Part shown: one piece after another, positions 1-64,000 of the stretch
How positions within the stretch are numbered: position 1 is the stretch's first letter
Layout: the number at the start of each line of letters is the position of its first letter
DNA from: Pseudomonadota bacterium
GTDB taxonomy: Bacteria > Bdellovibrionota_C > UBA2361 > OMII01
NCBI GenBank assembly: GCA_039799965.1
Contig: JBDLRS010000011.1
Location: forward strand, 1,234-65,233
Length of the DNA stretch: 64,000 nucleotides
Reading direction: 5' to 3'
Made by a program: the position numbers and the translations under genes
The notes under the pieces: generated by a model
The model's database searches: none
The model's input: the letters and a program-made list of their open reading frames with translations, nothing else
Told to the model about the DNA's origin: nothing

Positions 1-1
1 T

Positions 2-637
2 GGCGTTGAGCTTCCGACCGGGGACGCACACTACCTTGGTGAGGAGAGCGCCCCTGGACATCACGGTGAGGAAGATGATTCTCACGGTGGTGAGGAGGGA
101 GACTCTCACGGGGATTCCCACCAGGAGATGGGGCACCACTCCTTCACCCAGAAGCACAACGGAACGGTACACGGTCCTCAATCCGCGAACGCGATTCATG
201 GTCACGATATTACCCTTGGATCCGGTTCGTGGGACTTTCCCCTTGGAGCGGGTCTCTACACCCAATGGAAGGGCTTCATCTGGCAGACCGACGCTCAGTA
301 TACGATCCGCACCGAAGGAGCGTTTGATTATACCTTTGCCAATGACTGGGCGTGGGCAACCGCAGTTGGTCACTACCTCTACCTTGAGGATGACGCGCAG
401 GTATCGCTTCGAGCCCGTTTGTCGGGGCAGTACAAGGGATACGATACCGGAAGTGGAGGAGTTCGATACAACGATACCGCGTTCAACGGTACCTTTATTG
501 GCCCTGAGCTTACAGCGATCGCAACCAATACGTGGCTGGGCGTTCTTGGATACGACCTGCCGATCGAGGTGCACAACTCGGATACGCAGATTACCCCAAG
601 CTGGCGCATTCGAGCAGCTCTAACCTATCGGTTTTAG
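2..637 (+). CDS. outer-membrane beta-barrel protein, C-terminal fragment (5' end lies outside the window)
   Basis: The track lists 128..637, but the same frame is open back to the window edge (hand translation from position 2: GVELPTGDAHYLGEESAPGHHGEEDDSHGG...). The segment is rich in His/Asp/Glu. The C-terminus ...IRAALTYRF has alternating hydrophobics and a terminal Phe, typical of OMP beta-barrels. Confidence 0.4.
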   Translation, partial: GVELPTGDAHYLGEESAPGHHGEEDDSHGGEEGDSHGDSHQEMGHHSFTQKHNGTVHGPQSANAIHGHDITLGSGSWDFPLGAGLYTQWKGFIWQTDAQYTIRTEGAFDYTFANDWAWATAVGHYLYLEDDAQVSLRARLSGQYKGYDTGSGGVRYNDTAFNGTFIGPELTAIATNTWLGVLGYDLPIEVHNSDTQITPSWRIRAALTYRF

Positions 638-730
638 GGCAAAATCTTCCTCTCCCGGCTCTTGACGGAGCCGGGGGAAGCCGCAAGTATACGAAGGTAT
701 TCGTTTCAGCGGCGTACAGGGAGATAAGGA

Positions 731-2092
731 ATGTCAGAGCAGGTGCGAAAGCTGCCTCAGCAGGAAGCAGCTCAGGACGAGGCAACGGTGCGAGAGCTGC
801 CGATGAAAGATATTCGTTCCCTGATGGCGGAGATCCGTGAGCGGATCAAAGCTGACGTAGAGGGGAATCGCGACAAGAACCGCGAGCTCTGCCGCACCGC
901 TCCTAAGTTCGCAAAAGACGGCAACGTACGGGTAGGGGACCTTCAGCACTCGGAAGAGCTCCGGTACGTAAATCAGAACTACGCCTTTGATTCCCAACTT
1001 ACTCCAGCCGTCATCCCAAGCCACCGACGCGGCCCCCTCGGTAAGCTCGTCCCACTCTTCAAGCGAATCTCTCGCAAGGTTATTCGTAAACTCTTTCTCG
1101 CTGATTACCTGAACGCTGAGCGTTCGTTCTCTGAGCACCTCGTTCGACACCTGAATGAGATCGGTCGATATATCGACGCTCGAGACAACGACGTCATGCG
1201 AAAGATCGATCGCATCGACGATGAGAAGAGCGCCGCCATCCTGGCCTTGCAGCAGGATATGCAGTCTCTGATGAGGGATCGTATAGGCGCCCTCGATGGG
1301 ATGATTCGAGGCTTAGAGGGGATCGTAAACAACTTCCCTCGGTATACCGATCCAAATCCTCCACGGGTTCAAGAGAGCGCGGACTCCCTCGCGGTTCCCG
1401 ATCCATCATATCTTCTCCTTGAGAATCGGTATCGGGGAGGGGAGGCTGAGATCGAGCGAAGGCTTTCTATCTATCCTGAGCTATTCAAAACAGCTCCCGC
1501 TCCTGTGCTTGAGATGGGCTCCGGTCGGGGAGAACTTCAACGCCTCTTCAAGAAAGCTGGGGTTCCATCGTACGGTGTCGATCTCGATACGGTGATGGTC
1601 AACGTCGCGAACGCTGCCGGGTGCGACACGAAATTCGGAGATTGCATCGCGCATCTCCGCTCCCTTCCCGACGGGTCGCTCGGTGGGCTTATCGCGATTC
1701 AGGTCGTTGAGCATCTGACCCGCTCGCAGCTCATGGAGTTGTGTGAGCTCTCCAAGCGCAAGTTGAAGCCGGGGTCAAAGATCGTCTTCGAAACGATCAA
1801 TCCCCAATCGCTCCTCGCGCTCTCCTCCAATTACTTCCGAGATCCAACCCATATCTGGCCGATGCATCCGGACACCCTTGGATACACAGCGACGCTGGCT
1901 GGTTTGAAGATCATTGAGACCCGCTACCTCTCGCCGGTTGCCCCAAATCATCTCCTGAAAGAGATCCCGGTCGATCCGAATCATCCACCAACGGTGGTTG
2001 ATACGGTTAACCGCATTAACCAGAACATCGAGCAGTTGAATCGCTTGATCTACGGCTTCCAGGACTACGCCTTGATCCTTGAGGTAGTGTAA
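731..2092 (+). CDS. class I SAM-dependent methyltransferase with N-terminal coiled-coil region
   Basis: 453 aa. The C-terminal half carries a SAM-binding motif (LEMGSGRGEL...GVDLD...IAIQVVEHL). The N-terminal ~230 aa is charged and heptad-like. It sits directly upstream of two glycosyltransferase genes. Confidence 0.55.
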   Translation: MSEQVRKLPQQEAAQDEATVRELPMKDIRSLMAEIRERIKADVEGNRDKNRELCRTAPKFAKDGNVRVGDLQHSEELRYVNQNYAFDSQLTPAVIPSHRRGPLGKLVPLFKRISRKVIRKLFLADYLNAERSFSEHLVRHLNEIGRYIDARDNDVMRKIDRIDDEKSAAILALQQDMQSLMRDRIGALDGMIRGLEGIVNNFPRYTDPNPPRVQESADSLAVPDPSYLLLENRYRGGEAEIERRLSIYPELFKTAPAPVLEMGSGRGELQRLFKKAGVPSYGVDLDTVMVNVANAAGCDTKFGDCIAHLRSLPDGSLGGLIAIQVVEHLTRSQLMELCELSKRKLKPGSKIVFETINPQSLLALSSNYFRDPTHIWPMHPDTLGYTATLAGLKIIETRYLSPVAPNHLLKEIPVDPNHPPTVVDTVNRINQNIEQLNRLIYGFQDYALILEVV

Positions 2093-2094
2093 CG

Positions 2095-3195
2095 ATGGCG
2101 CGTATTCTCGTCCTTGGAGCTAAGGTTCCCTTTACGCACGGCGGGCAAGAGATCCTCGTCGCTACTTTGATTAAGCACCTCAAAGCGCGAGGGCACGAAG
2201 CGGATGTGATCGAACTTCCATTTAATCCACTTCCGAAGCAGAACCTGCTGATGCAGGCGGCGATCTGGCGCTCCTTGGATCTCGCTGAGTTCGCGGGTGG
2301 CAAGGTTGATCTCATTATCGCGACGAAGTTCCCCACCTACTTTGCGCGTCATCCGAAGAAGAGCGTGTGGCTCGTACACCAGCTCCGCTCATTCTACGAC
2401 CTTCACGGAGGGCAATACTCCGATATGGGTGATGATCCGCGAGACGAGGTGCTGCGCCGAATGATAACCGACGGTGACGCGATCACGCTCGGTGAGTGTT
2501 CGTACCGCTCCGCAATCTCCAAGAACGTAGCGGAACGATTGCAGTCCTATAACGGCTTATCCTCAACCGTACTCTACCCGCCACTTCCGCTTGGAGACCG
2601 ATATCAGAACCGCGGTGCGAAGCCGTACGTTCTCTCTGTGGGACGGCTCTGTCGTATTAAGCGGCTCGACCTGATGCTGAACGCAATGAAGCATATCTCT
2701 CCTGAGGTAACGCTGAAGGTGGTCGGAACCGCCGATGAGCCAGGGGTAATGGAGTATTTCAAAAACATCATCAAGGCGCACGATATCGGCCATCGCGTGC
2801 AGCTCTTAGGACGAGTAAGCGATGAGGCGCTCGTTGCTCTCTACGCCGAGGCGATGGGTGTGTTCTACGCGCCGTTCGATGAGGATTACGGATATGTCAC
2901 CCTTGAGGCGATGGCGAGCGGGCGACCCGTCGTGACCGCCACCGATAGCGGTGGAACGCTAGAGTTTGTGAAGGATCGTGAAAATGGGCGAGTGGCGACA
3001 CCCGATGCCATCGCTATGGCGGAGGCTTTCAACGAACTCGCCCGAGACCCGGAGGCCGCGAAGCGCATGGGAGCGAACGGGAGAGCGTTCATCGAGAGCT
3101 CAGGGATGTTGTCGCAGGGTTGGGACACCTTGATTAACGCGCTTCTCTCTCCACTCACGCACGGGGACGGTTCACAGGCGAGCAAGGCTGCGTGA
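2095..3195 (+). CDS. glycosyltransferase family 4 (GT-B, retaining type)
   Basis: 366 aa. Carries the GT4 C-terminal signature EDYGYVTLEAMASGRPVV (E-x7-E). It starts 3 nt after the upstream methyltransferase gene. Confidence 0.75.
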   Translation: MARILVLGAKVPFTHGGQEILVATLIKHLKARGHEADVIELPFNPLPKQNLLMQAAIWRSLDLAEFAGGKVDLIIATKFPTYFARHPKKSVWLVHQLRSFYDLHGGQYSDMGDDPRDEVLRRMITDGDAITLGECSYRSAISKNVAERLQSYNGLSSTVLYPPLPLGDRYQNRGAKPYVLSVGRLCRIKRLDLMLNAMKHISPEVTLKVVGTADEPGVMEYFKNIIKAHDIGHRVQLLGRVSDEALVALYAEAMGVFYAPFDEDYGYVTLEAMASGRPVVTATDSGGTLEFVKDRENGRVATPDAIAMAEAFNELARDPEAAKRMGANGRAFIESSGMLSQGWDTLINALLSPLTHGDGSQASKAA

Positions 3196-4514
3196 TGGCT
3201 GACACCAAGCTTCGCATCGCGTGGGTTACCCATCTCGCTCGGTCGAATGAGCCGGTTGCCTCGATATCGCAGTACTGCTCGGATCTGCTCCTTCCTCAGA
3301 TGAAGGATGAGTTCGAGATCGAGGTGTTCTCGGGGCTGCCGTTTGGAAGCCACCTCGGCCTGCCACGGTACAACACCCTAAACGTGTATCAACGTCACCG
3401 CGCGAAACCCTTCGATATCTTCTTCTATCAAGTCGAGGATGGACCTCTTGGAAGGATCGTTCGAACACAGGTCGGAATGATGCCGGGAATATCGTGGATG
3501 CACGACACATTTCTTTCAGACCCCGGCGCGGAGGGTATTCATACCAGTCCGTGGGAGCGGTCCGTTCAGCAGATGCTCGACCTCTCTCTGCCATTCCTTG
3601 AGCGAGGCGATCTTCCCCTTCAGCCACAGCCGCAAGGGTATCGAGAAACCTCGATCTCACCGATCGTACTCTATAACTCTACATGGGCTGAAGGTACCCT
3701 TCGCCGATTCCTCTCGGGGCGATACGAGTACGCGCCGTGTGGTCACCGTTCGGACACACTGCCGGTGCCGGTGACCGTGATCGAGGACGCCCGCTCTGCA
3801 GATACGATGAGGCCTTTTGAGATCGTCGCGGTGAGCTCAACCGGTCTGGAGGGCCGAGCCCATAAGTTCCTTCCCGCTCTCGCGGATTGTTCGCATTCCG
3901 TTCATCTCACCTGGGTCATCGAACCATCGGAGCGAGCAGATGCGGAGCGGATGATCGGTGAATTCGGTGTGCGCGATCGTGTGACCCTTAGTGAGGGCAA
4001 TGCGCCGGATCGATGGCGATCCCTCGTTGCGAAGAGCGATCTCGCGCTTCATCTCTCCTCGAATCCTCATACCCGTCTAAGCCCCTATCTGGAGCTCTCA
4101 ATGGCGGCCGGTGTCGCGACCGTTGTGATGCGTGTCGGGCGAGGGGAGACGATCTCAGACGATGTCGCGTTCGTAATTGAGCCAGGGCTCCACGAGACCT
4201 CGCAGCTTGTCGGACTTTTTGAGGCGGTGCGTCAGGGGGATAGTCGTCTGTTCGGACGCGCGGGGCAGGCTCTCGTTAAAGATAGCAACGATCCTGCGCG
4301 AATCGCTGCGCGACTCTCCTCGATGTTTCGGGAGAGCGCTCCGCTGCTTGCTGATGTTATGCGCGCATGGCAAAGGCTTTACTCACGCGCTGAGGAGGCG
4401 CTTCTTGAGGAGATTCGAGAGCTCGTGGACGCGCCGACGGGTGGAATGCCGGGGGCCTATGAGATGATTGTTAGGCCGTTCGTTGAGGAGATGCGGCGCG
4501 GGGTGAAAGGCTAG
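3192..4514 (+). CDS. divergent GT4-like glycosyltransferase (degenerate E-x7-E motif)
   Basis: 440 aa. Its start overlaps the stop of the upstream GT4 (ATGA). The N-terminus LRIAWVTHLARSNEP resembles a GT4 N-domain. The C-terminal SPYLELSMAAGVATVV retains only the second Glu of the motif. Confidence 0.4.
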   Translation: MMADTKLRIAWVTHLARSNEPVASISQYCSDLLLPQMKDEFEIEVFSGLPFGSHLGLPRYNTLNVYQRHRAKPFDIFFYQVEDGPLGRIVRTQVGMMPGISWMHDTFLSDPGAEGIHTSPWERSVQQMLDLSLPFLERGDLPLQPQPQGYRETSISPIVLYNSTWAEGTLRRFLSGRYEYAPCGHRSDTLPVPVTVIEDARSADTMRPFEIVAVSSTGLEGRAHKFLPALADCSHSVHLTWVIEPSERADAERMIGEFGVRDRVTLSEGNAPDRWRSLVAKSDLALHLSSNPHTRLSPYLELSMAAGVATVVMRVGRGETISDDVAFVIEPGLHETSQLVGLFEAVRQGDSRLFGRAGQALVKDSNDPARIAARLSSMFRESAPLLADVMRAWQRLYSRAEEALLEEIRELVDAPTGGMPGAYEMIVRPFVEEMRRGVKG

Positions 4515-4597
4515 AAAGCGCCATAGTTCTCTGTTAAAAGCGGAATCCACGGGGCCTTTTTGTTGCAAAACCCCGATCCATCAATTACATTCCTGAC

Positions 4598-5782
4598 ATG
4601 ATGAACCCCCGAATAGCCTCCATGCGCACCTACACCGCGGCGCGAAAAATGCAGCTATTCGCGTCGCTTGGACGCCCGATCGTCGCTGACCTCACCATCG
4701 GAGAACCACAACATGAGCCTGATCCGAAGGTTATTGAGATATTAAATTCATACGCGTATGAGTCAGTGAGTCGATACCCGAAAACCAAGCAAGAGGCGTA
4801 TCTGACCGAGGCGATCATCGCAGCTAATCTTCACTCTAAGAAGCTTAAGGGAACCATCCACGATACGCAGGTTTTGGCGGGGCTCGGAAGTGGTGAGTTG
4901 TTGTACTCCTTTGCCACCGCGGGCCTTGATCCGGCGAAACCCTACGTCCTGATTCCGAATCCAGCGTATCAGGTGTATTCCTCAGCGACCCAGCTCGCTG
5001 GTGGTATTCCGTACTACTTCAATCTGACCAAGGAGAATAATTTCCAACCCGACCTGGCTCGCATTCCCCGCGCGATCCTTGAGCGAACGAGTTTGTGCTA
5101 TCTGAACAGCCCCAACAATCCGTGCGCCGTCTCATACACCGAGGAAACTCTGCGGGGGATCGTGCTTCTCGCCCGTGAGCACGGATTCGCGGTCGCGTCC
5201 GATGAGTGCTACAGCGAGATTTATTTCGATCAAAAGCCTGTTAGTATGCTTGAGGTATGCGCAAACCTCGATGGCGACAACCTATTCAAGAATGTCGTCG
5301 CCTTCGACACCCTCTCGAAGCGAAGCAGTCTTCCAGGACTTCGCTCCGGCTCGATAGTCGGTGACGCTGAACTTGTTTCGAACTATCTTAAGATACGATT
5401 GAGTGAGCGCAAGGTGCTCCCGAATAACGTGCAACGAGCGTCGGCCTACGCATGGACGAACTACGAGGACGTCGCAAGAAGTCGAGAGCTCTATCGACAA
5501 AAATTCGAGATCGTTCGTAGCGCGTTTGAGAGCATCAATCGCCCCATCACCTTGCCTGATGGCTCCTTCTATTGTTGGCTCGACATCTCGTCGCTCAATC
5601 AAAACGATGAGACCTTCGCGCTCGAACTCGCCAAGGAGACAGGGATCCTCACGTTCCCAGGAAGTTACTTCTCGGTCGTTAGCGACGGTGTTAATCCCGG
5701 AGCCGGATTTATTCGCATCGCGCTCATCGATACCGTTGAAGCGACCAAGACAACCATTAAAACGTTAATGCAGTATATTTAA
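4598..5782 (+). CDS. dapC: class I/II aminotransferase, N-succinyldiaminopimelate aminotransferase (DapC)-like
   Basis: 394 aa PLP aminotransferase fold (LSKRSSLPGLRSG is the Lys-containing region). It lies immediately upstream of dapD and dapE on the same strand. Confidence 0.6.
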   Translation: MMNPRIASMRTYTAARKMQLFASLGRPIVADLTIGEPQHEPDPKVIEILNSYAYESVSRYPKTKQEAYLTEAIIAANLHSKKLKGTIHDTQVLAGLGSGELLYSFATAGLDPAKPYVLIPNPAYQVYSSATQLAGGIPYYFNLTKENNFQPDLARIPRAILERTSLCYLNSPNNPCAVSYTEETLRGIVLLAREHGFAVASDECYSEIYFDQKPVSMLEVCANLDGDNLFKNVVAFDTLSKRSSLPGLRSGSIVGDAELVSNYLKIRLSERKVLPNNVQRASAYAWTNYEDVARSRELYRQKFEIVRSAFESINRPITLPDGSFYCWLDISSLNQNDETFALELAKETGILTFPGSYFSVVSDGVNPGAGFIRIALIDTVEATKTTIKTLMQYI

Positions 5783-5799
5783 AACTACAGGTAGTAACT

Positions 5800-6984
5800 A
5801 TGTCAGAAGAGTGGGCGCGCGCCCAATTCGCGGAAAATATTCAACGGATTACAACTCCAATCCCTAACGTCGGGCTGGTAAAGCTCTCCCTTGATGGAAA
5901 ATTGATTCGGGTTGTCGCTAACATTCCAGGACAGTCTGGCTCTCTCCGGGTTCTCTCGCACTTTCAAAAGAATGGTGAGCTCACGACGGAAGGGGTCGCG
6001 GGGTGTCTTGAAGTTTTTGCGCCACTCGTCGAGGAGGCTAAGGCGTCTCCCGGTGCTCACCCGAATATCGACCTTCTGTTGGGTCTCCGATCCGATCAGG
6101 CGTTGCGAGTCGAGATGGTACAAACCTCCTCCGATCTCTTCGCCAAGCTCGCTGATAGCTCCGCGAATCAAATTGAGAAGCAGGGCGCAGTGGATCTTCT
6201 CGATAAAGGTCTCGTTCGGTGTGCGGAAAAGCTCAGCAACTACACGGTCGGCGCTAACGGGGTAGAGCTTACGGGCGAAGGAACATGGGTAACGCAGAGC
6301 TACGCAGTCGCCTGCATGAATGCCGGATTCTCAGCGTTTCCGATGGTGAAGATGGGAGAGCACTTCTACGACAAGGTTCCTCTCAAGACAGAAGGATGGA
6401 GCGCCGAAGATTTTGAGAAAGCGGGCGTGCGATTAATTCCGGGATGCTTTGCTAGACGTGGCGCATACATCGGCGCCGGAACGACGATTATGCCCGGTGG
6501 GATCGTCAACATTGGCGCGTACGTTGAGGGCAGTGGTGTGATGATCGATGGTGGCGCGCGTGTCGCGACCGGCGCTCAGGTTGGTAAAGGGGTGAAGCTC
6601 GGCGCCGGCTCCGGAATCGAGGGGATCCTTGAACCAGCGGGACGCCTCCCGTCTATCATTGAAGACAACGTGCGTATCGGCGCAAATTGCGAGGTGTGCG
6701 GTATTGTGGAGGAGGGCGCCGTTGTCGCAAGCGGTGTCGTCATGGCATCCGGTAAAAAGATCTTCGATCTCCGCACCAACGCTGAGGTTGAGCCTCGGTA
6801 TATGGCGATCGGCGAAAAGTTCTACGAGATACCCGTTATCCCACGCAATAGAGTCGCCGTTTCGGGCGTGTACGCTAAGACCGAGCATCTCGGGATCGAC
6901 TGCATCGTGCTGTTAGACAAGGACGCATCGGATACCAGTTTGGCTCAGATGCCAAAGAACGCTTCGCTCTATGTGAAGCTGTAA
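5800..6984 (+). CDS. dapD: 2,3,4,5-tetrahydropyridine-2,6-dicarboxylate N-succinyltransferase (long form)
   Basis: 394 aa. The C-terminal left-handed beta-helix has hexapeptide repeats (GAYIGAGTTIMPGGIVNIGAYVEGSGVMIDGGARVATGAQVGKGVKLGAGSGIEG). It sits between dapC-like and dapE. Confidence 0.7.
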   Translation: MSEEWARAQFAENIQRITTPIPNVGLVKLSLDGKLIRVVANIPGQSGSLRVLSHFQKNGELTTEGVAGCLEVFAPLVEEAKASPGAHPNIDLLLGLRSDQALRVEMVQTSSDLFAKLADSSANQIEKQGAVDLLDKGLVRCAEKLSNYTVGANGVELTGEGTWVTQSYAVACMNAGFSAFPMVKMGEHFYDKVPLKTEGWSAEDFEKAGVRLIPGCFARRGAYIGAGTTIMPGGIVNIGAYVEGSGVMIDGGARVATGAQVGKGVKLGAGSGIEGILEPAGRLPSIIEDNVRIGANCEVCGIVEEGAVVASGVVMASGKKIFDLRTNAEVEPRYMAIGEKFYEIPVIPRNRVAVSGVYAKTEHLGIDCIVLLDKDASDTSLAQMPKNASLYVKL

Positions 6985-6999
6985 TCGGGATTATTACTG

Positions 7000-8145
7000 A
7001 TGAAGATTGAGAGCTCGGTGCAACTTACTCGGATGCTGCTCCAGGAGAACACCTGCACAGGTTCGTTCGACTCCCAGCTGTCGCTCCAAATCGCCGGCTG
7101 GCTTGAGTCGATGGGATTCGATGTGGAGTTGGTTGAGGTCGATGGGATCGTTCATCTCTGTGGCTCAATCGGCCCCAAAGATGCGCCAACGCGACTTGCG
7201 TTTGTCGGACACTACGATACGGTGGGCGCTGGAGAGGGATGGACGCATCCTCCCTTTGGCGCGGCTGAGGACAACGGAATCCTCTATGGTCGTGGCGCCA
7301 GCGATATGAAGAGTGGCGACGCCGCTATGATATTCGCGGCGGTAAAGCTCGCTACGCTCGGCGTTCGCTCCACCGTATTCCTACCAGGCGATGAGGAGAC
7401 AACCTCCCGTGGTATGCCGGCGTTGCTCGGACGAGTGGGAAGCGAATTCGATTACTGTATCTGTGGTGAGCCAACCTCAAAGAAGAGGCTCGGTGACTGC
7501 GTGAAGGTTGGCCGTCGGGGCGCTATCGGCGCACAGGTATCGCTCAAAGGGCAACGGGGACACACGGCGTATGCTGATATCACGCCAAACGTGGCCCATG
7601 CGCTGCCAGCGGTGATAACGGAGCTTGCGAAGCCATGGAACGATGCGTGCTACGGTATCGCTACAACGCTCTCCATTACAACTCTTTCCACCGACAGCAC
7701 CGCGTTGAACGTGATACCCGGTGTTGTCTCGTTCAAGTTTGATATGCGGTTCGCTCCTAATCGCTCAATTGAGGAGATGCAACGTGCGATTCTCGCGCGT
7801 CTCGACGCGCTTGGTGTGGCCTATGAAGTGGAGTGGCGGCAGGGGACCCCTCCGTATGTCACCGGCGTTGGCGCTGAGCCGACCTCTCCTCAAGGTAAGC
7901 TCATATCCATAACTCAATCCGTCATCGAGGAGATGCTTGGCATGACCCCTGCGCTCACCTGTGACGGCGGTACCAGCGATGCCCGTTTCTTGGCGTGGCG
8001 AGGTGTTCCGACGATAGAGTTCGGAGTGCCGCACGGGAATATGCACGGCTCCGACGAGTTCGTTGAAGTGAGGAACATCGAGCTGCTTGAGCAGGTGTTG
8101 GTGGAAATAGGGAAGAGGTTGCTAAAGACAAAGTCACAGCTCTAA
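7000..8145 (+). CDS. dapE: succinyl-diaminopimelate desuccinylase (M20 peptidase)
   Basis: 381 aa with M20 metal-binding motifs: GHYDTVGAGEGWTHPPF, GRGASDMKSG, LPGDEE. Confidence 0.8.
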   Translation: MKIESSVQLTRMLLQENTCTGSFDSQLSLQIAGWLESMGFDVELVEVDGIVHLCGSIGPKDAPTRLAFVGHYDTVGAGEGWTHPPFGAAEDNGILYGRGASDMKSGDAAMIFAAVKLATLGVRSTVFLPGDEETTSRGMPALLGRVGSEFDYCICGEPTSKKRLGDCVKVGRRGAIGAQVSLKGQRGHTAYADITPNVAHALPAVITELAKPWNDACYGIATTLSITTLSTDSTALNVIPGVVSFKFDMRFAPNRSIEEMQRAILARLDALGVAYEVEWRQGTPPYVTGVGAEPTSPQGKLISITQSVIEEMLGMTPALTCDGGTSDARFLAWRGVPTIEFGVPHGNMHGSDEFVEVRNIELLEQVLVEIGKRLLKTKSQL

Positions 8146-8174
8146 CCGATGTGTGAGCCCAGCTAGGGAGGGAG

Positions 8175-8194
8175 GGCGACCGTCCTCGGTCGCC
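8175..8194. terminator. GC-rich hairpin (GGCGACCG-TCCT-CGGTCGCC), REP-like, 30 nt after dapE stop
   Basis: 8-bp perfect stem with a 4-nt loop, read directly. No T-tract follows. The same motif recurs at 40663 and, inverted, at 56607. Confidence 0.4.
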
Positions 8195-8349
8195 GTGATC
8201 GTAACGCGCAGCTGATGTCTTTGTTGCGATATTGTGGCGAGCGAGGACCCAACTTTGCCACGCTACGGCGTGCGACCTGGTAGCTCTCCGGATGTGCGAT
8301 CCCTGAGAGGGTAAACTGAAGATCTAAGTCTCATGTGTTGTTTTTTGCC

Positions 8350-9699
8350 CTATAACGACCGCAAAAACGTGATCAGTGCCCCCCGTTCTACCGCCGCACT
8401 CTCCTTGAACCTCGACTGCGCGCCACTCGCTTCTCCCCCATGCCACAGGATCGCCTCTTCCAAACTTCGCGCTCGTCCATCGTGAAGGTATGTTGCGGCT
8501 CTTCCGTTGAGCACTTGTTCGGTGAGACCGATTCCCCAGAGCGGCGTAGTTCTCCATTCCGACCCGGTCGCCGTAAAATCTGGTCGGTGATCGGCTAGTC
8601 CCTCTCCCATGTCGTGAAGGAGAAGGTCTGTGAAGGGATGGATGGTTTGTTGCGAGAGTGCGGGGTGGCTACCGCTGCCCGTTGTGAGCGTCGGCGTATG
8701 ACACGAGTGACACCCGAACTGTGAAAACAGTGTGCGACCACGCATGACCGTCGGGTCGTTTTGGTCGCGCGCCATCGGTACTCCGAGGGTCGCGGAGTAA
8801 AATGTGGTCGCGTCGAGGATTGCGGCGGATATATCGGGAGCTTTGGAGCCCCTCTTGAACAGGGGATTTGTAATTCCCATATCGGTCGCGTAGGCCGCGG
8901 CGACTTGTTGTCGCAGGGTGGGTGAGGAAGCTTTGAACCCGAAGCGTCCGATGGTCATTGATCTAGTTTGTAGGTTCCAAACCACATTCGCTCGTCCTGA
9001 GATCCCATCACCGTTCGTGTCTGCAGGGTCCGCTCTACTCAGGATCTCCGTGTCGGATACCGCGTCGAGGAGCCCGGAGCCAAAGACAGGTGGTGCTCGT
9101 CGAAGTGAGGTGAGTGTACCACGAGGGATAACGGGTTGAGGTTTTGTGAGCTTCACCGTTGGAGCGCGAAGGGTGTAAGGCGTGCCATCATTGTAGGCCT
9201 CGGCCTCGTTTCTCCATAGCAATCGAACGACCGCTTCTGGGTGATGTGGCGCTACTCCGTGATCCCGAATCTGGAGGCCGATGCCAGGGACCGGTATCGG
9301 ACCCCCATGTGGTGAGGCTTTCCCTCTTGGAAGGCTCACCTTCACCACGGTGTCGCTCCCGATGGCACGGCGAGTAACCCGTAACGCTCCTCGTCCGTTA
9401 CCTCCGTGACAGCTCACGCACGATGGCGCGTTGAAGGTTGGACCGAGGCGTAGCGCTCCGCGGATCTTTACGCGACCGAAGTTCCTTAAAAATCCGGTTT
9501 GTCCCACCTCGTGAAGGGCAACTGCGGCAGCGTCGTTGAGGTTGGGCGCAATACGATCATAAGCCCTCGGCGAAGAGTCACTGACGGTAGTGTCGCCTCC
9601 TTGCATCGTTACATCGTCATCGAGCGCGAAAGAAGCCGGAGCCGCATATGCCAAAAGCGCCACAATGAGCGCAGAGCGCGCGGGATGTATCGGCCTCAT
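8350..9699 (-). CDS. secreted di-heme cytochrome c peroxidase-like protein (two CXXCH; DUF1111-type)
   Basis: 449 aa. Has a signal peptide MRPIHPARSALIVALLAYAAPASFA. The two heme-binding motifs are CVSCH and CHSCH. Confidence 0.6.
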   Translation of the reverse strand: MRPIHPARSALIVALLAYAAPASFALDDDVTMQGGDTTVSDSSPRAYDRIAPNLNDAAAVALHEVGQTGFLRNFGRVKIRGALRLGPTFNAPSCVSCHGGNGRGALRVTRRAIGSDTVVKVSLPRGKASPHGGPIPVPGIGLQIRDHGVAPHHPEAVVRLLWRNEAEAYNDGTPYTLRAPTVKLTKPQPVIPRGTLTSLRRAPPVFGSGLLDAVSDTEILSRADPADTNGDGISGRANVVWNLQTRSMTIGRFGFKASSPTLRQQVAAAYATDMGITNPLFKRGSKAPDISAAILDATTFYSATLGVPMARDQNDPTVMRGRTLFSQFGCHSCHTPTLTTGSGSHPALSQQTIHPFTDLLLHDMGEGLADHRPDFTATGSEWRTTPLWGIGLTEQVLNGRAATYLHDGRARSLEEAILWHGGEASGAQSRFKESAAVERGALITFLRSL

Positions 9700-9712
9700 A
9701 GCATCCTCCGTC

Positions 9713-10075
9713 TTATCGAATCAGGTTTATATTGATACCGTCAGCGGCGATCCCTGCGGGCCCAGAGGTCTCAATTACACGGGCAGTGATCGGATTGATG
9801 ATAAAGAATCTTCCCTCGGCGCTTACCGCGATCTCTTCCCCGGCTCCAGGTCCGTAATTCCCCACGATGACCGTTCCAGAGATAGGTACGTCCGTTGAGT
9901 ACACCGTTTGTCCTCGTAGATTTTTCACAACGATGTTCGTGGTGTTGCCTGACACCGCCCAGAATAGGAGGTGATCGCTCCCGTCATCCTGCTGGAGGGG
10001 GATAGGGGGATGAGTGCCATCCGCGATGGAGCCAACTTCAATCGTTCGAGTCTCACGAGTAAATGGCTGTGTCAT
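9713..10075 (-). CDS. hypothetical protein, possibly the 3' part of a frameshifted gene (with ORF 10072..10329)
   Basis: 120-aa ORF ending 14 nt upstream of the di-heme gene. An adjacent 85-aa ORF in another frame overlaps it by 4 nt. Confidence 0.3.
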   Translation of the reverse strand: MTQPFTRETRTIEVGSIADGTHPPIPLQQDDGSDHLLFWAVSGNTTNIVVKNLRGQTVYSTDVPISGTVIVGNYGPGAGEEIAVSAEGRFFIINPITARVIETSGPAGIAADGININLIR

Positions 10076-10687
10076 GAGAATAGTGTAGGCACCTCCGGAT
10101 CTGCGGAGGACCGCGAACCAGTCACTTTTGCCAGTAGGGTTAAGATAGAAGGGGATATCCTTTCCGCGTACCCCGAAATCAAAGTAGGATCAAGGGCACC
10201 ACACTCAATGACGGACCCTCGGGCTATTGAGAAATAGCGCCGTTTATCGGCTTGTTTGAGCTTGCCTGTCTTTTCCCCATGCGAGGAGTATACCGGACTT
10301 GGAGAATGTGCGCGATCCTTTATCTTCAAAACTGTCCCATGTATGTACCTAACGGGCTATAAATATCGATCGCTGGGGCAGAAAGTTGCTAGATCGGGTA
10401 CGTTTACGCGGAAATACGCGATTCATCACTGAAACAATGGGTTATGCACCATCAGCAGTCATGTGGTGCCCACTCGATTCCAGGATGAGCCCTCTTCATT
10501 CACTCGTTCTGGCCGGAAGCGCTGCGCTCACCGGGTGCCTCTTTAAGCCTGACCTCGGAAGACCCTATACCCGCGAAAATTTCGTTCATTCCGGGCCTGT
10601 TGGGAAACGGGCACTATCAGATTGCGTGCGTATGTTCTGATCCCCCTCACACGCACACCCGTCTCGCCGCGCTATACTTTGAGATCT

Positions 10688-11251
10688 ATGCCATACTTCA
10701 CCGCCGTTCGCGCCCTCGCCGTTTCCCTCTCAGGAGCGATCTTCATGCTCGCAGCTCCGAGCGTCTATGCCGAATCCGCCCAAGAGCTTCAACGTTCCTC
10801 TCGGCAGGCGCTACAGGAGCTCTATCGCACGACTCCAGCAGCAGCCGCTCTCGGTGAAAAAGCCGCTGGTGTTCTCGTGTTCCCGGAGATTATTAAGGGT
10901 GGTTTCGTCGTCGCGGCGCAGTATGGAAACGGAGCGCTCTTCAAACGGGGCGAGGTCGCTGGATACTACAACACAACCTCAGCTTCGTTTGGTTTCCAGG
11001 CCGGAGTGCAGAAATTTGGTTATGCCCTCTTCTTCATGACCGAGAATGATCTGAGGTACCTTACTCGATCGGACGGGTGGGAGATCGGAGCTCTTCCGAG
11101 TCTCACTATCGTTGACACCGGTGTGGCGCGCTCCCTTTCAACGACAACCTTACAAAAGGGGATGTACGCGTTCTTCTTTGGTCAGAAGGGTTTGATGGGC
11201 GGGCTCTCTCTTCAGGGAACAAAGATCACCCGTATTCATCCTAATACGTAG
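10688..11251 (+). CDS. lipid-binding SYLF (Ysc84/DUF500) domain protein, secreted
   Basis: Internal ATG at 10688 gives signal peptide MPYFTAVRALAVSLSGAIFMLAAPSVYA. SYLF-like core: GGFVVAAQYGNGALF...GFQAGVQKFGYALFFM. Confidence 0.6.
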   Translation: MPYFTAVRALAVSLSGAIFMLAAPSVYAESAQELQRSSRQALQELYRTTPAAAALGEKAAGVLVFPEIIKGGFVVAAQYGNGALFKRGEVAGYYNTTSASFGFQAGVQKFGYALFFMTENDLRYLTRSDGWEIGALPSLTIVDTGVARSLSTTTLQKGMYAFFFGQKGLMGGLSLQGTKITRIHPNT

Positions 11252-11596
11252 GGATGCTTCTTAACCAAGATTCTCATCTCCCCTCATACATTTGCAATTC
11301 ACTGTGGTAACTATACAAAGAAGCTGACGGAGGATCGCCAAGTGCGTGTATCTCCACACCCTGAGAGCAAACTGAGGCGAGTGTCCTAACCACAACAGCG
11401 GGAATTACGACGCTGCCGTGGGGTTGGTAAGGATACCGGCTCATCCCATGAGGGTCGATAGGCTTGTGGTGCTCTGGAGACGGTGACAGTCTCAGTTCAT
11501 CGGGGATTTAGGCCTGACTTTCAAGGCCGGATTGGGTAAGGTGATTGGCGTGATATCAGAGATTGTGACGCCGAGATACCAGGGGAAGGTACGGTC

Positions 11597-13246
11597 GTGA
11601 GTGTAGATACGAGCGCCTTTCATTTTAAACGAAGCAGAGATTCCGTTTCGCGTTCGGAGGTCATCGATTCCCTCGGGAGCGATGGCGTCTTTGATATCGT
11701 TGTTGTGGGAGGAGGCATTCACGGCGCCTCCGTTGCTCGACTCGCCGCAGGTGTCGGATTTAAGACAGCCCTTCTTGAAAAATACGATTACGCCGCCGCG
11801 ACCTCAAGTCGTAGCTCTAAGATGGCGCACGGTGGACTCCGTTACCTTGAGCTGCTTGATTTTGAGCAGGTGTTCGAGGGGATTAAAGCGCGTGAGGAGA
11901 TGTTCGAACACGTCGGCAACCTTGTAAGACCCTGCGAATTCCTTATTCCGGTTCCGAAAGGGGCATGGTTCTTCAAATTGAAGCTTGGGATCGGTCTCTT
12001 CCTCTATGACCTGTTGGTTAAAAAGCGGGAGCGTCGCCATCGATGGATTCCGCGAGCCAAACTAACCTTTCCGGGATTTCACAGTGGTCGCGATGACCTG
12101 ATGGGATGCTTCGTCTATACCGACGGTATCATGAGCGACGCGCGGCTGGTGATCGATAACGTTATCGCGGCTCGTCGATACGGAGCGACCTGCCTTAACT
12201 ATTGCGAAGTAACTGGCAGGAAGGAGGTGGAGGCGGGCAACTATGAGATCTCAGCGCTCGACACAAAGGGGGGCGCAAACCTTACGCTCAAGACCCGTCT
12301 TGTCATCAATTGTGCGGGGCCGTGGGCCTCAACGGTAGCGGGCGAGTTAGGGGGAGAGCCGCGCCCTCTCAAGTTCAGTCGCGGCTCTCATATTGTCTTT
12401 ACTACACCGTGGAGGGGCCCGAGCCTCTTTCTGCCGATGCCGGGTAAGGCCCGATACTACTTCGTCTGGCCCCACCATGCGGGTGCGATGGTGGGTACCA
12501 CAGAGCGGGAGGTTTCAAGCGTTGAACTCGATCCTCTTCCTTCAAAGGATGAGATTGAGGAGATCATGAGCCGTTTAGAGCGGGATATTCCGGACGCAGG
12601 TCTCAATCGCTCCTCCGCGTGCTATGCATTCGCTGGTATTCGGACCCTTCCGATTCGGGGAGGGAACGCTCAGTCCACCGTTCTTTCACGGAAGCATATC
12701 TGGACCCATAGCAAGGGTGTGCTCACCCTATTAGGGGGAAAGTACACAACGGCTTCATGGACAGCGATGGAGGGGATTAAGGAGGCCGCGCGAATTCTCG
12801 GCGCACCGCTGAAGCCGGAGGTTATGAGAGATAGGGCGGACCTTAGGGATCTGCCCGGGAGCCTCTCGGTTGTGGAATATGAGGAATTGTCACGATCCCT
12901 GGCAGGCCACGGAGTAGGGCCAGAGGATCGGGCCCGACTTTTGAGTCGATACGGAAAGCGCCTGGGGGATGCCTATCTTGAATTCGTGGATGCCGCGCCG
13001 AAGAAGTTGATCGAACTAGAGACCATGATCGCTCTGGATACTGAGCAAGCGGAAAGCCTTGAGGATCTTATGCGTCGACGACTTGAACTTGAGTACACTT
13101 CGGGGCACGGAGAGGAGTACCTCGCCATGATTGGGGAGGTGTATACACGAATGCGGCCTAACGTTGATGTCGAGCTTGAGAAACAACGCTACCGTGAGCG
13201 GATGAGAGAGATTGACTCCCTTCTGGGTGCCGCTAGCGGCCTCTAA
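11597..13246 (+). CDS. glpD: FAD-dependent glycerol-3-phosphate dehydrogenase
   Basis: 549 aa. N-terminal FAD-binding motif DIVVVGGGIHGASVARLAA. DAO domain followed by the C-terminal alpha-helical GlpD domain. Confidence 0.75.
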   Translation: MSVDTSAFHFKRSRDSVSRSEVIDSLGSDGVFDIVVVGGGIHGASVARLAAGVGFKTALLEKYDYAAATSSRSSKMAHGGLRYLELLDFEQVFEGIKAREEMFEHVGNLVRPCEFLIPVPKGAWFFKLKLGIGLFLYDLLVKKRERRHRWIPRAKLTFPGFHSGRDDLMGCFVYTDGIMSDARLVIDNVIAARRYGATCLNYCEVTGRKEVEAGNYEISALDTKGGANLTLKTRLVINCAGPWASTVAGELGGEPRPLKFSRGSHIVFTTPWRGPSLFLPMPGKARYYFVWPHHAGAMVGTTEREVSSVELDPLPSKDEIEEIMSRLERDIPDAGLNRSSACYAFAGIRTLPIRGGNAQSTVLSRKHIWTHSKGVLTLLGGKYTTASWTAMEGIKEAARILGAPLKPEVMRDRADLRDLPGSLSVVEYEELSRSLAGHGVGPEDRARLLSRYGKRLGDAYLEFVDAAPKKLIELETMIALDTEQAESLEDLMRRRLELEYTSGHGEEYLAMIGEVYTRMRPNVDVELEKQRYRERMREIDSLLGAASGL

Positions 13247-13265
13247 TCCCGCTAAAAAAGAATGG

Positions 13266-13393
13266 CTATTCGTGAAATCGAGTGGGTAGGGCTCGGTGTG
13301 ATCCCAACGTGCACGTGGAAAGGCGCTATGTATAGGCCAAAGCAAGGGGTTACGTTACACCTATGCTCGTTGGCATCCAGTCGATTCCACGAA
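13266..13393. repeat. R2 MITE-like repeat, copy A (about 128 bp, imperfect TIR CTTCGTGRAATCGASTGG)
   Basis: Aligns by eye to 15021..15168. The shared core is TCGTGAAATCGAGTGGGTAGGGCTCGGTGT-ATCCC-ACGTGCACGTG...GCCAAAGCAAGGGTTTACGTTAC...GCTCGTTGGCA. Confidence 0.6.
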
Positions 13394-13629
13394 GAGCCAC
13401 AAAAAAATCAACAGGTGCTGCGAGCCTTTTGTCGTAAAACGAGTGTAGCATTATTTTCCTTACGGACTATGGAGTAGCTCGGGTACAGCGGTCTGACCAA
13501 AAGTAGCCCCGCTACGGAGTAAAGGGAAATACGGAGCAAAGGGAAAAGGATGTTGCGCCACAATAGCGATCGCAGCATGGTAAGGGTGCCGTACCGGATC
13601 AGAGGACGAACAGCGTAAGGGGCATATGC

Positions 13630-14892
13630 ATGGAACCTAGCGGGGTGATGAAACGAAACGTGTTGTGTAAATCTATCGAGGCTGTAGTTTCGATATCAGC
13701 TTCATTTATTCAATTAGCTATCATCGCTCGCTCATTTGATCCTGTTGTTGTTGGCCACTATCAGTTCGCGCTTGCGTGGCTCTTCTTAGTCTCTGCGCTT
13801 TCATGCTTCGGCGGGATAGCCATGGTAGCTACACGAGAGCTTTCACAGAGGGGGGAAACTTCGCGCGGCTCACTTTTCTCCAACGCTGTCGCTCTCCAAT
13901 CGTTGATCGCTGTTCCACTCTGCGTTGGCTGTCTCTCGATATTCTTCAACTCAGCTTATTTTAGGCCCCTTGCTCTACCACTCAGTATCGGTACCATCAC
14001 GCTTTGTTGCGCGATGATTCTTCAACTATCTCAGGCGTTGCTGGTGAGCGAGGAGAGGATACCGAACGTAGTAATCGCATCAATCATCGGACACGGTGTA
14101 GCCACCTGCGCCATTATAGGTGCTGCATCCTATGGACTTTCAGTCACCGCTCTTGTAGCGGGATGGGCCACGTATAACGCCATCAACGGCATCGTACTTG
14201 TATTCCAGGCGAGCGCGTGGCGGTTGCTTCCACTGCGGTATGTTGCAATGGCCGATTTGCGGGGCTTAACCCTCGAAATGCTGCCGGTTTTAGTCATGAT
14301 TCTGGCCACCCATTTGTATGTTCGCGTTGACGTCATTATGCTCGATCACTACACAAACAAAGGGGAAGTAGCGACGTATAGTGCGGGATATGTGTTCCTT
14401 GATCAGCTCATGATCCTTTCACAGGCGATGATGGGTGCCGTATTTCCTAATTTCGCTCGCGCCTGTGTGACCCGAGGCCCGGATTTTCAGGTTCTTTACC
14501 GCGGAACAGTGGTGTTGTTTTTGAAATACCTGGTTCCCCTCGCCCTCCTCATAGCTCTTTTCTCTCAATCCTTGCTCGGAGTACTATTTGGAGCGGAATA
14601 TTCGACCGCCTGGCTCTCGTTGTCGGTGCTCATGATCGCTGCTGTGTTCGCCTGGCTGAACGGCCCCTCAGGTACGATCTTTATCTCGCTCAAAAAGCAG
14701 CACATCTACATGTGCGCAACCCTCCTCAGCCTGGGCATCAATATCGTTGGGAACGTCCTCTTTATTCCCTATCTTGGTGGTGTTGGGGCGGCGGTCTCAA
14801 CTGTTTTAACTGAGATGACTATTTGTGGATTTTGCTTGTGGTGGATTTATCGAGAGACGGGATACCTCCCCTGGATGCGTCCACGATTGTGA
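13630..14892 (+). CDS. polysaccharide biosynthesis protein, MOP/Wzx-family flippase-like polytopic membrane protein
   Basis: 420 aa with about 12 hydrophobic segments. The overall pattern is that of oligosaccharide flippase/PST-family proteins. Confidence 0.55.
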   Translation: MEPSGVMKRNVLCKSIEAVVSISASFIQLAIIARSFDPVVVGHYQFALAWLFLVSALSCFGGIAMVATRELSQRGETSRGSLFSNAVALQSLIAVPLCVGCLSIFFNSAYFRPLALPLSIGTITLCCAMILQLSQALLVSEERIPNVVIASIIGHGVATCAIIGAASYGLSVTALVAGWATYNAINGIVLVFQASAWRLLPLRYVAMADLRGLTLEMLPVLVMILATHLYVRVDVIMLDHYTNKGEVATYSAGYVFLDQLMILSQAMMGAVFPNFARACVTRGPDFQVLYRGTVVLFLKYLVPLALLIALFSQSLLGVLFGAEYSTAWLSLSVLMIAAVFAWLNGPSGTIFISLKKQHIYMCATLLSLGINIVGNVLFIPYLGGVGAAVSTVLTEMTICGFCLWWIYRETGYLPWMRPRL

Positions 14893-15020
14893 TGGGATAT
14901 CGCTCCGGCACATCTCTCAATCGACCCAGAGTGCCTGCCCCGTCCTGTAATGGGGCCGCATCCAGCGCGGGGAAAACAGGGGGGCCTTTCCTGGAATCAC
15001 GTGGGTAAAATAAGTAGGGA

Positions 15021-15168
15021 CTTCGTGAAATCGAGTGGGTAGGGCTCGGTGTTATCCCGACGTGCACGTGCACGTTCACGTTCACGTGGAAAGGGAGCTA
15101 TGCCTGAGCCAAAGCAAGGGTTTACGTTACCTCTGTGCTCGTTGGCACCCACTCCATTCCTCGATAAG
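15021..15168. repeat. R2 MITE-like repeat, copy B, with expanded CACGTG/CACGTT hexamer tract
   Basis: Direct-orientation match to 13266..13393. Carries an internal (CACGTK)n expansion at 15071..15097. Confidence 0.6.
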
Positions 15169-15292
15169 CCAATAAGTAACTCATTGGAGCCTGGTCGCAG
15201 GTTTAAGTAAAAAGATAGGCCGTTGAATCTTTTGAAGTCACCATAACTCGTATGGCGACCCTGCAAGAAGCAGTTCATCGATACGAGAGCAA

Positions 15293-18200
15293 ATGACTAA
15301 GGCATCGTTTAAACATAGAAATGCCCAATCAGAGTCCCTGTATCCTCACGGAGTTTCTGACCTACGTGCGACATCCTTTACTCAACGGGATGCACAAGCG
15401 TTTGCGCGCGACCTTCCACAAGGGTTACGTCGTGTGCGGGCAACCCACAACAGCGCTCTACGGCGTCACGAGCAGGGGGATATCAGCCGTAAGGAGCTGG
15501 TGAGCATAGCGATGGAATTTCGGAACTATGCTGACGAGATCCGCCAAGGTGGACGCGGATCCTTTGTAAAGGTCAGCCGCAAAATTGAGAGTATGGCATC
15601 CGCCTTGGAGAGGCTCTCTCGGGCAGATCTCGGGCCAAGCTCCGTGCGACCGTTGTCTGAGATCCTGACCCCGGAGATAGACTTATTGCTACGCAAAGTG
15701 GCCGCGAGTGAAGCCGTTCAAAAGGCTTTGAATACCGGAAATGCTGGAATTGCCCACCAGCACCTGAGGCGCTCTTCTCGCTACGCAAAAACGCCTTCGG
15801 GGAGCACGGTTATCTTTTTAGCGAGTCTCGAAAGTGGAAGACGGGCGCTCGTTGATTACTCAAAAGAGACCAGATGCGAAGCGAAGGCGATGGTTGTGGC
15901 CATGACCCCACCGAATGGACCCACCCTCCTTACTCATTACTTGCCCCGACCGCCCGGGTTGCATATAGCCCTTGATGCCGGGGGGCTTAAAGTTCGTGTG
16001 GAGCAGGTCAAATCTCAGCTTGAGTTCCTTGCTGCTTATCATGAAGCTCGCGAGGGGTATGTTGCCCAAAATCGCGAACAGTTACAGACGATCGCTCGTA
16101 GGGAGGGGCGAGAGGACCTGGCATGCTCTCCAGAGTCGATTGATGCGATTATTCGATCTGCGTTTGGCCTCTCTGAAGGATACTTGAGCCTTTGGAGCTA
16201 TGCCAACATCGTGGGGTATTACCCCTTAGTTTCGGAGGAAGTTAAGGATCTGATAGAAGCCGTCTCACCTAGAGGCTTGGACTATCTCTCGAAACACACC
16301 ATTGCTGCATTAGCTCAAGGTAGGTCCCCCGATCTTGAGGATCCCGAATCACGACAAGCACTCACGAAGCAACTCCTGACTCAGCCTTGGAGCAGCATCT
16401 CAACCCCGTTGTCAACTTACCATCTTTGGAAACTAGAGGACCATATCGATACCAGCGTAGCTCCCGACTCGACATGGTCCGTGGCGACCGTGTGGGCACA
16501 TGTACATCCGTTTTTGAGCACAGTAGTCCCGCAGAGCTTTGAAGATGTTGTCCCCGATGGATACAACATCTTCAGCGCCACTGACGTTTTGAGAGCTATC
16601 GGTGCGCAAGGCCTACCTAGTTTCATTTCGAATGCCATCAGTGACGTGACAGGTTGGCTGAAGCGTTATGAACAAAAAAATAAAGCTCACTCGAAGAGTA
16701 TAGATATGGCGCGCACCCTGCTCGAGGAGGGGGAAAACCGCGAGGGATTTGCCACCCTCGATCGAGCCGTCCAAGATGTTCTCGAGTTTCGCTCGGCGAT
16801 ACAGACTAAACGCCAATTCGCTAGCTCTGAATCTGCGCGGTTGTCTTTTGAGATTGACAAACATGAACTGCTACTCTCCCGCACTCGCGATGAGATACAG
16901 CAAGGTAAGGTCGTACTGCGATTATTACAAGAAGCCAAGAATGCAGAGGATATTATCGGTGCACTTTTTCATGGGTTATGGCCAGGTGGAACTTTCGGAG
17001 AGAGCCAGCGCGACATGTTTAATCGCCGATGGTACCATGCTCAGTACCAAAGCGGCTCGCAGAAGCCATCGATCTCCATAATCGAGAACCCGTTTGGATC
17101 TTTTTATGCCCTCGGAGACGGCGATAGCGGCTTAACGAACCAACGCTACGAGGGACCGGGTGAAAGTCGCACGCCAACTGTGCGGGAAACTATGTGGCTC
17201 CATGGCGATCGATTGTCGGCCGTGGAGATAGTTATGTCGCATGACGCCAAGATGCAAAAGATTCCTCAATCTATCTGCGACATGGTGATCCTCGATCAGG
17301 TGTCCGGTAGTAGACGTTTCGCTGTTCGTCCCCCCAGCTCTTTGGAGTGGCTCATAACCAAGCGCACCTCAGCCGTAGAAGCGGCGCTGGGGCACCAGAT
17401 TCCAATCAGCACGCGAATGGTTGGAGATGTCCCGTACACCTTTGTGGAGTGGCCAAATTCCGGGACACTTCAACCTGAGAGCATCCGAAAGATACTAAAG
17501 CTCTCGGAGGAATTCGCCATCGATTCGTGGAAATTGCTTACGAAATTCGACCGCTTCTATCGGGCCGCCCCTCATTACGAGAAGATCAATCCTCTCCACG
17601 TACATATGCCGCGTGTCTGCATTAAAGACCCGAAACTTATGGAGGAGTATCTCGGTGCAGCGAGCGCCATCTCGGATCAAGCGCAGGATCTGCCCAAAGC
17701 GCTAGCTTCGCTGTTGAGGATAAGCGAGAACAGGGGTGAGACCTCGGTGGAAGTACGGTGTGCAGTCTGCTTCATTACACATGCACTCGCCCTCTTCTCG
17801 TCACATGCCGAAGAGGGTAATCGCACCGCAATCATCCTGCGTCTGATGCTCAACTCAGAGGAGTTTCTCTGTTCCTTGAAAGAGGCTATCGCGTCCGAAT
17901 CTTTTTATTTTCGGACTTTTGAAGCGTGGGAAAAAAAACTCACGTCCTTCTTCCTTGAGGAGTACGCAGGTTGCCTCGAAACAAAGCTGCACGAAGCAGG
18001 GGTATTCGACGGCATCCTGGTGGTCAAGGCTGCGGAGGTAGCATGTCAAGGCTCTGGTGAAGATGGCGCTACGTTCATCACAGCCGTGCAACAGGAGCCG
18101 CCTACACGGGTGACTGTTTCGGTCGATATAGACCGATTTTTGCGTGCTTTTAACGATGCATACCCCATATTCGCGGACGCATTGCGTCGTTTTAGCCCAG

Positions 18201-18484
18201 TTGTTGATAAGAGCGATACCTTTCCCCGTGCAAGGCAAGGTGACACTTCGTATCTTCAGATAAGAGAGGAGCTTTTTGCCACTCTTAATAACCACGACTT
18301 CGAGACCGAGCTGCCGAACCGGTTGACCACTCTGCGTCAGAGAGGTTTGAGCTTGCGATTTTGGGATCTGGCTATCGGCCCGGGGGATGACCATGCGGCA
18401 GTAGCCAAGTTCAATCAAGCACTTCTCAAGTCGCTTGGCCTCCTCTGTTACTCGACTGATGAGCGCCCCTTCCGCTGCCGATGA
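15293..18484 (+). CDS. large hypothetical protein (1063 aa) on AT-richer DNA, no recognisable domain
   Basis: Single long ORF with no strong antisense ORF. No signal peptide, Walker, HExxH or repeat motifs were found by eye. Composition is visibly AT-richer than the flanks. Confidence 0.5.
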   Translation: MTKASFKHRNAQSESLYPHGVSDLRATSFTQRDAQAFARDLPQGLRRVRATHNSALRRHEQGDISRKELVSIAMEFRNYADEIRQGGRGSFVKVSRKIESMASALERLSRADLGPSSVRPLSEILTPEIDLLLRKVAASEAVQKALNTGNAGIAHQHLRRSSRYAKTPSGSTVIFLASLESGRRALVDYSKETRCEAKAMVVAMTPPNGPTLLTHYLPRPPGLHIALDAGGLKVRVEQVKSQLEFLAAYHEAREGYVAQNREQLQTIARREGREDLACSPESIDAIIRSAFGLSEGYLSLWSYANIVGYYPLVSEEVKDLIEAVSPRGLDYLSKHTIAALAQGRSPDLEDPESRQALTKQLLTQPWSSISTPLSTYHLWKLEDHIDTSVAPDSTWSVATVWAHVHPFLSTVVPQSFEDVVPDGYNIFSATDVLRAIGAQGLPSFISNAISDVTGWLKRYEQKNKAHSKSIDMARTLLEEGENREGFATLDRAVQDVLEFRSAIQTKRQFASSESARLSFEIDKHELLLSRTRDEIQQGKVVLRLLQEAKNAEDIIGALFHGLWPGGTFGESQRDMFNRRWYHAQYQSGSQKPSISIIENPFGSFYALGDGDSGLTNQRYEGPGESRTPTVRETMWLHGDRLSAVEIVMSHDAKMQKIPQSICDMVILDQVSGSRRFAVRPPSSLEWLITKRTSAVEAALGHQIPISTRMVGDVPYTFVEWPNSGTLQPESIRKILKLSEEFAIDSWKLLTKFDRFYRAAPHYEKINPLHVHMPRVCIKDPKLMEEYLGAASAISDQAQDLPKALASLLRISENRGETSVEVRCAVCFITHALALFSSHAEEGNRTAIILRLMLNSEEFLCSLKEAIASESFYFRTFEAWEKKLTSFFLEEYAGCLETKLHEAGVFDGILVVKAAEVACQGSGEDGATFITAVQQEPPTRVTVSVDIDRFLRAFNDAYPIFADALRRFSPVVDKSDTFPRARQGDTSYLQIREELFATLNNHDFETELPNRLTTLRQRGLSLRFWDLAIGPGDDHAAVAKFNQALLKSLGLLCYSTDERPFRCR

Positions 18485-18614
18485 AGTGGCGTACCCCGCA
18501 AGATCTCATGTTTCTGTTTCTCAACCGCCAGAGATCCTCTGTAGGGCTGAGTAAGTTCCTCGTATAAGGGCGATCCTTATCTGCGGGTTGCAATTTCTCC
18601 GCCCTGCTAGGGTG

Positions 18615-19340
18615 TCACTCTATTGACTCTTTAAAATAATTGTCACAGGCACTAAAGCATTCTTTATGCCACTTGTTAGCGATTTGCTTCTCTTGTTCCG
18701 TAGATGCCTCAGCTGAAAACTCATTCGCATACTGAGTACAGAGAGCATAACAAAGTTCGTACTTGTTCATGCCAGTTGCAACTGTCACGAGTACTTCGTA
18801 AGCCAAGTTCATATCCCTAAATACCATTTGAGCCACCGTCCAGGGCCTGGATATACTTTTATGGACTGCCTCAACCGGCTCAAAGCTACATTCACACCCT
18901 GTAGTTCTTTCCTTACTGGTTGCTGTAGGTCCGCATCCTTCAGGTGGCATGGTTTTCTTGCCATCATCAAGTTCTGAACAAGGGAATGGGGGGCCAAACA
19001 CAAAGTCTTGCGTGCTCGTCGGATTCGCTACTATACACCGACCTCCATCTAATCGAACTACGACTACAGCATGACCAGCACCTTCACAATACATCTTGTA
19101 TATCTGACAATTGAGTCCCCATTCGCCGCACCTTCTCTTAAATCCATTGGCATAATCTCCACAAATATTATACGCATTGTATGGACCCAGCTCTCTATGA
19201 ACTTCATTCGTTAAGCTATAAATCAAGCAGTTGCTGGGTTCCGCCGCTGCAGTACCCGTATCTGCATGTGCCACGATAGGGGGGCAAAGTAATGCTATGC
19301 ACAGGAGCCTCAAGTTATTAAGCATTGTATGTTTAATCAT
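18615..19340 (-). CDS. secreted Cys-rich protein with transglutaminase-like cysteine peptidase motifs (BTLCP/LapG-like candidate)
   Basis: ATG at 19340 gives signal peptide MIKHTMLNNLRLLCIALLCPPIVAHA. Motifs NICGDYANG (C-x-D-Y-A) and GHAVVVVRLDGG match the Cys and His boxes of the TG-like fold. This is the most AT-rich stretch of the window. Confidence 0.4.
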   Translation of the reverse strand: MIKHTMLNNLRLLCIALLCPPIVAHADTGTAAAEPSNCLIYSLTNEVHRELGPYNAYNICGDYANGFKRRCGEWGLNCQIYKMYCEGAGHAVVVVRLDGGRCIVANPTSTQDFVFGPPFPCSELDDGKKTMPPEGCGPTATSKERTTGCECSFEPVEAVHKSISRPWTVAQMVFRDMNLAYEVLVTVATGMNKYELCYALCTQYANEFSAEASTEQEKQIANKWHKECFSACDNYFKESIE

Positions 19341-19529
19341 CGTAGCCTGACCTATTCTCTGACGTTGCTCCGGCAGGTGCATGTCTATTTGAAAACCTAG
19401 CCCTGAGTTACATGAACGTCATTTCGATCGCCGAGCTTTAGCCCTTTTATTCGAAAGGAAACTTTTTTGGTCCAGGATCTTAAGTTCACAAGCGCCAAGG
19501 CCGACTCTCCTTGTGAGGAGAAGAAAGGT

Positions 19530-20129
19530 ATGGTGCCACAAAACGTAGGACCGGCGGAGATGCTCACGTTCGGAATATTAGTCGGAGCCATGGGCCTCGG
19601 TCTCGTTGTTGGGATCGTGTACAAGCTTTTTGCGGGAGCTCGGAGCCCAGGTTTTGTGTCCGGGGAACGAGGTCGAGCTGAGGCTTTGTTGAACGATTTC
19701 TCCGGCAGGATATCACTGATCGAGCATAAGCAACGCGTCCTGAGTGTCTACACTAACGAATACTTTACAACCTTCCATGAAGCGGGGTGGGGAGAGCTCC
19801 AAGCGCTCATAGAAAATCTTAGGACGATTGAAACATCGCTTCGAGTTATGTGTGAGCAGCGTCGTTTCAGACAAGTGGTTCAGGTGTGTCAGTATCTGTT
19901 GGGTTCGTGCTCTCCGGAGTCAGCTCGTGCGATTGTTACCGCGTACGAGGGGCTCTCCTTGGTCGCGAATTGGCGCGAGGAATCGAGGGTTATTCTTCTT
20001 CGACTCATTCAGGCTACAACTACTTCGGCCGAGAAAACCGCGGAGTTTGGTGTCACACGAAAGCGCATGACTCGCAGGCCAACCCTGCTGTCCCTTGCAG
20101 AGCTTAGAGATTCGCTCGGTGATTTTTAA
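19530..20129 (+). CDS. hypothetical single-pass membrane protein
   Basis: One N-terminal TM segment (MLTFGILVGAMGLGLVVGIVYKLFAGA) followed by a soluble domain. The start is uncertain (19467 or 19530). Confidence 0.3.
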   Translation: MVPQNVGPAEMLTFGILVGAMGLGLVVGIVYKLFAGARSPGFVSGERGRAEALLNDFSGRISLIEHKQRVLSVYTNEYFTTFHEAGWGELQALIENLRTIETSLRVMCEQRRFRQVVQVCQYLLGSCSPESARAIVTAYEGLSLVANWREESRVILLRLIQATTTSAEKTAEFGVTRKRMTRRPTLLSLAELRDSLGDF

Positions 20130-20274
20130 AAAACCGAACGCTGGCCTTGAGCAGTGCTTGTACGCACAGGTGAGCTTAGCACGGATAGTAGAGCATCCGA
20201 GCCGGAGTTAAAGGGTTTCGCTCCGGTATAGGAGAGCGATCAAGAGCAGCGCCGTAGCGCGTCCACTGTTTGCA

Positions 20275-21723
20275 TTAGTCGCGCTCAAAAAGCATCTGCT
20301 GTCGCTTGGGCTTAATCTGCACAGGCGTGCCGGCTGGATAGTTTCCGGAGAAGCATGCGTCGCAGTATCTCCCTTGGTTCGACTCAACGGCGCGATAGAG
20401 CCCCTCGGTAGAGAGGTAGGCTAGGGAATCAACACCGATATACTCGGCTATCTCCTGAATCGAGTGTTTAGAGGCGATCAGCTCGTGTTTATCGGGGGTG
20501 TCGATACCGTAGTAACACGGACTAGTTGTTGGGGGGGACGAGATGCGGAGGTGAATCTCTCGTGCTCCAGCTTGCCTGAGCATAGCAACGAGCTTCCTGC
20601 TCGTGGTTCCTCGAACGATAGAGTCGTCGACCACTACGATCGACTTACCCGCAAGAACGTCACGATTCGGGTTAAGCTTAATCTTTACTCCGAAATCCCG
20701 GATAGATTGCTTCGGCTCGATAAAGGTTCTACCCACATAGTGGTTTCTGACGAGCCCCATCTCATAGGGGAGTTTCGCCGCTTCGGCGTAACCGATAGCT
20801 GCCGCCACGCCGGAGTCGGGAACAGCGGTTACAAGGTCTGCCACTACTGGTTTCTCAAGAGCGAGCTCTCGACCCATGTTCTTGCGGAGCTGGTACACGT
20901 TCTTGCCGAATACCTTCGAGTCTGGACGAGCAAAGTACACGAACTCAAAGATACACGGAGCAGGACGTGAAAAACCAAAGGGGAAATAGCTCTTCATCGA
21001 TCCATCGCGGAACACTTCAATGAGCTCACCCGGTTCTACCTCACGGAGGTAGGTCGCGCCGATAAGGTCAAATGCGCATGTTTCTGAAGCAAATACCTTC
21101 GCGCCGTTAAGCTCTCCGATCGCGAGGGGCCGGAGGCCGTGCATATCGCGACACACCATTAGGCGGTCCTCAAAGAGCATAAGCAGCGAAAACGCCCCCT
21201 TAATCTTTTGGAGCGCAGCGATGACGGACTCTACGAGGGGCTGATCTTTATCGCCGTGGGCGAGAAGATGCAGAATGGTCTCGGTGTCTGAGGTCGAGGC
21301 GAAGATAGAGCCCTGCTCAATCAGTTCACGGCGAAGATCGTCGGCGTTGGTGAGGTTGCCGTTGTGTGCGACCGCGGTGTGTCCAAGTGCAATATCGGCG
21401 ACGAACGGTTGAACGTTCGCGAGGCGATTTCCACCCGCGGTGGTGTATCGAACGTGCCCGATAGCTATGGCTCCCTGAAGTTTCGTGAAGTCAAAGCTGC
21501 CAAAGACATCAGCGACCAGGCCGAGACCCTTGTGAACATAGAAGTGGGGCAGGTCATCTCCATTTCGGTCAACGGAGACAACGCCGGCGCCTTCTTGGCC
21601 GCGATGTTGTTGCGCGTAGAGGCCAAGATAGGTCAGGTTCGCTGCCTCAGGGTGGTTCCATACCGCCATGAGACCACATTCGTCGTGAAACTTATCTTCG
21701 CTGAACATAACCCTATGCCTCAA
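20275..21723 (-). CDS. purF: amidophosphoribosyltransferase
   Basis: 482 aa. N-terminal Ntn Cys ([16 protein letters not shown]...). C-terminal PRTase motif ([12 protein letters not shown]) and FeS cysteines. Confidence 0.9.
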
Positions 21724-23956
21724 AGATCTGATCTAGCCCCGTAAACCACGTCTTGAACGCCTTCGCCGCGTCTATTTCCGCCAGTCCCTCTATCTTGATA
21801 GTGGCACCGCCTACCTTTCCTTCGCCGCTCACCGCAAGCCCGAGAGAGGCCAACTTGGTTTTAACCGTTAAGGTATGTTCAGGTGCGCAACTTAGGATGA
21901 ACCGCGCTCCCGTTTCCGCGAAGAGAAGCCCATCCGGCCGACCCGCGCTGCTCGCGAGGGAGAGGTGAGCGCCGAGAGGAGTCTCGTAGTCTTTGAAGCA
22001 ACACTCAGCTAGCGCGATACCGAGCCCACCCTCAGAGATATCGTGACATGAAGCGAGAAGCTTCGCGTCTATTAAGGCGCGGATCCCGTCACATGTCTTT
22101 CGCTCAAGGGTGTAATCGATCTTGGGGAGCGCACCACGCTCGATGCCGTGCACGGTTGCGAGGTAGGCGCTACCACCTACCTCATTTGGATCTGTCGTCC
22201 CCACGAGGAGGATTGTATCACCTGAACGCCTAAAGTGGGATGATACCGCCTTGTGAACGTCCTCGAGTAATCCAACGACCGCAAGGGTAGGGGTGGGTTG
22301 AATCCCTTGTCCCTGGGTCTGGTTGTAGAGGCTCACGTTACCACTCACGACCGGAACATCGAACGCGCGGGCTGCTTCGCCGAGGCCCTTAATACAGTGC
22401 GCGATCTGGTACATCGTCTTCGGATCTTCCGGACTCGGCATATTGAGGCAGTCAGAGATGCCGAGCGGTGTGGCACCGGTCGCGGCGAGATTGCGGCACG
22501 CCTCAGCCAGCGAGTGGGCGGTGCCGTTGTGCGCGTCGATCGAGCAGTAGCGAGAGTTACAGTCGAGGGTGATTGCGATACCTTTCTCTTTTCCGCTCGC
22601 CGAGCGAACGCGAACAACCCCGGCGTCACTTCCGGGATGCACGACGGTATCCGCGCGAACGGTTGAGTCGTATTGGCTATACAGAGGATGTCGTGAGCAC
22701 AGGTTCGGAGAACCCAAGAGTGATAGCCAGGTCGCTCCGAGATCCTTTGGAAGTGGAACTGAATCGAGATCTATCGGAGCTGTGATTGAGGTCTCAGCGG
22801 GGGGCGTCATCGGCCAGTTGTACTTCGGTACCGCGCTGGTAAGAAGTTTCGCTGGGATCGATGAGACGAGTTCCCCGTGCCAGAAGAGCTCGACGTCACC
22901 TCCGGCGATGACCTCGCCGATAGCGACCGCGTCGAGTTCCCATCGAGTGAAGATCTCGATGAGCTTGTCCTCTTGTCCCGCCTGGACGATGAACAGCATC
23001 CGCTCTTGGGATTCGGAGAGCATGATCTCATATGGATTCATGCCATCTTCTCGTTGTGGCACCCGGTCGAGGTGCATACGCACTCCGTTGTCTCCGCGGT
23101 CCGCCATCTCAAACGCTGAGCTCGTGAGACCGGCAGCTCCCATGTCCTGGACGCCGACAACACATCCACTCTTGAACGCCTCAAGGCACGCCTCAAGGAG
23201 AAGCTTCTCTTGGAACGGGTCGCCGACCTGAACCGTTGGCCGCTTTGCCTCGGAGTTATCATCGAACTCCTCCGAAGACATGCTCGCCCCGTGGATTCCA
23301 TCTCGTCCCGTCTTCGATCCAACGTAGAGAACGGTATTGCCGATACCCGCTGCTGTGCCTAGAAATACTTCGTCTTGCTTAACCACTCCGAGAGCAAACG
23401 CGTTCACAAGGCAGTTACCGTTGAAGGAGGAATGGAACGAGAGCTCGCCCCCTACGGTTGGGATCCCCATACAGTTGCCGTAGAACCCAATTCCGTTTAC
23501 CGCACGCCGAAGAAGGTAGCGGCTCTTTGGAAGGTCGGTGTCTCCGAAGCGGAGCGAGTTGAGCAACGCGATCGGACGAGCACCCATGGTGAATACGTCA
23601 CGGAGGATGCCGCCGACGCCTGTCGCCGCACCTTGGAATGGCTCGATGAACGATGGGTGGTTGTGACTCTCAACTTTGAAGACAATCGCCTCGTTGTCGC
23701 CGATGTCCACGACGCAGGCGTTCTCGCCTGGTCCGATGATTACGTTGGGCCCTGTCGTTGGAAGGGTAGCGAGGTGAACCTTGGTGCTCTTGTAGGAACA
23801 GTGTTCCGAAAAAAGGGCGGAGCAGATGCCTAGCTCCACCATATTTATTTCACGCCCGAGTGCGGATTTCACCGCGTTGTATTCTGAATCTCGAAGACCG
23901 TGTTCTGTAGCGTCCTGGATGGTAGCGGTTCGTCGCCAGGGGGGTGTGTTGGTCAT
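21713..23956 (-). CDS. purL: phosphoribosylformylglycinamidine synthase subunit PurL (large)
   Basis: AIR-synthase-related tandem domains. Probable ATG at 23956 (MTNTPPWRR...); the track ORF extends to 23/16 by an alternative start. Its 3' end overlaps purF by 11 nt. Confidence 0.9.
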
Positions 23957-24237
23957 AGGAATTTCCTTCTGAGCGCGTTTCGCCGGGAGTGTATACCGGA
24001 AAACGGGATTCCTCAATCTTTACCTACAAATAGAGGCGTATTTCGATAGGGAACCTGGCCCCTGACCGGCTGTTTAACGGGCTGGAATTGGAGCGAGAAG
24101 GAGTTCGGAGGCTTCGGCAATGGTCCCCCGCATGGTCGCTCTGGTCTTTGGAGGGTAGAAGGACTCATATCGCACAAACCGGACCGGTTACACGGTGCCC
24201 CACGCCCTGTTTCACGGCGTAGTACGATGTTCTCCTA

Positions 24238-24258
24238 GCAGGGTGGTGAAAAATATTC
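24238..24258. repeat. solo terminal-repeat fragment of the 181-bp MITE (TAGCAGGGTGGTGAAAAAT) in the purL/prkA divergent region
   Basis: Exact match to the left TIR of the MITE copies, but the sequence beyond diverges (ATTCAAAAAAGG...). Confidence 0.35.
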
Positions 24259-24624
24259 AAAAAAGGCGCGATGAAGCCAATCGATTTTGGGGGTGTGACA
24301 TCAAATAATTAACGGCTAAGTGCGCGAAGGGCAGGGACGCTCGACAGTAATGGGTTTTCGGTCTCTTCGGAGATTGTTTACCGTAAGAGAAACGAGATTC
24401 CTCATATAGTTTGCCGTACGAGCCGATTGAAGTTGTTGATGTCTTTAGTAGCGGGTCGTTTCCCGAGGTGGGTTTTTGAGCTGTGGCTTCACAGGTCAGA
24501 TGGCTCAATTTCCGGAGGCGATTAAGAGCAGACCCTGACCATCACGGCGGCGCGTGAGGAGGATCTCAAGCATGCTCTTTGCAATGTGTGGTTGGTGGTT
24601 CTGCGAACGTAAGGAGAAGGTTCC

Positions 24625-26559
24625 ATGTCGAAGGAAAATAAATTCCAAAAATTGATTCAAGAGGATCGTGAGACCCGTAAAAAATCTTCTTGGAAAGGTA
24701 CGATGCTTGAGTACCTTGAGAAAGTTCGCGAGAACCCTGGGGCGGTCAAACTTGCGCACAAGCGGCTCTACGACATGATCGCTGATAAGGGAACCGTCGA
24801 GGTGGACCTCGAACAGGATCCCCGCCTGAAGCGTATCTTCAAGGGCGAGAAGCTCAAAGTCTTTAACTTCTTCGCCGACGAGTTCTTCGGTATGGAGAAA
24901 ACGCTCAATCAGATCGTGCGATATTTCCACTCAGCGTCGCTGCGAGGAGAGGAGAGTCGGCAGGTTCTCTACCTCGTAGGTCCCGTAGGTTCCGGAAAGA
25001 GCTCTCTTGTGGAGCGCCTCAAGAAGGGACTTGAGGAGCTTCAGTTTTTCTACTCCATTGAGGGATGTCCGATGAATGAGGAGCCGCTGCACCTCGTTCC
25101 TCGACACCTTCGCAAGGAGTTCTCCAAGATGCTCGGCGTGGAGATCGAGGGAGATCTCTGTCCGGTTTGTCGATACCGCCTCAAAGAGGAGTTCAAGGGT
25201 AAGTGGGAGGACGTTCCCGTCAAGACCCAGGAGTTCTCCATTCGCGCCAAGCGTGGCGTGGGCGTTGTTCCCCCGGTAGATCCGAACAACCAAGATACCA
25301 GCGTTCTGATCGGTGGGGAGGATATCTCAAAACTCGACCTCTACTCAGAGGGCGATCCGCGAGTGCTTGACCTTACTGGCGCGCTGAATGTGGGTAACCG
25401 CGGAATGGTTGAGTTCATCGAGGTGTTCAAGAACGAGACCGAGTATCTTCACGCGATGATCACCGCGACTCAGGAGAAGTCGATTCCAGCTCCCGGGCGT
25501 CACGGAATGATTTACGTCGATACCTGCATCGTGGCGCATTCCAACGAAGCGGAGTGGAAGAAGTTCAAGAGCGACCACACCAACGAGGCGATCCTTGACC
25601 GTATCGTGACGGTAAAGGTCCCCTACAATTTGCGACTCTCTGAGGAGGTGAAGATCTACAAGAAGATCATTCGTCAATCGCAGTTCACGGCCGATATCGC
25701 TCCGCACACGATCGAGATCGCCTCGATGTTCGCGATCCTCTCCCGACTTGAGCCAACCAATAAGTGCGACCTGGTAACCAAACTCAAGCTCTATAACGGA
25801 GAAGAGGTTGTGGAGAAGGGCAAGACGAAGCGCATCGATGTGGTAGAGCTTCGTGAAGAGGCGAAGAGCGAGGGAATGAACGGTATTTCTACTCGTTTCA
25901 TCATGAAGGCGCTCGATAATGCGCTCTCTGATAACGTCGAGATGAACGCTATCAATCCTATCTCGGTACGAGAGGCGCTCGTGCAGATGGTTAAGGAGGC
26001 GGACTTCGCGGATGACGTGAAGAAGCGCTACCTTGAGTTCCTCCAGGATACCCTCCACAAGGAGTTTCTTGAGGTGCTTGAGAAAGAGATCACCAAGGCG
26101 TTCGTCTACTCCTACCAGGAGCAGGCGGAGTCACTCTTCCAAAACTACCTTGATCACGCTGAGTCATACGTGACGAAGAAGAAGTTCAAGGATCGTAGCA
26201 CCGGTGAGGTGCTCGAGCCGGACGAGGGATTCATGAAGTCTATTGAGGAACAGATCGCTATCATCGGCACCGCGTGTGATGGATTCCGTCAGGAGGTCAT
26301 CGCGTACCTCTGGTCAGCGGGACGCCGCGGCGAGAAGGTCACATACGAGAGCTACGAGCCGCTTAAAGAGGCGATCGAGAAGAAGCTGATGGCGAGCGTT
26401 CGCGATGTATCGCGAATTATTACCAAGGCGCGCACTCGAGATGACGACCAGCACAAAAAGTACAACAAGATGGTTGAGCAGCTTATTCGGAACGGATATC
26501 CGGCGAGTTGCGTGGATGTAATCCTGAAGTACGCCGCCAACAATCTTTGGAAGGACTAA
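24625..26559 (+). CDS. prkA: PrkA family serine protein kinase (AAA+ ATPase N-domain)
   Basis: 644 aa. Walker A motif LVGPVGSGKSSLVERLK. It is colinear with the yeaH-like and spoVR genes. Confidence 0.9.
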   Translation: MSKENKFQKLIQEDRETRKKSSWKGTMLEYLEKVRENPGAVKLAHKRLYDMIADKGTVEVDLEQDPRLKRIFKGEKLKVFNFFADEFFGMEKTLNQIVRYFHSASLRGEESRQVLYLVGPVGSGKSSLVERLKKGLEELQFFYSIEGCPMNEEPLHLVPRHLRKEFSKMLGVEIEGDLCPVCRYRLKEEFKGKWEDVPVKTQEFSIRAKRGVGVVPPVDPNNQDTSVLIGGEDISKLDLYSEGDPRVLDLTGALNVGNRGMVEFIEVFKNETEYLHAMITATQEKSIPAPGRHGMIYVDTCIVAHSNEAEWKKFKSDHTNEAILDRIVTVKVPYNLRLSEEVKIYKKIIRQSQFTADIAPHTIEIASMFAILSRLEPTNKCDLVTKLKLYNGEEVVEKGKTKRIDVVELREEAKSEGMNGISTRFIMKALDNALSDNVEMNAINPISVREALVQMVKEADFADDVKKRYLEFLQDTLHKEFLEVLEKEITKAFVYSYQEQAESLFQNYLDHAESYVTKKKFKDRSTGEVLEPDEGFMKSIEEQIAIIGTACDGFRQEVIAYLWSAGRRGEKVTYESYEPLKEAIEKKLMASVRDVSRIITKARTRDDDQHKKYNKMVEQLIRNGYPASCVDVILKYAANNLWKD

Positions 26560-26584
26560 ACGTTCCCCGCTTCGGTGAGGTGTA

Positions 26585-27820
26585 ATGTCGACCATATTTC
26601 GTCCCTACACTCCTAGCTCGCAGCGCTCTGACCGGAGCGCGCGAGATAGGATGCGACATCGCCAAAAGATCAAAGACTCTATTCGCGATAACATCGGTGA
26701 TATCCTTGCAGAGGAATCTATCATCGGTCGGGATCGGGATAAGATCATCAAGGTGCCAATCCGCTCCGTCAAGGAGTATCGCTTCATCTACGGCGAAAAC
26801 TCGCCGGGCGTGGCTCAGGGCGACGGCCAGCAGAAGCCAGGAGATGTAGTTCAACAGGGCGATCAAGAGGGTAAGGGACAGGGCGGTAAGGGTGGAGACC
26901 AACCTGGTGTCGATGCTTTTGAGACCGACATCACCCTAGAGGAGCTCATCGCGATTATGTTTGATGACCTCGAGCTTCCGGAGCTTGAGAAGAAGGCCCT
27001 GAAGGAGGTCGTGTCAGAGGATGCCCGCAAACGCAAAGGTCATCGCCGAGCCGGTATTCGGCCCCGACTCGATAAGCGAGCAACCGCGCGTAATCGAGCC
27101 CGAAGGTGGATGTCGGTACGTCGAAGTCGAGAGGTTGGTCCAGATGGCGAGAAGCCGCGCTTCCCATTCCACGAGGATGATATGCGGTACTACCACATCG
27201 TCCCTACAACGAAAGAGGCTTCGAACGCCGTGATCTTCTGTATCATGGATACCTCAGGATCTATGGGTACGGTGAAGAAGTACCTCGCGCGGAGCTTTTA
27301 CTTCCTATTGTATCAATTCGTTCGCCAAAAATACGCTAACGTTGAGGTGGTCTTTATCGCTCACCATACCGAAGCGAAGGAGGTGAGTGAGGAGGATTTC
27401 TTCCACAAGGTGGAATCGGGAGGTACCTACATCTCCTCAGGCTATAAGAAGGCGCTCGAGATTATCGAGGACCGGTATCATCCATCGCTATGGAACGTGT
27501 ACGCGTTTCATTGTTCCGATGGTGATAACTTCTACTCAGATAATGAGCGCGCCCTGCAGGCGGCTGAGGATCTGTGTAAGGTGTGCAATCTCTTTGGCTA
27601 TGGTGAGATTAAGCCATCGGGGAGCGCCTACTACAGCGGTACTATGTTAGAGGTGTTCGGCGCAATTAAAGCCGACAACTTCCACATGATTACGATCGAG
27701 AAGAAAGAGGATCTCTGGGAAGGCTTCAGAAGCTTCCTACTGAAGGATAAGGGGAGCGGCGTTTCGGCTCACGGAAAAGTGTTTGGTGGGAGCGAGGGGG
27801 CGGCTTCGGCCGCACCGTAG
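26585..27820 (+). CDS. YeaH/YhbH family protein (DUF444, vWA-like)
   Basis: 411 aa. Carries the DUF444 hallmark FCIMDTSGSMG. It follows prkA by 25 nt. Confidence 0.85.
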   Translation: MSTIFRPYTPSSQRSDRSARDRMRHRQKIKDSIRDNIGDILAEESIIGRDRDKIIKVPIRSVKEYRFIYGENSPGVAQGDGQQKPGDVVQQGDQEGKGQGGKGGDQPGVDAFETDITLEELIAIMFDDLELPELEKKALKEVVSEDARKRKGHRRAGIRPRLDKRATARNRARRWMSVRRSREVGPDGEKPRFPFHEDDMRYYHIVPTTKEASNAVIFCIMDTSGSMGTVKKYLARSFYFLLYQFVRQKYANVEVVFIAHHTEAKEVSEEDFFHKVESGGTYISSGYKKALEIIEDRYHPSLWNVYAFHCSDGDNFYSDNERALQAAEDLCKVCNLFGYGEIKPSGSAYYSGTMLEVFGAIKADNFHMITIEKKEDLWEGFRSFLLKDKGSGVSAHGKVFGGSEGAASAAP

Positions 27821-27826
27821 AAAGCT

Positions 27827-29284
27827 ATGTCACATAACATCGACGAACTTGCTGATTGGGATAAACGGATACTGGAGCTCGTTCACACGTACGGGCTCAA
27901 CTGCTATCCCCAAGAGTTTGAGATCTGCGATCACAACGAGATGTTGGGATATATGGCGTACACCGGCATGCCATCGCACTATCCACACTGGTCATACGGT
28001 AAATCGTTCGAACGTCAAAAGACCATGTATGACTACGGTGTGTCGGGTCTTCCGTACGAGATGGTGATCAATTCAAATCCCTGTCTTGCGTACTTAATGC
28101 GTGATAATTCACTCCTGTTACAGGTGCTCACTATAGCCCACGTATACGGCCATAACGACTTTTTCGCAAACAACTTCACCTTTACCTCGGGAACCAAAGC
28201 GGAGCACGTTCTTCAGTCCTTTAAGAGCCACGGACAGAGAATTAGCTCGTACCAAGAGGATCCCTCGATCGGTGTCGAGGCTGTCGAGAACATGATCGAT
28301 CACGCGCACGCGATCTGTTACCAACGGTCTCGAAATCTCGCTATTACACAACTCTCTCAGGATGAGCAGGTTCTTCGGGCGTGGGAGCGATCGCAGCCAG
28401 CGGCGGACCCGTGGCGAGAAATTCATCCGGCGAAGGAGTATAAGCCACCTAATCTTACACGGGTTCCAGCGGAGCCGCAGGAGAATATCCTGCAGTTTAT
28501 CGCCAAGTATAATCCGTACCTCCCTGAGTGGAAGAGGGACATCCTGTTGATCGTTGACGCGCAGACGCAGTACTTCATGCCGCAGATGGACACCAAGATC
28601 ATGAACGAGGGATGGGCGAGCTACTGGCATCATAAGATCCTTAACGAGCTTAAGCTCCCGCAAGGGATGCACCTTGAGTTCCTCGTACGGCACAACCAGG
28701 TGTTGCGCCCCCACCCAGGTGGGCTCAATCCATATCACCTCGGATTCGTTCTGTGGCACGATATCGAGCGTCGCTGGAATCAGGGAGACATTGGTAGAGA
28801 GTGGTCGGACGATGAGCCGCCAACCGCTGAAGGGATCAAAGACGAGAACGAAACCCCGGGTCGTAAAAAGATCTTTGAGGTACGCGAAGCGGACCGTGAC
28901 CAGTCCTTCCTTCGCCGATTTCTTACACGCGAGATAATGGAGGAGCTGCACCTCTTCCAGCACGAGCGCCGGGGAAAAGATCGCGTTATCACCAAGGTCG
29001 CCAGCGAAGAGGGGTGGCGCGAGGTCAAAGAGAACCTTATCAGGAACGTTGGTACCGGCTCTATTCCGGTTATAAAGATCGAGGATGCGGATTTTGGGAA
29101 GAGCCGCATACTCTATATGAAGCACTACCATGACGGTCGAGATCTTCAGCTTGAGTACGCGGAGCACACGCTTAAGCACGTGGCGGCTCTGTGGGAGCGT
29201 GAGGTAGTGCTCGAGACCTCGATTAACGGCAAGGAGTCGCTTCTTAAGTTGGTTGGCGATTCCCTCAAAATTGAGCGACTCTAG
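27827..29284 (+). CDS. spoVR: SpoVR family protein
   Basis: 485 aa third member of the prkA-yeaH-spoVR triad. Its TAG stop lies inside the CTAG end of the MITE. Confidence 0.85.
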   Translation: MSHNIDELADWDKRILELVHTYGLNCYPQEFEICDHNEMLGYMAYTGMPSHYPHWSYGKSFERQKTMYDYGVSGLPYEMVINSNPCLAYLMRDNSLLLQVLTIAHVYGHNDFFANNFTFTSGTKAEHVLQSFKSHGQRISSYQEDPSIGVEAVENMIDHAHAICYQRSRNLAITQLSQDEQVLRAWERSQPAADPWREIHPAKEYKPPNLTRVPAEPQENILQFIAKYNPYLPEWKRDILLIVDAQTQYFMPQMDTKIMNEGWASYWHHKILNELKLPQGMHLEFLVRHNQVLRPHPGGLNPYHLGFVLWHDIERRWNQGDIGREWSDDEPPTAEGIKDENETPGRKKIFEVREADRDQSFLRRFLTREIMEELHLFQHERRGKDRVITKVASEEGWREVKENLIRNVGTGSIPVIKIEDADFGKSRILYMKHYHDGRDLQLEYAEHTLKHVAALWEREVVLETSINGKESLLKLVGDSLKIERL

Positions 29285-29469
29285 CAGGGTGGTGAAAAAT
29301 GGTTCCGTCGTGAGCATTTTGAAAGTTTTGACGAAACAAGGCGGAGATGACGAAAAAACCGGAGGCGTATCCACCGAGATACGTTGAGGATTTTTTCGGC
29401 AGCTCCAACGAAGTTGCAGTCACACTATCGAAATGCGCAACAGGAAATCATTTTTCACCACCCTGCTAG
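29281..29469. mobile_element. 181-bp MITE-like element, copy 1 (core 29285..29465) with CTAG on both flanks
   Basis: Perfect TIR CAGGGTGGTGAAAAATG / CATTTTTCACCACCCTG. Nested internal stems (ACGTATC-CACTGA-GATACGT; CGAAAAAA/TTTTTTCG). Sits between convergent spoVR and pntB. Confidence 0.8.
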
Positions 29470-30851
29470 TTGGCTTTGAGGCAGTTTACCAGCCCCTCGC
29501 ACACCTTCTTCGCGTCTCCGAAGATCAGCGAGCAGTTATCGAGGTAGAACAGGTCGTTTTCGACACCTGAATAGCCTGGGTTCATGGAGCGTTTGATGAC
29601 ATAGACCATCTTCGATTTGTACGCCTCAAGGATGGGCATGCCGTAGAGTGGGCTCGACGTATTGGTACGTGCCGCTGGATTAACCACGTCATTGGCTCCG
29701 ATGACGAGAACCGCATCGGCGCGAGCGAAGTCAGGGTTAATCTCCTCAAGTTCGAGAACTGAATCGTAGGGGATCTCCGATTCAGCCAGGAGCACGTTCA
29801 TGTGTCCAGGCATACGGCCAGCAACCGGGTGAATCGCGAATTTAACCTCAACTCCTCGCGATTGAAGTTGCTCAAAGAGCTCTTTGACTGCGTGCTGCGC
29901 TTGCGCGACCGCCATACCGTACCCAGGCACGACGATGACGCTCGAGGCGTTTTCGAACATGAACGCGGCATCCTCAGTGCTTGCCGACCGACATGATCTC
30001 TTCGACGCGTCTGCGGCGGCTGCCTCTGCTGTTGTTCCAAATCCACCGAGAATAACATTCATGAGAGAACGGTTCATCGCCTTACACATGATGTAGGAGA
30101 GGATAGCTCCGCTGGAACCAACGAGAGCGCCCGTAGCGATGAGCAGTTGATTGTTGAGTGTGAATCCGGTGGCTGACGCAGCCCAGCCCGAGTAGGAGTT
30201 AAGCATCGATACAACCACCGGCATATCCGAGCCTCCAATCGGGAGTACAAGAAGGAATCCAAGTAGGAGGGCAATAGCCGTTACCGCCACGAAGAGTGTG
30301 ATAGTGTGGTCGTACGCGAAGAGCGCCGATAGCACCACGACAGCCCCGATCAGGAGCGCGTTGAGCGCATGCTGTCCCTTGAAAATGAGCGGGGCCGACC
30401 CGAGCAGTGCTTGGAGTTTTCCAAACGCGATGAGCGACCCGGTAAAGGTTATAGCGCCGATTGCGCTTCCGACCACAAGCTCAGTGAGAAGCACAGCGTT
30501 GGTGTGTCCATCATGAACGTGCATGAGGTAGGTTCCGGAGGCGACTAACACGGCGGCGAGGCCTACGAAGCTATGCAGAGCTGCGACGAGTTGTGGCATA
30601 GCGGTCATCTTGATCCGCATCGCGAGTGGAACTCCGATTACCGCGCCTGCTGCGAGGCCGCCGAAGATGATGCCGTAGTTTGAGACGTTGGGGTGAAAGA
30701 GGGTAACGACGATGGCGAAAGCCATGCCGAGCATCGAGAAGAGATTTCCTCGAAGGGCGGTCTTGGGATGACTGAGTCCTTTGAGCCCGAAGATAAACAT
30801 GATCGATGCGACAAGGTACGCGAAGGCGAAGAAGTCGTGAGGTAGATTCAT
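29466..30851 (-). CDS. pntB: NAD(P) transhydrogenase subunit beta
   Basis: 461 aa with multi-TM N-terminal half and soluble dIII NADP(H) domain (GYGMAVAQAQ...). Its stop codon (CTA on +) is the CTAG flank of the MITE. Confidence 0.9.
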   Translation of the reverse strand: MNLPHDFFAFAYLVASIMFIFGLKGLSHPKTALRGNLFSMLGMAFAIVVTLFHPNVSNYGIIFGGLAAGAVIGVPLAMRIKMTAMPQLVAALHSFVGLAAVLVASGTYLMHVHDGHTNAVLLTELVVGSAIGAITFTGSLIAFGKLQALLGSAPLIFKGQHALNALLIGAVVVLSALFAYDHTITLFVAVTAIALLLGFLLVLPIGGSDMPVVVSMLNSYSGWAASATGFTLNNQLLIATGALVGSSGAILSYIMCKAMNRSLMNVILGGFGTTAEAAAADASKRSCRSASTEDAAFMFENASSVIVVPGYGMAVAQAQHAVKELFEQLQSRGVEVKFAIHPVAGRMPGHMNVLLAESEIPYDSVLELEEINPDFARADAVLVIGANDVVNPAARTNTSSPLYGMPILEAYKSKMVYVIKRSMNPGYSGVENDLFYLDNCSLIFGDAKKVCEGLVNCLKAN

Positions 30852-30865
30852 ATAGGGGCTCTCAG

Positions 30866-31153
30866 CTATTTCTTTTTGAACATCGCTAAAATGCGATTAG
30901 TCACCACAAAACCACCGAAGATATTGATTGCGGCCAACATGACCGCGAAGAATCCTAAAACCTGAATCCATACCGATTGATTCGCTTGAGGCGAGCCCGC
31001 GACGAGCATCGCGCCGATCACCAGGATGGCGCTGATGGCGTTGGTTACCGCCATCAGCGGGGTGTGGAGCGCCGGTGTGACTCCCCAGATAACGTGGTAT
31101 CCCACGAAACAGGCGAGGGTAAATACGTATATGGCGGTCATCGTTGGTGACAT
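30866..31153 (-). CDS. pntA: NAD(P) transhydrogenase subunit alpha part 2 (membrane dII segment)
   Basis: 95-aa protein of about 3 TM helices between pntA part 1 and pntB. Confidence 0.8.
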
Positions 31154-31160
31154 AGCGCTC

Positions 31161-32306
31161 CTATTTTCCTTTCAAGCGTAAGATGCCTTGGTGAACGAGC
31201 AACGACGCTTCGATGATGTCGTCCTCAAGGTTCACAATAAACGTTGATTCTCCGCTATCGCGGGGTTTAACGAAGAGATCGAAGAGGGAGACGAGGTTCC
31301 GAGCGAAGAAGCTGCTTGAGTCGGTCGCCATCATCGCTGGGTAGTTCGTGTGCCCCACGATCTTTACCCCCTTGTAGTCAACGATCTCATCAGGCTTGCT
31401 GAGCGGGCAGTTTCCTCCGCTTGGCGTCGCCATATCAACGACCACTGAGCCGCACCGCATAGAGGCAACAACCGACTCAGAAACGAGGAGTGGAGCTTTG
31501 CGACCTGGCACGTTCGCGGTGGAGATGATGATGTCGCTTTTTGAGAGCTTCTCATCGAGGGCATCTTGGATCCTCTTTTTTGATTCCTCAGAGAGCTCTT
31601 TCGCGTAGCCCCCCTCACCGGAGCCCGATTCCTCAAGCTTTATCTCTATCGGTTTCGCTCCAAGGGAGAGGATCTGTTCGCGCGTCTCCGGACGGACGTC
31701 GTACGCTTCGACCGTAGCACCGAGTTTTCTGGCTGTCGCGATCGCTTGAAGTCCCGCAACTCCGGCGCCGAGAACGGTAACCTTCGTGGCCTTCGCGGAT
31801 CCCGCGGAGGTCATCATCATCGGAAAGAATCGTCCGTAGTGGTGTGCCGCCTCAAGCACCGCGCGATACCCAGCGATACCCGCCTGCGAGGAGAGAACGT
31901 CCATCGCCTGAGCGCGAGAGGTTCGTGGAATCGCCTCAAGCGCGAGCGCGTCTACCTTTTCCCTCGCGAACCGTTCCAGGAGATGCGCGTTGCGGTGCGG
32001 CTCAAGAAGCGACACGATCATCGCGCCCGATTGAATACGAGAGCTTTCGTGCTCAGTGGGAGGTGCAATCTTGGTTACGAGGTGAGTCGCCCATACCTCT
32101 CGCGGAGAGACGATCGTAGCGCCAACGGCGTCGTAGTCCTCATCTCGGAAACCGGCCGAGAGTCCCGCGCCCTCCTCAATGTGAATGTCGAAGCCATATT
32201 TGGCGAGGCGTTTAACGGAGTCGGGGGTTGCCGCTACACGGGTCTCTCCCTTGCCGGTTTCCTTCGGTACGCCAATCGAGATGCGTCTATCCATAGTGGT
32301 GCCCAC
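31161..32306 (-). CDS. pntA: NAD(P) transhydrogenase subunit alpha part 1 (dI, alanine-dehydrogenase-like)
   Basis: 381 aa. NAD-binding motif [22 protein letters not shown]. Confidence 0.85.
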
Positions 32307-32514
32307 CGTTTGCGGTATGTGTAGCCATACAAGATCGTCCCGCTCGACGGCAGGGCAACCTCGTATAGGGTAAGTCGGTTGCGGGGGAAGGGAACTTGAG
32401 TGCTGGTAGTTCGTAGGGAGTGATCGTACGTGGGCTTATGGTAAGTTGCTTAAAACACTTCGTTCGCTGCTAGGCGAAGGGGGACCGGGTCGCCCAAATG
32501 TCCCTATCGCGCAC

Positions 32515-33906
32515 CTACTGCCGTTTAATCCACAACTCTTTGTCCCGCATGAGGGTGGACAGGGAGACACCCTCTTCGACCTGGATGGTTATCTCAACCG
32601 TATCCCCCGCAACTTTCGGTGTAGCAGCCAATATCCCCTTGAACTCCGCTGGGGGGTACTGCGGAAGGGCGAGGCCTAGGTTAGCGAGACCGCACTTAGA
32701 GATGACTACCTTGTAGGTTGTTGGATCTACCTTGCTCATCTGAGCTTGGGCGTTTCCTTGGGTCAACGAGAGCCTGAACGCTTCTTTATGGTCAGGCTCA
32801 AGGAATGAGAACTCCGCCCGTTGCACCGTAAAGTCGGTAACGGGGGCCGCCGGAACTGTGTTAGCGCGAAGTCCTGATAACGAGTTCGGTTTAATTGCAG
32901 ATGAATTCGTCGTGCTGGTCTGCATATCCTTCGTTACGAGCCCGGGTGATTGTGCGGTAGGAGCGGCTGGCGGTGCCTTCGGCACCTTCTCCTCAGAGAG
33001 GTCCGACTGTTCGAGATCCTCCAAGGGAACGTCGACGAGATCTTCGCCCTCAAACTCGGTAATGTCCGGAAGCTCCTCTCCCCGTTCTAGTGCTTGTGAT
33101 GCTTTCGCTACCTCTTTGTCGAGGGCATCCTCAAGTTCCTTGTCGGTCATGTCTGGAAGTTTTGGTGCGGTAGTAGTCGGGTGTTGTTCCACCGTTGGCA
33201 GCGTGGTCGGGGCGGGGGGTGGCGCGAGCGTTGGCGCTTTCGTTGGCAGTGGGGTTGGCAGTTGGGTTGGCAGTGGGGTTGATGTCAGGGTCGGCTTGAG
33301 CGTCGGTGCTTGTGATGGAACCGCTGTAGGAGGGCTCGTTGGAGCTGCTGCCTCGACCACTCGAGTGGCAACCACCGGCGCCTTGGTCACCGGCGGCTTG
33401 GTAGGCTCGACTGGAGGAACGACAGGAGGCACAGGTGCCGTTCCTGATTCAACGATACGCAACGTGGCCTGTCGAGGGCTTTCACGCCATTCATACTGAG
33501 GCGCTGCGGTTGTGGCGAGATCGATTACGATTCTCAATTTGTCGGCGTGCGCTCCAAGGCGAATCATCTTTATGGCAGAGTTCTTGGGTGGTACCAAATT
33601 TTCGCTCGTCTTGATCACGACCCCCTGAAAGTCGACAACGATGCGGGATGGATTTTGGAGCGCGAAGGACTCGACCTTCGCGTCTTGCGGGACCATAATT
33701 TTGAGAAGAAGGATGGTTCGCTCGGGTGTGCGCTCACGATCGATGATGATCGTGACCTTTTGTTTCGAAGAGAGGGTCGATGCCACCACGGCCTCCTGGC
33801 CCGTCTGAGCAGAGGCAGATTCAATCGGATACACCCCGGTAGCGAGAAGCGAGGCTGTGATAGTGAGGAGGGGGCCGAGGGATAATGAGTGTCGAGAGCG
33901 ATTCAT
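32515..33906 (-). CDS. secreted AMIN-domain protein with long Pro/Thr-rich linker
   Basis: Signal peptide present. AMIN-like N-domain (RIVVDFQGVVI...LRIVIDL). About 110-aa P/T/A/V low-complexity region encoded by imperfect GGTTGGCAGTGG tandem repeats (33229..33290). Followed by a C-terminal globular domain. Confidence 0.5.
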   Translation of the reverse strand: MNRSRHSLSLGPLLTITASLLATGVYPIESASAQTGQEAVVASTLSSKQKVTIIIDRERTPERTILLLKIMVPQDAKVESFALQNPSRIVVDFQGVVIKTSENLVPPKNSAIKMIRLGAHADKLRIVIDLATTAAPQYEWRESPRQATLRIVESGTAPVPPVVPPVEPTKPPVTKAPVVATRVVEAAAPTSPPTAVPSQAPTLKPTLTSTPLPTQLPTPLPTKAPTLAPPPAPTTLPTVEQHPTTTAPKLPDMTDKELEDALDKEVAKASQALERGEELPDITEFEGEDLVDVPLEDLEQSDLSEEKVPKAPPAAPTAQSPGLVTKDMQTSTTNSSAIKPNSLSGLRANTVPAAPVTDFTVQRAEFSFLEPDHKEAFRLSLTQGNAQAQMSKVDPTTYKVVISKCGLANLGLALPQYPPAEFKGILAATPKVAGDTVEITIQVEEGVSLSTLMRDKELWIKRQ

Positions 33907-34146
33907 ATGGTCGTTGACTGAATGGGCTAAGGGAACTCAAACGCTCCTCTCACCTACCTTTATGGCCATCTTGTGGACGGGCTAGTCGGGGCAGAGGGGC
34001 GTGTGTAGTTCGCACTCCAGAATACACGCTAGCCCTAATCATCTCTCGCAACCGCTGGAGTCGCAAGTTACGAAACGAGGGTGGAGGTCCCTTTAGCGGC
34101 TCGTTTATGGCGCTCGCCGGGCTCGAAAGGAGGGGATGACCGCGGG

Positions 34147-34926
34147 TTACGCCCCAATGGCCGCTTGAATCTCCTGCTTGATGGCGTTTTGTTTCTCCAG
34201 CGCGGTCTGTTCGGCCATCGCCCGGCGTCTCTCCATCGCACTAATGAGTTTTCGCTGACAGGCCGTAAGTTGAGCGGTATGCTTGCTTGAGAGACTCCAA
34301 AGTTGCTCCTCTCCGCTTGCATCACGCACCGATATCATGAGGGGGCGTTGACCACCGAAGTCCTCATCCAACTCCTCGGTGCTGATCGAGATCTCTTCGG
34401 ACAAGTGGTGCGCAAACTCTCGTTGCGAGCCGAACGGAGTCTCAGAGAACATCACAATAGAGTCTGGAAAGAGGACGATCCAAACCGGCATGGGCCCACG
34501 AGGCCCTTCTAGGCCGTCCGGTGAGAGATTCTCCTCTGTTGGCTGGCTCTCAGACCCCACCCGCTCCAGAAACCCCTTAAACTGAGCGTGTGGAACGAGG
34601 TATTCCCCGTTGGCTTGCTGCGCATAGAAACAGGCGGCCGCTCGGGCCGCGGTATACTCCACGATAAGCTTAGGCTTGAGTGAGTGCCATGCTTTGGAGG
34701 TCGCCACTTGGAAGGCGAATGGGACGATCAGAAAGGTGCCCCAAAAAAACCACTGCTCCCGCATGCCGACCGCCATAGCCCATCCAAACAGTAACACTAT
34801 GAGGATGGTTGAAATGGCAGTTGATTGAGCTTGCGAGACGACCGCCGCGCGCTCCTCTGACGGTATCTTTTGCCAGATGTCGTGCAGCAGTGCTTCGTTT
34901 ACTGAATTTGTTTCCATCGACCCCAA
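34147..34926 (-). CDS. hypothetical membrane protein (2 TM)
   Basis: 259 aa. Two adjacent hydrophobic helices (ISTILIVLLFGWAMAVG; WFFWGTFLIVPFAFQVA), then a soluble domain. Confidence 0.35.
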   Translation of the reverse strand: MGSMETNSVNEALLHDIWQKIPSEERAAVVSQAQSTAISTILIVLLFGWAMAVGMREQWFFWGTFLIVPFAFQVATSKAWHSLKPKLIVEYTAARAAACFYAQQANGEYLVPHAQFKGFLERVGSESQPTEENLSPDGLEGPRGPMPVWIVLFPDSIVMFSETPFGSQREFAHHLSEEISISTEELDEDFGGQRPLMISVRDASGEEQLWSLSSKHTAQLTACQRKLISAMERRRAMAEQTALEKQNAIKQEIQAAIGA

Positions 34927-35083
34927 GGAAATAATTACCTGCCCTCGTCCCGCGCAGCTACTAACCTATTAATCCGGCAAGACTACTAAAGCCTTTCCGT
35001 TCGGGTGTCTCATGGTTAGCACAAGTCGTACCGTGCGATCGGGGGCGAGGCAACTTTTAGGTAAAGTTCCCGAACAGAGCGAT

Positions 35084-36616
35084 ATGTTTGCTACCGTTCA
35101 TTCAAGTTGTGTGGTTGGCCTCGACGCCCTCCCGGTACAGGTCGAGTTATCCGTTCGGGGAGGTCAAAAGCGGTTCACCGTTTTGGGCCTTGGGGGGACC
35201 GCTGTCCGCGAGTCGCGGGACCGTATCGTGTCAGCGTTGGAGCATAGCGGCTTTGACGCCGGTCAGGAGATCCTCGTCAACCTAGCGCCCGCTGAGGTGA
35301 AGAAGGAGAGCGCCGCGTTCGACCTTCCAATCGCTGTCGCTCTCGCGTGCGCCCTCGGAGGGGTGCCGCAGCAGTCGCTGCATGATCTGGCGTTCTGTGG
35401 GGAGCTCTCTCTGACCGGCGAGGTAAAAGAGACCCCGGGAATCACCGCGCACGCGGTTGCGGCCGCTCAACAGAGGCGAAAGGTCATCGTGGTGCCGGAT
35501 GCTAACGGAGCCGAGGCCGCGGTGGTTCAAGGTGTGCGGGTGCTGGGAGTTCAAACCCTTTCACAGGTAATTCGAATACTCAACGGCAGGGAGGAGGCCC
35601 GATATCACACCTGCGCTCCTCTCGCCTCTCGGTATGAACCCAAGAGTTTCGACGATGTGGTCGGACAACACGCCGCGAAGCGAGCGCTCACCATAGCGGC
35701 AGCCGGAGCTCATAATCTTTTGATGATAGGTCCGCCCGGTTGCGGCAAGAGTATGCTCGCCGAGCGTCTCGCCTCGCTCCTTCCACCACTTTCATCCGCG
35801 GAGATGTTGGAGGTGTTGCGAATTCATAGCATCGCTGGGCAGCCGACTGAGCCCGTTCTCTCCGGGGTGCGCCCATTTAGGACCCCGCATTATGTGATTA
35901 GCGACGTAGGGCTGATCGGTGGAGGATTGGGCCCTCGCCCGGGTGAGATCAGCCTTGCGCACCGTGGCGTTCTCTTCCTTGATGAGTTTCCGGAGTTTCG
36001 GCGAACTACGGTCGAGTCTCTTCGTTCCCCACTTGAAGTGGGTTGGGTGCAGGTCGCTCGCGCGCGCGCCTCCGTTAACTTTCCAGCCCGTTTCCAATTA
36101 ATCGCAGCGATGAATCCCTGTCCATGTGGTCGTTTCGGTTCAAAGGGTGGCGGATGTCGATGTCCTCATCACGCTATCCGCGACTACATCGCTAAATTAT
36201 CTCAACCGATCCTTGACCGGATCGATATGCACGTCGAGCTCGAATCCGTTGAGGTAGAGGACCTTGTCTCCCCGCCTATCATAAAGACGAATCAACACGC
36301 CTCGCTCGCTGAGGCGGTGCGTAGGGCGAGGGCGCGGCAGCTAGAGCGATACGGGACCCTCAACAATGAGGTTTCTGATGGGGTCATTCGTGAGAGCGCG
36401 GAGGTTACGCCAGGCGCTCGTGAACTCCTCACCCAGGCGATTAAACGGCTTGGAATGAGCGCGCGCGGTTACGTTCGTGTGCTTCGAGTCGCACGCACCA
36501 TCGCCGATCTCGCTGAGAGCGACCAGATAGACGAGGAGACGATCGCCGAGGCTATCTCGTATCGGTCATTGGATCGATTGTCGAATGTGGTGCATGGGGT
36601 GCGAAGGGGAGGGTAG
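35084..36616 (+). CDS. comM: YifB/ComM family Mg-chelatase-like AAA+ ATPase
   Basis: Lon-like N-domain, Walker A LMIGPPGCGKSMLA, Walker B VLFLDEFPEF, Cys-rich segment CPCGRFGSKGGGCRCP. Start chosen at ATG 35084 (MFATVHSS...). Confidence 0.85.
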   Translation: MFATVHSSCVVGLDALPVQVELSVRGGQKRFTVLGLGGTAVRESRDRIVSALEHSGFDAGQEILVNLAPAEVKKESAAFDLPIAVALACALGGVPQQSLHDLAFCGELSLTGEVKETPGITAHAVAAAQQRRKVIVVPDANGAEAAVVQGVRVLGVQTLSQVIRILNGREEARYHTCAPLASRYEPKSFDDVVGQHAAKRALTIAAAGAHNLLMIGPPGCGKSMLAERLASLLPPLSSAEMLEVLRIHSIAGQPTEPVLSGVRPFRTPHYVISDVGLIGGGLGPRPGEISLAHRGVLFLDEFPEFRRTTVESLRSPLEVGWVQVARARASVNFPARFQLIAAMNPCPCGRFGSKGGGCRCPHHAIRDYIAKLSQPILDRIDMHVELESVEVEDLVSPPIIKTNQHASLAEAVRRARARQLERYGTLNNEVSDGVIRESAEVTPGARELLTQAIKRLGMSARGYVRVLRVARTIADLAESDQIDEETIAEAISYRSLDRLSNVVHGVRRGG

Positions 36617-36774
36617 GTCCGATAGGGGCTGTGTCCCCACGGGCCGGAATTGCGACTACATTTTCGATTTGGGTCGTTCGTCGCCATTCAATTCGGAAGC
36701 GCCGCACATATCCGGCCCGTGAGGGGCATGGGTGCTCCTGTTTAGTTTTGGCGGATCTCTCCGATTCCCCTCTC

Positions 36775-37185
36775 TCATCCCTCCACCCTCAACAAGATCT
36801 CTCGATTCCTCACTCCATCCGCCCCTGATTCCGCCCCTGATTCCGCCCCTGATTCCTCCACGACGATACCCTTATTGGAGATCTCGACAACGCGCGCTCC
36901 TCTGTCTCCAATAATCGTCCCTCGCTCGACCTTGTATCCGACCCCTTCAGGGTTCTCGACGCTCGCAAAACGCTCGCCTTGGGCGTTCGTGATAATGGCG
37001 GTGAGGGTGAGCGCATTCAGAGGGTATCGCTGAAGGGGAGGTATGGCGGTCAGTGGTCGAGGGGTAGGTGTCGTATCTATCGGTTGAAAGAGGTTGCGTC
37101 GGGTTAGGGGCGACTCTCCATGGGCGTACGGGCACCCGATGCACAGCAGGAAAGCAAAGGTTACAGTGGGGGCGAATCTGTTCAT
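36775..37185 (-). CDS. small secreted (lipo)protein with C-terminal (ESGA)3 repeat
   Basis: ATG at 37185 gives MNRFAPTVTFAFLLCIGCPYAHG. The track ORF extends upstream only through repeat-derived sequence. The C-terminal ESGAESGAESGA comes from CCGCCCCTGATT x3 at 36819..36855. Confidence 0.35.
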   Translation of the reverse strand: MNRFAPTVTFAFLLCIGCPYAHGESPLTRRNLFQPIDTTPTPRPLTAIPPLQRYPLNALTLTAIITNAQGERFASVENPEGVGYKVERGTIIGDRGARVVEISNKGIVVEESGAESGAESGADGVRNREILLRVEG

Positions 37186-37275
37186 GCGCGCTCTCCAGAA
37201 GAGATGAATCGAGAATGGTGCGGCTGAGGAGGGGGTATCGAGAGTGCGGTTAAAAAGGTGCGTCTCTGCGCCTCG

Positions 37276-37362
37276 GAGCGGATTTCCGATGAAGAAGAAA
37301 TGGAGCGGATTTTCGATGAAGAAGAAATGGAGCGGATTTTCCGATGAAGAGATGGAGCGGAG
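37276..37362. repeat. tandem direct repeat, about 3.3 x 27 bp (GAGCGGATTTTCGATGAAGAAGAAATG)
   Basis: Read directly. It lies immediately next to the tRNA-Pro 3' end. Confidence 0.6.
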
Positions 37363-37405
37363 CGTTGTGAGATTGAGGGTTGTTACCTGAAAATGGACGA
37401 AAAAA

Positions 37406-37480
37406 TCGGGGTGAGAGGATTTGAACCTCCGACCCCTAGTTCCCAAAACTAGTGCTCTAGCCGGGCTGAGCTACACCCCG
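37406..37480 (-). tRNA. tRNA-Pro (anticodon TGG)
   Basis: Minus-strand read: CGGGGTG-TA-GCTCAGCCCGGCTAGAGC-A-CTAGT-TTTGGGA-ACTAG-GGGTC-GGAGG-TTCAAAT-CCTCT-CACCCCG-A. It has a 7-bp acceptor stem, anticodon loop UUUGGGA with G37, and GTTCAAAT T-loop. CCA is not encoded. Confidence 0.85.
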
Positions 37481-37603
37481 ATACGTCCGTAACGTGCTGG
37501 GGAGACTAGCCTCTCTGGCGGATAGAATCAAGCGGGAAGGGAGCCTTTTCGTCGTTGGGGCGGACAAACTCGGCGGTGGACTGAGATTCGGTGTGAGCGC
37601 GGG

Positions 37604-37636
37604 TACGTTCACGTTTACGTGCACGAGCACGTTCAT
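37604..37636. repeat. ACGTKC-type hexamer repeat block (GGGTACGTTCACGTTTACGTGCACGAGCACGTTCA)
   Basis: Near-identical (2 mismatches) to 59538..59574. Related tracts occur at 15071..15097 and, inverted, at 59447..59486. Confidence 0.5.
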
Positions 37637-37727
37637 GGGGGCAGAGGTGCGTGATTCGTTGGAGGATTTTGGGGTGGGTGGCATAGCCTGGGTAAAGTCT
37701 GATATACCAAAACATCTTGGAGGAGTT

Positions 37728-39125
37728 ATGCCCAACTACGTTTCGATTCACGATATTTCCAACGATAAGGTGCCTGTGGGTACGCTCCAGCTCGCTGGCT
37801 GGATCCGAACTCATCGGCAGTCGAAGCGAGTGTCCTTCATCGAGTTGTCGGACGGAACCTCGGTCACGAATCTCCAACTTGTGGTCGACCCGCAGTTGCC
37901 GGCCTATGCGGAGAACGCTTCAAAGCTCTCAACGGGCGCTTCCATTAAGGTTTCAGGAGAGTTGGTCGTGTCTCCGGCAAAGGGGCAGAAGTATGAGTTC
38001 CAGGTTAAGGAGCTTGAGCTCCTGGGAGAGGCTGACCCTGAGATCTACCCACTTCAAAAGAAAGGGCACTCCCTTGAGTTTCTCCGTGAGCAACTTCACC
38101 TTCGACCTCGAACCGCTACGATGGGCGCGGTGCTGCGCATTCGTTCCGCGGCGGCGTTCGCCGTTCATAAGTTCTTTACTGAACGTGGATTCTTCTACAT
38201 CCACACCCCTATTATCAGCACCTCTGATTGTGAGGGAGCTGGCGAGATGTTTCACGTCTCGACGTTCGATCCGGAGAACCCTCCGCGTTTGAACGGCAAG
38301 GTGGACTTTTCTCAGGACTTCTTCAAGGAACCGGCGAGTCTCACCGTTTCAGGGCAACTTGAGGGAGAGATCTGCGCGATGGGTCTCTCAAAGATCTACA
38401 CCTTCGGTCCAACATTCAGGGCCGAGAATTCGAACACGACACGACATCTCGCCGAATTCTGGATGATCGAGCCAGAGATGGCTTTCTACGAGTTGCAAGA
38501 CAATATGCTTCTTGCGCAGGAGTTCGTTCAGGATGTTTTGAAGCAGGTGCTCGCCTCCTCCCGTTCTGAGCTTGAGTTCCTCGCCTCACAGGAGTGGGCG
38601 CAGGAGGGACACCTCGATAACCTTCGTCGCGTTGCGGAGACCCCGTTTACGACGATGGATTACACCGACGCCATTCGCATCCTTGAACAGAGTGGCAAGG
38701 CTTTCGAGTATCACGTGAAGTGGGGGATCGATCTTCAATCTGAGCATGAGCGATTCCTGACGGATGAGTACGTGAAAGGTCCAGTTACCGTTGTGAACTA
38801 CCCGAAGGACATTAAAGCGTTCTATATGCGCCTCAATGAGGACGGTAAGACGGTACGAGCGATGGATGTGCTCGTTCCTCGGTTGGGGGAGATCGTAGGT
38901 GGGTCGCAACGTGAGGAACGCCACGATGTTCTCCTTGAGAAGATCCGCGCCATGGGGCTCGATGAGCGTTCCTACTGGTGGTATCTTGAGCTTCGCAAGT
39001 TCGGTACCGTGCCTCATTCCGGTTTCGGGCTCGGCTTTGAGCGGTTGCTTATGTACCTCACGGGGATGACAAATATCCGAGATGTTATCGGATTCCCTCG
39101 ATTCCCAGGGTTCGCCAAGTTCTAG
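37728..39125 (+). CDS. asnS: asparagine--tRNA ligase
   Basis: Class IIb aaRS with OB-fold N-domain. Motif 3 region GFGLGFERLLMYLTGMTNIRDVIGFPRFPG. ATG (MPNYVSIHDI) is preferred over the track GTG at 37494. Its TAG stop lies in the MITE CTAG. Confidence 0.8.
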   Translation: MPNYVSIHDISNDKVPVGTLQLAGWIRTHRQSKRVSFIELSDGTSVTNLQLVVDPQLPAYAENASKLSTGASIKVSGELVVSPAKGQKYEFQVKELELLGEADPEIYPLQKKGHSLEFLREQLHLRPRTATMGAVLRIRSAAAFAVHKFFTERGFFYIHTPIISTSDCEGAGEMFHVSTFDPENPPRLNGKVDFSQDFFKEPASLTVSGQLEGEICAMGLSKIYTFGPTFRAENSNTTRHLAEFWMIEPEMAFYELQDNMLLAQEFVQDVLKQVLASSRSELEFLASQEWAQEGHLDNLRRVAETPFTTMDYTDAIRILEQSGKAFEYHVKWGIDLQSEHERFLTDEYVKGPVTVVNYPKDIKAFYMRLNEDGKTVRAMDVLVPRLGEIVGGSQREERHDVLLEKIRAMGLDERSYWWYLELRKFGTVPHSGFGLGFERLLMYLTGMTNIRDVIGFPRFPGFAKF

Positions 39126-39310
39126 CAGGGTGGTGAAAAATGGTTCCGTCGTGAGCATTTTGCGAGTTTTGACGAAACGAGGCGGAGACGACGAAAAAAC
39201 CGGAGGCGTATCCAATGAGATACGTTGAGGATCTTTTCGGCGGCTCCAACGAAGTTGCAGTCAAACTATCGAAATGCGCAACAGGAAATCATTTTTCACC
39301 ACCCTGCTAG
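39122..39310. mobile_element. 181-bp MITE-like element, copy 2 (core 39126..39306), CTAG flanks
   Basis: Same perfect TIRs as copy 1, with a few internal substitutions (for example TTGCGAG vs TTGAAAG). Sits between asnS and the ornithine aminotransferase gene. Confidence 0.8.
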
Positions 39311-39410
39311 GGGTAGTATTATCACCTATGCGCTTTGCGGAGCGGCAGGGTATACTAGTGGATATACCCGACACAGCGATGGCGTGTGTCTCCCACGGTA
39401 GTGCATCCCC

Positions 39411-40628
39411 ATGGCTCTCGACGAAAAAACAAAGGGACTGATTGAGAAGACGGAAGCTCACGCGGCGCACAACTACGCGCCCCTTCCGATCGTTATTGAG
39501 TCCGCGAAAGGGGTCTGGGTCACCGATGTAGATGGGCACCGCTACCTTGATTTCCTCAGCGCCTATAGCGCGCTTAACTTCGGCCACTGCAACGAACGGA
39601 TTGCAAGGGTAGCGCACTCGCAGCTTGATAAGCTTACGTTGACCTCTCGAGCTTTTTATTCAGAGCAGTTCGCGCTTCTCGCTGAGGAGCTCGCGAAGTT
39701 CTGTCGTAAAGACAAGGTGCTCGTGATGAACTCAGGGGCTGAGGCGGTTGAGACCTCTATCAAGGCCGCTCGTCGGTGGGCGTATGACGTTAAAAAGATC
39801 CCTGAAGATAAGGCCGAGATAATAACCTGTGACGGAAACTTCCACGGCCGCACAACGACGATTGTGAGCTTCAGCACCTCAGAGGATAGTCGGCGAGCCT
39901 TTGGTCCCTACACCCCAGGATTCAAGAGCGTACCGTTCGGAGATGCCGATGCCGTTGAAGCGGCGATTACTCCTCACACCGCCGCGGTTATGGTCGAGCC
40001 TATTCAAGGAGAGGGGGGAGTCATCATCCCTCCCGATGGATATTTGGGAAAGGTGCGTGAGATCTGCACCCGCCACAACGTGCTCCTCATCGCGGATGAG
40101 ATACAGACCGGTATGTGCCGTACCGGAAAGATCTTCGCGTGCGATCACGAGAACGTCGATCCAGATATCGTCATCCTCGCTAAGTCCCTTGGAGGCGGTA
40201 TCGCTCCAATCTCCTGTATCGCCGCCAATGACTCCGTGATGCACGTGTTTAGTGCCGGTTCGCATGGCTCGACGATGGGTGGTAATCCGTTCGCGTGCGC
40301 TATCGCGAGAGAGGTGATTGCGATTGTCAACGAAGAGAAGCCGCACGAGCACGCCGCGGAGCTTGGAGAGTACGCGGTAAAACGATTGCAAGAAATTCGT
40401 TCGCCGATCGTCAAAGAGGTTCGAGGTCGTGGGCTCCTGATCGGTATCGACATCGACCCCTCGGCCGGTACGGCTAAAGATTTTTGTAAGAAGCTCAAGT
40501 ATGAGGGGCTCTTGTGTAAAGATACTCGTATGCAGACCCTTCGTGTCGCGCCACCACTCATTATCACCAAAGAGGAGCTTGATCTCGGATTGCAGAGATT
40601 TGAGAGGGTGTTGGGAGGAGGCGCATAG
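39411..40628 (+). CDS. rocD: ornithine--oxo-acid aminotransferase (class III PLP aminotransferase)
   Basis: 405 aa. Motifs include LLIADEIQTGMCRTGKIFA and LAKSLGGGIAPIS (Lys region). Confidence 0.75.
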   Translation: MALDEKTKGLIEKTEAHAAHNYAPLPIVIESAKGVWVTDVDGHRYLDFLSAYSALNFGHCNERIARVAHSQLDKLTLTSRAFYSEQFALLAEELAKFCRKDKVLVMNSGAEAVETSIKAARRWAYDVKKIPEDKAEIITCDGNFHGRTTTIVSFSTSEDSRRAFGPYTPGFKSVPFGDADAVEAAITPHTAAVMVEPIQGEGGVIIPPDGYLGKVREICTRHNVLLIADEIQTGMCRTGKIFACDHENVDPDIVILAKSLGGGIAPISCIAANDSVMHVFSAGSHGSTMGGNPFACAIAREVIAIVNEEKPHEHAAELGEYAVKRLQEIRSPIVKEVRGRGLLIGIDIDPSAGTAKDFCKKLKYEGLLCKDTRMQTLRVAPPLIITKEELDLGLQRFERVLGGGA

Positions 40629-40662
40629 TAGGATGATACCTTGCTCGATCCAGTGTACGGGA

Positions 40663-40711
40663 GGGCGACCGTCCTCGATCGCCGGAATTCATACCCGGAG
40701 GACGGTCGCCC
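40663..40711. terminator. long GC-rich hairpin (GGGCGACCGTCCTC...GAGGACGGTCGCCC), REP-like, 35 nt after rocD stop
   Basis: 14-bp stem with about 21-nt loop. Shares the GAGGGCGACCGTCCTC motif with 8172..8196. Confidence 0.4.
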
Positions 40712-40781
40712 CGTGATGTCGCGGCTACAATCAGGTTGCGCAGTAGCCCGTTGCGCATTAGCCCGTTGCGCAGTGGCCCCC

Positions 40782-41921
40782 CTACAAAATCCCCCGCAAC
40801 GCGCGATCATCTCGACACAACTTCCCGAACTCGTTCGCCAGGAAATCGGTGAGTGAGATATCTTCCGCGCGAATGAACCCGGACCTCTTGCCGATCGCCC
40901 CTGAGAGGAGGAGATCGATAGGGGCGCAAATTCCCGCGGCTGTCGTAATCTGAATGGCACTATAATGCTTGCCGGCCACGGTCTGGTTATACACACAACT
41001 CGCGTAGGTTTTCTGTGTCCTCACACCCTTCAGGATTCCCGATGCCTCAACAAAGATGATGCATTTATCCTGTCCCGTTGTGGGGATGCTCCTCTCGAAT
41101 ACCTGCTTCAGTCCGGCGCGATCGTTAATGAACTTAAGGTCGTGCAGAAGAAATGAAACGAGGTCTCTATGGCCGGGATACCGAATCGTTTTGTAGTTAA
41201 GGTCGCTCACCTTGCCGTGTAGAGCGTCCGCAAGGGTGCCGAGGCCTCCTGAGGTGTTAAACGCCTCGTACTCATCTCCGTCGAAGGAAAACTGCTCAAG
41301 ACCTTCGAGCGCGGGGACGGTAAGCTTAACCCCACTCTGAATTACTTCGCAGGGATTGCAGTACTCGTTGATTAACCCGTCGGTGGACCAGGTGAGATTG
41401 TACATCAACCGGTTAGTCGGATATATCGGAAGCGCTCCCACGCGAAGCTTGAGGGAGTCTACCGAATCTAACAATCCGACGAGGTGCGCGGCCGCGATAC
41501 TAATGAATCCAGGAGCGAGACCGCACTGCGGCATAAAGCACGAACGAGAATTCTGCGAGAGGTGCGCGATAAATTTTGAGGTCTCTACGTCCTCGGTAAG
41601 GTCAGCGTAGTGGATTCCCACGTCGTGAGCCGCTTGCGCCACGGCTCGGTTGCAAAAGAAGGGAAGGGCACTGACAACGATCTCGCAGTCCGCAAGGAGC
41701 TTGCGAAGAGCGCCCGAGTCGTTGAGGTTCACCAGGTGAGCCTCGCAACAACTCTTATCCAGAGCGGCAACCTCGGCCCGTTTCAGGTCGACGTCACATA
41801 CCTTGATCTTGTACCGTCCGGAGGCAGCGAACAGGGCAGTGATGGTCTCTCCAATTTTTCCTGCTCCGATCAGTGCAACAGTTCTCATAGCATTACCTCT
41901 GGTGGTGGCAGATATCTCCAA
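40782..41921 (-). CDS. saccharopine dehydrogenase family NAD(P)-dependent oxidoreductase
   Basis: Rossmann N-terminus MRTVALIGAGKIGETITALFAASG. The overall pattern is Sacchrp_dh_NADP/C. ATG at 41888 is more likely than the start at 41921. Confidence 0.6.
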   Translation of the reverse strand: MEISATTRGNAMRTVALIGAGKIGETITALFAASGRYKIKVCDVDLKRAEVAALDKSCCEAHLVNLNDSGALRKLLADCEIVVSALPFFCNRAVAQAAHDVGIHYADLTEDVETSKFIAHLSQNSRSCFMPQCGLAPGFISIAAAHLVGLLDSVDSLKLRVGALPIYPTNRLMYNLTWSTDGLINEYCNPCEVIQSGVKLTVPALEGLEQFSFDGDEYEAFNTSGGLGTLADALHGKVSDLNYKTIRYPGHRDLVSFLLHDLKFINDRAGLKQVFERSIPTTGQDKCIIFVEASGILKGVRTQKTYASCVYNQTVAGKHYSAIQITTAAGICAPIDLLLSGAIGKRSGFIRAEDISLTDFLANEFGKLCRDDRALRGIL

Positions 41922-41922
41922 G

Positions 41923-44202
41923 CTACGATCGGCTCATCGCGCGAGGTGACATGATCTCTGAGAGCGCGAGCTGCTCCTGCGCCACAGACAGAGGCAGCGC
42001 GTATTTTGAACGGGAGTGCTCGACGCATGCCTTCGCCGAATTCTCAGTGGTGGCAGCGTTCTGAACGTCGAGGGTATATCCCGAGAATGCCTCTAGCACC
42101 TCTCCGTCGATACTCATCTTCACATAAAACTCCCGAAGGGCAAGGTTGAGGAGATCTTCGGATCCGAATCGTGGTTTAAATTCCTGGGCTACGGTGGCGG
42201 CGTCATCAGCCCCTACTCGGAAGCACACCAGGTTCGCCACATTTCCAAAGATGGTCTCCTTGACGGTTTGCGGTAGTTGACCGAGGAACTGATTGGCGAA
42301 GGTGAGGCAGAGGCGGTACTTGCGCGACTCGCTGAGAATCTCTCCGAATGACGGAGTAGCGAAATTCTGGAACTCATCGACGTACACGTAAAAGTCCTGA
42401 CGAGACTCTACCGGAATATCAGCTCGTGACATCGCTGCTTCGTAGAGCTTCCAGATGATGAGGGACCCAAGCAGCGAGGCGTTCTCGGCACCAAGTACAC
42501 CCTTCGATATCTTGAAGATTACGATCTTGCGGGAGTCGATGAAGTCACGGAAGTCAAAGGTGTTTGTCGGCTGTCCGAGAATGTTTCGAATCATGTCCGT
42601 AGCGAGCAACTCATCTAAGCGATTGAGAAGTTGCGACACAGGCCCCTCCTCAAACTCTTGGCGCCGAGATGGAAACTCAACCTCCCAGAATCTTCGCACC
42701 GATTCATCGGTGCTTCGGGATACGACCTCTCTGCGGAACTCGTCGTCTGAGAGAAGTCGACGGAGCGAGACGATACTAGCGCCCGGGATGTTCAGGAGCG
42801 CGTTGATGGCGTAGCGCAGGATATGGTCCATCTTTTCCGACCACCCATCGCCGAAAACCCGCTTAAAGGTATCGAGGAAGCTGAGCATGACTCGAACTTT
42901 GAGGTCCGGTCTGATAGGAATCATCGGGTTGAAGCTCGGCGGGTGCTCCAGATCGCTCGGATCGAAGATGACGACATCCTTGAGTCGGTGTTTAGGGATC
43001 GTCTTTAATATCTCGTCAGAGAGGTCCCCGTGAGGATCGAGCACCGCGCAGCCGAAGCCGTTATCGATATCAGCCTTGATGAGAAGTTGAAGGAAACACG
43101 ACTTCCCGTTTCCGGATTTTCCGAGAGCGTAGAGATGGCGGCGTCGATCGAATCGGCGAAAGCCAAACGGGGTCGTCTGATCGCGATAGTTAGTGACGCC
43201 AAAAAAACTTATCTGAGGATCGTTTGGAGTGGATGGCAGGGTTCGCGGTGGCGGCGCTTTGCGGGAGAGCACGAGAGCTGTATTGGGAAGCGTCCCGGCG
43301 GACGGAGGGTGCCACAGGGTTGAGAGTTCAATCGCCGATACCATGAAGGGGCTATTGAATCTTCGTTGCTGCATGAGCTTAATCACGGAGGGCCCATACC
43401 GAAGCGGTCGGGTTCGAAGCCGATTCTCATCCGCCGTATTGAGATACTTCACCGCGTGGGTGGCCGCTCGTACATGGAGGGCGAGGCGGGATTGGAGTGA
43501 AGCTGCGTCTTTCTTTGATGCGTTCTTAGGAAGGTCGGCGAACGCCGTAACGCGATAGTTGATCTTGAAGAGGCGAGAGAGGCACTTCTCTTTGACAAGT
43601 TTTATGCTCTGGTTGGCGATATCCTTCTTAAGCCACGTTCGCGTCCTGAAGAGGCGGCAGAACTGCTCGATCTTTCGGAGCGCGCCTAACTTCGCATGAA
43701 GTAACGGGGTGTCGCGAAGTGGTCGAACAACAACCTGGACCAGGACGTTCTCGAACTCGGAGATTCGCGACAGGGTAGTAACGACAGGAGCCATACTATC
43801 CCACGCGAACGCCCGGAAGTTCTGAAGCGGATAAATGTCCGGCCACTCCAGGTCGAGATCCGCGCCAACCGCGACGGTTTGGTCATTTATCTCTGTGGTG
43901 TAGTCGTCAATGTACTCAATTTCAACGTCAGCCCACCAACCGTATATCGCTTTGGTAATAAGTTGCAGCGTTTCCTCTTCAGCGGCGATACAGATGTAGA
44001 CGATCGTTCCCTTTGCGTACAACTCAAGGGAGAAAGGTTCGGTCGTTTGCTCAGCGATATCGTTGAGCTGAGTAAAAAAGAAGTTGGACGTAACCAATGC
44101 CCACTTGGTCATCCTCATAGCATCGCCAATCGTCATCATGGCTCTCGGGACGTGGATCAGGGCTACGCGCATGGTGGGAGGTATCTCAAGGGATATAAAC
44201 AA
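41923..44202 (-). CDS. soluble P-loop NTPase of the TrwB/TraD/VirD4 coupling-protein-like (AAA_10/DUF87) family
   Basis: 759 aa with no TM segment. Walker A LYALGKSGNGKSCFL is followed by VLDPHGDL. Walker B DFYVYVDEFQNF. Distal LTFANQFLGQL. The unknown N-terminal ~330-aa domain is not conserved with any family I can name. Confidence 0.5.
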   Translation of the reverse strand: MFISLEIPPTMRVALIHVPRAMMTIGDAMRMTKWALVTSNFFFTQLNDIAEQTTEPFSLELYAKGTIVYICIAAEEETLQLITKAIYGWWADVEIEYIDDYTTEINDQTVAVGADLDLEWPDIYPLQNFRAFAWDSMAPVVTTLSRISEFENVLVQVVVRPLRDTPLLHAKLGALRKIEQFCRLFRTRTWLKKDIANQSIKLVKEKCLSRLFKINYRVTAFADLPKNASKKDAASLQSRLALHVRAATHAVKYLNTADENRLRTRPLRYGPSVIKLMQQRRFNSPFMVSAIELSTLWHPPSAGTLPNTALVLSRKAPPPRTLPSTPNDPQISFFGVTNYRDQTTPFGFRRFDRRRHLYALGKSGNGKSCFLQLLIKADIDNGFGCAVLDPHGDLSDEILKTIPKHRLKDVVIFDPSDLEHPPSFNPMIPIRPDLKVRVMLSFLDTFKRVFGDGWSEKMDHILRYAINALLNIPGASIVSLRRLLSDDEFRREVVSRSTDESVRRFWEVEFPSRRQEFEEGPVSQLLNRLDELLATDMIRNILGQPTNTFDFRDFIDSRKIVIFKISKGVLGAENASLLGSLIIWKLYEAAMSRADIPVESRQDFYVYVDEFQNFATPSFGEILSESRKYRLCLTFANQFLGQLPQTVKETIFGNVANLVCFRVGADDAATVAQEFKPRFGSEDLLNLALREFYVKMSIDGEVLEAFSGYTLDVQNAATTENSAKACVEHSRSKYALPLSVAQEQLALSEIMSPRAMSRS

Positions 44203-44262
44203 CTAGCATTAGTCTACCCCCAATTGAGAGGCTATTGAAGAGGTCTCTTTGAACCACGGGCT

Positions 44263-44451
44263 TGAGCAGGGTGGTGAAAAATGGTTCCGTCGTGAGCATT
44301 TTGAGAGTTTTGACGAAACGAGGCGGAGACGACGAAAAAACCGGAGGCGTATCCACTGAGATACGTTGAGGATTTTTTCGGCGGCTCCAACAAAGTTGCA
44401 GTCAAACTATCGAAATGCGCAACAGGAAATCATTTTTCACCACCCTGTTAG
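44263..44451. mobile_element. 181-bp MITE-like element, copy 3 (core 44267..44447), flanks TGAG/TTAG
   Basis: Same TIRs (right end CACCACCCTG). Lies in the divergent upstream region of the T4CP-like ATPase and the coiled-coil gene. Confidence 0.75.
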
Positions 44452-44499
44452 TAAATACCTCTCTACCCCGCCTCGAGCGACCAGTGCTACTATCTCCCC

Positions 44500-45159
44500 A
44501 TGGACGACCTTTTCCTCATTCCGGCCCTCCTTGTCTCGGTGACCGTGCCGTTGGCAGGACTACTGGTAGGCAAGCGGCTAAGCGGGGGAGACTCTGATCA
44601 AGAGATCTCAAGAATCCGAGAGGAAGCGAGGGTGCTTGAAACAAAGATCATAGATCTTCTCGCCGGCGAGGAGCAGATGATCTCAAAGAAGCAACTCGCG
44701 GCCATTCAGAGAAAGGCCACCGAGTATCGGTCGACGGTAGAGTCGCAACGGAAGGCCCGGGTCGAGCTTGAGCAAAAGCTTACGAGCGCGCACGCCGATG
44801 TGATAGCAAGAGAGGCGGCTCACCAGGAGATGAAGGCGGAGAAGCAGGACGATGAGGTCGCACTCCAGTCAGTCATGTCTAATTACAGTGATATATCCAC
44901 CGAATCCGTGTCACTTGAGCGCAGGCTCGCGGAATCACTCAAAACTATCGACAAGATGTCGACCGAGATCTCGATGACTGAGGATCAACGGGCTGTATTC
45001 GAGGCGCTCTCAAACGCGCTAACGAACGCGAGTGCCCAACTCCGTGACGTAATAGTCGCCCATCAAAACGTCTACGAACGACTTGAGGGGTTGCGCTCTC
45101 AGTATACCGATCTCGAAGCTGAATACATCAAGCTTGTAGAGCTCCAGTTAGAGTCCTAA
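44500..45159 (+). CDS. membrane-anchored coiled-coil protein
   Basis: N-terminal TM helix (LFLIPALLVSVTVPLAGLLVG), then about 190 aa of heptad-rich charged sequence. Confidence 0.4.
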   Translation: MDDLFLIPALLVSVTVPLAGLLVGKRLSGGDSDQEISRIREEARVLETKIIDLLAGEEQMISKKQLAAIQRKATEYRSTVESQRKARVELEQKLTSAHADVIAREAAHQEMKAEKQDDEVALQSVMSNYSDISTESVSLERRLAESLKTIDKMSTEISMTEDQRAVFEALSNALTNASAQLRDVIVAHQNVYERLEGLRSQYTDLEAEYIKLVELQLES

Positions 45160-45161
45160 CA

Positions 45162-45962
45162 TCACAACATATCGTCGAGAACCTTTCCGAGGTGCTCCAA
45201 GGAAGCTGTTCGGACCGACTCATCCACTAAGGTGAACACCTCCTGAATGATGAAGGGGTCCCTGCAGTGCCATACAAGTCCAGATCGACTAACCGTCATA
45301 GTATACGAGGTGCTAATGTCCTTCTTCATGCAGGCGACAGTAACGGTGAGGTTGTTAATCTCGGTGCGATATCCTTTAACTCCGACATCCCCCTCAACGA
45401 TCTGCCAATCGCCCGCGGTGGTTTCTCCGATAGCCTCTTTGATATTTGCGGTGAGACGAGCCACCGAATCGTTGAAATCTCGACGGAGGCTCTCACGGTA
45501 CTGCTTCACAATCAGCTCAATCTCAAGATAGAGCTGCTCCGCGACATCTCCCTCAGCGAGCACCTGCGGGGTCTTTTCGATTCCCCCTGCGCCACGAAAC
45601 GCCGGGTCGAGAAGCGCCTTTGGAGACCAGCCCCGACCTCGCAGCTCAATTAAGAACCGGGAGGGACCCGCTACGCTTAAACTGTATCCCCCGCCGAAGA
45701 AATTATTGGAGACGGGGGTGGACGACCTCAACACGAGCGTTCCGCTTTTTGTGTCTGTGAAGAATACCTGTTCCCAAGTCTCATGAGAGCGCGGAAACCG
45801 CCGATTCGGATCAAGCGGCTCGCCACCCTGCTCCCACCGTTCAGGGGCGGTATTCGCAAGTGTATTGCGAATCTTATCAAGGAGCGACGCAGGCCCCTTC
45901 ACTGGATGAGCAGTTACGCCCTCGGTCTGGCCTGCTCCCGGATATCTTTTCTCATCGTTCAT
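45162..45962 (-). CDS. hypothetical protein
   Basis: 266-aa ORF convergent with the coiled-coil gene (3-nt gap). No recognisable motif. Confidence 0.35.
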   Translation of the reverse strand: MNDEKRYPGAGQTEGVTAHPVKGPASLLDKIRNTLANTAPERWEQGGEPLDPNRRFPRSHETWEQVFFTDTKSGTLVLRSSTPVSNNFFGGGYSLSVAGPSRFLIELRGRGWSPKALLDPAFRGAGGIEKTPQVLAEGDVAEQLYLEIELIVKQYRESLRRDFNDSVARLTANIKEAIGETTAGDWQIVEGDVGVKGYRTEINNLTVTVACMKKDISTSYTMTVSRSGLVWHCRDPFIIQEVFTLVDESVRTASLEHLGKVLDDML

Positions 45963-46099
45963 GGGAAATCCTACTCCTCATTGTAATGCTCGTTACGACT
46001 AAGTTCAACGAATACCCCACCAAGGCGCTGTCGCAACGCTAGGTTATGACCTCTCGGGCGCTGCAGTAGCGTCTCCCCCGTTTGCTAGCTCCGACCCCC

Positions 46100-48742
46100 C
46101 TACACAGCGTCCCGCTCCGGGTGTGGCGCCAGAACCTCGCGAGGCTTAACACCATCCATCTTTCCAACAACCCCCTCCCGCTCCATCATCTCAATAATTC
46201 GAGCGGCCCGGTTATAACCGATGCGAAAGGTTCGTTGGATCATCGAAGTTGATGCCTGTCCCTTTTCTAGAACAAGTTCAACGGCTTTGTCATAAAAAGG
46301 ATCGAACTCCTCGCCCTCTCCTCCCTCGCCGTTACCATCTTGACCGCCAGAGCTACTCTCCTCAGCGAGAGCCTTCTCACAGGCAGCGATAATCGCCTCG
46401 TCGTACTGAGGCTGACACTGAGACTTTAGCGAGGTCACAACCTTCTGAACTTCGTGGTCCGACACAAACGCTCCGTGCACACGCTTCAATGGCACTGCGC
46501 CTGGTAACATAAAGAGCATATCTCCCTTGCCGAGAAGCTTCTCCGCTCCCATCGAATCAAGGATCGTTCGAGAGTCGATACGGCTCGTTACCCGGAATGA
46601 GAGACGAGCCGGAAAGTTCGCCTTAATGAGGCCGGTGATAACATCTACCGAGGGACGCTGGGTAGCAACAATAAGGTGAATACCAGCGGCTCGGGCCTTT
46701 TGCGCAAGCCTCGTTATGAGCTCCTCGATCTCCCGTCCCACCGTCAACATCAGGTCCGCGAGCTCGTCGATGACAATTATCAATTTGGGCATCGGGCGAA
46801 GCTGCTCCGGAGCTGTCGGTTCAACGGTGGGATGCCTCTCGCCCTCCCCTAAAGCGCTACCCTCCTTCGCCTCGACAGGTTGCTGCGCGAAGAGCTCCGT
46901 TTGAGCCATCGAGGGGTGGTCCCCGGACACGATCTGGTTATATCCATCGATATTGCGAACGCCGAACTTCTGCATATATCGGTAGCGGCGCTCCATCTCC
47001 TTGACGGCCCATCCCAGGACGGCCTTCGCCTGACGAGCGTCGGTTACCACCGGCACCCGTAGATGCGGAATGCCATCGTAGATACTGAGCTCAAGCACCT
47101 TCGGATCGATCAGGATCAATCCCAGCTCTGCCGGATGCGCTCGATAGAGCAGACTCAAGAGGATCGCGTTAATAGAAACCGACTTACCAGTACCGGTAGC
47201 TCCCGCCATGAGAAGATGCGGCATCGACGCGACATCAACAACCACCGCCTCGCCGTAGGTGTCCTTCCCAAGGGGCACACTCAGGATAGATTCGCTCTGT
47301 CTCAACAATTCACTCTCCAGACAGTCGCGAAGCCGCACAACCGCGCGATGCTTATTCGGAACCTCTATGCCCACCGTTCCCCGCTTAGGAATTGGAGCAA
47401 TGATACGGATGCTGCTGGCACGGAGACTCATGGCGAGGTCATCCTGCAAAGCGGCGATCCTTCCCACCTTGACACCCGCCGCCGGCTCAAATTCGAAGAG
47501 GGTAATAACGGGACCTGGATGCACCTGAGTTACTCGACCGGCGATATTGAAATCACGCAACTTGGACTCGATCTGCTCCGCTTTCTCACGAAGCTCTTCA
47601 TCGTCATCTCCCAGCTCCTGCTCCTCCTCTTGCGTGAGTAGCTTAAGGTCTGGGGCAACATAATCATCGAAGGCTGGCGGCGGTGTCTCTCCCTCTCGCT
47701 CAACAACCTTCCTCTTTTTTTCAGGAGCAACACGCAGCGGTTTAGGGTGCGGCGAAGGCTCAGCAGCCTTAGGTTTCACGATAATAGGATCGGCTCGTTC
47801 ATGCACGGGTTCACTTGGCGCGCTCTTCTCGACCACCAACGGCCGCCCATCATCCTCCCCTTCAGCGACCACCTCGGCACCATCATTACCGAGCGTCCAG
47901 CCCTCATCCTCTGCGACCTCCTCCTCGTCCTCAACAACCTCATCGGAGGGAGTTTGATTCTTTCGGAGCTTAGGCTTTGGAGTTGGAGCGTCCCCCTCGT
48001 CCTCCCCCTCGTAAGGACCGGACGCAAAGAACAACTTACCGACCACGGGCACCATCAGCTTAAGGAGCGCCGCAAGCAGCCCGACGACAATCAAACCTCC
48101 CCTTGCGATTATGATCGGAAACTCCACGCACAGCAGGGTCAGCCCCGCGCGAACGAGCCACCGAACCCCCGAAGCGATATCGCCAAGGGATCGTTGTAAA
48201 ACAACCGCACAACAGATTGCGCACATAAGCGCCGTGGCAACGAACGTTCCACCGACACCAAGGTGACCTTGACCGAAGGTGGCGATCGTCGCCCCTATCG
48301 AGCCTGCCCACGAAGGGGTAAGAACCGCCGCGACCAAAGCTGATACACAGAAAACGAGGGCGATTCCGGCGCCGACAACCACGGCGGGAGAATAGAGACG
48401 TGGTCGATCATCCTCCGACTTCATCGTTCGGAAGAACGCGAGCCACATCAAGCCGGCAACCGGTAACAGCGCAACGGCCCCCAAACTCCCCACCAGCAAG
48501 GTCGCTATAATGTGCCCCGCAGGCCCCATGATGTTGCGAGATGGAGTGGGTTGCTGCCCCTGATATACGTAGGAGAGGATGCTTGATAGAAGAAAAAGCC
48601 CACTTGCCAGAAGCAGGAGGGAGACAAAGTCACGAACCCAGCCGCGCGGCCTCAGAGGAGCCTTCGCTGCGGCGGCTCCCACCTTGGCTGACTTTTGAGT
48701 TTTGGCACGGCCCGTGGTCCGTCGCTTCTGTGGTGCTGTCAT
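46100..48742 (-). CDS. ftsK: DNA translocase FtsK
   Basis: N-terminal polytopic domain, acidic linker, motor domain with Walker A GATGTGKS and Walker B IIVIDELAD, and C-terminal gamma (wHTH) domain. ATG at 48742 preferred. Confidence 0.9.
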   Translation of the reverse strand: MTAPQKRRTTGRAKTQKSAKVGAAAAKAPLRPRGWVRDFVSLLLLASGLFLLSSILSYVYQGQQPTPSRNIMGPAGHIIATLLVGSLGAVALLPVAGLMWLAFFRTMKSEDDRPRLYSPAVVVGAGIALVFCVSALVAAVLTPSWAGSIGATIATFGQGHLGVGGTFVATALMCAICCAVVLQRSLGDIASGVRWLVRAGLTLLCVEFPIIIARGGLIVVGLLAALLKLMVPVVGKLFFASGPYEGEDEGDAPTPKPKLRKNQTPSDEVVEDEEEVAEDEGWTLGNDGAEVVAEGEDDGRPLVVEKSAPSEPVHERADPIIVKPKAAEPSPHPKPLRVAPEKKRKVVEREGETPPPAFDDYVAPDLKLLTQEEEQELGDDDEELREKAEQIESKLRDFNIAGRVTQVHPGPVITLFEFEPAAGVKVGRIAALQDDLAMSLRASSIRIIAPIPKRGTVGIEVPNKHRAVVRLRDCLESELLRQSESILSVPLGKDTYGEAVVVDVASMPHLLMAGATGTGKSVSINAILLSLLYRAHPAELGLILIDPKVLELSIYDGIPHLRVPVVTDARQAKAVLGWAVKEMERRYRYMQKFGVRNIDGYNQIVSGDHPSMAQTELFAQQPVEAKEGSALGEGERHPTVEPTAPEQLRPMPKLIIVIDELADLMLTVGREIEELITRLAQKARAAGIHLIVATQRPSVDVITGLIKANFPARLSFRVTSRIDSRTILDSMGAEKLLGKGDMLFMLPGAVPLKRVHGAFVSDHEVQKVVTSLKSQCQPQYDEAIIAACEKALAEESSSGGQDGNGEGGEGEEFDPFYDKAVELVLEKGQASTSMIQRTFRIGYNRAARIIEMMEREGVVGKMDGVKPREVLAPHPERDAV

Positions 48743-48862
48743 GGTAACTGCTCTAGCATGAGGAATAAGCAAACACGGCTTAATCGTACCACTAAGATGC
48801 AGCTCTACCCAGAGGGAATCTGCGACAAACAGAACATCTTTTTAGGCATGCTGGTGCGGTTA

Positions 48863-49519
48863 CTACTTGCCAAATCGCTCGGTTTGAAACTGAAGGTCAC
48901 GCCGACTATTCAGGTCCTGCAGTGATTGTGTGACCCCCCGCCGAAAGATCTCCTGTGCGGTTATCCAGCCAGCCCCACTCCCATCACGTCCGAGACGATC
49001 CCGAAGCTTGAGCCAGTTCTCGGCCATCCCCTCCTGCTGATACGCGTACTGCGCCTGCCACACTGGCTGCGAACTATTGCCTGTGTAGACCGCCATCCTC
49101 AAGGCCACTCGCGCCGGAGTTCCTCCCACCGCGGACCCTCGTAATTCATCCATTGTGAGGATCTCGGTCTTCAAGACACTATCGGCCGCGCCGCCCCCCT
49201 TGGTTCCATCAACTATTTTCATCGAGAGGGTCTCATCAGCGACCTCTCGAACTATCGAGAACAACCCATCCTCCGAGGTGACCGATTGGGTGATACCGAC
49301 AAACACCGGCTTTTCAATCCTCAGGGAGTTGACAGAGAGAAGTCGCTTAGGGTCTCCCACCTGAGCTGCAAGAGGAGAAACAACGATGCCTCTGTCGGGA
49401 GAGGAAGAGCCCGCCGTTTGCCGACGGCCCTTTGAGACGCATCCGGAGAGCACCAAAACGAGAGCACTTAGCAGGGTGCAACCCATCCGCAAAGAACCAC
49501 TCACTCGCCCCGATCTCAT
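48863..49519 (-). CDS. hypothetical lipoprotein
   Basis: Internal ATG gives MRSGRVSGSLRMGCTLLSALVLVLSGC with lipobox LSGC. The upstream part of the track ORF is judged spurious. Confidence 0.4.
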   Translation of the reverse strand: MRSGRVSGSLRMGCTLLSALVLVLSGCVSKGRRQTAGSSSPDRGIVVSPLAAQVGDPKRLLSVNSLRIEKPVFVGITQSVTSEDGLFSIVREVADETLSMKIVDGTKGGGAADSVLKTEILTMDELRGSAVGGTPARVALRMAVYTGNSSQPVWQAQYAYQQEGMAENWLKLRDRLGRDGSGAGWITAQEIFRRGVTQSLQDLNSRRDLQFQTERFGK

Positions 49520-49893
49520 AACCACACCGCTCCTTATCAGCCCTAATCCCCGCACAATATCCACCCAACGCCGAAGCGTCCAGTTACGAGGACGATACCC
49601 CACATTACCGAGCTTCGACACCTCAAAACACGCGCGGAAAGTCAAGCAATCAAACTCAAAAATCATCGAATCGTTTGCGCAGGGGAAACAATCATAAGGC
49701 GCAGAGATTGCGTGTGAATCGAGTGGTATATGCGCATCCTCATACCCACCCGACGGTGCGTAGAGGCGATATACTTCACCCGAGGTTCCCTCTTGATCTC
49801 ACAAGGGAAACTGCTTTACCCTTCCCCACAAATACGAAACAGAACACGGGCTTGCTCTCGCAAAACGCAGCTCTTTACTTGGAAAGATGTACT

Positions 49894-50364
49894 ATGACCA
49901 CCAAAGCTACAGAAAAAATCATCGAAGCTCTCACGCAACTCGTAGAGGGATTCGCGGAGCTTCAAGAGAAGCTTGAGGAGGACTACGATCCCGATATGGA
50001 GACCGAGTCTGACGATGACGATACTGATAGCGACGATGAAGAGGGCGCGACAGGTATAGAGGAGGCCATCGTTACCGAGATCAAGGCGGCCGTTGAGTCG
50101 GTCATCGAAAACGAGGACTGCGCCCCTGAGGATCTCGCATCCATAGTGTCAGCCCTTACTGGCGCCCTCGAGGAGATCGCTCCAGAGGTATTCAGCCACG
50201 GCGAGGCTGAGGAGGAAGAGGAAGAAGAGGAGGAGGAGTACGAAGAGGTCGACGACGAAGACTTCGAGGAGGACTACGACGAGGACGAAGACGAGGACGA
50301 AGACGAAGACGAGGACGAGGACGAGGACGAAGACGAGGATGAGGACGAAGACGATGATGACTAG
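49894..50364 (+). CDS. highly acidic protein with C-terminal poly-Asp/Glu tail
   Basis: ATG at 49894 (MTTKATEKIIEAL...). The last ~60 residues are almost pure D/E (EEEEEEEEEEYEEVDDEDFEEDYDEDEDEDEDED...DDDD), encoded by a GAGGACGAAGAC-type microsatellite. Confidence 0.5.
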   Translation: MTTKATEKIIEALTQLVEGFAELQEKLEEDYDPDMETESDDDDTDSDDEEGATGIEEAIVTEIKAAVESVIENEDCAPEDLASIVSALTGALEEIAPEVFSHGEAEEEEEEEEEEYEEVDDEDFEEDYDEDEDEDEDEDEDEDEDEDEDEDEDDDD

Positions 50365-50542
50365 GTCTTAAAGGTCCCCTCTGATTCAGTTGCTAATCTT
50401 TCACTTGAGTACCAGACAAAGGCCCAAGTGGAAGATTAGGAACAGCCCGCGGGGGCGGGCTAAAAACAAGAATACTAACTTGTCAGTGTCCGGCATGCCG
50501 GTGAAGAATTATTTACCTAACGGGCTATTTACCTAACGGGCT

Positions 50543-50731
50543 ATAGCAGGGCGGTGAAAAATGGTTCCGTCGTGAGCATTTTGAGAGTTTTGACGAAACG
50601 AGGCGGAGACGACGAAAAAACCGGAGGCGTATCCACTGAGATACGTTGAGGTTTTTTTCGGGGGCTCCAACGAAGTTGCAGTCAAACTATCGAAATGCGC
50701 AACAGGAAATCATTCTTCACCACCGTGATAG
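50543..50731. mobile_element. 181-bp MITE-like element, copy 4 (core 50547..50727; degenerate TIRs), ATAG flanks
   Basis: Left end CAGGGCGGTG and right end CACCACCGTG each carry one substitution. Sits between the convergent acidic-protein gene and the M16 peptidase gene. Directly preceded by two tandem TTTACCTAACGGGCTA units. Confidence 0.7.
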
Positions 50732-50766
50732 AGCAGACGCAGCGCTTGTCTACTGCCTGAGAACCA

Positions 50767-52002
50767 CTACTCCGGCAAAAGCCGATACTCAGACCAATCG
50801 GTCATTGGGAACTTTTCCAAAGCGCGCTCAATATCGTTTCGAGAGATTGAACGAACCTTCGCGATCGTTTCCGAGAGGGGCGTCGTCGTTCTACGATAGT
50901 TCCACTCGAGGCCCAGCGACATTAGCCGCCCCATCGGCAATTCGCCATCCAGAACGATACGCGAAACTATCTTTGCCTTCGCTCGCTCCAGATCCGCGTC
51001 ACTGAAATCCAAGGGACGATTGACAATTGCTTTGGCGATCTTCACGACCTCATCAAGCTTAGACGGGGAGGTGCTCACATACACCATCAAACATCCGGTG
51101 CCATCCCGCTCATCGCTATCAAAACTCGCGGAATCAGCTAATCCCTTATCAACCAGATCCCAATACATCTTTGAACCCGATGAATCGCCTAAGATATTTG
51201 AGAGGATAGAGAGCGAGTATCGCTCCTCATCCTGCGCGCTTGCACCTTTGGCGAGGAGCACCGCGTGTGAGTGACTCAAGTTTTTGCGACGAAACTCCCT
51301 GTAGACCTCCTTGCTCTCATGTCGGGAGACATCGCGGCCGACCTCGAAATCGGTCCATGTGCCACACAATGCTCGAGCGTCTCTCAAAAAATCATCAATG
51401 GAGAAGTTACCCGAAGCAGCCAGCACGATGTTCGATGGAGAGTATCTCCGGTCGAAGTACGCCTTCATCTCATCACGTGTTACAGCGGAGACCGACTCAT
51501 CACTTCCGAGAACCGAATTGCCCGCTGGATGACCTCCGAAGTAATCCTTGAACGCGTTCTCGAAAAGATAGAAGTGAGGGCGATCCCGGTACAACGCGAT
51601 CTCCTCAAGGATTACCTTCTTCTCCATTGAGAACTCCTCGGGAACGAGGGCTGGACGCATCATATCGGAGAGGAGCTCCTGCATCGCCTTAAACTTCTCA
51701 GGGATGACGGTGGCGTAGTACACCGTGTTCTCCTCCGAGGTAAAGGCGTTTGCCTGCGCGCCAAGATTACCTAATTGAAGATTGATATCGAGGGCCGAGC
51801 GGGTCGGCGTTCCCTTGAACAACATATGTTCAAGGAAGTGCGAGACCCCAGACTCTCGTGCGGTCTCATCTCGAGCGCCCGTGCGAACAAAGAACCCGAT
51901 ACCTGCACTTACGTTGGCGGGATTACTCTCAGCCAGAATCGTTAACCCGTTCGTAAGAACCTCTTTGTAAACTTTGATAGCCATCTTATCTTCCCTCTCC
52001 AA
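50767..52002 (-). CDS. M16 family zinc peptidase (active subunit, HxxEH)
   Basis: 411 aa with the inverted zinc-binding motif HFLEHMLFKG. Confidence 0.75.
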   Translation of the reverse strand: MEREDKMAIKVYKEVLTNGLTILAESNPANVSAGIGFFVRTGARDETARESGVSHFLEHMLFKGTPTRSALDINLQLGNLGAQANAFTSEENTVYYATVIPEKFKAMQELLSDMMRPALVPEEFSMEKKVILEEIALYRDRPHFYLFENAFKDYFGGHPAGNSVLGSDESVSAVTRDEMKAYFDRRYSPSNIVLAASGNFSIDDFLRDARALCGTWTDFEVGRDVSRHESKEVYREFRRKNLSHSHAVLLAKGASAQDEERYSLSILSNILGDSSGSKMYWDLVDKGLADSASFDSDERDGTGCLMVYVSTSPSKLDEVVKIAKAIVNRPLDFSDADLERAKAKIVSRIVLDGELPMGRLMSLGLEWNYRRTTTPLSETIAKVRSISRNDIERALEKFPMTDWSEYRLLPE

Positions 52003-53236
52003 TGAGTCCTGTTGGAACGCTCAACGTGTGTTTACCAAGCGTCAGAATGCTGCACGGTTTGAAGGGGTACGACGCGAGGAACGTATCCACACTCGAAACT
52101 GTCACCTTATCGATCGCGGCGTTTATCTCGGACAAGGGTCTCACCCTCTGGAGGAGCCACCAATCCTGCGCGTTTGATCCAGCTCGAGCGCCCGGCGACT
52201 CCTCGCCCATGATGAGTGAGGCCTTCAGATTTGTCCTTGCCCGTTCAAGCTCGTCCTCCGTAACCGTTCCCCGCAGTCCATGGAGCTCCTTCAAGAGCAC
52301 ATCGATACTCTCTTGCGCTCGCTCAGGTGTGGTTCCTACATAGGCCGTGACGGTGCCGTAATCGTTCGTGGAGCCGTGTCGGGCGTACACCGAGTAGCAC
52401 AGCCCCCTCTTCTCCCGAACCTCAACGAAAAGTCGCCCAAACATGGAGGCTCCTAACACGCTTACCGCGAGCTTTCCATCATAGTAGCCCTCCTGATTAA
52501 ATCGTACGGACGGAGAAGCGAATACGATCTGCATCTGTGAAGAGTCTGAATCGATGTGAAAGTAATCGTTCCTCGGCATCGCGCCGAATTGAGGGATCTG
52601 AACATCCCCTCCGCTCCAATCTCCAAAGAATTTTTCGACGGTAGTAAGCACCTCGGCTGTTTTTACCTTACCGGCGATGGAGAGGATCGCCCTCCGCGGA
52701 CTGAACAGCTTCTGCCACAAGCCGTGGACGGTAGCGCGATTTGTTCCCTTGATGCCTTCGGCGTCCCCCAACGATGGGCGATTGTAGGGCGCTGGATAAT
52801 AGCGCTTGGAAAGCTCCACCATCGAACGACGAGCGGGATTGTCGCTCAGGGAATCGATATCCTGCAACAGCACGCTCTGAATGTTCGGAATCTCATCCTC
52901 CGCAAGATGCGGTTCACGCACCATATAGGATACCAGCTCCAACGCGCGCGGTAGGGAGTCGCTGACGAGGGAGCCACTGAAAGCGTATCGATCACTCCCG
53001 ACCCCTTCCCCGTGCCGAATACCGAGGTCGTCAAAGGCCTCAGAGAGTTGTCTCGATGAAAGTGGGCCCGCGCCCCGCCCGATCATCTCCCCAAGAATTA
53101 ACCCCGCCCCAACCTTGTCCTCGGGGTCGCAGACGAGTCCACCAGGTATAAGAAGGTCATAGGACGCCGACTCAACGTGAGGCATCTCCTCGACTATCAC
53201 CGAGAGTCCATTTGCTAATGTATGCGTTGTAATCAT
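51986..53236 (-). CDS. M16 family peptidase-like protein (no HxxEH; probable non-catalytic partner)
   Basis: 416 aa with M16 fold pattern but LILGEMIGRG in place of the zinc motif. Overlaps the downstream M16 gene by 17 nt. Confidence 0.7.
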   Translation of the reverse strand: MITTHTLANGLSVIVEEMPHVESASYDLLIPGGLVCDPEDKVGAGLILGEMIGRGAGPLSSRQLSEAFDDLGIRHGEGVGSDRYAFSGSLVSDSLPRALELVSYMVREPHLAEDEIPNIQSVLLQDIDSLSDNPARRSMVELSKRYYPAPYNRPSLGDAEGIKGTNRATVHGLWQKLFSPRRAILSIAGKVKTAEVLTTVEKFFGDWSGGDVQIPQFGAMPRNDYFHIDSDSSQMQIVFASPSVRFNQEGYYDGKLAVSVLGASMFGRLFVEVREKRGLCYSVYARHGSTNDYGTVTAYVGTTPERAQESIDVLLKELHGLRGTVTEDELERARTNLKASLIMGEESPGARAGSNAQDWWLLQRVRPLSEINAAIDKVTVSSVDTFLASYPFKPCSILTLGKHTLSVPTGLIGEGR

Positions 53237-54531
53237 CTTTTCTTCGTATCCCCTACAATATCAATGAGAGTCGTCTTCTTTGGCTCTGTCGAACCCGAAA
53301 AGCTTTGATACATCCTCTCCAGTTCCTCCCCCAGGAACATCCCAGTCCGCTTCTTGAATACCGCTTCCTTGATGTCCGCCATGGTGATCGTTTCGGGGGC
53401 TCGCATGAGAAGAAGAGGCATATCGCGTCCCTCTCCACGCATGATCATACCGGATTGCTCAAGCCCGTCGAGGCTCGCCTTAAGAACCACCGAACTACAC
53501 CCAAGCTTCTCAGCGATCTCAAGCTCGTTCGGCGCATCTTCACCCCGTTGAAACGCCCTGACGATGAGAACGAGGGATTGCACGGCGAGGATCATAGCAC
53601 CATCACCCACCGCCATAAGCGAACGCTTCCACAGGCTTCCCGATCGGGGAAGATGTTGCGCTTGATATGAGACCTCTGCTCCAAAGAGAACTATAGTCCA
53701 GGAGATGTACAGCCAGAAAAGGAAGATCGGAACGAAGGCGAAAGCGACGTAGACACGCTCGTAGCTGGCAAACCGCACCAGATACACAGCAAACCAGTGC
53801 TTAGCCGCGCCAAAGAGCAACGCCGCCATCAACGCTCCGAAACAGGCGGGCACTACCTTCACGGGCGCTTTGGGCACCAAGTAGTAGAGCGCCAAGAAGG
53901 CGAGAAAATCGATGAAAATCGGGAGCATCTCCTCGTACGCGCGGTTAATCGCGCCGAGCCCTGCAAAGAAGATATCTACCTTCGATGAGGTGTAGTACCC
54001 GGATATGGCGAAGAACGGGATCAAAACGATAATGGCACAGAATATCGCCAGACGGTCAGTGAACGGTCGAGGTTGATAGACCTGCCACACCTGATTCAAC
54101 GCATATTCAATGGAGTTAAGAAGCAATACCGAGGTTACCACTAAGGTAAGCAGCACAAGAAAGTTCAAGGTCCTCATGTTCTCGCTGAACTGCTGCACGT
54201 ACGGAAGGAGCTCCTGTAACGCCGATGTGCCCGGAACGAACTGCTTAAAAAGAAAACGTTGTACCTCGGCCATGCGGTCGGAATCCTGAAGAAATACCGC
54301 AAGCACTCCAAAGCAAAGCGCCGTAAGGGGAACCAGGGAAAGCAGGGATGAGTACGCGAGCGAGGCTGCCCGAGAGAACCCGTTATCCCAATAAAAGCGA
54401 TCACACGAGGAGATAATAACCCTCGTCAACCAACGGGTCTCTCCGAATAGGGCCTCCATCCGCGCGCGGATCGAGGCCATAACCGATGTTGATTGATTAG
54501 AGAGGGGCGGATTCATTGAAATATCTACCAT
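53233..54531 (-). CDS. YihY/BrkB family inner-membrane protein with C-terminal soluble extension
   Basis: 432 aa with about 6 TM segments in YihY pattern, plus about 110 extra C-terminal residues. 4-nt overlap with the M16 gene. Confidence 0.7.
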   Translation of the reverse strand: MVDISMNPPLSNQSTSVMASIRARMEALFGETRWLTRVIISSCDRFYWDNGFSRAASLAYSSLLSLVPLTALCFGVLAVFLQDSDRMAEVQRFLFKQFVPGTSALQELLPYVQQFSENMRTLNFLVLLTLVVTSVLLLNSIEYALNQVWQVYQPRPFTDRLAIFCAIIVLIPFFAISGYYTSSKVDIFFAGLGAINRAYEEMLPIFIDFLAFLALYYLVPKAPVKVVPACFGALMAALLFGAAKHWFAVYLVRFASYERVYVAFAFVPIFLFWLYISWTIVLFGAEVSYQAQHLPRSGSLWKRSLMAVGDGAMILAVQSLVLIVRAFQRGEDAPNELEIAEKLGCSSVVLKASLDGLEQSGMIMRGEGRDMPLLLMRAPETITMADIKEAVFKKRTGMFLGEELERMYQSFSGSTEPKKTTLIDIVGDTKKR

Positions 54532-54820
54532 GGGCCTTACTATCCTAGACTACCCTAGTAAAGCTCAATACACTCACTTACGATGCTGACCTCCGAGCGT
54601 TTTTCCCGATATTCCCTCATAGTAATCGAAGATATCACCAAACGCCGTTCCCTTTTTATGGTTTTGGAGTTGTGAGCTCGCCGTTAGCATGAGAAAACCG
54701 GCAGCTATGTACCGCTTTGGAGGTTATCACACTCATGGATATCCGATGCTCTCACTGTAATAAATCCTCCCCAATAGAGCTCGTCAGCGGACGGGCCGTG
54801 GTGTCGTTTCGAGCTACCTG

Positions 54821-56242
54821 TCAGCTATCGTGAGAAGATGGCTCCGAAAGCACCTCGCCGCGCTCATTAATCTTGAGCTTATCCATCTTGTACTTCAGGA
54901 TCCTGCGGCTGATACCGAGCATCTCCGCGGCCCGTACCTGAACGAAGTTAGCTCGACGGAGCGCCTTCACGATCATCTCTGTTTCGAACATCCGCTCGGC
55001 CTCCTCAAAAGCCAATCCGGAAACGAAGCTGTGTGACGCCGAAGCGGGGCTGCTCCCCCGTTCACGTACCTTCTTTGGAAGATCTGTTTCGCTCACTACC
55101 TCGTTCGGACACAACGCAAGGATACTTTCGACGACGTTGCCGAGCTCACGAACGTTTCCTGGCCAGTCGTATGAGATCAATCGCTCCTTAGCCTCTGGGC
55201 TGAACAACAACCCTCGACCGCCGTATTGGCGCGAAAGTCGCGCCACGAAATTGTTGATGAGTGGCTCCACATCCTCGTGCCGATCTCGTAGTGGCGCTAA
55301 GGAGAGATGTATCACATGAATTCGATAAAAGAGATCCTGCCGAAAGGTACCCTCACGTACAAGCTGCTCAAGATCCTTATTAGTCGCGGTTACAATCCGC
55401 ACATCAACCCGAATCGGCTTAGAGCGGCCGACTCGGTAGAACTCCTGCTCCTGAAGAAAGCGCAACAATTTCACCTGCACCGCGGGGCTCAATTCCCCGA
55501 TCTCATCCAGAAAGAGAGTGCCACCGTTCGCCAACTCAAACTGCCCAAGTCTCCGTTCGACGGCGTGGGTAAAGGCACCCTTCTCATGCCCGAAGAGCTC
55601 TGACTCAATCAGCGACTCAGGGATAGAGGCGCAGTTGAGCGCGATAAAAGGTCCGTTCTTCCGGGAGCTTCGCGCGTGAATCTGACGAGCGACGAGCTCC
55701 TTGCCGGTACCAGACTCGCCGGTGATCAGCACCGTGCTGTCACGGGCAGCGATCGTATCGACCTGATTAAAAAGGTTTATCATGGCGGCTGACTTACCCA
55801 CCATCGGCCCGAAGTCACCATCGACGCTCACAACACGGGTAGTGGAGGAGATCGAATCCTTCGATTCGCCTTGCGTCGCGACCGCTACGGCCAACACCTC
55901 TTTAAGCTCCTTTATGTCAAAAGGCTTGTTGAGGTAGTTCATCGCCCCGTACTGCATAGCCTGAACCGCCCCGCGTACACTTGCGGCGCCGGTCAACATT
56001 ATCACGAAGATCTTCGGATCGAGCTCTTTAATCTGTTTCAAAAGGGAGAAGCCGTCCCCACCTGGAAGAAGCACATCGAGAAGCACGCCGTCCGGGTGCG
56101 GTTCCCGATGCGCGAGCGCGAGCGCCTCCTCGGCGTTGGTCGCGGTATCTACGTGGTACATATCTTTGAGAAGCAACGCGAGCGATGTACGCACAGACTC
56201 TTCATCATCGATGATCAGGATCCGTTTCAGACGACCTTCCAT
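54821..56242 (-). CDS. sigma-54-dependent response regulator (NtrC family: REC-AAA+-Fis HTH)
   Basis: Receiver domain (ILIIDDEESVRTSL...DVLLPGGDGF), Walker A GESGTGKE, GAFTGA-like GAFTHA, C-terminal HTH. ATG at 56242. Confidence 0.85.
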   Translation of the reverse strand: MEGRLKRILIIDDEESVRTSLALLLKDMYHVDTATNAEEALALAHREPHPDGVLLDVLLPGGDGFSLLKQIKELDPKIFVIMLTGAASVRGAVQAMQYGAMNYLNKPFDIKELKEVLAVAVATQGESKDSISSTTRVVSVDGDFGPMVGKSAAMINLFNQVDTIAARDSTVLITGESGTGKELVARQIHARSSRKNGPFIALNCASIPESLIESELFGHEKGAFTHAVERRLGQFELANGGTLFLDEIGELSPAVQVKLLRFLQEQEFYRVGRSKPIRVDVRIVTATNKDLEQLVREGTFRQDLFYRIHVIHLSLAPLRDRHEDVEPLINNFVARLSRQYGGRGLLFSPEAKERLISYDWPGNVRELGNVVESILALCPNEVVSETDLPKKVRERGSSPASASHSFVSGLAFEEAERMFETEMIVKALRRANFVQVRAAEMLGISRRILKYKMDKLKINERGEVLSEPSSHDS

Positions 56243-56606
56243 GCGCTCCCGTTGTGGTGATAAGGGATAAACCTCTTTGTGGCGTTGACCCATCCTGCGC
56301 GGACCGGGTTCCTTGATAGGATGCCAAGGCAACTGCGCGAGAATCGCGGTTGGAGCGACAGAGCCAGAAGAGACCATATATAAACCTACATTCGGCAGTT
56401 GCGGGTCTGAAAATGGCGCATCTGACTACAATCACTTTGTCTTTTGAATGTTCGGTGCTCACCCTGACGGTCCAGGGTTGCGCCTTTCGAAAAGTTCAAA
56501 ATACTTCGTGCTTTTAGCCATCTGCACCATTTTCATCCTGCGTAACTGCCGAATGTAGGATCAAGTAGTTCCGGAGAGTTACACAGAGCCCCCAAGGCGC
56601 ATCACG

Positions 56607-56625
56607 GCGGTCGAGGACGACCGCC
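56607..56625. terminator. GC hairpin GGCGGTCG-AGGA-CGACCGCC downstream of ppc (inverted relative of the 8175 motif)
   Basis: 8-bp stem with 4-nt loop, about 50 nt past the ppc stop on the minus strand. Confidence 0.35.
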
Positions 56626-56671
56626 CTCTCGGAACGCGGAGCGTACTATGCAGTTTAAGAGCGAGACGCCC

Positions 56672-59377
56672 CTATCCCGTCGTCCGAAGCCCGCCAGCGA
56701 TCGCGTTAGTGACGAGAAGCAGCACCTCAAGCGTCCCCTGCGCCCCACCACTACGCCACTCCTTGAGAAGCTCAACTTGGCGCCGATGAAGATCAGCGAG
56801 TGGGGGCTCTCGAAGGGATAGGGTCTTAAACATTCGAGGACGTCGCTCCGAGAACGCACCGCCTAGCAACATCGCGATGAGCTCACGACTTCGACGAAAC
56901 TCAGACAGTATATCGCTCATAAACGACTCTCGAAGGGTCTCATCGGGGCACAACGATGCGTAGAGGGTCATAATATCCTCGTGTGCGCTGTGGAGCGATG
57001 TTTCGATATTCAAGAAGAGATAGGCAATAGCCCCCCGTGCCTCGACCTCTCCCTGCAACGTGTTCCATCCCTCTGGATCGTTTAAGCAGAGATGGTCGAG
57101 CGCCTTTCCAACCCCATACCACCCCGAAAGGAGGAATCGAGATTGATTCCATGCGAACACCCACGGAATCGCTCGCAGGTCATCAAGGGATGCAGCGCCC
57201 GAACGTCGAGTTGGGCGAGAGCCGATCTTACTCTGCTCAATGACATCGACCGGCGTGACGAAACGGAAGAAGGAAACGAAGTCCTTTCTCGTAATCAGAT
57301 TTCGGTAGGCGTTAAAGGAGATATCCGAGATCGTCTGCAGCACACGGCGGGCTCCCTCGGAGATCTCCTTCTCCTCATGAAGAGCGCCATGCTTCAAGGT
57401 TCCAGCTACCAGCACCTCAAGATTATACGAAGCGGTCAGAAGGTTGGCGTACTTTTGAGAGATCGTCTCCCCTTGCTCCGTTAACTTCATTCCATTCTCA
57501 AGAGCTCCGTGGGGCAACGAAGCCAAGAACCGATCTGTAGGGCCAGCGCCGCGGCTAATAGTTCCTCCCCGACCGTGGAAGAATCGAATCGGTTGAGACA
57601 ACTCAGTTGAGAGTGAGAGGAGTCGCTCCTGCGCGCCTTGGAGCGCCCAGAAGCTCGCGAGGATCCCGCCATCCTTATTGCTGTCACTGTACCCAATCAT
57701 CACGTCCTGAACGCCCCGCTTCGCGTTCAGCGAGCGGGCGACAACCGGATGTCGCAAGAACGCTCCGAGCACTTCATGGCTTCGCTCAAGGTCGTCAATC
57801 GTTTCAAAGAGGGGCACGATCTGCAGCGGAGTAAGTACCTCGCCATCTAAAAATTCGATCAGCTCACCCTCTCTCGCCAAAAGACATACCGTGAAGAGAT
57901 CCTCCGGCGAGCGGGTCATACTGACAATAAAGGAACCGATACCGTTCGCGCCGTAGCTCCGTACGTGATCAGCAAGAACCGCGAAAAGTTTGCGTATCTC
58001 ATCGCCCTCTGGCCCAACCGATTGAGAGTGAGGAACGAAGGGGCGTGGACCAGACAACTCCGCAGAGATAAACGCCGCGCGCTCCTCCGTTGAGATCTCA
58101 CTCCATGGGCGATCAAAGATCTTTGCGTGCGTAACGAATTGATCAAGCGCCTTTTCAAGCACCGCGCTGTTCTGTCGAATATCGAGCCGCGCAAGGTGAA
58201 AGCCGAAGGTATGCGCGATCTGAATCGCGGGAAGGACATCCTCATACGCCAGGCGACTAGCCCCGATATCCCGCAACGAACGAGCGAGCAGCGCGAGATC
58301 GTCCACTAACTCCTGAGATTGAGCGTAGCTATGTACCTCCATGCCCGACGCAGAGACCGGAATTCTAAGTCCGACCAGGTTGAGAAACTGGCGAAACGGT
58401 TCTCCAGGGTTTCGGTTGACCGCCGCGTCAGCCAAAGACCCACACACCCTCTTTAACGCCTCAAGACGCTCAACAAACTCAGATGGTAACGCGAGCGAAG
58501 CCCCCGAGACACTTAATCCCGCAGCAAGTCGGCGAACCTCACTCCGTTGAAGATCGAGAGCGTTCTGTCTTAGGGAAAGTAGAGTGGCGCGAGTCACATC
58601 CGCGGTCACGAACGGATGTCCGTCGCGATCGCCACCAACCCAGTTGCCGAAAGAGAGTCCTGGAAAAACAGGCTTATCCAGGAAGCTCTCTCCATCAAAC
58701 CCCTCCCGTCTCCAGGCGATCACGAAGCGCTTCACCATCAGGGTAATAACGCGGGGGAATACCTCCGAGAGGTAGTGAATCACGTTCTGCAACTCAGAGA
58801 ACACATCGGGGCGATGGATGAAGACCTCACCAGTACGGTAGATCCGCTCAAGGTGAGCCTTCACCTCCTCTCGCATGAGGTCCCGTTCCGATGAGGAGTA
58901 CATCTGGTTCTCAAGTCGTACCTGCAACACGTAGAGATTTCGATAGTGCTCAAGCACCGTCGAACGCTTCGCCTCAGTAGGATGGGCGGTCAAGGTTGGA
59001 CACACACGAACCCGCTCAAAGAGCTTGCGAATCTCATCGCTCGAGAGGCGCCCCTTGAGGGCCGGTAGGACCTCGCGCCACCTCCCTCGCTCAACGCGCC
59101 GCCCCCCTCCCGCATCATCACGTCGCCGCGCTTGATTGGCGGTATTCTCCTCAACGGTGTTGAGAATCTGAAACGCAAGCGAATAGACACGAACGCCATG
59201 CTCCGTCAGGCGCTCAGCCCCTATATTGCTGGAAGACCCCCCTATCCTGCCGGAAGACCACGGCACAATACGAGCAAGGTCAGGCTGCCCAAGCTCATTA
59301 AGGGTCTCCGTGAGACACTCTATCAGGAATGACAGATCCTTATCCCACTTAACGAACTCAAATCCGTAATCAGTCAT
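56672..59377 (-). CDS. ppc: phosphoenolpyruvate carboxylase
   Basis: 901 aa. Motifs VFTAHPTE-like (VCPTLTAHPTEAKR), GYSDSNKDGG, and C-terminal ...RTTG. Confidence 0.9.
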   Translation of the reverse strand: MTDYGFEFVKWDKDLSFLIECLTETLNELGQPDLARIVPWSSGRIGGSSSNIGAERLTEHGVRVYSLAFQILNTVEENTANQARRRDDAGGGRRVERGRWREVLPALKGRLSSDEIRKLFERVRVCPTLTAHPTEAKRSTVLEHYRNLYVLQVRLENQMYSSSERDLMREEVKAHLERIYRTGEVFIHRPDVFSELQNVIHYLSEVFPRVITLMVKRFVIAWRREGFDGESFLDKPVFPGLSFGNWVGGDRDGHPFVTADVTRATLLSLRQNALDLQRSEVRRLAAGLSVSGASLALPSEFVERLEALKRVCGSLADAAVNRNPGEPFRQFLNLVGLRIPVSASGMEVHSYAQSQELVDDLALLARSLRDIGASRLAYEDVLPAIQIAHTFGFHLARLDIRQNSAVLEKALDQFVTHAKIFDRPWSEISTEERAAFISAELSGPRPFVPHSQSVGPEGDEIRKLFAVLADHVRSYGANGIGSFIVSMTRSPEDLFTVCLLAREGELIEFLDGEVLTPLQIVPLFETIDDLERSHEVLGAFLRHPVVARSLNAKRGVQDVMIGYSDSNKDGGILASFWALQGAQERLLSLSTELSQPIRFFHGRGGTISRGAGPTDRFLASLPHGALENGMKLTEQGETISQKYANLLTASYNLEVLVAGTLKHGALHEEKEISEGARRVLQTISDISFNAYRNLITRKDFVSFFRFVTPVDVIEQSKIGSRPTRRSGAASLDDLRAIPWVFAWNQSRFLLSGWYGVGKALDHLCLNDPEGWNTLQGEVEARGAIAYLFLNIETSLHSAHEDIMTLYASLCPDETLRESFMSDILSEFRRSRELIAMLLGGAFSERRPRMFKTLSLREPPLADLHRRQVELLKEWRSGGAQGTLEVLLLVTNAIAGGLRTTG

Positions 59378-59446
59378 ATGCTACCTAAACCTAGCAGGTT
59401 GCCATACGTTGCGGGTTGGAGAAACGGAAAAGAGCTATTCTACTCC

Positions 59447-59574
59447 GTAAACGTTCTCGTAAACGTGAACGTGAACGTACACGAACGAAGGTGCCGACCT
59501 TCTAACCATTAGGACCAGATATACGCTTATCTCCCGGGTACGTTCACGTTTACGCGCACGAGCACGTTCACGTG
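59447..59574. repeat. inverted pair of ACGTKC hexamer-repeat arms (59447..59486 and 59538..59574) in the ppc upstream region
   Basis: Left arm CGTAAACGTGAACGTGAACGTACACG is the reverse complement of the right-arm core GTACGTTCACGTTTACG. The spacer is about 50 bp. Confidence 0.5.
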
Positions 59575-59585
59575 CCCCCTGGTAG

Positions 59586-60521
59586 CTACGCACCCGCCAG
59601 CGAATCAAACCAATACCGGTACGTATCCTCAAGCGAGCGCCTGAGCGGGATATCCGGGGTCCACCCACACACCTCTTTCGCGAGATCTATGGAGCCATAG
59701 AGCTCATGCACCTCAGGCCCCCGCATCCGTTGCGGATCCTGACGGATCTCAACCTTGCACCCTGAGATATCGATCAGGGTGTTGAGCAATTCTTGAATGG
59801 AGACGGCGCGGCCCGAACCGAGATTAAAGAACCCCTGGTGCGCTGTGGCTATCTGCCGATACCCCCTAACGATATCCCGAACGTCGGAGAAATCACGTCG
59901 CGCTTCCAAGTTTCCTACCTCAAGAACGGGCGGGGTCACCCCACGGGCGACACGAGCCAACTGCAGCGCGAAATTCGATGCGACGAATCGAGGATCCTGC
60001 CTCGGACCGATATGATTAAAGGGACGAACGATGGCATACCGAACTCCCCCTTGGCGACCGTATCGCTCGACTACGAGCTCCGCCATCCGCTTGCTAAGGC
60101 TGTAGTTGTTGGCCGGTCGCAGGGGATTCCCCTCCCGAATCGGAAGCTCGCTTAGTTGGACGTGTCCGTAAACCTCGGCGGAGCTCACAAAGAGAAGCGC
60201 GGGGATTGACTCAAGGAGCGAACAATAGCGCGCGACATTCGCCGTTCCCGCGACATTTACCTGTAGTGTCTTTTCGAAGTTACTCTCCGCCTCGGGCACA
60301 AAGGCGATACCGGCCAGGTGATATACAACGTCTGGCTTTACCCGCTGAATGAGCGCTCCGACCTCAGGGCCATTTGTGATATCCAAAGGCTGGAACGCTT
60401 CGCCTTCCTCGCTACGAGAAGCGAGGTTCGTTGTACCTACGACGTCATCACCGCATTGACGCAGGTGGTCGACCAGGTAGCGCCCAACAAATCCACCAGC
60501 GCCAATAACAAGAGCTCGCAT
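59586..60521 (-). CDS. NAD-dependent GDP-4-keto-6-deoxymannose epimerase/reductase (Fcl- or Rmd-like)
   Basis: 311-aa extended SDR (MRALVIGAGGFVGRYL). Sits immediately downstream of gmd. Confidence 0.6.
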   Translation of the reverse strand: MRALVIGAGGFVGRYLVDHLRQCGDDVVGTTNLASRSEEGEAFQPLDITNGPEVGALIQRVKPDVVYHLAGIAFVPEAESNFEKTLQVNVAGTANVARYCSLLESIPALLFVSSAEVYGHVQLSELPIREGNPLRPANNYSLSKRMAELVVERYGRQGGVRYAIVRPFNHIGPRQDPRFVASNFALQLARVARGVTPPVLEVGNLEARRDFSDVRDIVRGYRQIATAHQGFFNLGSGRAVSIQELLNTLIDISGCKVEIRQDPQRMRGPEVHELYGSIDLAKEVCGWTPDIPLRRSLEDTYRYWFDSLAGA

Positions 60522-60547
60522 CGTGTCCGTACTCAGAATGGAGCAAT

Positions 60548-61519
<972 letters not shown>

Positions 61520-61544
61520 TCACCCATCCGGTTACTAGAAACGA

Positions 61545-62627
61545 TCACATTAAATCCTTGCGGTCGCGGCGCTTCAACTCCTCAACGACCTTGCGCACCT
61601 CTTGCACGCTATCGCGAGCCACAACCAAGAGTGCGTCTCCAGCGTCGATAACCACGACATCCTTCAATCCCACCGCGGCGATGAGACGGCCCTCGGACCT
61701 TATAACACAGCTCGTACTATCTATGACAACGGCGTCCCCGCGAATTAAATTGCCATCGGCGTCCGTGGAGAAATTCTCCGCCCATTGGTCCCATGATCCG
61801 ACGTCGTTCCACCCGAACTCCTCGGCTTCAATGACGACACAGTTTCGAGCATGCTCAAGGACTCCAAAGTCGATAGAGGTCGATTCAAAGGTCGAGAATA
61901 TCTCGGCGATTTGCGCGTCAACATCCCCCTTACCGGTCTCAAGGAGGGTCTTAATCTTCATCAATCCGACGTACATCTCCGGAAGGTACTCCTCAAACGC
62001 TTTGAGGATGACCCCCGCCCGCCATACGAACATTCCGGAATTCCAGGAAAAGCCCCCCTCCTCAAGATACTTCTCTGCCCGTTCAAGGCTCGGCTTCTCG
62101 AAGAACCGCTCTACCCGATAGGCGTTACCTGAGATAAGCGCCCCGCGCTTAATATATCCGTATCCGGTGTGAGGAGTGGTCGGTGGGATCCCAATCGTCA
62201 CGAGCACATCCTGCGAAGCGGCGTTTCGCTCCGCCTCACTCAGTGCGTCACGCAAACGAGACTCATCTTTGACGGCGTGATCGGCCGGCAGCACCACCAT
62301 GACGGGATCAATTCCAGGAGACTCGACGAGCGCGTGCACAGCGGCGAGACCGATGCACGCCGCGGTATTACGAGCGGAAGGCTCTCGAATAATTTTGACG
62401 GATGGAACGTGCTCTTGAATGAGCGCGTGCAACCCACTGTGAGCGATCACGCGAACATCATCGCTCCCAACGAGCGGCTGAATACGTCGAACCGTCGATT
62501 GAATTAGGCTCTCGCCGTTCTCACTAATAGAGAGAAACTGCTTCGGTTTCGCGCTCCGGCTCAACGGCCAAAAGCGGCTACCCTGTCCACCGGCGAGAAT
62601 CACCACCAACGTCTTTGCGCCACTCAT
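61545..62627 (-). CDS. manC: mannose-1-phosphate guanylyltransferase (no PMI domain)
   Basis: N-terminus LVVILAGGQGSRFWPLSR. 360 aa. Confidence 0.85.
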   Translation of the reverse strand: MSGAKTLVVILAGGQGSRFWPLSRSAKPKQFLSISENGESLIQSTVRRIQPLVGSDDVRVIAHSGLHALIQEHVPSVKIIREPSARNTAACIGLAAVHALVESPGIDPVMVVLPADHAVKDESRLRDALSEAERNAASQDVLVTIGIPPTTPHTGYGYIKRGALISGNAYRVERFFEKPSLERAEKYLEEGGFSWNSGMFVWRAGVILKAFEEYLPEMYVGLMKIKTLLETGKGDVDAQIAEIFSTFESTSIDFGVLEHARNCVVIEAEEFGWNDVGSWDQWAENFSTDADGNLIRGDAVVIDSTSCVIRSEGRLIAAVGLKDVVVIDAGDALLVVARDSVQEVRKVVEELKRRDRKDLM

Positions 62628-62628
62628 C

Positions 62629-63507
62629 TTATCGGGTCCCCACTACATGAATCTCAGTCAAAAACGCCTCAAGGGCGTCGTTCCATCGCATCGGCGGACG
62701 ACCGAGCAAGGTAGTCACCCGAGTCGTATCAAACGCTGAAAAGGTTGGACGAGGAGCGGGACGCTGGAGCGCAGCGGCTGTTGTCCGCTCCACCGCGGCG
62801 ACCTTTCCACCCTCGAAATGGGGAAGAGCGAGGCGACGAATCTCGGAGGCGAACTCGTACCACGATACGGTCCCCGCGCACGACGCATGAAGCGTTCCAC
62901 CAAACGTGGCGCGCGCGCAATCAAGCAATACCTCACCGAGCCACCCAGCCCATGTCGGCGAAACCCATTGATCGTCAACAACCTTGACGACATCGCGCTC
63001 GGCGAAGAGCTTGAGCACGGTGTAGACGAAATTAACCCCTTTCTGACCGTAGAGGGCTTGCGTTCTAACTATGAGGGCACCGTCACCGAGGACCTCACGA
63101 ACTCGCTCCTCTCCCTCCCACTTTGAACGCCCGTAAACGCTCAACGGGTTCACGGGATCTTCCTCTTTAAGGGGGCGCCCCAACGATCCATCGAATACAT
63201 AATCGGTGGAAACATGGATACAACGAGCCTTAGCGATGGCGCAGGCGTCCGCGACGTTAAAAGCACCATCACGGTTGATTCGGAAGGCTTGCTCTACCTC
63301 TTCCTCAGCCTTATCGACGGCGGTATAGGCAGCGCAGTTGATCACGACATCCGGATGAGCGGAGCAGGTGACCTTTACCACCTGATCGTGGTCCGTAATG
63401 TCCACCTCTGTTGCGACCGGGGATACAACCTCAAACTCAAGATCGGCAGCGCGCGTACGAAGCTCATATCCAAGTTGTCCCGCGCCACCGAAAAGAAGGA
63501 TCCTCAC
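62629..63507 (-). CDS. rfbD: dTDP-4-dehydrorhamnose reductase
   Basis: 292 aa. MRILLFGGAGQLGYEL. RmlD pattern. 1-nt gap to manC. Confidence 0.85.
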   Translation of the reverse strand: MRILLFGGAGQLGYELRTRAADLEFEVVSPVATEVDITDHDQVVKVTCSAHPDVVINCAAYTAVDKAEEEVEQAFRINRDGAFNVADACAIAKARCIHVSTDYVFDGSLGRPLKEEDPVNPLSVYGRSKWEGEERVREVLGDGALIVRTQALYGQKGVNFVYTVLKLFAERDVVKVVDDQWVSPTWAGWLGEVLLDCARATFGGTLHASCAGTVSWYEFASEIRRLALPHFEGGKVAAVERTTAAALQRPAPRPTFSAFDTTRVTTLLGRPPMRWNDALEAFLTEIHVVGTR

Positions 63508-63516
63508 GCCTGCCCC

Positions 63517-64000
63517 TTATCCACGATTCGAGTAATTGCTCTCGTAGAACGAGCGATACGCCCCACTCTTGATCTCTTCCCACCATGGACGATTAGCTCT
63601 ATACCAATCGACGGTCTTTGCGAGGCCGTCACGGAAGGTTGTTTTCGCCTCCCACCCCAGCTCGGTTCTAATCTTTGTGGTGTCGACCGCGTAACGCCGA
63701 TCGTGCGCTGGCCTATCTCCAACGGGCTGGATAAGGTCCCGTGACTTCCCAAGCATCTCAAGAATCATGTACGTTACGTCTCGGTTCGGAAGCTCGCAAT
63801 CAGGAGTTCCGCCGATATTGTACACCTCTCCAGCGCGACCCTTTTCGGCGACTCGCAGAAGCCCATCGCAGTGGTCCTCAACAAAGAGCCAGCTTCGTAC
63901 GTTCATCCCGTCCCCGTAGAGCGGAACCCTTTTGTCCTCTAACGCGTTTGTGATGAAGAGCGGGATAAGCTTCTCAGGGAAGTGATAGAAACCGTAGTTG
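63517..64000 (-). CDS. rfbB: dTDP-glucose 4,6-dehydratase (N-terminal part lies beyond the window edge)
   Basis: The frame stays open upstream of the track Met to the window edge (hand translation: ...NYGFYHFPEKLIPLFITNALEDKRVPLYGDGMNVRSWLFVEDHC...). This is the RmlB mid-protein motif. Confidence 0.85.
   Translation of the reverse strand, partial: NYGFYHFPEKLIPLFITNALEDKRVPLYGDGMNVRSWLFVEDHCDGLLRVAEKGRAGEVYNIGGTPDCELPNRDVTYMILEMLGKSRDLIQPVGDRPAHDRRYAVDTTKIRTELGWEAKTTFRDGLAKTVDWYRANRPWWEEIKSGAYRSFYESNYSNRG

Follow-up and report, generated by a model that had tools for sequence, protein, structure and literature searches.

R2 repeats that bracket an orphan Wzx-like flippase gene are probably separate insertions of an ISL3-derived MITE

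Background

At the left edge of an island of lower GC content, in a 64-kb stretch of DNA from a genome of the Bdellovibrionota (the whole stretch is called the window hereafter), a single flippase-like gene is bracketed by two copies of a short repeat, R2, in the same orientation. Such an arrangement raises the question of whether the two repeats and the gene between them form one unit, which could have been brought in by a transposase or could be lost again by recombination between its ends, or whether the two repeats, called copy A and copy B here, reached their places separately. The original prediction for this locus favored a composite cassette with possible on/off variation of a surface polysaccharide. 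Here we describe the repeats and the gene that they enclose, compare the locus with that of a sister strain and of more distant relatives, and relate R2 to known families of mobile elements.

Results and discussion

The R2 repeats and their termini

Two repeats in direct orientation are indeed present on the + strand, within a few bases of the predicted limits (13266-13393 and 15021-15168). With boundaries set from the termini and the target duplications, copy A spans 13264-13398 (135 nt, ends GGCTATTCGTGAAATCGAGTGGG ... CCAGTCGATTCCACGAAGAGCC; nhmmer 1.7e-44) and starts 17 nt past the stop codon of a glpD-like gene, and copy B spans 15017-15170 (154 nt, ends GGGACTTCGTGAAATCGAGTGGG ... CCCACTCCATTCCTCGATAAGCC; nhmmer 2.6e-46), between the stop codon of the flippase gene and the start of a large ORF. 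Besides these two full copies, the window contains one partial copy on the + strand (10395-10491), which comprises the 3′ half of the repeat, reaching from the hexamer tract as far as the 3′ terminus CCCACTCGATTCCAGGATGAGCC, and corresponds to positions 51-147 of a profile built from four copies (nhmmer, E = 5.9e-07). Global alignment of A and B gave 115 matches and 20 mismatches (85%), with 19 extra nt of CACGTK hexamers inserted in B, where the (ACGNNN)n hexamer array (15058-15089) is longer than A's tract by these 19 nt. The longest run common to both copies in an exact-run comparison was a block of 31 nt (13269-13299 in A and 15022-15052 in B, + strand), followed by runs of 13 and 12 nt. 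Sub-patterns of R2 with lengths of 28 nt and 23 nt each occurred exactly twice in the 64 kb, with 0.00 occurrences expected from 100 shuffles.

The termini of the family follow the consensus GG(C/G)TCTTCGTG(A/G)AATCGAGTGGG, and the terminal inverted repeats (TIRs) that had been predicted are real and, as predicted, imperfect. In copy A, GGCTATTCGTGAAATCGAGTGG pairs with CCAGTCGATTCCACGAAGAGCC at about 20 of 22 positions; pairing in copy B is below that of A, and its 3′ arm is more decayed, with 3 mismatches to the family consensus. Copy B is framed by a target site duplication (TSD) of 8 bp, AATAAGTA, which is found at 15009-15016 on the left and at 15171-15178 on the right. The sequences flanking copy A (AAAAGAAT and ACAAAAAA) are identical at only 5 of 8 positions, and its TSD is therefore decayed or ambiguous. 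With lengths of 135 and 154 nt, the copies have no coding capacity for a transposase, and the ORFs that overlap them are mechanical and belong to no family.

The enclosed gene and the island

Only one gene lies between the repeats, and it is of the MOP/Wzx-like type that had been predicted. The ORF at 13630-14892 (+ strand, 420 aa) matched the Pfam family Polysacc_synt (PF01943; 3.4e-15, 56.7 bits vs a cut-off of 28.2) as well as Polysacc_synt_3; MurJ stayed below its cut-off, and the match to the NCBIfam model Oglyco_Wzx reached only 22.5 of the 720 bits that its cut-off demands. The protein is MEN9845083.1 at NCBI and bears the name "PST family polysaccharide transporter" at JGI, and homologues go by the label O-antigen/teichoic acid export protein; in the PDB, the sequence had no match. 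Identical copies of this protein and of that encoded by the adjacent glpD-like gene (MEN9845082.1 at NCBI) are also found on JGI metagenome contigs. No polysaccharide-synthesis genes were found beside the flippase gene, the neighbors being glpD and hypothetical ORFs, so that a tie to any particular surface polymer is unsupported, and we describe the gene as an orphan Wzx/PST-type (MOP superfamily) transporter gene.

The glpD-like gene (11597-13246, + strand), which encodes an FAD-dependent glycerol-3-phosphate dehydrogenase, is the last conserved gene before a lower-GC variable island (13247-20274) that holds the flippase gene, a large ORF of 1063 aa (15293-18484, + strand), and ORFs of 255 aa and 220 aa. 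The GC content is 0.50-0.53 over about 13-20 kb, compared to 0.55-0.58 on either side, and the order in the window is glpD-R2A-flippase-R2B-1063 aa-255 aa-220 aa-purF-purL-PrkA. In relatives with a glpD of 79-86% identity, both the flippase gene and the large ORF are missing downstream of glpD; in one of them (L142, glpD 79% identical), the order is glpD-[281 aa]-[109 aa]-purF-purL-PrkA. The drop in GC and the relatives without these two genes after glpD both bear out the prediction that the locus is the left border of an AT-richer island. The variable unit is thus the entire island of about 7 kb and not the gene bounded by the R2 copies.

The large ORF belongs to no known family and appears to encode a soluble protein; in a set of 5.8 billion proteins, it is represented by just 4 clusters, three of these clusters being non-identical. 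Its homologues in two other contexts (L144 and L145) are beside none of flippase, glpD, or R2, and an exact-protein look-up of its 943-aa form found nothing on record. An island that combines this very rare protein of 1063 aa with an orphan flippase may interest those who study strain variation in lake bacteria.

Insertion history of the two copies

A sister strain provides the most direct view of how A and B came to flank the flippase gene. This strain is represented by a single short-read contig (Logan contig L014) from another sample, which has 95-98% DNA identity to the window and the same order of Ysc84, glpD, flippase, and large ORF. It carries copy A at the orthologous site, with about 97% identity, and at the site of copy B it reads GGGTAAAATAAGTAACTCATT, in which the target octamer occurs once and no element is present, that is, a clean empty site. 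As L014 has the flippase gene and copy A together with an empty B site, copy B probably inserted alone, after the flippase gene was already in place; and since A and B are 15% different, B is no local copy of A. Copy A would then be the older insertion, made before the two strains split and common to both, and copy B a later one, which likely arose from a different master copy after the split and in the window strain only. The presence of B in one strain and its absence in the other thus points to transposition since their divergence. Precise excision of B could in principle have left the empty site in L014, which would then not be the ancestral state; we regard this as less likely. The description of R2 as a MITE-like family holds up in view of its TIRs, its 8-bp TSDs, its dispersed copies, and the empty site for B.

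Composite structures built from MITEs are known. The MITEs around class 1 integrons in Acinetobacter and the "integron mobilization units" are examples in which two MITE copies bracket a cargo, and a single target duplication bounds the whole structure. The R2 pair would be a similar structure if its members were the outer ends of a composite transposon and a transposase had brought in copy A, the flippase gene, and copy B as one cassette. Two elements of the same family with usable outer termini do enclose exactly one gene at the island edge, and orthologues of the flippase that are 74% (L015 and L016) and 65% (L017) identical occur in unrelated neighborhoods, which, as these contexts differ among relatives, indicates that the gene relocates. 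However, none of these orthologues has R2 nearby, and three further island genes lie outside the R2 pair. Unlike the Acinetobacter composites, moreover, the R2 pair has no single bounding duplication: copy B has a perfect TSD of its own, the sequences just outside the pair do not match each other (AAAAGAAT vs AATAAGTA), and the sister strain carries the flippase gene without B. A composite origin is thus hardly credible for this locus, and the empty B site in particular goes far to refute the cassette of the original prediction. As to whether relatives have the flippase at this locus without any flanking repeats, the finding went halfway, in that L014 has the gene with one repeat (A) and not two.

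Because the two copies probably landed separately, they are best regarded as ordinary mobile-element litter and not as the borders of a mobile or switchable cassette. Both hit AT-rich intergenic DNA, and that an orphan Wzx-like gene stands between them is probably a coincidence; the insertions were probably neutral or nearly so. These results remove a tempting but unsupported story of a mobile or switchable flippase cassette, and are of little importance beyond annotation.

Relationship of R2 to ISL3-family elements

We then considered where R2 occurs elsewhere and to which elements its ends are related. In three metagenome-assembled genomes (MAGs) labelled Bdellovibrionota, 9 sites, on 9 different contigs, match a 20-mer taken from the 5′ end of R2. 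Many of these sites are no more than about 100 nt away from where the contig ends, a pattern that a dispersed repeat should produce. Two of the R2-carrying MAGs have isolate names made of "ME" and a date, which we take to stand for Lake Mendota. Copies in Bdellovibrionota MAGs also have perfect 8-bp TSDs, namely AATCTTAT (L009), GTTTTTGT (L012), and CCTATTTT (L013). A match in Paraburkholderia (L005) was rejected as a copy of R2, as it matches the 20-mer only and is due to chance.

More than 120 stretches of metagenome sequence, from many samples, contain a degenerate 22-nt terminus, GGSTCWTCGTGRAATCGASTGG, and an ISL3 transposase gene was within 500 nt of this terminus in 57 of 120 loci among the matches listed, with its start most often about 277-282 nt inside the terminus in these loci. 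Two ORFs adjoining the terminus matched the Pfam family DDE_Tnp_ISL3 (8.7e-68 and 5e-70) as well as HTH_Tnp_ISL3, and one of them also matched the ISL3 zinc ribbon and, above the cut-off, the NCBIfam model transpos_ISL3 (5e-88). Full-length copies of the ISL3 family were recovered at two loci (L084 and L119), the first of which is a complete insertion sequence (IS) of 1379 bp with both termini and a perfect 8-bp TSD, AAAATAAA. With tblastn, no ISL3 transposase was found in the window or among the loci fetched from the Bdellovibrionota MAGs. R2 was probably mobilized in trans by an ISL3-family DDE transposase that is encoded elsewhere in the genome or was formerly present there. On insertion, it duplicates 8 bp of an AT-rich target.

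Published elements of this family show the same features. The inverted repeats (IRs) of the ISL3 elements ISArsp7 and ISPst2 start with GGCTCTTCG or GGGT, and their direct repeats are 8 bp long and often AT-rich (PMC6305408); R2 has both such an IR start and an 8-bp target duplication, and thereby resembles these IS elements and those at L084 and L119 in IRs, duplication length, and AT-rich targets. Unlike them, R2 is without a transposase, is 10 times shorter, and presumably relies on a transposase in trans. Among MITEs, a 187-nt element of Microcystis, which ends in GGCTCTTCG and has repeats of 8 nt, was linked to ISL3 transposases in earlier work (PMC11448079). This element, from Microcystis aeruginosa PCC 7806, is like R2 in being non-coding, about 130-190 nt long, able to form a stem-loop via terminal repeats starting with GGCTCTTCG, flanked by 8-nt direct target repeats, multi-copy, and mostly intergenic; in both cases, the insertion sites vary among near-identical strains, and the termini are common with those of elements that bear an ISL3 transposase. 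The two are unrelated in internal sequence and host phylum, the R2-bearing MAGs being labelled Bdellovibrionota, and the conserved terminus is about 23 nt in R2 compared to the 9 nt reported for the Microcystis MITE (PMC11448079). In addition, R2 has an (ACGNNN)n hexamer tract and long forms of 458-600 nt, unlike the Microcystis element. Methanosarcina acetivorans is listed as the host of another ISL3-derived MITE, which derives from ISMac21 and is, like R2, short (179 bp), non-autonomous, and of low copy number, with 22-nt IRs (PMC3852290); judged by its published description, it differs from R2 in its archaeal host and a reported direct repeat of 7 bp.

As the TSDs, the empty site, the ISL3 termini, and the literature all agree, R2 is very probably a MITE derived from the ISL3 family, with A and B as separate insertions that do not form a unit. 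A repeat family of uncultured freshwater genomes (MAGs labelled Bdellovibrionota), which had been unannotated, would now be placed among the ISL3-derived MITEs.

We also considered whether the R2 hairpins might have been exapted as cis-regulatory RNA or DNA structures, namely terminators, stabilizers, or protein-binding sites that control the flippase gene and the large ORF. Both strands of R2 can form a long and stable terminal hairpin (z = -3.2 to -4.2 vs shuffles), the two copies lie between genes and in the orientation of these genes, and the ISL3-type MITE of Microcystis is co-transcribed with a host gene and associated with altered expression (PMC11448079), which we counted in favor of such a role. 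The stem, however, is simply the transposon TIR, and the presence or absence of B in near-identical strains speaks against a required function. Rfam gave nothing in or near R2, either at gathering thresholds over the whole window or, for 13200-15300, at E ≤ 1, and a known structured RNA was accordingly dropped as the identity of R2; when 13000-15700 was scanned for promoters and terminators, no promoter-like sites turned up, and no terminator-like sites lay inside R2. A regulatory role of the two copies thus seems quite unlikely. The hairpin of copy B is 122 nt upstream of the ATG of the large ORF, and the gap between the flippase gene and the large ORF is 400 nt with B, compared to about 83 nt in the gene calls of L014. 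The most that can be inferred for the R2 pair is a passive effect, in which the hairpin of B stands before the large ORF and the two copies offer a weak substrate for deletion.

Recombination between the two copies

Direct orientation and the exact block of 31 nt could make the locus prone to deletion, in that homologous recombination between A and B would drop the flippase gene in some cells and lead to heterogeneity in a surface polysaccharide. RecA-dependent recombination in E. coli has a minimum of about 23-27 bp and depends steeply on length, and 31 nt is just above this minimum. The block is the only tract common to A and B that is long enough for homologous recombination, since the copies are only 85% identical and no second tract exceeds 13 nt. 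This lineage can evidently do without the flippase, since L014 lacks the part that corresponds to window positions 14737-14945 (209 nt), by which the flippase loses its last ~50 codons and the stop codon and becomes a product of 402 aa. Because more distant homologues span the full 420 aa, this change is a deletion in L014, and it suggests that the flippase is dispensable or decaying in that strain. This sole structural variant seen was not mediated by R2, however, and the contigs that span the locus (L001, L002, and an NCBI contig of 77 kb with the genes for glpD and the flippase) are all intact. No deletion variant was present in the recovered contigs, and exact-protein look-ups of glpD and the flippase led to contigs that were either intact or broken at a repeat.

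Some of these broken contigs deserve comment. Two Logan contigs stop inside the 31-nt block, namely L003, which equals window positions 13270-15050, and L138, which ends near 13298. L003 was rejected as an excised circle, as it ends at a branch of the de Bruijn graph (k of about 31, assumed) and L138 ends in the same block. With ends at the branch point of a k = 31 graph, the two contigs say nothing on deletion either way, and the R2 repeats explain why short-read assemblies break at this locus.

An excised circle of 1753 bp would have no way back, so that the outcome would be a loss and not an on/off switch, and no polysaccharide-synthesis genes adjoin the flippase gene. A deletion-prone cassette that generates heterogeneity among cells is therefore very unlikely. 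Judging from the repeat sequences, deletion between A and B via the 31-nt block is possible as a rare and irreversible event and unlikely as a switch.

Long forms and hexamer arrays

R2 also exists in long forms. In the Bdellovibrionota MAGs, these are 458-600 nt in length and have the same ~48 nt at the 5′ end and ~90 nt at the 3′ end as the short forms, with an extra sequence of about 250-390 nt between inverted (ACGNNN)n arms (...GAACGTGCTCGTGCACGTAAACGTGAACGTACCCGAA...). In the short forms of the window, both arms are collapsed to one palindromic tract. The long form could be R2 with a second element nested in it, or the short form could be a derivative that arose by internal deletion; either would account for this relationship.

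The hexamer tract is not confined to R2. An array of about 40 nt, CGGGTACGTTCACGTTTACG[T/C]GCACGAGCACGTTCA, is almost identical in the window genome and in other Bdellovibrionota MAGs, and we consider it unlikely that the (ACGNNN)n tract in R2 is a separate functional or mobile module. If it were one, as a protein-binding or regulatory site or a nested MITE, ISL3-type MITEs would spread it, including to the positions beside the flippase gene and the large ORF. Further occurrences of the array are in the MAG loci and at three loci from metagenomes. In the window, where 0.015 hexamer arrays are expected by chance, it occurs alone at 37605-37634, near a tRNA gene, while the arrays at 59443-59486 and 59540-59575 form an inverted pair.

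Structural variation around the flippase gene

Comparison with the sister-strain contig L014 revealed a 209-nt deletion (near L014 position 4491, equivalent to window 14737-14945) that takes out the C-terminus and stop codon of the flippase gene (13630-14892) and results in a 402-aa product (P0001). This deletion is a structural variant without involvement of R2, the ISL3-type MITE whose copies A (13264-13398) and B (15017-15170) bracket the gene. Upstream of the flippase, a 17-nt unit, TACGGAG(T/C)AAAGGGAAA, is tandemly duplicated at 13513-13546, and L014 carries a single copy of it.

Two Logan contigs assembled from the short reads of one run, L003 (equivalent to window 13270-15050) and L138 (with its end near window 13298), both terminate inside a 31-nt block that is common to R2-A and R2-B. 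These breaks are an assembly effect caused by the repeat, and contigs broken in this manner could give the false impression that a unit has been excised.

In a relative's locus (L015, 713-5926), a rhodopsin gene and a group of carotenoid/retinal genes (Bac_rhodopsin, Amino_oxidase, SQS_PSY, Lycopene_cycl, and BCD) lie roughly 2 kb away from the flippase orthologue, which has 74% identity.

The island between glpD and purF

The flippase lies in a variable island of lower GC (about 13247-20274) between glpD and purF. On the contig of another relative (L142), this interval is occupied by two different small ORFs; protein identity to the window is 96% for purF, yet only 79% for glpD. The island also contains a large ORF of 1063 aa (15293-18484), the product of which is apparently soluble and for which no family match was detected in Pfam or NCBIfam. 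A search of 5.8 billion proteins returned only four clusters for this ORF, and its homologues (39-54% identity, about 1200 aa in length) reside in unrelated genomic contexts.

Other repeats in the window and R2-like copies elsewhere

Besides R2, the window holds what looks like a further MITE, R1, with four copies of 196 nt each (29274-29469, 39115-39310, 44256-44451, and 50536-50731) that share 93-95% identity with the reference copy and have terminal inverted repeats of about 48 nt beginning CTAGCAGGGTGGTGAAAAATGG.

Hexamer arrays of the form (ACGNNN)n, for which the chance expectation in the window is 0.015, were located at 37605-37634, at 59443-59486 and 59540-59575, and within R2-B (15058-15089). 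The array, about 40 nt long, is almost identical in sequence to the inverted arms within the long R2 forms of the Bdellovibrionota MAGs. Fragments of the hexamer array also directly abut, on the upstream side, the 5′ ends of R2 in two MAG contigs (L011 and L012), a layout that suggests insertions in clusters or nested within one another; L012 additionally carries a truncated R2-like copy (6942-7265) 2 kb from its first copy. Within the window, the solitary array (37605-37634) is situated 125 nt away from a tRNA gene, and the arrays at 59443-59486 and 59540-59575 lie in an intergenic region, inverted relative to each other and separated by about 51-53 nt.

Separately, a long run of GAG/GAC/GAA codons at 50203-50370 gives the ORF at 49675-50364 an acidic, Asp/Glu-rich C-terminal tail.

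What the first reader, a model, noticed from the sequence alone, without database searches (positions are those of the whole stretch)
15293..20129. Compositionally atypical (AT-richer) island encoding a 1063-aa orphan protein, a secreted TG-like peptidase candidate and a small membrane protein
By eye, 15.3-20.1 kb is clearly less GC-rich than both flanks. The 18.6-19.5 kb stretch is the AT-richest DNA in the window. The island is bounded on the left by the R2/flippase cassette and on the right by purF. Its three ORFs have no housekeeping identity and are arranged convergent then divergent. This pattern fits a horizontally acquired effector/adhesion-type module.
Basis: partly seen in the sequence, partly recalled or inferred. 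Interest (0 to 1): 0.65.

Follow-up and report, generated by a model that had tools for sequence, protein, structure and literature searches.

The report
Patchwork of orphan genes beside purF
The AT-richer stretch is real, but it is a patchwork of three unrelated, separately inherited genes at a gene-order breakpoint in an uncultured freshwater Bdellovibrionota genome, not one imported effector module, and only the small secreted cysteine-rich gene looks clearly foreign.

Summary
The composition claim holds in part. Region 15293-20129 has GC 0.514 against 0.548 for the window (1.5th percentile). Region 18.6-19.4 kb is the AT-richest DNA (GC 0.453, GC3 4.8 SD low). The anomaly has two foci: ORF2, and the flippase cassette left of the stated boundary. 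The body of ORF1 has a near-typical tetranucleotide signature.

The three ORFs have three separate histories.
- ORF3 (199 aa, single-pass membrane protein) is a conserved lineage gene with 25 homologues. In five relatives it sits in clpB-ORF3-fliL-thrCBA. Here it has been relocated.
- ORF1 (1063 aa) belongs to a very rare family, with about 10 members among 1.84 billion cluster representatives. It has no known domain. Each homologue lies in a different context, and one host appears distantly related.
- ORF2 (241 aa) has no homologue anywhere. It has a signal peptide and 16 cysteines.

No tool supports a transglutaminase-like peptidase, an adhesin or an effector. There is no integrase, tRNA or boundary repeat pair. 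The spoVR-prkA-purL-purF block is syntenic in all relatives and ends exactly at the purF stop codon. Each relative carries different genes beyond it, including housekeeping genes.

Verdict: an ordinary variable locus with dark-matter genes, of modest interest.

The parts
15293..18484 (+). ORF1: a 1063-aa protein with no signal peptide and no TM segment, mostly helical. It belongs to a very rare uncharacterised family.
   Evidence: The start (MTK) and the full length are conserved in 3 homologues at 54, 39 and 39% identity. A profile search of 1.84 billion representatives gave only 12 hits, including distant members P0040, P0044 and P0045. The 7-sequence alignment has the invariant polar residues R183, E196, Y216, H403, H405 (HxHP), S571, D574, N599, D651 and E784. 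No Pfam, NCBIfam, PADLOC, PHROGs or PDB match was found. The Kyte-Doolittle scan found no TM segment. GC is 0.528 and GC3 is 0.553.
18615..19340 (-). ORF2: a 241-aa ORFan (the longest ORF reaches 19382 and gives 255 aa). It is predicted to be Sec-exported and is cysteine-rich. It is the AT-richest gene in the window.
   Evidence: The only database match is itself. GC is 0.453 and GC3 is 0.416, -4.8 SD. Its in-frame codon log-likelihood (-4.268) is the lowest in the window, but the annotated frame still scores best of the six. The N-terminus MIKHTMLNNLRLLCIALLCPPIVAHA|DTG has a hydrophobic core and an AHA cleavage motif. There are 16 Cys, including a twin CX3C (C197/C201 and C228/C232) on two predicted antiparallel helices. 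The AF2 model is poor (pLDDT 50.4) and Foldseek found nothing with E below 0.3.
19530..20129 (+). ORF3: a 199-aa single-pass (N-terminal TM) protein. It is a conserved lineage gene that has been relocated in this genome.
   Evidence: There are 25 homologues at 47-75% identity, all 188-200 aa. In five relatives the order is clpB-ORF3-fliL-thrC-thrB-thrA. None of those neighbours is in this window. The TM segment lies at residues 8-37 or so. Homology with relatives starts about 65 nt upstream of the ATG (near 19465) and stops at the stop codon. It is not FliL-like.
18485..18614 (.). 130-bp convergent intergenic spacer between ORF1 and ORF2.
   Evidence: Read directly. The simple scan found no convincing intrinsic terminator.
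19341..19529 (.). Divergent spacer between ORF2 and ORF3. The ORF3-proximal ~65 nt are conserved with relatives, including the RBS.
   Evidence: Alignment A2.
15018..15171 (+). MITE-like repeat, copy B, in the 400-bp spacer upstream of ORF1. It forms the left edge of the finding.
   Evidence: It is a direct repeat of 13262-13405: 96% identity over 49 nt and 80% over 81 nt. It has terminal inverted repeats of about 25 nt and folds into a long closing stem. An independent assembly breaks inside it, at 15131.
13262..13405 (+). MITE-like repeat, copy A, upstream of the flippase.
13630..14892 (+). Wzx/MOP-type flippase, bracketed by the two repeat copies. It is the second focus of atypical composition.
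   Evidence: Pfam Polysacc_synt at 3.4e-15. GC is 0.509 and GC3 is 0.557. The tetranucleotide minimum at 13.0-15.5 kb has z -3.3.
20275..21723 (-). purF: the right-hand anchor and the end of the conserved spoVR-DUF444-prkA-purL-purF block.
   Evidence: The block is syntenic in L011, L012, L014, L017 and L018. L013 and L016 show only purL-purF, and L015 lacks purL. DNA and protein homology with the closest relative, L010, ends at window 20274/20275, the purF stop codon.
10622..11251 (+). Ysc84-domain gene: the left-hand anchor shared with the closest relative, L010.
   Evidence: It is 83% identical to L010 5936-6508, in the same relative orientation. L010 has 4.65 kb (a P-type ATPase and a DAHP synthase) between it and purF. 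The window has 9.0 kb there.

Best explanation
The segment is a mosaic at a recurrent gene-order breakpoint next to the conserved purF-purL-prkA block of an uncultured freshwater Bdellovibrionota genome. It holds three independently transcribed genes with three different histories.

(1) ORF3 is a vertically inherited, lineage-specific, N-terminally anchored membrane protein. It moved here, with about 65 nt of its own upstream region, from its usual clpB-fliL neighbourhood.

(2) ORF1 is a stand-alone member of a very sparse family of 800-1300-aa, largely helical proteins. The family has conserved His, Asp, Glu, Ser and Asn residues, including an HxHP motif. By inference this suggests an enzyme, possibly metal-dependent. 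It has no Sec signal here, so it is probably cytoplasmic or exported by a non-Sec route. Its patchy spread across unrelated contexts, and apparently across distant hosts, suggests an old horizontal acquisition that has largely taken on the host's composition.

(3) ORF2 is a strain- or species-specific gene. It was either recently acquired from an AT-richer donor or is very fast-evolving. By inference it encodes a Sec-exported, disulfide-stabilised periplasmic or extracellular protein, with an alpha/beta core followed by a twin-CX3C helical hairpin.

Shown: the composition, the distribution, the synteny and the lack of known domains. Inferred: subcellular location, enzyme character and the direction of transfer.
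For: Composition
- The anomaly has two foci, and the ORF1 body is near typical.

ORF3
- It is conserved in 25 relatives and lies in clpB-ORF3-fliL-thrCBA in 5 contexts. Those neighbours are absent here.
- The boundaries of the moved block are mapped.

ORF1
- It has 3 close and about 3 distant homologues among 5.8 billion and 1.84 billion sequences.
- Each homologue has different neighbours.
- In L002 the homologue has the same GC3 as its contig. That host's PEPcase is only 29% identical to the window's, while ORF1 is 39% identical.
- Invariant polar residues are found in A4.

ORF2
- It has no homologue and is absent beside ORF1 homologues.
- GC3 is -4.8 SD.
- It has a signal peptide and a characteristic Cys pattern.
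- The annotated frame is the best of six.

Synteny
- The block ends exactly at the purF stop codon, and each relative has different content beyond it, including LeuRS and TrpRS.
- L014 is collinear from purF to the methyltransferase/glycosyltransferase cluster, but with 2.5 kb of other genes in place of the window's 15.7 kb.

Mobility and assembly
- There is no tRNA, integrase or IS element, and no plasmid or phage match.
- The junctions are confirmed by an independent, 100% identical assembly.
Against: - The closest available relative is only about 81% identical in purF DNA. Presence/absence therefore cannot separate insertion here from loss or rearrangement elsewhere.
- Only one contig of this genome is visible. 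A second ORF3 copy at the clpB-fliL locus cannot be excluded.
- The host-distance argument for ORF1 rests on one marker, PEPcase, which could itself be xenologous.
- The structural models are poor (pLDDT 48.8 and 50.4), so the functional statements for ORF1 and ORF2 are weakly grounded.
- There is no expression evidence for ORF2.
Confidence: 0.6

Rival explanations
1. One horizontally acquired island delivers a functional effector or adhesion module made of a large effector, a secreted TG-like peptidase and a membrane partner.
For: - It is the lowest-GC 4.8-kb stretch of the window.
- All three ORFs lack a known family.
- None of the three lies next to purF in relatives.
- ORF2 has a signal peptide and a C60...H90...N106 pattern on a helix followed by strands, which resembles a papain or transglutaminase core by eye.
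- One distant ORF1 relative, P0044, has an N-terminal hydrophobic signal-like segment.
Against: - ORF3 is a conserved lineage gene with a different home locus.
- ORF2 never accompanies ORF1 homologues.
- The ORF1 body has a near-typical oligonucleotide signature.
- No integrase, tRNA or flanking repeats are present.
- Pfam finds no Transglut_core or any peptidase family, even at E<=1.
- Foldseek and PDB give nothing.
- The InlB-repeat resemblance in ORF1 fails hhalign (probability 6.9%).
Confidence: 0.08
2. Nothing here is foreign. All three are native, weakly expressed or fast-evolving lineage genes. The lower GC reflects relaxed codon selection, and ORF2 is a young or de novo gene or a rapidly diverging surface protein.
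For: - The native ORF3 has the same GC3 (0.555) as ORF1 (0.553) and the flippase (0.557).
- ORF3 homologues are at or slightly below the GC3 of most neighbours in relatives too.
- The synonymous-codon log-likelihoods of ORF1 and ORF2 (-1.227, -1.219) lie about 1.3 SD below the mean, alongside the di-haem oxidoreductase gene (DHOR, window 8350-9699) at -1.231.
- Gene order in this lineage is fluid everywhere beyond purF.
- There are no mobility genes.
Against: - ORF2's GC3 is 4.8 SD low, and GC1 and GC2 are low as well. That is hard to reach by relaxed selection alone.
- ORF1 is missing from the other Bdellovibrionota loci and databases apart from a handful of scattered contigs. It appears in a host with only 29% PEPcase identity.
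Confidence: 0.25
3. This is an assembly or binning artefact, with a chimeric join of unrelated DNA inside the MAG contig.
For: The composition shifts, a repeat sits at the left edge, and an independent contig ends inside that repeat.
Against: An independent Logan assembly is 100% identical over 13,354 bp. It spans ORF1, ORF2, ORF3, purF, purL, prkA and DUF444, and runs into spoVR. JGI contigs up to 52.6 kb carry the same ORF1.
Confidence: 0.03

Closest known systems
Flexible or replacement genomic regions (variable loci between conserved anchor genes) in bacterial populations
   Same: - The anchors are conserved: purF on one side, and Ysc84 or the glycosyltransferase cluster on the other.
- Gene content between the anchors is completely different in each relative.
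- The region holds ORFans, a Wzx flippase and small repeat elements.
- Its composition is atypical.
   Different: - No integrase, tRNA or att repeats are present.
- The contents include housekeeping genes (glpD here, LeuRS and TrpRS in relatives) and a relocated core gene.
- The comparisons are between species (~80% DNA identity), not strains. Ordinary rearrangement explains much of the pattern.
Transglutaminase-like / papain-like cysteine peptidases (e.g. Pfam Transglut_core PF01841, BTLCP-type secreted proteins)
   Same: ORF2 is small and secreted. It has a Cys on a predicted helix, followed by a His and an Asn on successive predicted beta-strands (C60, H90, N106).
   Different: - No HMM match to any such family.
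- No structural match.
- The third residue is Asn, not Asp.
- The Cys lies inside the predicted helix, not at its N-terminus.
- The model has low confidence.
- The 14 mature-chain cysteines suggest structural disulfides rather than a catalytic thiol.
Twin CX3C / disulfide-stapled helical hairpin proteins (own knowledge: small Tim proteins; compare the Cys-lined helical bundles of Csp copper storage proteins)
   Same: The ORF2 C-terminus has C197-x3-C201 and C228-x3-C232 on two predicted antiparallel helices, with register-matched spacing. The weak top Foldseek hits are to Csp (probability 0.66, E 0.3).
   Different: The hits are not significant and there is no sequence homology. ORF2 is a bacterial secreted protein with an extra N-terminal alpha/beta domain.
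Large orphan hypothetical proteins of predatory or uncultured Bdellovibrionota (metagenomic dark-matter families)
   Same: ORF1 is annotated as a hypothetical protein in the NCBI MAG (MEN9845084.1, locus RIS36_231). It has no domains and a narrow distribution.
   Different: The family is conserved along about 1000 residues, with invariant polar residues. It occurs in apparently unrelated hosts, which is unusual for a purely lineage-specific orphan.

Membership tests
Horizontally acquired genomic island (integrative) | Composition differs from the host genome across the whole element. | tested here: inconclusive
   The region as a whole is in the 1.5th percentile for GC. ORF2 is extreme, at -4.8 SD in GC3. 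The ORF1 body is near typical in tetranucleotide signature (z -0.7). The native ORF3 is as low as ORF1.
Horizontally acquired genomic island (integrative) | Mobility hallmarks: integrase or transposase, tRNA or other att site, flanking direct repeats. | tested here: not met
   The only tRNA lies at 37.4 kb. No integrase or IS family appears in the genes scanned. The only repeat pair brackets the flippase, not this segment.
Horizontally acquired genomic island (integrative) | Absent from the same locus in close relatives, with intact flanks. | tested here: inconclusive
   The segment is absent beside purF in relatives L010-L018. Each relative has different genes there, and the nearest is only 81% identical in DNA.
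Horizontally acquired genomic island (integrative) | The cargo is inherited as one unit. | tested here: not met
   ORF3 sits in clpB-fliL context in relatives. ORF1 homologues lack ORF2 and ORF3 neighbours.
Transglutaminase-like cysteine peptidase (ORF2) | Significant match to a family profile (Transglut_core or a related papain-like clan). | tested here: not met
   Pfam and NCBIfam returned 0 families at E<=1 and E<=0.1 respectively.
Transglutaminase-like cysteine peptidase (ORF2) | A Cys-His-Asp triad, in order, on a helix N-terminus and two adjacent strands. | tested here: inconclusive
   C60, H90 and N106 lie on predicted H54-73, E90-97 and E101-107. The model pLDDT there is 54-67, the third residue is Asn, and the Cys is not at the helix start.
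Transglutaminase-like cysteine peptidase (ORF2) | Fold similarity to solved members. | tested here: not met
   Foldseek against PDB gave no hit with E below 0.3 and no peptidase or transglutaminase among the top 50 apart from one DUB at E 2.7. The model has low confidence.
Sec-dependent secreted protein (ORF2) | N-terminal signal peptide with a positive n-region, a hydrophobic core and an AXA cleavage site. | tested here: met
   The sequence is MIKHTMLNNLRLLCIALLCPPIVAHA|DTG. The Kyte-Doolittle window peaks at residue 6 (1.67). No dedicated predictor such as SignalP was available.
Listeria-Bacteroides repeat / InlB B-repeat (Flg_new) surface-protein domain (ORF1 residues ~700-750) | Profile similarity to the repeat. 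| tested here: not met
   The repeat proteins P0041 and P0043 surfaced only by summing 7-8 weak matches. hhalign gave probability 6.9%. ORF1 has no Pfam hit.
Protein kinase-like fold (ORF1) | Significant structural match plus the conserved Lys, Glu, Asp, Asn and Asp catalytic residues. | tested here: not met
   Many kinases appear among the top Foldseek hits, but all have E>=0.35, TM<=0.22 and rmsd 9-33 A (mostly 15-25 A), on a model with pLDDT 48.8. The family has no invariant Lys.
FliL family (ORF3, because of its conserved fliL neighbour and equal size) | Profile similarity to FliL. | tested here: not met
   hhalign of A6 against A7 gave probability 0.3%. There is no Pfam FliL hit.
Anti-phage defence systems or phage proteins | Match to PADLOC or PHROGs models. 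| tested here: not met
   No hit was better than E 0.027.

The most novel reading that the evidence does not exclude
The ORF1 family defines a new class of large enzyme. It has about 10 members among 1.84 billion cluster representatives, runs 800-1300 aa, and has invariant R, E, Y, HxHP, S, D, N, D and E residues. It could be a toxin or effector that moves horizontally between distant bacterial lineages as a single-gene cassette. In L002 the homologue is bracketed by 83-nt direct repeats. In the window a MITE-like element sits just upstream. ORF2 would then be a separate, newly acquired secreted cysteine-rich factor.
Probability: 0.15. Interest if true: 0.5.

Novelty: new member of a known kind. 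Interest (0 to 1): 0.25.

Why it matters
This case shows that a by-eye low-GC island can be a composite. Here it combines a relocated core gene, an old and patchily distributed orphan, and one truly foreign-looking ORFan, all beside a rearrangement hotspot. The practical value is modest.

- It flags a very rare, full-length-conserved protein family (ORF1) with enzyme-like invariant residues.
- It flags a secreted disulfide-rich ORFan (ORF2) in uncultured freshwater Bdellovibrionota. Both are candidates for structural and functional study.
- It documents that the 3' end of purF is a recurrent synteny breakpoint in this lineage.

Nothing here challenges existing concepts.

Tried and rejected
Searches on the three ORFs and on ORF1 homologues
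- Pfam, NCBIfam, PADLOC and PHROGs gave nothing significant.
- PDB sequence searches with single sequences and with profiles A1, A4 and A6 gave only chance-level hits: HSP90 at E 0.0056 in a poorly conserved charged region, and a FimV C-terminal motif at E 0.05.

Structure prediction
- AlphaFold2 gave pLDDT 48.8 for ORF1 with 4 sequences, and 50.4 for ORF2 with a single sequence.
- Foldseek against PDB gave no significant match for either. The cluster of kinase hits for ORF1 and the Csp hits for ORF2 were rejected as insignificant.

Other tests
- The InlB B-repeat lead in ORF1 was rejected by hhalign.
- ORF3 as a FliL paralogue was rejected.
- Two metagenome-contig scans for more ORF1 loci found nothing.
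- DNA for the P0003 and P0008 contigs could not be fetched. The partial neighbour seen in L090 shows no likeness to ORF2.
- tblastn against plasmids (ORF1 and ORF2) and phages (ORF1) found nothing.
- Rfam and tRNA scans found only tRNA-Pro at 37.4 kb.
- Promoter and terminator scans were at background level.
- One literature search found nothing specific.

Full report
OBSERVATION

The window averages 0.548 GC, and region 15293-20129 is 0.514. Only 1.5% of equally long windows are that low, and the global minimum (0.511) starts at 15101. ORF2 (18615-19382) is 0.453 GC. The lowest 768-bp window of the whole 64 kb starts at 18621 (0.452), and the next lowest elsewhere is 0.492.

The anomaly is uneven, however. 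GC3 values are ORF1 0.553, ORF3 0.555, the flippase outside the stated region 0.557, and ORF2 0.416. The mean over 45 ORFs is 0.617 with SD 0.042. In a tetranucleotide-signature scan, all 12 least-typical 2.5-kb windows fall between 12 and 21.5 kb. There are two minima, at 13.0-15.5 kb (the flippase and its repeats, z -3.3) and at 18.0-21.0 kb (centred on ORF2, z -3.35). The body of ORF1 (15.5-18.5 kb) scores z -0.7.

ORF2 has the worst codon log-likelihood in the window (-4.268). Its annotated frame is still the best of the six.

WHAT THE GENES ARE

ORF1 (1063 aa) has no Pfam or NCBIfam family. It has no TM segment.

- Only three non-self homologues exist among 5.8 billion clusters: P0002 (54%), P0003 (39%) and P0004 (39%). 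They align from the shared MTK start to the C-terminus, and the window copy lacks about 90 residues near the C-terminus.
- An exhaustive profile search of 1.84 billion representatives adds only fragments and three distant members: P0040 (785 aa), P0045 (805 aa) and P0044 (1317 aa, with an N-terminal hydrophobic segment). None of these has a Pfam domain.
- Across all seven sequences the invariant polar residues are R183, E196, Y216, H403, H405 (HxHP), S571, D574, N599, D651 and E784. This pattern suggests catalysis, but that is an inference.
- The AF2 model is poor (pLDDT 48.8). Foldseek against PDB gives nothing below E 0.35, and the many kinase chains among the top hits have TM <=0.22 and are disregarded.
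- PDB profile searches, PADLOC, PHROGs and tblastn against plasmids and phages are all negative.
- A resemblance of residues ~700-750 to the Listeria-Bacteroides repeat fails hhalign (probability 6.9%).

ORF2 has no homologue other than its own database entry.

- It most likely starts at the ATG at 19340, giving 241 aa, as in the NCBI and Logan gene calls.
- It begins with a classical signal peptide ending AHA|DTG.
- It has 16 cysteines. These include C197-x3-C201 and C228-x3-C232 on two predicted antiparallel helices, which I read as a disulfide-stapled hairpin.
- The TG-like idea rests only on C60, H90 and N106 lying on a predicted helix and two strands. Pfam finds no peptidase or transglutaminase family even at E<=1. 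PDB sequence and Foldseek searches are empty, and the model has pLDDT 50.4.

ORF3 is different in kind.

- The 199-aa form (ATG at 19530, preceded by GAGGAG) has 25 homologues at 47-75% identity and of near-constant length. They share an N-terminal TM helix and a highly conserved C-terminal domain.
- In five independent relatives it lies in clpB-ORF3-fliL-thrC-thrB-thrA. None of those genes is in this window.
- Homology with relatives begins about 65 nt upstream of the ATG and stops at the stop codon. The gene therefore moved with its own leader.
- It is not a FliL paralogue and has no PDB relative.

CONTEXT

The window is a contig of an NCBI MAG labelled Pseudomonadota bacterium, with locus tags RIS36_231-233. 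By PurF its nearest relatives are freshwater Bdellovibrionota MAGs.

The block spoVR-DUF444-prkA-purL-purF is conserved in L011, L012, L014, L017 and L018. L013 and L016 show only purL-purF, and L015 lacks purL. With the closest relative, L010 (96% PurF identity, 81% DNA identity), homology stops exactly at the purF stop codon, window 20274/20275.

Beyond purF, every relative differs:

- L010 has a P-type ATPase and a DAHP synthase, then the Ysc84 gene. That is 4.65 kb, against 9.0 kb in the window.
- L012 has LeuRS and an integrase fragment.
- L013 has hypothetical genes and an EEP nuclease.
- L014 has a hypothetical gene and a class Ib (Trp/Tyr-type) tRNA synthetase. These are followed, collinearly, by the methyltransferase/glycosyltransferase cluster found at window 731-4514.
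- L015 has a pyruvyl transferase and a K+ channel.

The 3' end of purF is thus a recurrent synteny breakpoint. Absence of the segment in relatives does not by itself show insertion.

ORF1 homologues sit in unrelated neighbourhoods:

- L002: Fur and CobW upstream, ABC exporters downstream.
- L003: LysR and TauE.
- The P0003 contig: GNAT and fumarase.

None of them has an ORF2- or ORF3-like neighbour. In L002 the homologue has the same GC3 as its contig. That host's PEPcase is only 29% identical to the window's, whereas ORF1 is 39% identical. This hints at transfer between distant hosts, but it rests on one marker.

No tRNA, integrase, IS element or bounding repeats occur at the segment. An independent assembly is 100% identical across all the junctions, which excludes a chimera.

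INTERPRETATION

The best reading (about 0.6) is a mosaic at a rearrangement hotspot:

- ORF3 is a relocated native gene.
- ORF1 is an old, patchily distributed single-gene acquisition or relic that has largely ameliorated.
- ORF2 is a recent foreign or very fast-evolving secreted, cysteine-rich ORFan.

The coherent effector or adhesion module is not supported (about 0.08). A fully native explanation, with relaxed or young genes, remains possible (about 0.25). Its main difficulties are ORF2's extreme composition and ORF1's scattered hosts.

Function remains inferred:

- ORF1 is a soluble, multi-domain, probably enzymatic protein.
- ORF2 is an exported, disulfide-rich protein.
- ORF3 is a membrane-anchored protein of a conserved lineage family.

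NOVELTY AND SCORE

This is an ordinary variable locus carrying dark-matter genes that are already deposited as hypothetical proteins. The ORF1 family is very rare and well conserved, which gives it some value as a structural-genomics target. Nothing here is mechanistically surprising. Interest is 0.25.

Noticed in passing
window 13262-13405, 15018-15171; solo arm 10469-10503: A MITE-like element of about 135-150 nt with imperfect terminal inverted repeats of about 25 nt. Two direct copies bracket the Wzx-type flippase (49 nt at 96% identity, 81 nt at 80%). Both copies fold into a long closing stem (z -4.0 and -2.5). Copy B carries an (ACGTKC)n insert. A third, solo inverted-repeat arm lies upstream of the Ysc84 gene. 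The independent Logan contig starts inside copy B.
   Followed up: partly
window 13630-14892: The Wzx/MOP flippase is as compositionally atypical as the finding itself (GC 0.509; tetranucleotide z -3.3 for 13.0-15.5 kb). It stands alone, far from the other polysaccharide genes at 0.7-4.5 kb and 59.5-61.5 kb. It is absent beside purF in all relatives.
   Followed up: partly
L004, L006-L009, L092 (ORF3 homologue loci): ORF3 defines a conserved, uncharacterised 199-aa single-pass membrane protein family. In relatives it is invariably wedged between clpB and fliL. Its C-terminus...RKPTLLSLAELRDSMGDF, is nearly invariant. It has no Pfam or PDB relative.
   Followed up: partly
L002 9573-9655 and 14958-15040: An 83-nt direct repeat (84% identity), 5.4 kb apart, brackets the ORF1 homologue P0004 and three small ORFs. 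It may be a cassette boundary or a duplicated promoter.
   Followed up: no
window 8170-8195, 40657-40715; L010 6585-6682: A GC-rich hairpin motif, GGGAGGGCGACCGTCCTCGGTCGCC, recurs at gene 3' ends. At 40.7 kb it has an inverted partner. It is shared with the relative L010. It looks like a REP-like or terminator element.
   Followed up: partly
window 11318-11349 vs L010 3977-4008: A 32-nt stretch is 94% identical between two non-homologous intergenic spacers, downstream of Ysc84 here and upstream of the DAHP synthase in L010.
   Followed up: no
window 731-4514 vs L014 13930-17704: The methyltransferase, GT4 glycosyltransferase and 440-aa unknown cluster lies 2.5 kb from purF in L014 but 15.7 kb away here. 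The dapC-like, dapD-like and M20 genes, the di-haem oxidoreductase, Ysc84 and glpD all lie inside the lineage-variable interval.
   Followed up: partly
window 41923-44202: A 759-aa protein has weak matches to T4SS coupling protein (TraG/VirD4) and HerA-type ATPase domains. It lies next to a saccharopine-dehydrogenase-like gene and has no other conjugation genes nearby.
   Followed up: no
JGI sample 3300059473 (contigs of P0003 and P0008): Two ORF1 homologues from different 90%-identity clusters, each about 39% identical to the window, come from the same metagenome on different contigs. They represent either two hosts or two paralogues.
   Followed up: no
window 14997-15278 (-): This 93-aa ORF upstream of ORF1 is largely made of the MITE-like repeat and has no homologue in the fetched loci. 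It is probably not a gene.
   Followed up: partly

What the first reader, a model, noticed from the sequence alone, without database searches (positions are those of the whole stretch)
18615..19340. Secreted Cys-rich protein with C-x-D-Y-A and G-H-A-V boxes reminiscent of BTLCP/LapG-type transglutaminase-like peptidases, but with a possibly atypical Asp position
After a signal peptide the protein has NICGDYANG and GHAVVVVRLDGGRCIVANP. These resemble the catalytic Cys and His boxes of the bacterial TG-like cysteine proteinase family (DUF920/C93), to which LapG belongs. The expected downstream Asp is not obvious (VAN where I recall LDN). No LapD- or LapA-like partner is present. Instead the neighbour is the orphan 1063-aa protein (convergent, 130-bp gap), which could be a substrate or partner. 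It also has 14 additional Cys.
Basis: inference. Interest (0 to 1): 0.6.

Follow-up and report, generated by a model that had tools for sequence, protein, structure and literature searches.

The report
Rare exported cysteine-rich transglutaminase-like enzyme
The gene encodes an exported, cysteine-rich protein from a very rare, unnamed family whose core is a distant relative of transglutaminase-like cysteine enzymes; it is not a LapG-type protease and its large neighbour is not a conserved partner.

Summary
The ORF and both motifs are real: 18615-19340, minus strand, 241 aa, with an alternative start at 19382. No Pfam or NCBIfam model matches the protein, PF06035 (BTLCP/LapG) included.

An exhaustive HMMER search found about 17 relatives among billions of proteins. 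All carry export signals. Some come from Myxococcota. Cys60 and His90 are invariant in all 17, and residue 106 is Asn, Asp or Glu, with constant spacing.

Eight distant members match Pfam Transglut_core (PF01841) over the Cys-His-acid segment, and one reaches the gathering score. In profile-profile comparison the family matches real Transglut_core domains at 96.5% probability with the triad in register; shuffled controls give 0.1% or less. Against eight real BTLCP/LapG proteins it gives only 2%.

A confident AlphaFold model (pLDDT 91) puts Cys60 at a helix N-terminus, with His90 and Asn106 on adjacent strands. Fold searches returned only weak hits, mostly papain-like.

My verdict is a new, divergent, disulfide-rich family of the transglutaminase-like superfamily, probably a thiol hydrolase. 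The substrate is unknown, and whether Cys60 is a free thiol is unproven. No LapD or LapA is nearby, and the 1063-aa neighbour does not co-occur with the family.

The parts
18615..19340 (-). Coding sequence of the 241-aa exported Cys-rich transglutaminase-like protein, stop codon included. An alternative upstream ATG at 19382 would give 255 aa.
   Evidence: ORF list. Identical to the NCBI MAG protein RIS36_232. Same gene call in a Logan assembly. Homologue P0002 is 48% identical over the mature part.
19263..19340 (-). Predicted Sec signal peptide, residues 1-26: MIKHTMLNNLRLLCIALLCPPIVAHA, cleaved before D.
   Evidence: Sequence inspection: basic n-region, 12-residue hydrophobic core, A-H-A site. 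The family members with a complete N-terminus also start with signal peptides or lipoboxes. No predictor was run.
19188..19238 (-). N-terminal helix, residues 35-51. It carries the variable Cys38.
   Evidence: AlphaFold model mc3c7ce03bf05, helix 5-21 of the mature numbering, block pLDDT about 96. Cys occupancy of this helix varies between members.
19020..19172 (-). Transglutaminase-like catalytic core, residues 57-107: helix 60-73 starting at Cys60, strands 77-85, 88-97 (His90) and 101-105, then Asn106.
   Evidence: hhalign of the family against real Transglut_core domains: 96.5% over 54 columns covering this segment. PF01841 positions 53-108 matched by homologues. Profile hit to PDB 9crn_A, a transglutaminase-like domain protein. 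Secondary structure.
19161..19163 (-). Cys60 codon (tgt), the proposed nucleophile.
   Evidence: Invariant in 17/17. Aligns with the catalytic Cys of Transglut_core and of BTLCP. First residue of helix 60-73.
19071..19073 (-). His90 codon (cat), the proposed general base.
   Evidence: Invariant in 17/17, one of only three invariant non-Cys residues. Aligns with the catalytic His in the GHAWN motif.
19023..19025 (-). Asn106 codon (aat), the third triad position.
   Evidence: The column is N (2), D (7) or E (8) across the family, 15-19 residues after the His. It aligns with the Asp of VDxT in Transglut_core.
18873..19019 (-). Beta-rich middle region, residues 108-156, with invariant F119, C136, C149 and C151 and the covarying pair C102/C121.
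   Evidence: Alignment and Cys covariation. Strands 114-120, 128-131 and 149-156 in the model.
18621..18845 (-). C-terminal four-helix domain, residues 166-240. Its last two helices carry twin CX3C motifs (C197-x3-C201 and C228-x3-C232).
   Evidence: AlphaFold helices 166-176, 179-189, 193-211 and 215-240. The four Cys are invariant in 17/17. No Pfam, PDB or PHROG match.

Best explanation
The gene encodes an exported protein, periplasmic or extracellular, stabilised by several disulfides. Residues 57-107 form a highly divergent transglutaminase-like (papain-like, clan CA) catalytic domain. The proposed mechanism is thiol catalysis. His90 deprotonates Cys60, which sits at the N-terminus of a helix. 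Asn106 on the neighbouring strand orients His90, a role taken by Asp or Glu in other family members. Cys60 then attacks an amide bond and forms an acyl-enzyme that is resolved by water. That would make it a protease, isopeptidase or amidase, the commonest outcome for bacterial members of this superfamily. Less likely, an amine resolves the intermediate, which would give cross-linking.

A beta-rich middle region and a four-helix bundle stapled by twin CX3C motifs surround the core and probably give stability outside the cell. They may also shape the substrate site.

Shown: homology of the core to Transglut_core, conservation of the triad positions, the secondary-structure layout, export signals, and covarying Cys pairs. 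Inferred: catalytic activity, a free Cys60 thiol, hydrolase rather than transferase chemistry, and the substrate, which is unknown. The protein works alone as far as gene context shows; no conserved partner gene was found.
For: - Family and triad: an exhaustive HMMER search of 1.84 billion representatives with the profile of the window protein plus P0002 found 13 proteins at E<1e-3, and a further search added 4. The two halves of the family are homologous over their full length (hhalign 99.6%, 176 columns). C60 and H90 are invariant in 17/17. Position 106 is N, D or E, with constant spacing.
- Link to Transglut_core (Pfam): 8 of 17 members match PF01841 positions 52/53-108, the Cys-His-Asp part. 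Scores are 15.3-23.3 bits against a gathering score of 23, and P0015 reaches it.
- Link to Transglut_core (PDB): the family profile's only PDB sequence hit is 9crn_A, a 'Transglutaminase-like domain-containing protein', with all three residues in register but E = 0.59.
- Link to Transglut_core (profile-profile): hhalign against 7 genuine Transglut_core domains fetched from plasmids gives 96.5% probability and E = 8.5e-10. The 6-sequence subgroup around the window protein gives 86.9%. Reversed or column-shuffled controls give 0.1% or less.
- Structure: the AlphaFold model with the 17-sequence alignment has pLDDT 91.3 and pTM 0.84. Helix 60-73 starts at Cys60, His90 lies in strand 88-97, and Asn106 directly follows strand 101-105. 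Many of the best Foldseek hits, though weak, are papain-like or transglutaminase-like: PCAT1 and ComA C39 domains, the papain-like ligase CtaG, USPs, MepS, a phage 'Transglutaminase', and Mimivirus L280 (CtaG described in PMC12865890).
- Third-residue variation is known in active members of this superfamily: Cys-His-Asp/Glu, and Ser/Thr in vasohibins (PMC4866520).
- Export and disulfides: signal peptides or lipoboxes in the members with a complete N-terminus. Perfectly covarying Cys pairs 102/121, 103/118 and 170/200. Eleven Cys are invariant, an odd number, and P0005, P0006 and P0007 each have 15 mature Cys, so at least one invariant Cys is unpaired there.
Against: - The window protein itself has no Pfam, NCBIfam or PDB sequence hit. 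On its own it scores only 21% in hhalign against Transglut_core, so the assignment rests on transitive, profile-level homology.
- I could not read model coordinates, so triad geometry and the free-thiol status of Cys60 are untested.
- Cys parity of the mature proteins is mixed. The window protein has 14, an even number, so Cys60 could be disulfide-bonded, for example to the variable Cys38.
- Asn in place of Asp is unusual for this fold.
- There is no functional or contextual clue to the substrate.
Confidence: 0.6

Rival explanations
1. It is a BTLCP/LapG-type periplasmic protease (Pfam PF06035, MEROPS C93) that releases a large adhesin.
For: - The local motif resemblance is real. Genuine BTLCPs fetched here carry DCEDYA, HAVL/HMVL and [VI]LD[NS]. 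The window protein has CGDYA, GHAVV and VANP with similar spacing.
- hhalign puts Cys and His in register with LapG.
- The protein has a signal peptide, as LapG does (PMC3032545).
Against: - No member of the family hits PF06035 at E<=1 to 10.
- hhalign against 8 real BTLCPs gives 2% probability, against 96.5% for Transglut_core. The positive control, Transglut_core against BTLCP, gives 75.9%, so the method can see real superfamily links.
- The acidic residues around the BTLCP Cys are not conserved in this family. At least one of them binds Ca2+ in LapG (D139, PMC4866520).
- No LapD-like or LapA-like gene lies within about 10 kb, whereas real lapG is followed directly by lapD or an EAL-domain gene.
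Confidence: 0.03
2. It is a non-catalytic, disulfide-knotted exported protein, such as a binding, structural or inhibitor-like protein. It would descend from a transglutaminase-like enzyme, with Cys60 locked in a structural disulfide.
For: - The mature window protein has an even number of Cys (14), as do 8 of the 12 members with a complete N-terminus by my count.
- The third triad residue is Asn here.
- Fourteen of about 215 mature residues are Cys.
- No partner or substrate context was found.
Against: - His90 is one of only three invariant non-Cys residues across 20-48% identity, and position 106 is restricted to N, D or E. That is hard to explain without catalysis.
- The invariant Cys set is odd (11), and three members have 15 mature Cys, so one invariant Cys must be unpaired there.
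- Cys60 sits at a helix N-terminus, exactly where the nucleophile sits in this fold.
Confidence: 0.2
3. It is a true transglutaminase or ligase that cross-links proteins or forms amide bonds outside the cytoplasm, rather than a hydrolase.
For: - It has the same core and triad as Transglut_core.
Against: - No sequence feature separates transferase from hydrolase here.
- From my own knowledge of the superfamily, most bacterial members are thought to be hydrolases.
- No acyl-donor or acyl-acceptor partner gene is linked.
Confidence: 0.12
4. It forms a functional pair with the convergent 1063-aa neighbour, as substrate, immunity protein or partner.
For: - The two genes are adjacent with a 130-bp gap, and both are rare and unannotated.
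- A homologue of the large protein (P0021) also has a convergent unannotated ORF, 229 aa, 124 bp downstream. Its sequence could not be fetched.
- A target-family member (P0006) occurs in the same metagenome sample, but on a different contig.
Against: - Convergent genes are not co-transcribed.
- The large protein has no signal peptide by inspection, whereas the target is exported.
- None of the loci of target homologues encodes a relative of the large protein.
- Loci L026 and L027 of the large protein's homologues encode no target-family member by tblastn or hmmsearch.
- The 229-aa ORF did not appear as a family member in the exhaustive search.
Confidence: 0.05

Closest known systems
Transglut_core domain proteins (Pfam PF01841, clan Peptidase_CA), e.g. 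PDB 9crn_A and the 'transglutaminase domain-containing proteins' of Firmicutes and Nostoc fetched here (L011-L017)
   Same: - The Cys-His-Asp core is shared, with similar motifs: C-x-G/D-Y-A, then G-H-A-x-N/V, then V/A-D/N-x-T.
- Spacing is similar.
- The secondary-structure order is the same: Cys at a helix N-terminus, then His and the acid on successive strands.
- hhalign gives 96.5%, and PF01841 is matched at or just below threshold by relatives.
   Different: - The window protein itself falls below every Pfam threshold.
- Only about 54 columns align.
- The helical segment that precedes the Cys in typical Transglut_core domains does not align.
- The Trp after the catalytic His (HAW) is replaced by V, F or I.
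- The third residue is Asn here.
- Eleven invariant Cys and a C-terminal twin-CX3C helical bundle have no counterpart.
- The family is extremely rare, about 17 clusters in billions of proteins.
BTLCP / LapG (Pfam PF06035, MEROPS C93)
   Same: - It belongs to the same superfamily.
- It is exported and of similar size.
- Its Cys box (C-E-D-Y-A), His box (H-A-V-L) and H-to-D spacing of 15-17 residues resemble those of the window protein (PMC3032545).
   Different: - There is no significant sequence or profile similarity (2%).
- The acidic DCED residues around the Cys are not conserved.
- The LDN Asp is replaced by Asn.
- There is no LapD or LapA context.
- BTLCPs lack the many disulfides and the C-terminal helical domain.
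Other papain-like thiol enzymes recovered as weak fold neighbours: C39 bacteriocin-processing peptidase domains (PCAT1, ComA), the papain-like ligase CtaG, NTAQ1, and NlpC/P60 MepS
   Same: They share the general alpha+beta papain-like arrangement, with the nucleophilic Cys at a helix N-terminus.
   Different: Foldseek E-values are all 8.5e-3 or weaker, with TM-scores of 0.34 or lower. There is no sequence similarity. Domain contexts and cellular locations differ.

Membership tests
BTLCP / LapG (PF06035, C93) | Significant match to the PF06035 profile | tested here: not met
   No hit for the window protein at E<=10, and none for any of the 17 family members at E<=1 to 10.
BTLCP / LapG (PF06035, C93) | Profile-level similarity to genuine BTLCP sequences | tested here: not met
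   hhalign of the family against 8 annotated LapG or 'transglutaminase-like cysteine peptidase' proteins gives 2.0% probability, E = 0.024. The Transglut_core versus BTLCP control gives 75.9%.
BTLCP / LapG (PF06035, C93) | C-H-D triad, with conserved acidic residues flanking the Cys (DCED; at least one binds Ca2+ in LapG) | tested here: not met
   Cys and His are present, but the Asp position is Asn. The columns at -1, +1 and +2 from the Cys are I/Q/V/N, G/S/Q/T and D/K/N/V/T across the family. PMC4866520 reports Ca2+ binding for LapG D139.
BTLCP / LapG (PF06035, C93) | Gene neighbourhood with a LapD-like c-di-GMP receptor and a LapA-like adhesin | tested here: not met
   Genes from 7.0 to 32.3 kb encode an M20 peptidase, DHOR, Ysc84, DAO, a Wzx-like flippase, unknown proteins, PurF, PurL, PrkA, DUF444, SpoVR and PntAB. 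Real lapG loci have lapD or an EAL-domain gene directly downstream.
Transglutaminase-like superfamily (PF01841 Transglut_core type) | Match to PF01841 at the gathering score | tested here: inconclusive
   The window protein has no hit. Homologues score 15.3-23.3 bits against a gathering score of 23, and P0015 and the subgroup consensus reach 23.3. These homologues are tied to the window protein at E = 3e-6 to 6e-4 in a library of 1.84 billion and by hhalign at 99.6%.
Transglutaminase-like superfamily (PF01841 Transglut_core type) | Profile-profile homology of the core with Cys, His and Asp in register | tested here: met
   hhalign gives 96.5%, E = 8.5e-10, over 54 columns. The window subgroup alone gives 86.9%. 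Controls give 0.1% or less. 9crn_A aligns in register.
Transglutaminase-like superfamily (PF01841 Transglut_core type) | Conserved catalytic triad positions across homologues | tested here: met
   C60 and H90 are invariant in 17/17. Position 106 is N (2), D (7) or E (8). Spacings are 30-32 and 15-19 residues.
Transglutaminase-like superfamily (PF01841 Transglut_core type) | Papain-like core fold: Cys at a helix N-terminus, with His and the acid on adjacent antiparallel strands | tested here: inconclusive
Transglutaminase-like superfamily (PF01841 Transglut_core type) | Thiol-dependent catalytic activity | not testable with these tools
   This needs biochemistry.

The most novel reading that the evidence does not exclude
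These proteins would be a previously undescribed family of small, disulfide-locked, exported transglutaminase-fold enzymes, combining a minimal Cys-His-(Asn/Asp/Glu) core with a twin-CX3C helical bundle. Myxobacteria and a few uncultured bacteria would use them as extracellular effectors against other cells or against matrix. The variable Cys in the N-terminal helix (Cys38 here) would cap the active-site Cys60 as a redox-released, zymogen-like switch.
Probability: 0.12. Interest if true: 0.55.

Novelty: new variant of a known kind. Interest (0 to 1): 0.33.

Why it matters
It assigns a fold and a testable active site (C60, H90, N106) to a protein that every standard annotation library leaves blank. 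It also defines a tiny, unnamed, Cys-rich branch of the transglutaminase-like superfamily, found in Myxococcota and a few uncultured bacteria.

If the protein is active, it would be a compact, disulfide-stabilised extracellular thiol enzyme with natural Asn/Asp/Glu variation at the third triad position. That would be useful for understanding how tolerant this fold is, and possibly as a stable enzyme scaffold.

It does not open a major biological question by itself. The substrate and the role are unknown, and no system-level context was found.

Tried and rejected
- Direct annotation found nothing for the window protein: Pfam, NCBIfam, PHROGs, PADLOC and PDB sequences.
- BTLCP membership was rejected by profile-profile comparison against real LapG-family sequences. 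I located those with a consensus recalled from memory and validated them by their annotation.
- The partner hypothesis found no support. Neither the 1063-aa nor the 220-aa neighbour has a relative in any locus of the target's homologues. No target-family gene lies in loci of the large protein's homologues. I could not fetch the P0021 contig; two metagenome scans found nothing.
- Two genome-contig scans recovered only one Archangiaceae MAG locus.
- Viral contig scans found no member.
- Cys-count parity as a test for a free thiol gave mixed results and was dropped as decisive evidence.
- Promoter/terminator, Rfam and tRNA scans showed nothing relevant near the gene.

Full report
**Observation**

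The ORF is real. It runs 18615..19340 on the minus strand (241 aa plus stop). The frame stays open to an upstream ATG at 19382, which would give 255 aa. NCBI calls the 241-aa form 'MAG: hypothetical protein RIS36_232 [Pseudomonadota bacterium]', and a Logan assembly makes the same call.

NICGDYANG is residues 58-66 and GHAVVVVRLDGGRCIVANP is residues 89-107. I checked the codons of Cys60 (19161-19163), His90 (19071-19073) and Asn106 (19023-19025) in the sequence.

The N-terminus reads as a Sec signal peptide: MIKHTMLNNLR, then LLCIALLCPPIV, then AHA followed by D. This is by inspection only.

The protein has 16 Cys, 14 of them in the mature part.

**Direct annotation fails**

The window protein has no match at E<=10 in Pfam or NCBIfam, PF06035 included, and none at E<=0.01 in PHROGs or PADLOC. 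PDB sequence hits are all at chance level, with the best at E = 0.66.

A word-indexed search of 5.8 billion protein clusters found only the protein itself and one homologue, P0002, at 48% identity.

**A very small family**

I ran an exhaustive HMMER search of 1.84 billion representatives with the profile of the window protein plus P0002. It found 13 proteins at E<1e-3. A profile search added four close relatives of one of them.

The two halves of the family are homologous over their full length (hhalign 99.6%, 176 columns). One half is the window-like group: P0002, P0003, P0005, P0006 and P0007. The other is a more distant group, P0008 to P0018.

The members with a complete N-terminus begin with a signal peptide or a lipobox followed by a low-complexity linker. 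P0016 comes from an uncultured Archangiaceae MAG. P0014 lies next to the myxobacterial marker DUF2378 and large Ser/Thr kinases. No member was found in viral contigs.

**What is conserved**

Across 17 sequences that are 20-48% identical to the window protein, the invariant residues are eleven Cys (60, 71, 78, 85, 136, 149, 151, 197, 201, 228, 232) plus His90, Phe119 and Pro166.

Position 106 is Asn in the window protein and P0002, Asp in 7 members and Glu in 8. The C-to-H spacing is 30-32 residues and the H-to-(D/E/N) spacing is 15-19.

Three Cys pairs covary perfectly in presence and absence: 102/121, the register-shifted 103/118, and 170/200. That is the signature of disulfides.

C197-x3-C201 and C228-x3-C232 lie on the last two predicted helices. 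This twin-CX3C arrangement probably staples the helical hairpin, though that is inference.

**Link to the transglutaminase-like superfamily**

- Eight of the 17 members match Pfam Transglut_core (PF01841) over profile positions 52/53-108, the Cys-His-Asp part. Scores are 15.3-23.3 bits against a gathering score of 23. P0015 and the subgroup consensus reach 23.3.
- The family profile's only PDB sequence hit is 9crn_A, a 'Transglutaminase-like domain-containing protein'. E is only 0.59, but the Cys, His and Asp are all in register.
- I fetched seven genuine Transglut_core domains from annotated plasmids and ran hhalign. The family against Transglut_core gives 96.5% probability, E = 8.5e-10, over 54 columns, with C60, H90 and N106 on the catalytic C, H and D.
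- The six-sequence subgroup around the window protein gives 86.9%. Reversed and column-shuffled controls give 0.1% or less. The window protein alone gives only 21%, so the assignment depends on the family profile.

**Test of the BTLCP/LapG idea**

A BTLCP consensus that I recalled from memory retrieved annotated lapG and 'transglutaminase-like cysteine peptidase' genes. I fetched eight of them.

hhalign of the target family against them gives only 2% probability (E = 0.024). The Transglut_core versus BTLCP positive control gives 75.9%.

The acidic residues flanking the BTLCP Cys are not conserved in the family. At least one of them, D139, binds Ca2+ in LapG (PMC4866520). Real lapG is followed directly by lapD or an EAL-domain gene. 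Nothing of that kind lies within about 10 kb here.

LapG is documented as a periplasmic DUF920/BTLCP protease with a C-H-D triad (PMC3032545). The target shares the superfamily and the cellular location, but not the family.

**Structure**

With two sequences, AlphaFold gave pLDDT 66. With the 17-sequence alignment it gave pLDDT 91.3 and pTM 0.84. In 241-aa numbering the elements are:

| Element | Residues | Note |
|---|---|---|
| Helix | 35-51 | carries variable Cys38 |
| Helix | 60-73 | starts at Cys60 |
| Strand | 77-85 | |
| Strand | 88-97 | contains His90 |
| Strand | 101-105 | followed by Asn106 |
| Strands | 114-120, 128-131, 149-156 | beta-rich middle region |
| Helices | 166-176, 179-189, 193-211, 215-240 | C-terminal bundle |

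The order, nucleophile at a helix N-terminus with His and the third residue on successive strands, is that of papain-like and transglutaminase cores.

Foldseek against PDB and BFVD found nothing significant. The best E-values were 8.5e-3 and 3.2e-3, and TM-scores were 0.36 or lower. Many of the leading hits are papain-like or transglutaminase-like: PCAT1 and ComA C39 domains, CtaG, USPs, NTAQ1, SseI, MepS, a phage 'Transglutaminase', and Mimivirus L280. CtaG is described as a papain-like ligase in PMC12865890.

**Mechanism proposed**

I propose an exported, disulfide-stabilised thiol enzyme. His90 activates Cys60, and Asn106 orients His90; Asp or Glu does this in the relatives. The acyl-enzyme is most likely resolved by water, giving a protease, isopeptidase or amidase.

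Variation of the third residue is documented in active members of this superfamily: Asp or Glu commonly, and Ser or Thr in vasohibins and some PF01841 proteins (PMC4866520).

The main uncertainty is whether Cys60 is a free thiol. The invariant Cys set is odd (11), and three members have 15 mature Cys, which demands one unpaired invariant Cys. But the window protein has 14 mature Cys, because of the extra Cys38 in the N-terminal helix. Either two Cys are free, or Cys38 pairs with the otherwise free Cys. The latter would suggest a capped, zymogen-like state, which is speculative.

The substrate is unknown.

**Neighbourhood and the partner hypothesis**

The gene lies in a slightly GC-poor stretch (0.50-0.52, against 0.53-0.58 for most of the window). 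It sits between a Wzx-like flippase gene and purF-purL, among ordinary chromosomal genes.

The 1063-aa neighbour has no Pfam hit and no obvious signal peptide. It is not a strict orphan: it has three homologue clusters at 39-54% identity. The co-occurrence tests were negative:

- Neither it nor the divergent 220-aa membrane-protein ORF has a relative in the ten loci fetched for seven homologues of the target. Most of those contigs are short.
- Loci L026 and L027, which carry homologues of the large protein, contain no target-family gene.

One case stays open. The contig of P0021 has a convergent 229-aa unannotated ORF 124 bp downstream. Its DNA could not be retrieved. A family member, P0006, occurs in the same sample, but on another contig.

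On balance the pair is not supported.

**Verdict**

The protein represents a new, very rare, Cys-rich exported branch of the transglutaminase-like superfamily, closest to PF01841-type domains. It has a conserved Cys-His-(Asn/Asp/Glu) triad and an unmatched C-terminal twin-CX3C helical domain. That makes it a new variant of a known kind, of moderate interest.

Noticed in passing
window 15293-18484 (+): The 1063-aa protein has no Pfam, NCBIfam, PHROG or PADLOC match and no obvious signal peptide. It belongs to a very rare family: three homologue clusters at 39-54% identity, each 1187-1214 aa, all from metagenomes. JGI calls a shorter 943-aa form of the window gene. Function is unknown.
   Followed up: partly
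P0021 contig, JGI sample 3300059473 (no DNA held); compare window 18485-18614: A 39%-identical homologue of the 1063-aa protein is also followed by a convergent, unannotated ORF (229 aa, 124-bp gap), mirroring the window arrangement. Its sequence could not be fetched. Family member P0006 is in the same sample, on a different 1.6-kb contig.
   Followed up: partly
window 14900-20200: This stretch holds the 1063-aa gene, the target gene and a 220-aa ORF. Its GC content is lower (0.50-0.53) than most of the window (0.53-0.58), and all three genes lack annotation. It lies between a Wzx-like flippase gene and purF, so it may be an acquired or fast-evolving islet.
   Followed up: no
window 19467-20129 (+): This ORF is divergent from the target, 220 aa here and called as 199 aa in a Logan assembly. 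It has one predicted transmembrane helix (MLTFGILVGAMGLGLVVGIVYKLF), no family match, and no relative next to the target's homologues.
   Followed up: partly
window 24625-29284 (+): A complete PrkA - DUF444 (YeaH-like) - SpoVR-like three-gene cluster is present. Its products are still poorly understood.
   Followed up: no
L002 10001-20789 and L003 (uncultured Archangiaceae MAG): The gene of family member P0016 overlaps the start of an adenylylsulfate (APS) kinase gene in two assemblies. It lies just upstream of two VgrG genes, DUF2169, PAAR-like and AHH-nuclease genes, which form a type VI secretion effector island. The link is not seen for P0014.
   Followed up: no
L007 939-2365, L008, L009: Family member P0003 is followed, after 9 bp, by a 229-aa protein with no family match. 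It is flanked by a fragment that resembles a zinc-finger transposase C-terminus. The 229-aa protein has no relative in the window.
   Followed up: partly
P0010 (419 aa), residues 1-250: One family member carries a long extra N-terminal region with about 20 additional Cys in short C-x-C and C-x2-C spacings, ahead of the transglutaminase-like core.
   Followed up: no

Follow-up and report, generated by a model that had tools for sequence, protein, structure and literature searches.

A dispersed family of 181-bp palindromic elements, very probably non-coding DNA transposons, in uncultured freshwater Bdellovibrionota-like bacteria

Introduction

The 181 bp that separate the convergent genes spoVR and pntB in a 64,000-nucleotide stretch of DNA (hereafter, the window) recur three more times in the same window, which raises the question of what this sequence is and how it came to occupy these sites. 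We conclude that the four copies are very probably 181-bp non-coding DNA transposons (MITEs) without a transposase gene of their own, because they combine terminal inverted repeats, a 4-bp duplication of the target and location at unrelated intergenic sites with the existence of derivatives that share the same ends. An earlier interpretation, made from the letters of the window without database searches (hereafter, the sequence-only reading), had called the family novel-looking, and fairly so, given that there is no Rfam family for it and that a literature search found no paper on it, nor any paper describing a MITE in Bdellovibrio-type bacteria. The family appears to be undescribed but ordinary in kind. 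It adds a well-defined repeat family to a lineage of uncultured freshwater bacteria for which few mobile elements have been described, and leaves the general understanding of MITEs unchanged.

The four copies in the window and their ends

The features of the window that are relevant for the present analysis are as follows.

24235-24255, + strand: solo end-like site, CTAG followed by CAGGGTGGTGAAAAATA (16 of the 17 terminal-repeat bases), overlooked in the sequence-only reading
29281-29284: left target-site duplication of copy 1, CTAG, in which TAG is the stop codon of spoVR (27827-29284, + strand)
29285-29465, + strand: MITE copy 1, 181 bp, the copy named in the sequence-only reading, 96% identical to the reference copy
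29285-29301, + strand: left terminal inverted repeat of copy 1, CAGGGTGGTGAAAAATG, 0 mismatches
29351-29398, + strand: central hairpin module of copy 1, an imperfect stem-loop (GGCGTATC, loop, GATACGTT) preceded by A6 and followed by T6
29449-29465, - strand: right terminal inverted repeat of copy 1, 0 mismatches
29466-29469: right target-site duplication of copy 1, CTAG, in which CTA is the stop codon of pntB (29466-30851, - strand)
39126-39306, + strand: MITE copy 2, flanked by CTAG (39122-39125) and CTAG (39307-39310)
44267-44447, + strand: MITE copy 3, with the unmatched flanks TGAG (44263-44266) and TTAG (44448-44451)
50547-50727, + strand: MITE copy 4, flanked by ATAG (50543-50546) and ATAG (50728-50731)

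The sequence-only reading had listed four full copies of identical 181-bp length with the flanks CTAG/CTAG, CTAG/CTAG, TGAG/TTAG and ATAG/ATAG, and all four are present at the positions given there, with exactly these flanks. They share the same orientation and show mutual identity of 93-98%. Copy 1 exactly fills the 181-bp gap between the stop codons of spoVR and pntB, whereas a gene for a class II aminoacyl-tRNA synthetase (37494-39125) has its stop codon in the left flank of copy 2, as the TAG of CTAG. Copy 3, the copy nearest to the family consensus (3 differences), is located between divergent genes, and copy 4 between convergent ones.

The 17-bp terminal inverted repeat, CAGGGTGGTGAAAAATG, is exact in copies 1-3. 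Copy 4 deviates from it by 1 mismatch at the left end (CAGGGCGGTG...) and by 2 at the right end (CACGGTGGTGAAGAATG), so that the perfect terminal repeats of 17-21 bp that had been ascribed to all four copies are indeed perfect over 17 bp in three of them, but not in copy 4, and a match of 20/21 is reached only with one mismatch. When up to 3 mismatches are allowed, CAGGGTGGTGAAAAATG has 9 matches in the window (0.05 are expected from shuffles), namely the 6 exact ends of copies 1-3, the 2 mutated ends of copy 4 and the solo site (24239-24255). The solo site has no matching second end and is followed by sequence unrelated to the interior of the MITE; it is either the remnant of a copy or a look-alike. 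The substitution rate is 1.7% in the ends vs 5.9% in the interior, and the low rate in the ends is inflated because the loci were found by exact end match.

The target site and its duplication

The duplication of the target was assessed in the 32 full copies for which both flanks are available, against a null distribution obtained by shuffling the right flanks among the copies (100,000 permutations). An exact 4-bp direct repeat is present in 20 of the 32 copies compared with 8.8 expected (p<1e-5; the number 20 was never reached in the 100,000 shuffles), the flanks of the remaining 12 copies are unmatched, and duplication of any other length between 1 and 8 bp fits no copy among the 32. The matches do not merely reflect a constant target because several 4-mers other than CTAG pair with themselves, as in TTAG/TTAG (five copies) and ATAG/ATAG, CAAG/CAAG and CTAA/CTAA (one copy each), and the first base of the 4-mer covaries between the left and the right side. 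Derived from 119 element ends, the target is C/T (71%/19%), T (94%), A (93%), G/A (83%/14%), that is, YTAR, with CTAG found at 52% of the ends; in the window, CTAG is about 4 times rarer than predicted from base composition (57 observed vs 245 expected).

Taken together, these data support a 4-bp target-site duplication at a YTAR target, which is usually CTAG. Of the NTAG-type 4-bp duplication that had been suggested from the window alone, the length stands, whereas the target is slightly narrower, with C or T in position 1 in 91% of the ends. The lack of a flank duplication across genomes had been named as a possible refutation; tested in this way, the duplication holds.

The probable transposase

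A 4-bp duplication at a YTAR-type target is the pattern that ISfinder describes for the IS5 group. In the mechanism that we propose for the MITE, a DDE transposase encoded elsewhere would bind both ends and excise the element, which would then be inserted at a 4-bp staggered cut in YTAR, with repair of the stagger giving rise to the duplication. Judging from the target and the duplication length, this enzyme is, with moderate probability, an IS5-family transposase of the IS5-group type. We infer this link, which the sequence-only reading had already drawn, from the fit of both features and from the precedent of MITEPsy1 (PMC3189936), and none of the searches described below found an autonomous partner.

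MITEPsy1 of Pseudomonas syringae pv. phaseolicola is 100 nt long, with 18-nt ends, a CTAG or YTAA target and a 4-nt duplication; it is thought to be derived from the IS5-family element ISPsy2, and its transposition has been shown by experiment (PMC3189936). Like MITEPsy1, the element described here is non-coding, has terminal inverted repeats of about 17-18 nt and a 4-nt duplication, and carries no transposase of its own, and both contain TGAAAAA at repeat positions 9-15. The two differ in length (100 nt vs 181 nt here), in their ends (GGAAGG vs CAGGG here, with 8 of 18 bases matching) and in abundance, with 6 copies of MITEPsy1 in one genome as opposed to dozens per genome here, in about nine species-level genomes among the matches listed. 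Furthermore, the present element is palindromic over its whole length, unlike MITEPsy1; for MITEPsy1, in contrast, a likely partner IS is known and transposition has been demonstrated. Among IS5-family insertion sequences, which, unlike the element here, carry a transposase gene, ISPsy19 has an end (GAGGGTGTAGACAAAAT) that is identical to the end here in 11 of 17 bases, a modest similarity, and duplicates 3 nt rather than 4, whereas the ends of IS5 (GGAAGGTGCGAA...) agree with it in only about 7 of 16 bases.

The partner enzyme was sought in several data sets. In the window, which had been said to contain no transposase gene, there are 47 non-overlapping ORFs of 90 codons or more, and Pfam scans of these, minus seven already identified or named, indeed gave no transposase. 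The related contigs, about 0.7 Mb in total, contain no repeat of at least 230 bp that could signal an IS, and a phmmer search with the Escherichia coli IS5 transposase InsH against the six-frame ORFs of the related loci produced no match, although such assemblies usually drop insertion sequences. Among the matches listed for plasmids and viral contigs, there is no autonomous element with these ends. The same holds for the matches listed for metagenome contigs in which the end is followed by a base absent from the MITE (C or T), a scan that yielded at least 76 loci, mostly chance matches from unrelated habitats.

Several individual candidates were inspected and rejected. In loci L102 and L114, CTAG plus the end precedes ordinary genes; the 3,034 bp between two ends in L099 contain no ORF; and the two exact ends in L026, 2.7 kb apart, belong to a truncated copy and to a derivative of 104 bp, between which ordinary genes are located. 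Four exact 20-mer matches in Chitinophagaceae, Gammaproteobacteria, Planctomycetaceae and Thiotrichales, considered as ends of a parent IS, are adjacent to genes for MurB, EngA, MurG and a secretin, respectively, and are due to chance.

It is possible, if rather unlikely, that the MITE is moved by a non-IS5 enzyme, from IS701, ISH3 or IS1380, all with duplications of about 4 bp, or from an undescribed group. The start of the end, CAGGG, differs from the GG or GGAAG of the cited IS5-group ends, the phmmer search gave no IS5-like transposase in the examined sequence of the lineage, and IS701 elements almost always duplicate exactly 4 bp (PMC2266710). The absence of the IS is nevertheless weak evidence, given that metagenome-assembled genomes routinely lose insertion sequences, and a YTAR/CTAG target with a 4-bp duplication is documented for an IS5-family-derived MITE (PMC3189936). 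Derivation from IS701 in particular was rejected: the duplication length fits, but the end CAGGGTGGTGAA does not fit the published end consensus, ---YACT-Y--YR (PMC2266710). That the unseen transposase comes from an undescribed group is also one of two more novel readings that we regard as doubtful, the other being a role of the element as a mobile terminator (see below).

An IS630/Tc1-mariner-type MITE, in which the element would be 183 bp long (GCAGGG...CCCTGC) and only TA would be duplicated within a CTAG target, as is the case for IS630, is very improbable: the CTAG flanks, which are the majority, fit this model and the 4-bp model alike, but in 4-mers other than CTAG the outer bases on the left and the right vary together (TTAG/TTAG in five copies, ATAG/ATAG and CTAA/CTAA in one each), a match for which the TA model gives no reason and because of which we reject it, and the central TA itself is replaced in CAAG/CAAG.

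Distribution of the family

The end pattern was searched for in one genome per species, which identified at least 76 loci, 4 of them chance matches. Thus, there are at least 72 further related loci, in about nine metagenome-assembled genomes among the matches listed, where a single genome holds about 47 of them; the hosts of these listed matches are labelled as Proteobacteria, delta proteobacterium, Deltaproteobacteria, Bdellovibrionota or plain Bacterium, and the stated sources of their genomes are lakes and ponds. BLAST with one copy as the query retrieved at least 36 non-redundant full copies with a 181-bp consensus, from which most of them diverge by 2-8%. The proposal of a dispersed family is therefore borne out by dozens of full copies and many partial ones in about nine related genomes among the matches listed, and the family is spread across a group of Bdellovibrionota-like freshwater bacteria that are uncultured. 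In the population represented by the window, which is present in lake time-series metagenomes (for example JGI 3300043427, 3300047510 and 3300044701), the copies look old and fixed rather than recently active.

Many family loci are located close to contig ends, often about 100 bp away, which is a typical sign of repeats that break assemblies. In other samples, too, contigs with the genes of the window end inside the element. Because the element breaks assemblies and sits at junctions where contigs disagree, it should be masked in binning and scaffolding.

Intergenic placement and stop codons

The sequence-only reading had described the element as short, non-coding and intergenic. All 32 of the 181-bp copies examined for this property are intergenic, and removal of the element restores no credible gene; an ORF across the reconstructed junction of L068, considered as a candidate disrupted gene, has a low-complexity translation with a non-coding look. 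Eight of the 32 copies have a flanking TAG or TAA that serves as the stop codon for an ORF of 100 codons or more. The presence of TAG on both strands of CTAG would account for a quarter of the retained copies lying exactly on the stop codon of a gene, and the duplication would regenerate the stop codon at such sites. If so, the family illustrates clearly how an element that targets CTAG can land on stop codons and restore them.

Secondary structure and the central hairpin

The element is palindromic over nearly its complete length, with arms that are about 75% identical as inverted repeats, and the fold of the whole is a single hairpin, with -86 kcal/mol (z-score -10) for one strand and -77 kcal/mol for the other, so that folding confirms the strong structure noted in the sequence-only reading. 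The inner hairpin is present as well, although the stem given for it, ACGTATC/GATACGT, has to be corrected to CGTATC/GATACG, that is, 6 perfect pairs plus G-T wobbles. Among 35 copies, the deviation from the consensus is 4.5% at paired interior positions vs 9.0% at unpaired ones, and three pairs covary between subfamilies: 40-142 (A-T in 19 copies, G-C in 14), 47-136 (A-T, G-T, G-C) and 81-100 (G-T, G-C, A-T). This covariation represents few independent events, and its source could be either selection or copying between the arms of the palindrome. The excess of G-U pairs, analysed as a signal of strand-specific RNA selection, gives no such signal (4 on each strand), and there is no orientation bias relative to the neighbouring genes (9 vs 13). 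In the Rfam scan of the window, only a tRNA reached the gathering score, and the best hit of the element in a permissive Rfam search, to an archaeal snoRNA model (E=0.59), is noise.

Repeats of comparable appearance occur in other bacterial groups. Correia/NEMIS of Neisseria, ERIC and RUP are abundant, intergenic, strongly hairpin-forming elements of 100-200 bp that are often found beside gene ends, and some of these foldback-type MITEs affect transcript termination or stability. The element described here has no known sequence similarity to any of them, and Correia and RUP duplicate TA rather than 4 bp.

The central A6-hairpin-T6 module looks like a bidirectional terminator, albeit a non-canonical one, and a simple terminator scan did not call it as canonical. 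One related genome also has the module apart from the element, its stem altered by a C-G to T-A double change. Speculatively, the centre may terminate transcription in both directions. The further proposal that the element is more than selfish DNA, its A6-hairpin-T6 being a mobile two-way terminator or insulator under selection, is doubtful. It is prompted by the observations that the subfamilies keep the hairpin by compensatory changes, that the module occurs outside the element and that the CTAG target puts copies on stop codons without damage to genes. If true, a transposon would distribute terminators between tightly packed convergent genes.

A further alternative, to which we assign hardly any probability, is a structured RNA gene, a terminator cassette or a palindrome of the REP/BIME kind that has spread through recombination or with the help of a REP-associated tyrosine transposase: the very stable fold, the twofold lower rate of change at paired positions with the three covarying pairs, and the double change in the hairpin outside the element are compatible with it, but the defined-target duplication, the sharp inverted-repeat ends and the ends-only deletion derivatives are marks of cut-and-paste transposition, there is no Rfam match, orientation bias or strand difference in G-U pairs, and REP units are 20-40 nt long and are not known to have a target duplication, in contrast to the 181-bp unit here with its inverted-repeat ends and 4-bp duplication.

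Derivatives, presence/absence and rearrangements

The MITE interpretation is in line with the diversity of elements that share the ends and flanks. Apart from two derivatives of 47 bp (L167 and L075, the latter at 5521-5567 with CTAG/CTAG flanks) and deletion derivatives of 123 bp (L030) and 104 bp (L026), these include a 298-bp element (L143) with the same ends, an unrelated interior and CTAA/CTAA flanks, as well as variants of about 250 bp that consist of the 181-bp element plus small nested palindromes.

At the end of pntB, as at that of the synthetase gene, the homology with other species breaks precisely at the CTAG bordering copy 1 or copy 2. Conservation of the copies at orthologous sites had been named beforehand as a refutation of the MITE interpretation. 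In related species, the element is absent after the same gene ends (those of the orthologous spoVR, pntB and asnS-type genes), so that the interpretation is not refuted; the intergenic sequence on either side has diverged too far for a clean empty site to be delimited. Relatives whose SpoVR is 85-91% identical lack a copy in 21 kb each, and in one relative a copy is present at another position. No near-identical strain with a clean empty site was found; the copies are present in every contig of the same population. For copy 2, the metagenome collection contains no match to the exact empty-site pattern. Comparison of the window with the locus of the L094 copy, considered as a possible empty site, was abandoned: the intergenic sequence is too diverged, and the flanks of the L094 copy, CGAC/CTAA, are unmatched.

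Two loci of the window differ in arrangement from their counterparts on other contigs, and these rearrangements, at copies 1 and 3, may reflect either recombination between copies or assembly errors at the 181-bp repeat. A second contig from the same JGI sample (L082) is 99.9% identical to the window over copy 3 and the adjoining 2.4 kb on the right, whereas its left flank is entirely different from that in the window, with the break at the element; in both versions, the flanks are unmatched. At the copy 1 locus, two related species have genes directly after spoVR, and no MITE: in L091, five genes are located between spoVR and pntB, and L175 shows the first two of those five.

Junctions at the MITE copies

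MITE copy 3 (44267-44447) and its right flank are common to the window contig and to L082, a second contig from the same metagenome, whereas the left flanks (44203-44266 in the window and 1-1265 in L082) are unrelated. This disagreement reflects either recombination between copies of the miniature transposon or chimeric assembly at the repeat, and the window could itself be misjoined at its own MITE copies. A gene for a predicted ATPase directly adjoins copy 3:

41923-44202: TraG/VirD4- or HerA-like ATPase gene, weakly matched by the Pfam families T4SS-DNA_transf, TraG-D_C and DUF87

In the window, the MITE alone (copy 1) lies between spoVR and pntB (29284-29466), whereas in the related locus L091 the corresponding segment (11459-16566) contains five genes, which encode a glycosyltransferase, a glutaredoxin/ArsC-like protein, an EamA-like protein and two unknown proteins. 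The first two of these genes are found directly after spoVR in another related locus, L175. The arrangement in the window is the product of either a deletion between two MITE copies or an assembly collapse.

MITE-related sequences and other repeat families

The central module of the MITE, an A6 run, a stem-loop and a T6 run, also occurs in a related genome as a standalone element that lacks the MITE ends and shows a compensatory C-G to T-A change in the stem. A related genome also contains a second MITE-like family flanked by CTAG, with GGGAAGCGAGGCAAAAC ends that are absent from the window and an interior consisting of the ACGTNN-periodic sequence that is seen in the window (for example, CGGGTACGTTCACGTTTACGTGCACGAGCACGTTCA). 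The two runs of this sequence within 59446-59570 form an inverted pair. Several repeat families are present in these related genomes, including a ~119-bp repeat that shows 99-100% identity between contigs of one genome and is frequently located at contig ends. Within the window, the two copies of a ~130-bp repeat flank a polysaccharide-flippase-like gene on both sides.

L067 6491-6535, L080 2581-2625, L027 2196-2231, L048 1741-1766: standalone A6-hairpin-T6 module
L033 ~5057-5200, L081, L049, L040, L080 from 2512: second CTAG-flanked MITE-like family
Window 15049-15096, 37600-37635, 59446-59481, 59535-59570: 6-bp-periodic ACGTNN runs
L077 280-398, L060 4998-5114 and 1038-1156, L032 3327-3443: ~119-bp repeat
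Window 13269-13399 and 15022-15171: ~130-bp repeat, 80-96% identity between the copies

Conserved region upstream of prkA

24235-24255: solo CTAG followed by 16 of the 17 bases of a MITE end, at the 5' edge of the conserved region
24285-24624: conserved region of ~340 bp upstream of prkA (prkA-DUF444-spoVR operon)

The region upstream of prkA is retained across species in which the identity between the SpoVR proteins is only 85-91%. Its invariant blocks, which include GACATCAA..TTAACGGCTAAGTG and AGCCGATTGAAGTTGTTGATGT, can pair with one another over ~120 nt. A search of Rfam yielded no match for the region, which may represent an undescribed leader or regulatory RNA; covariation, assessed in only five sequences, gives weak support.

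The solo site has no second MITE end, and the orthologous sequence in L091 shows only partial similarity to it; the site is either a remnant of a MITE copy or a look-alike.

Other features of the window

An open reading frame at 49675-50364, for which no Pfam match was detected, encodes a protein with a C-terminal tail of ~50 residues (50203-50364) that consists almost entirely of Asp and Glu. The cumulative GC skew reaches its maximum at ~44000-46000, adjoining ftsK (46100-48772, minus strand), and this peak may correspond to the replication terminus.
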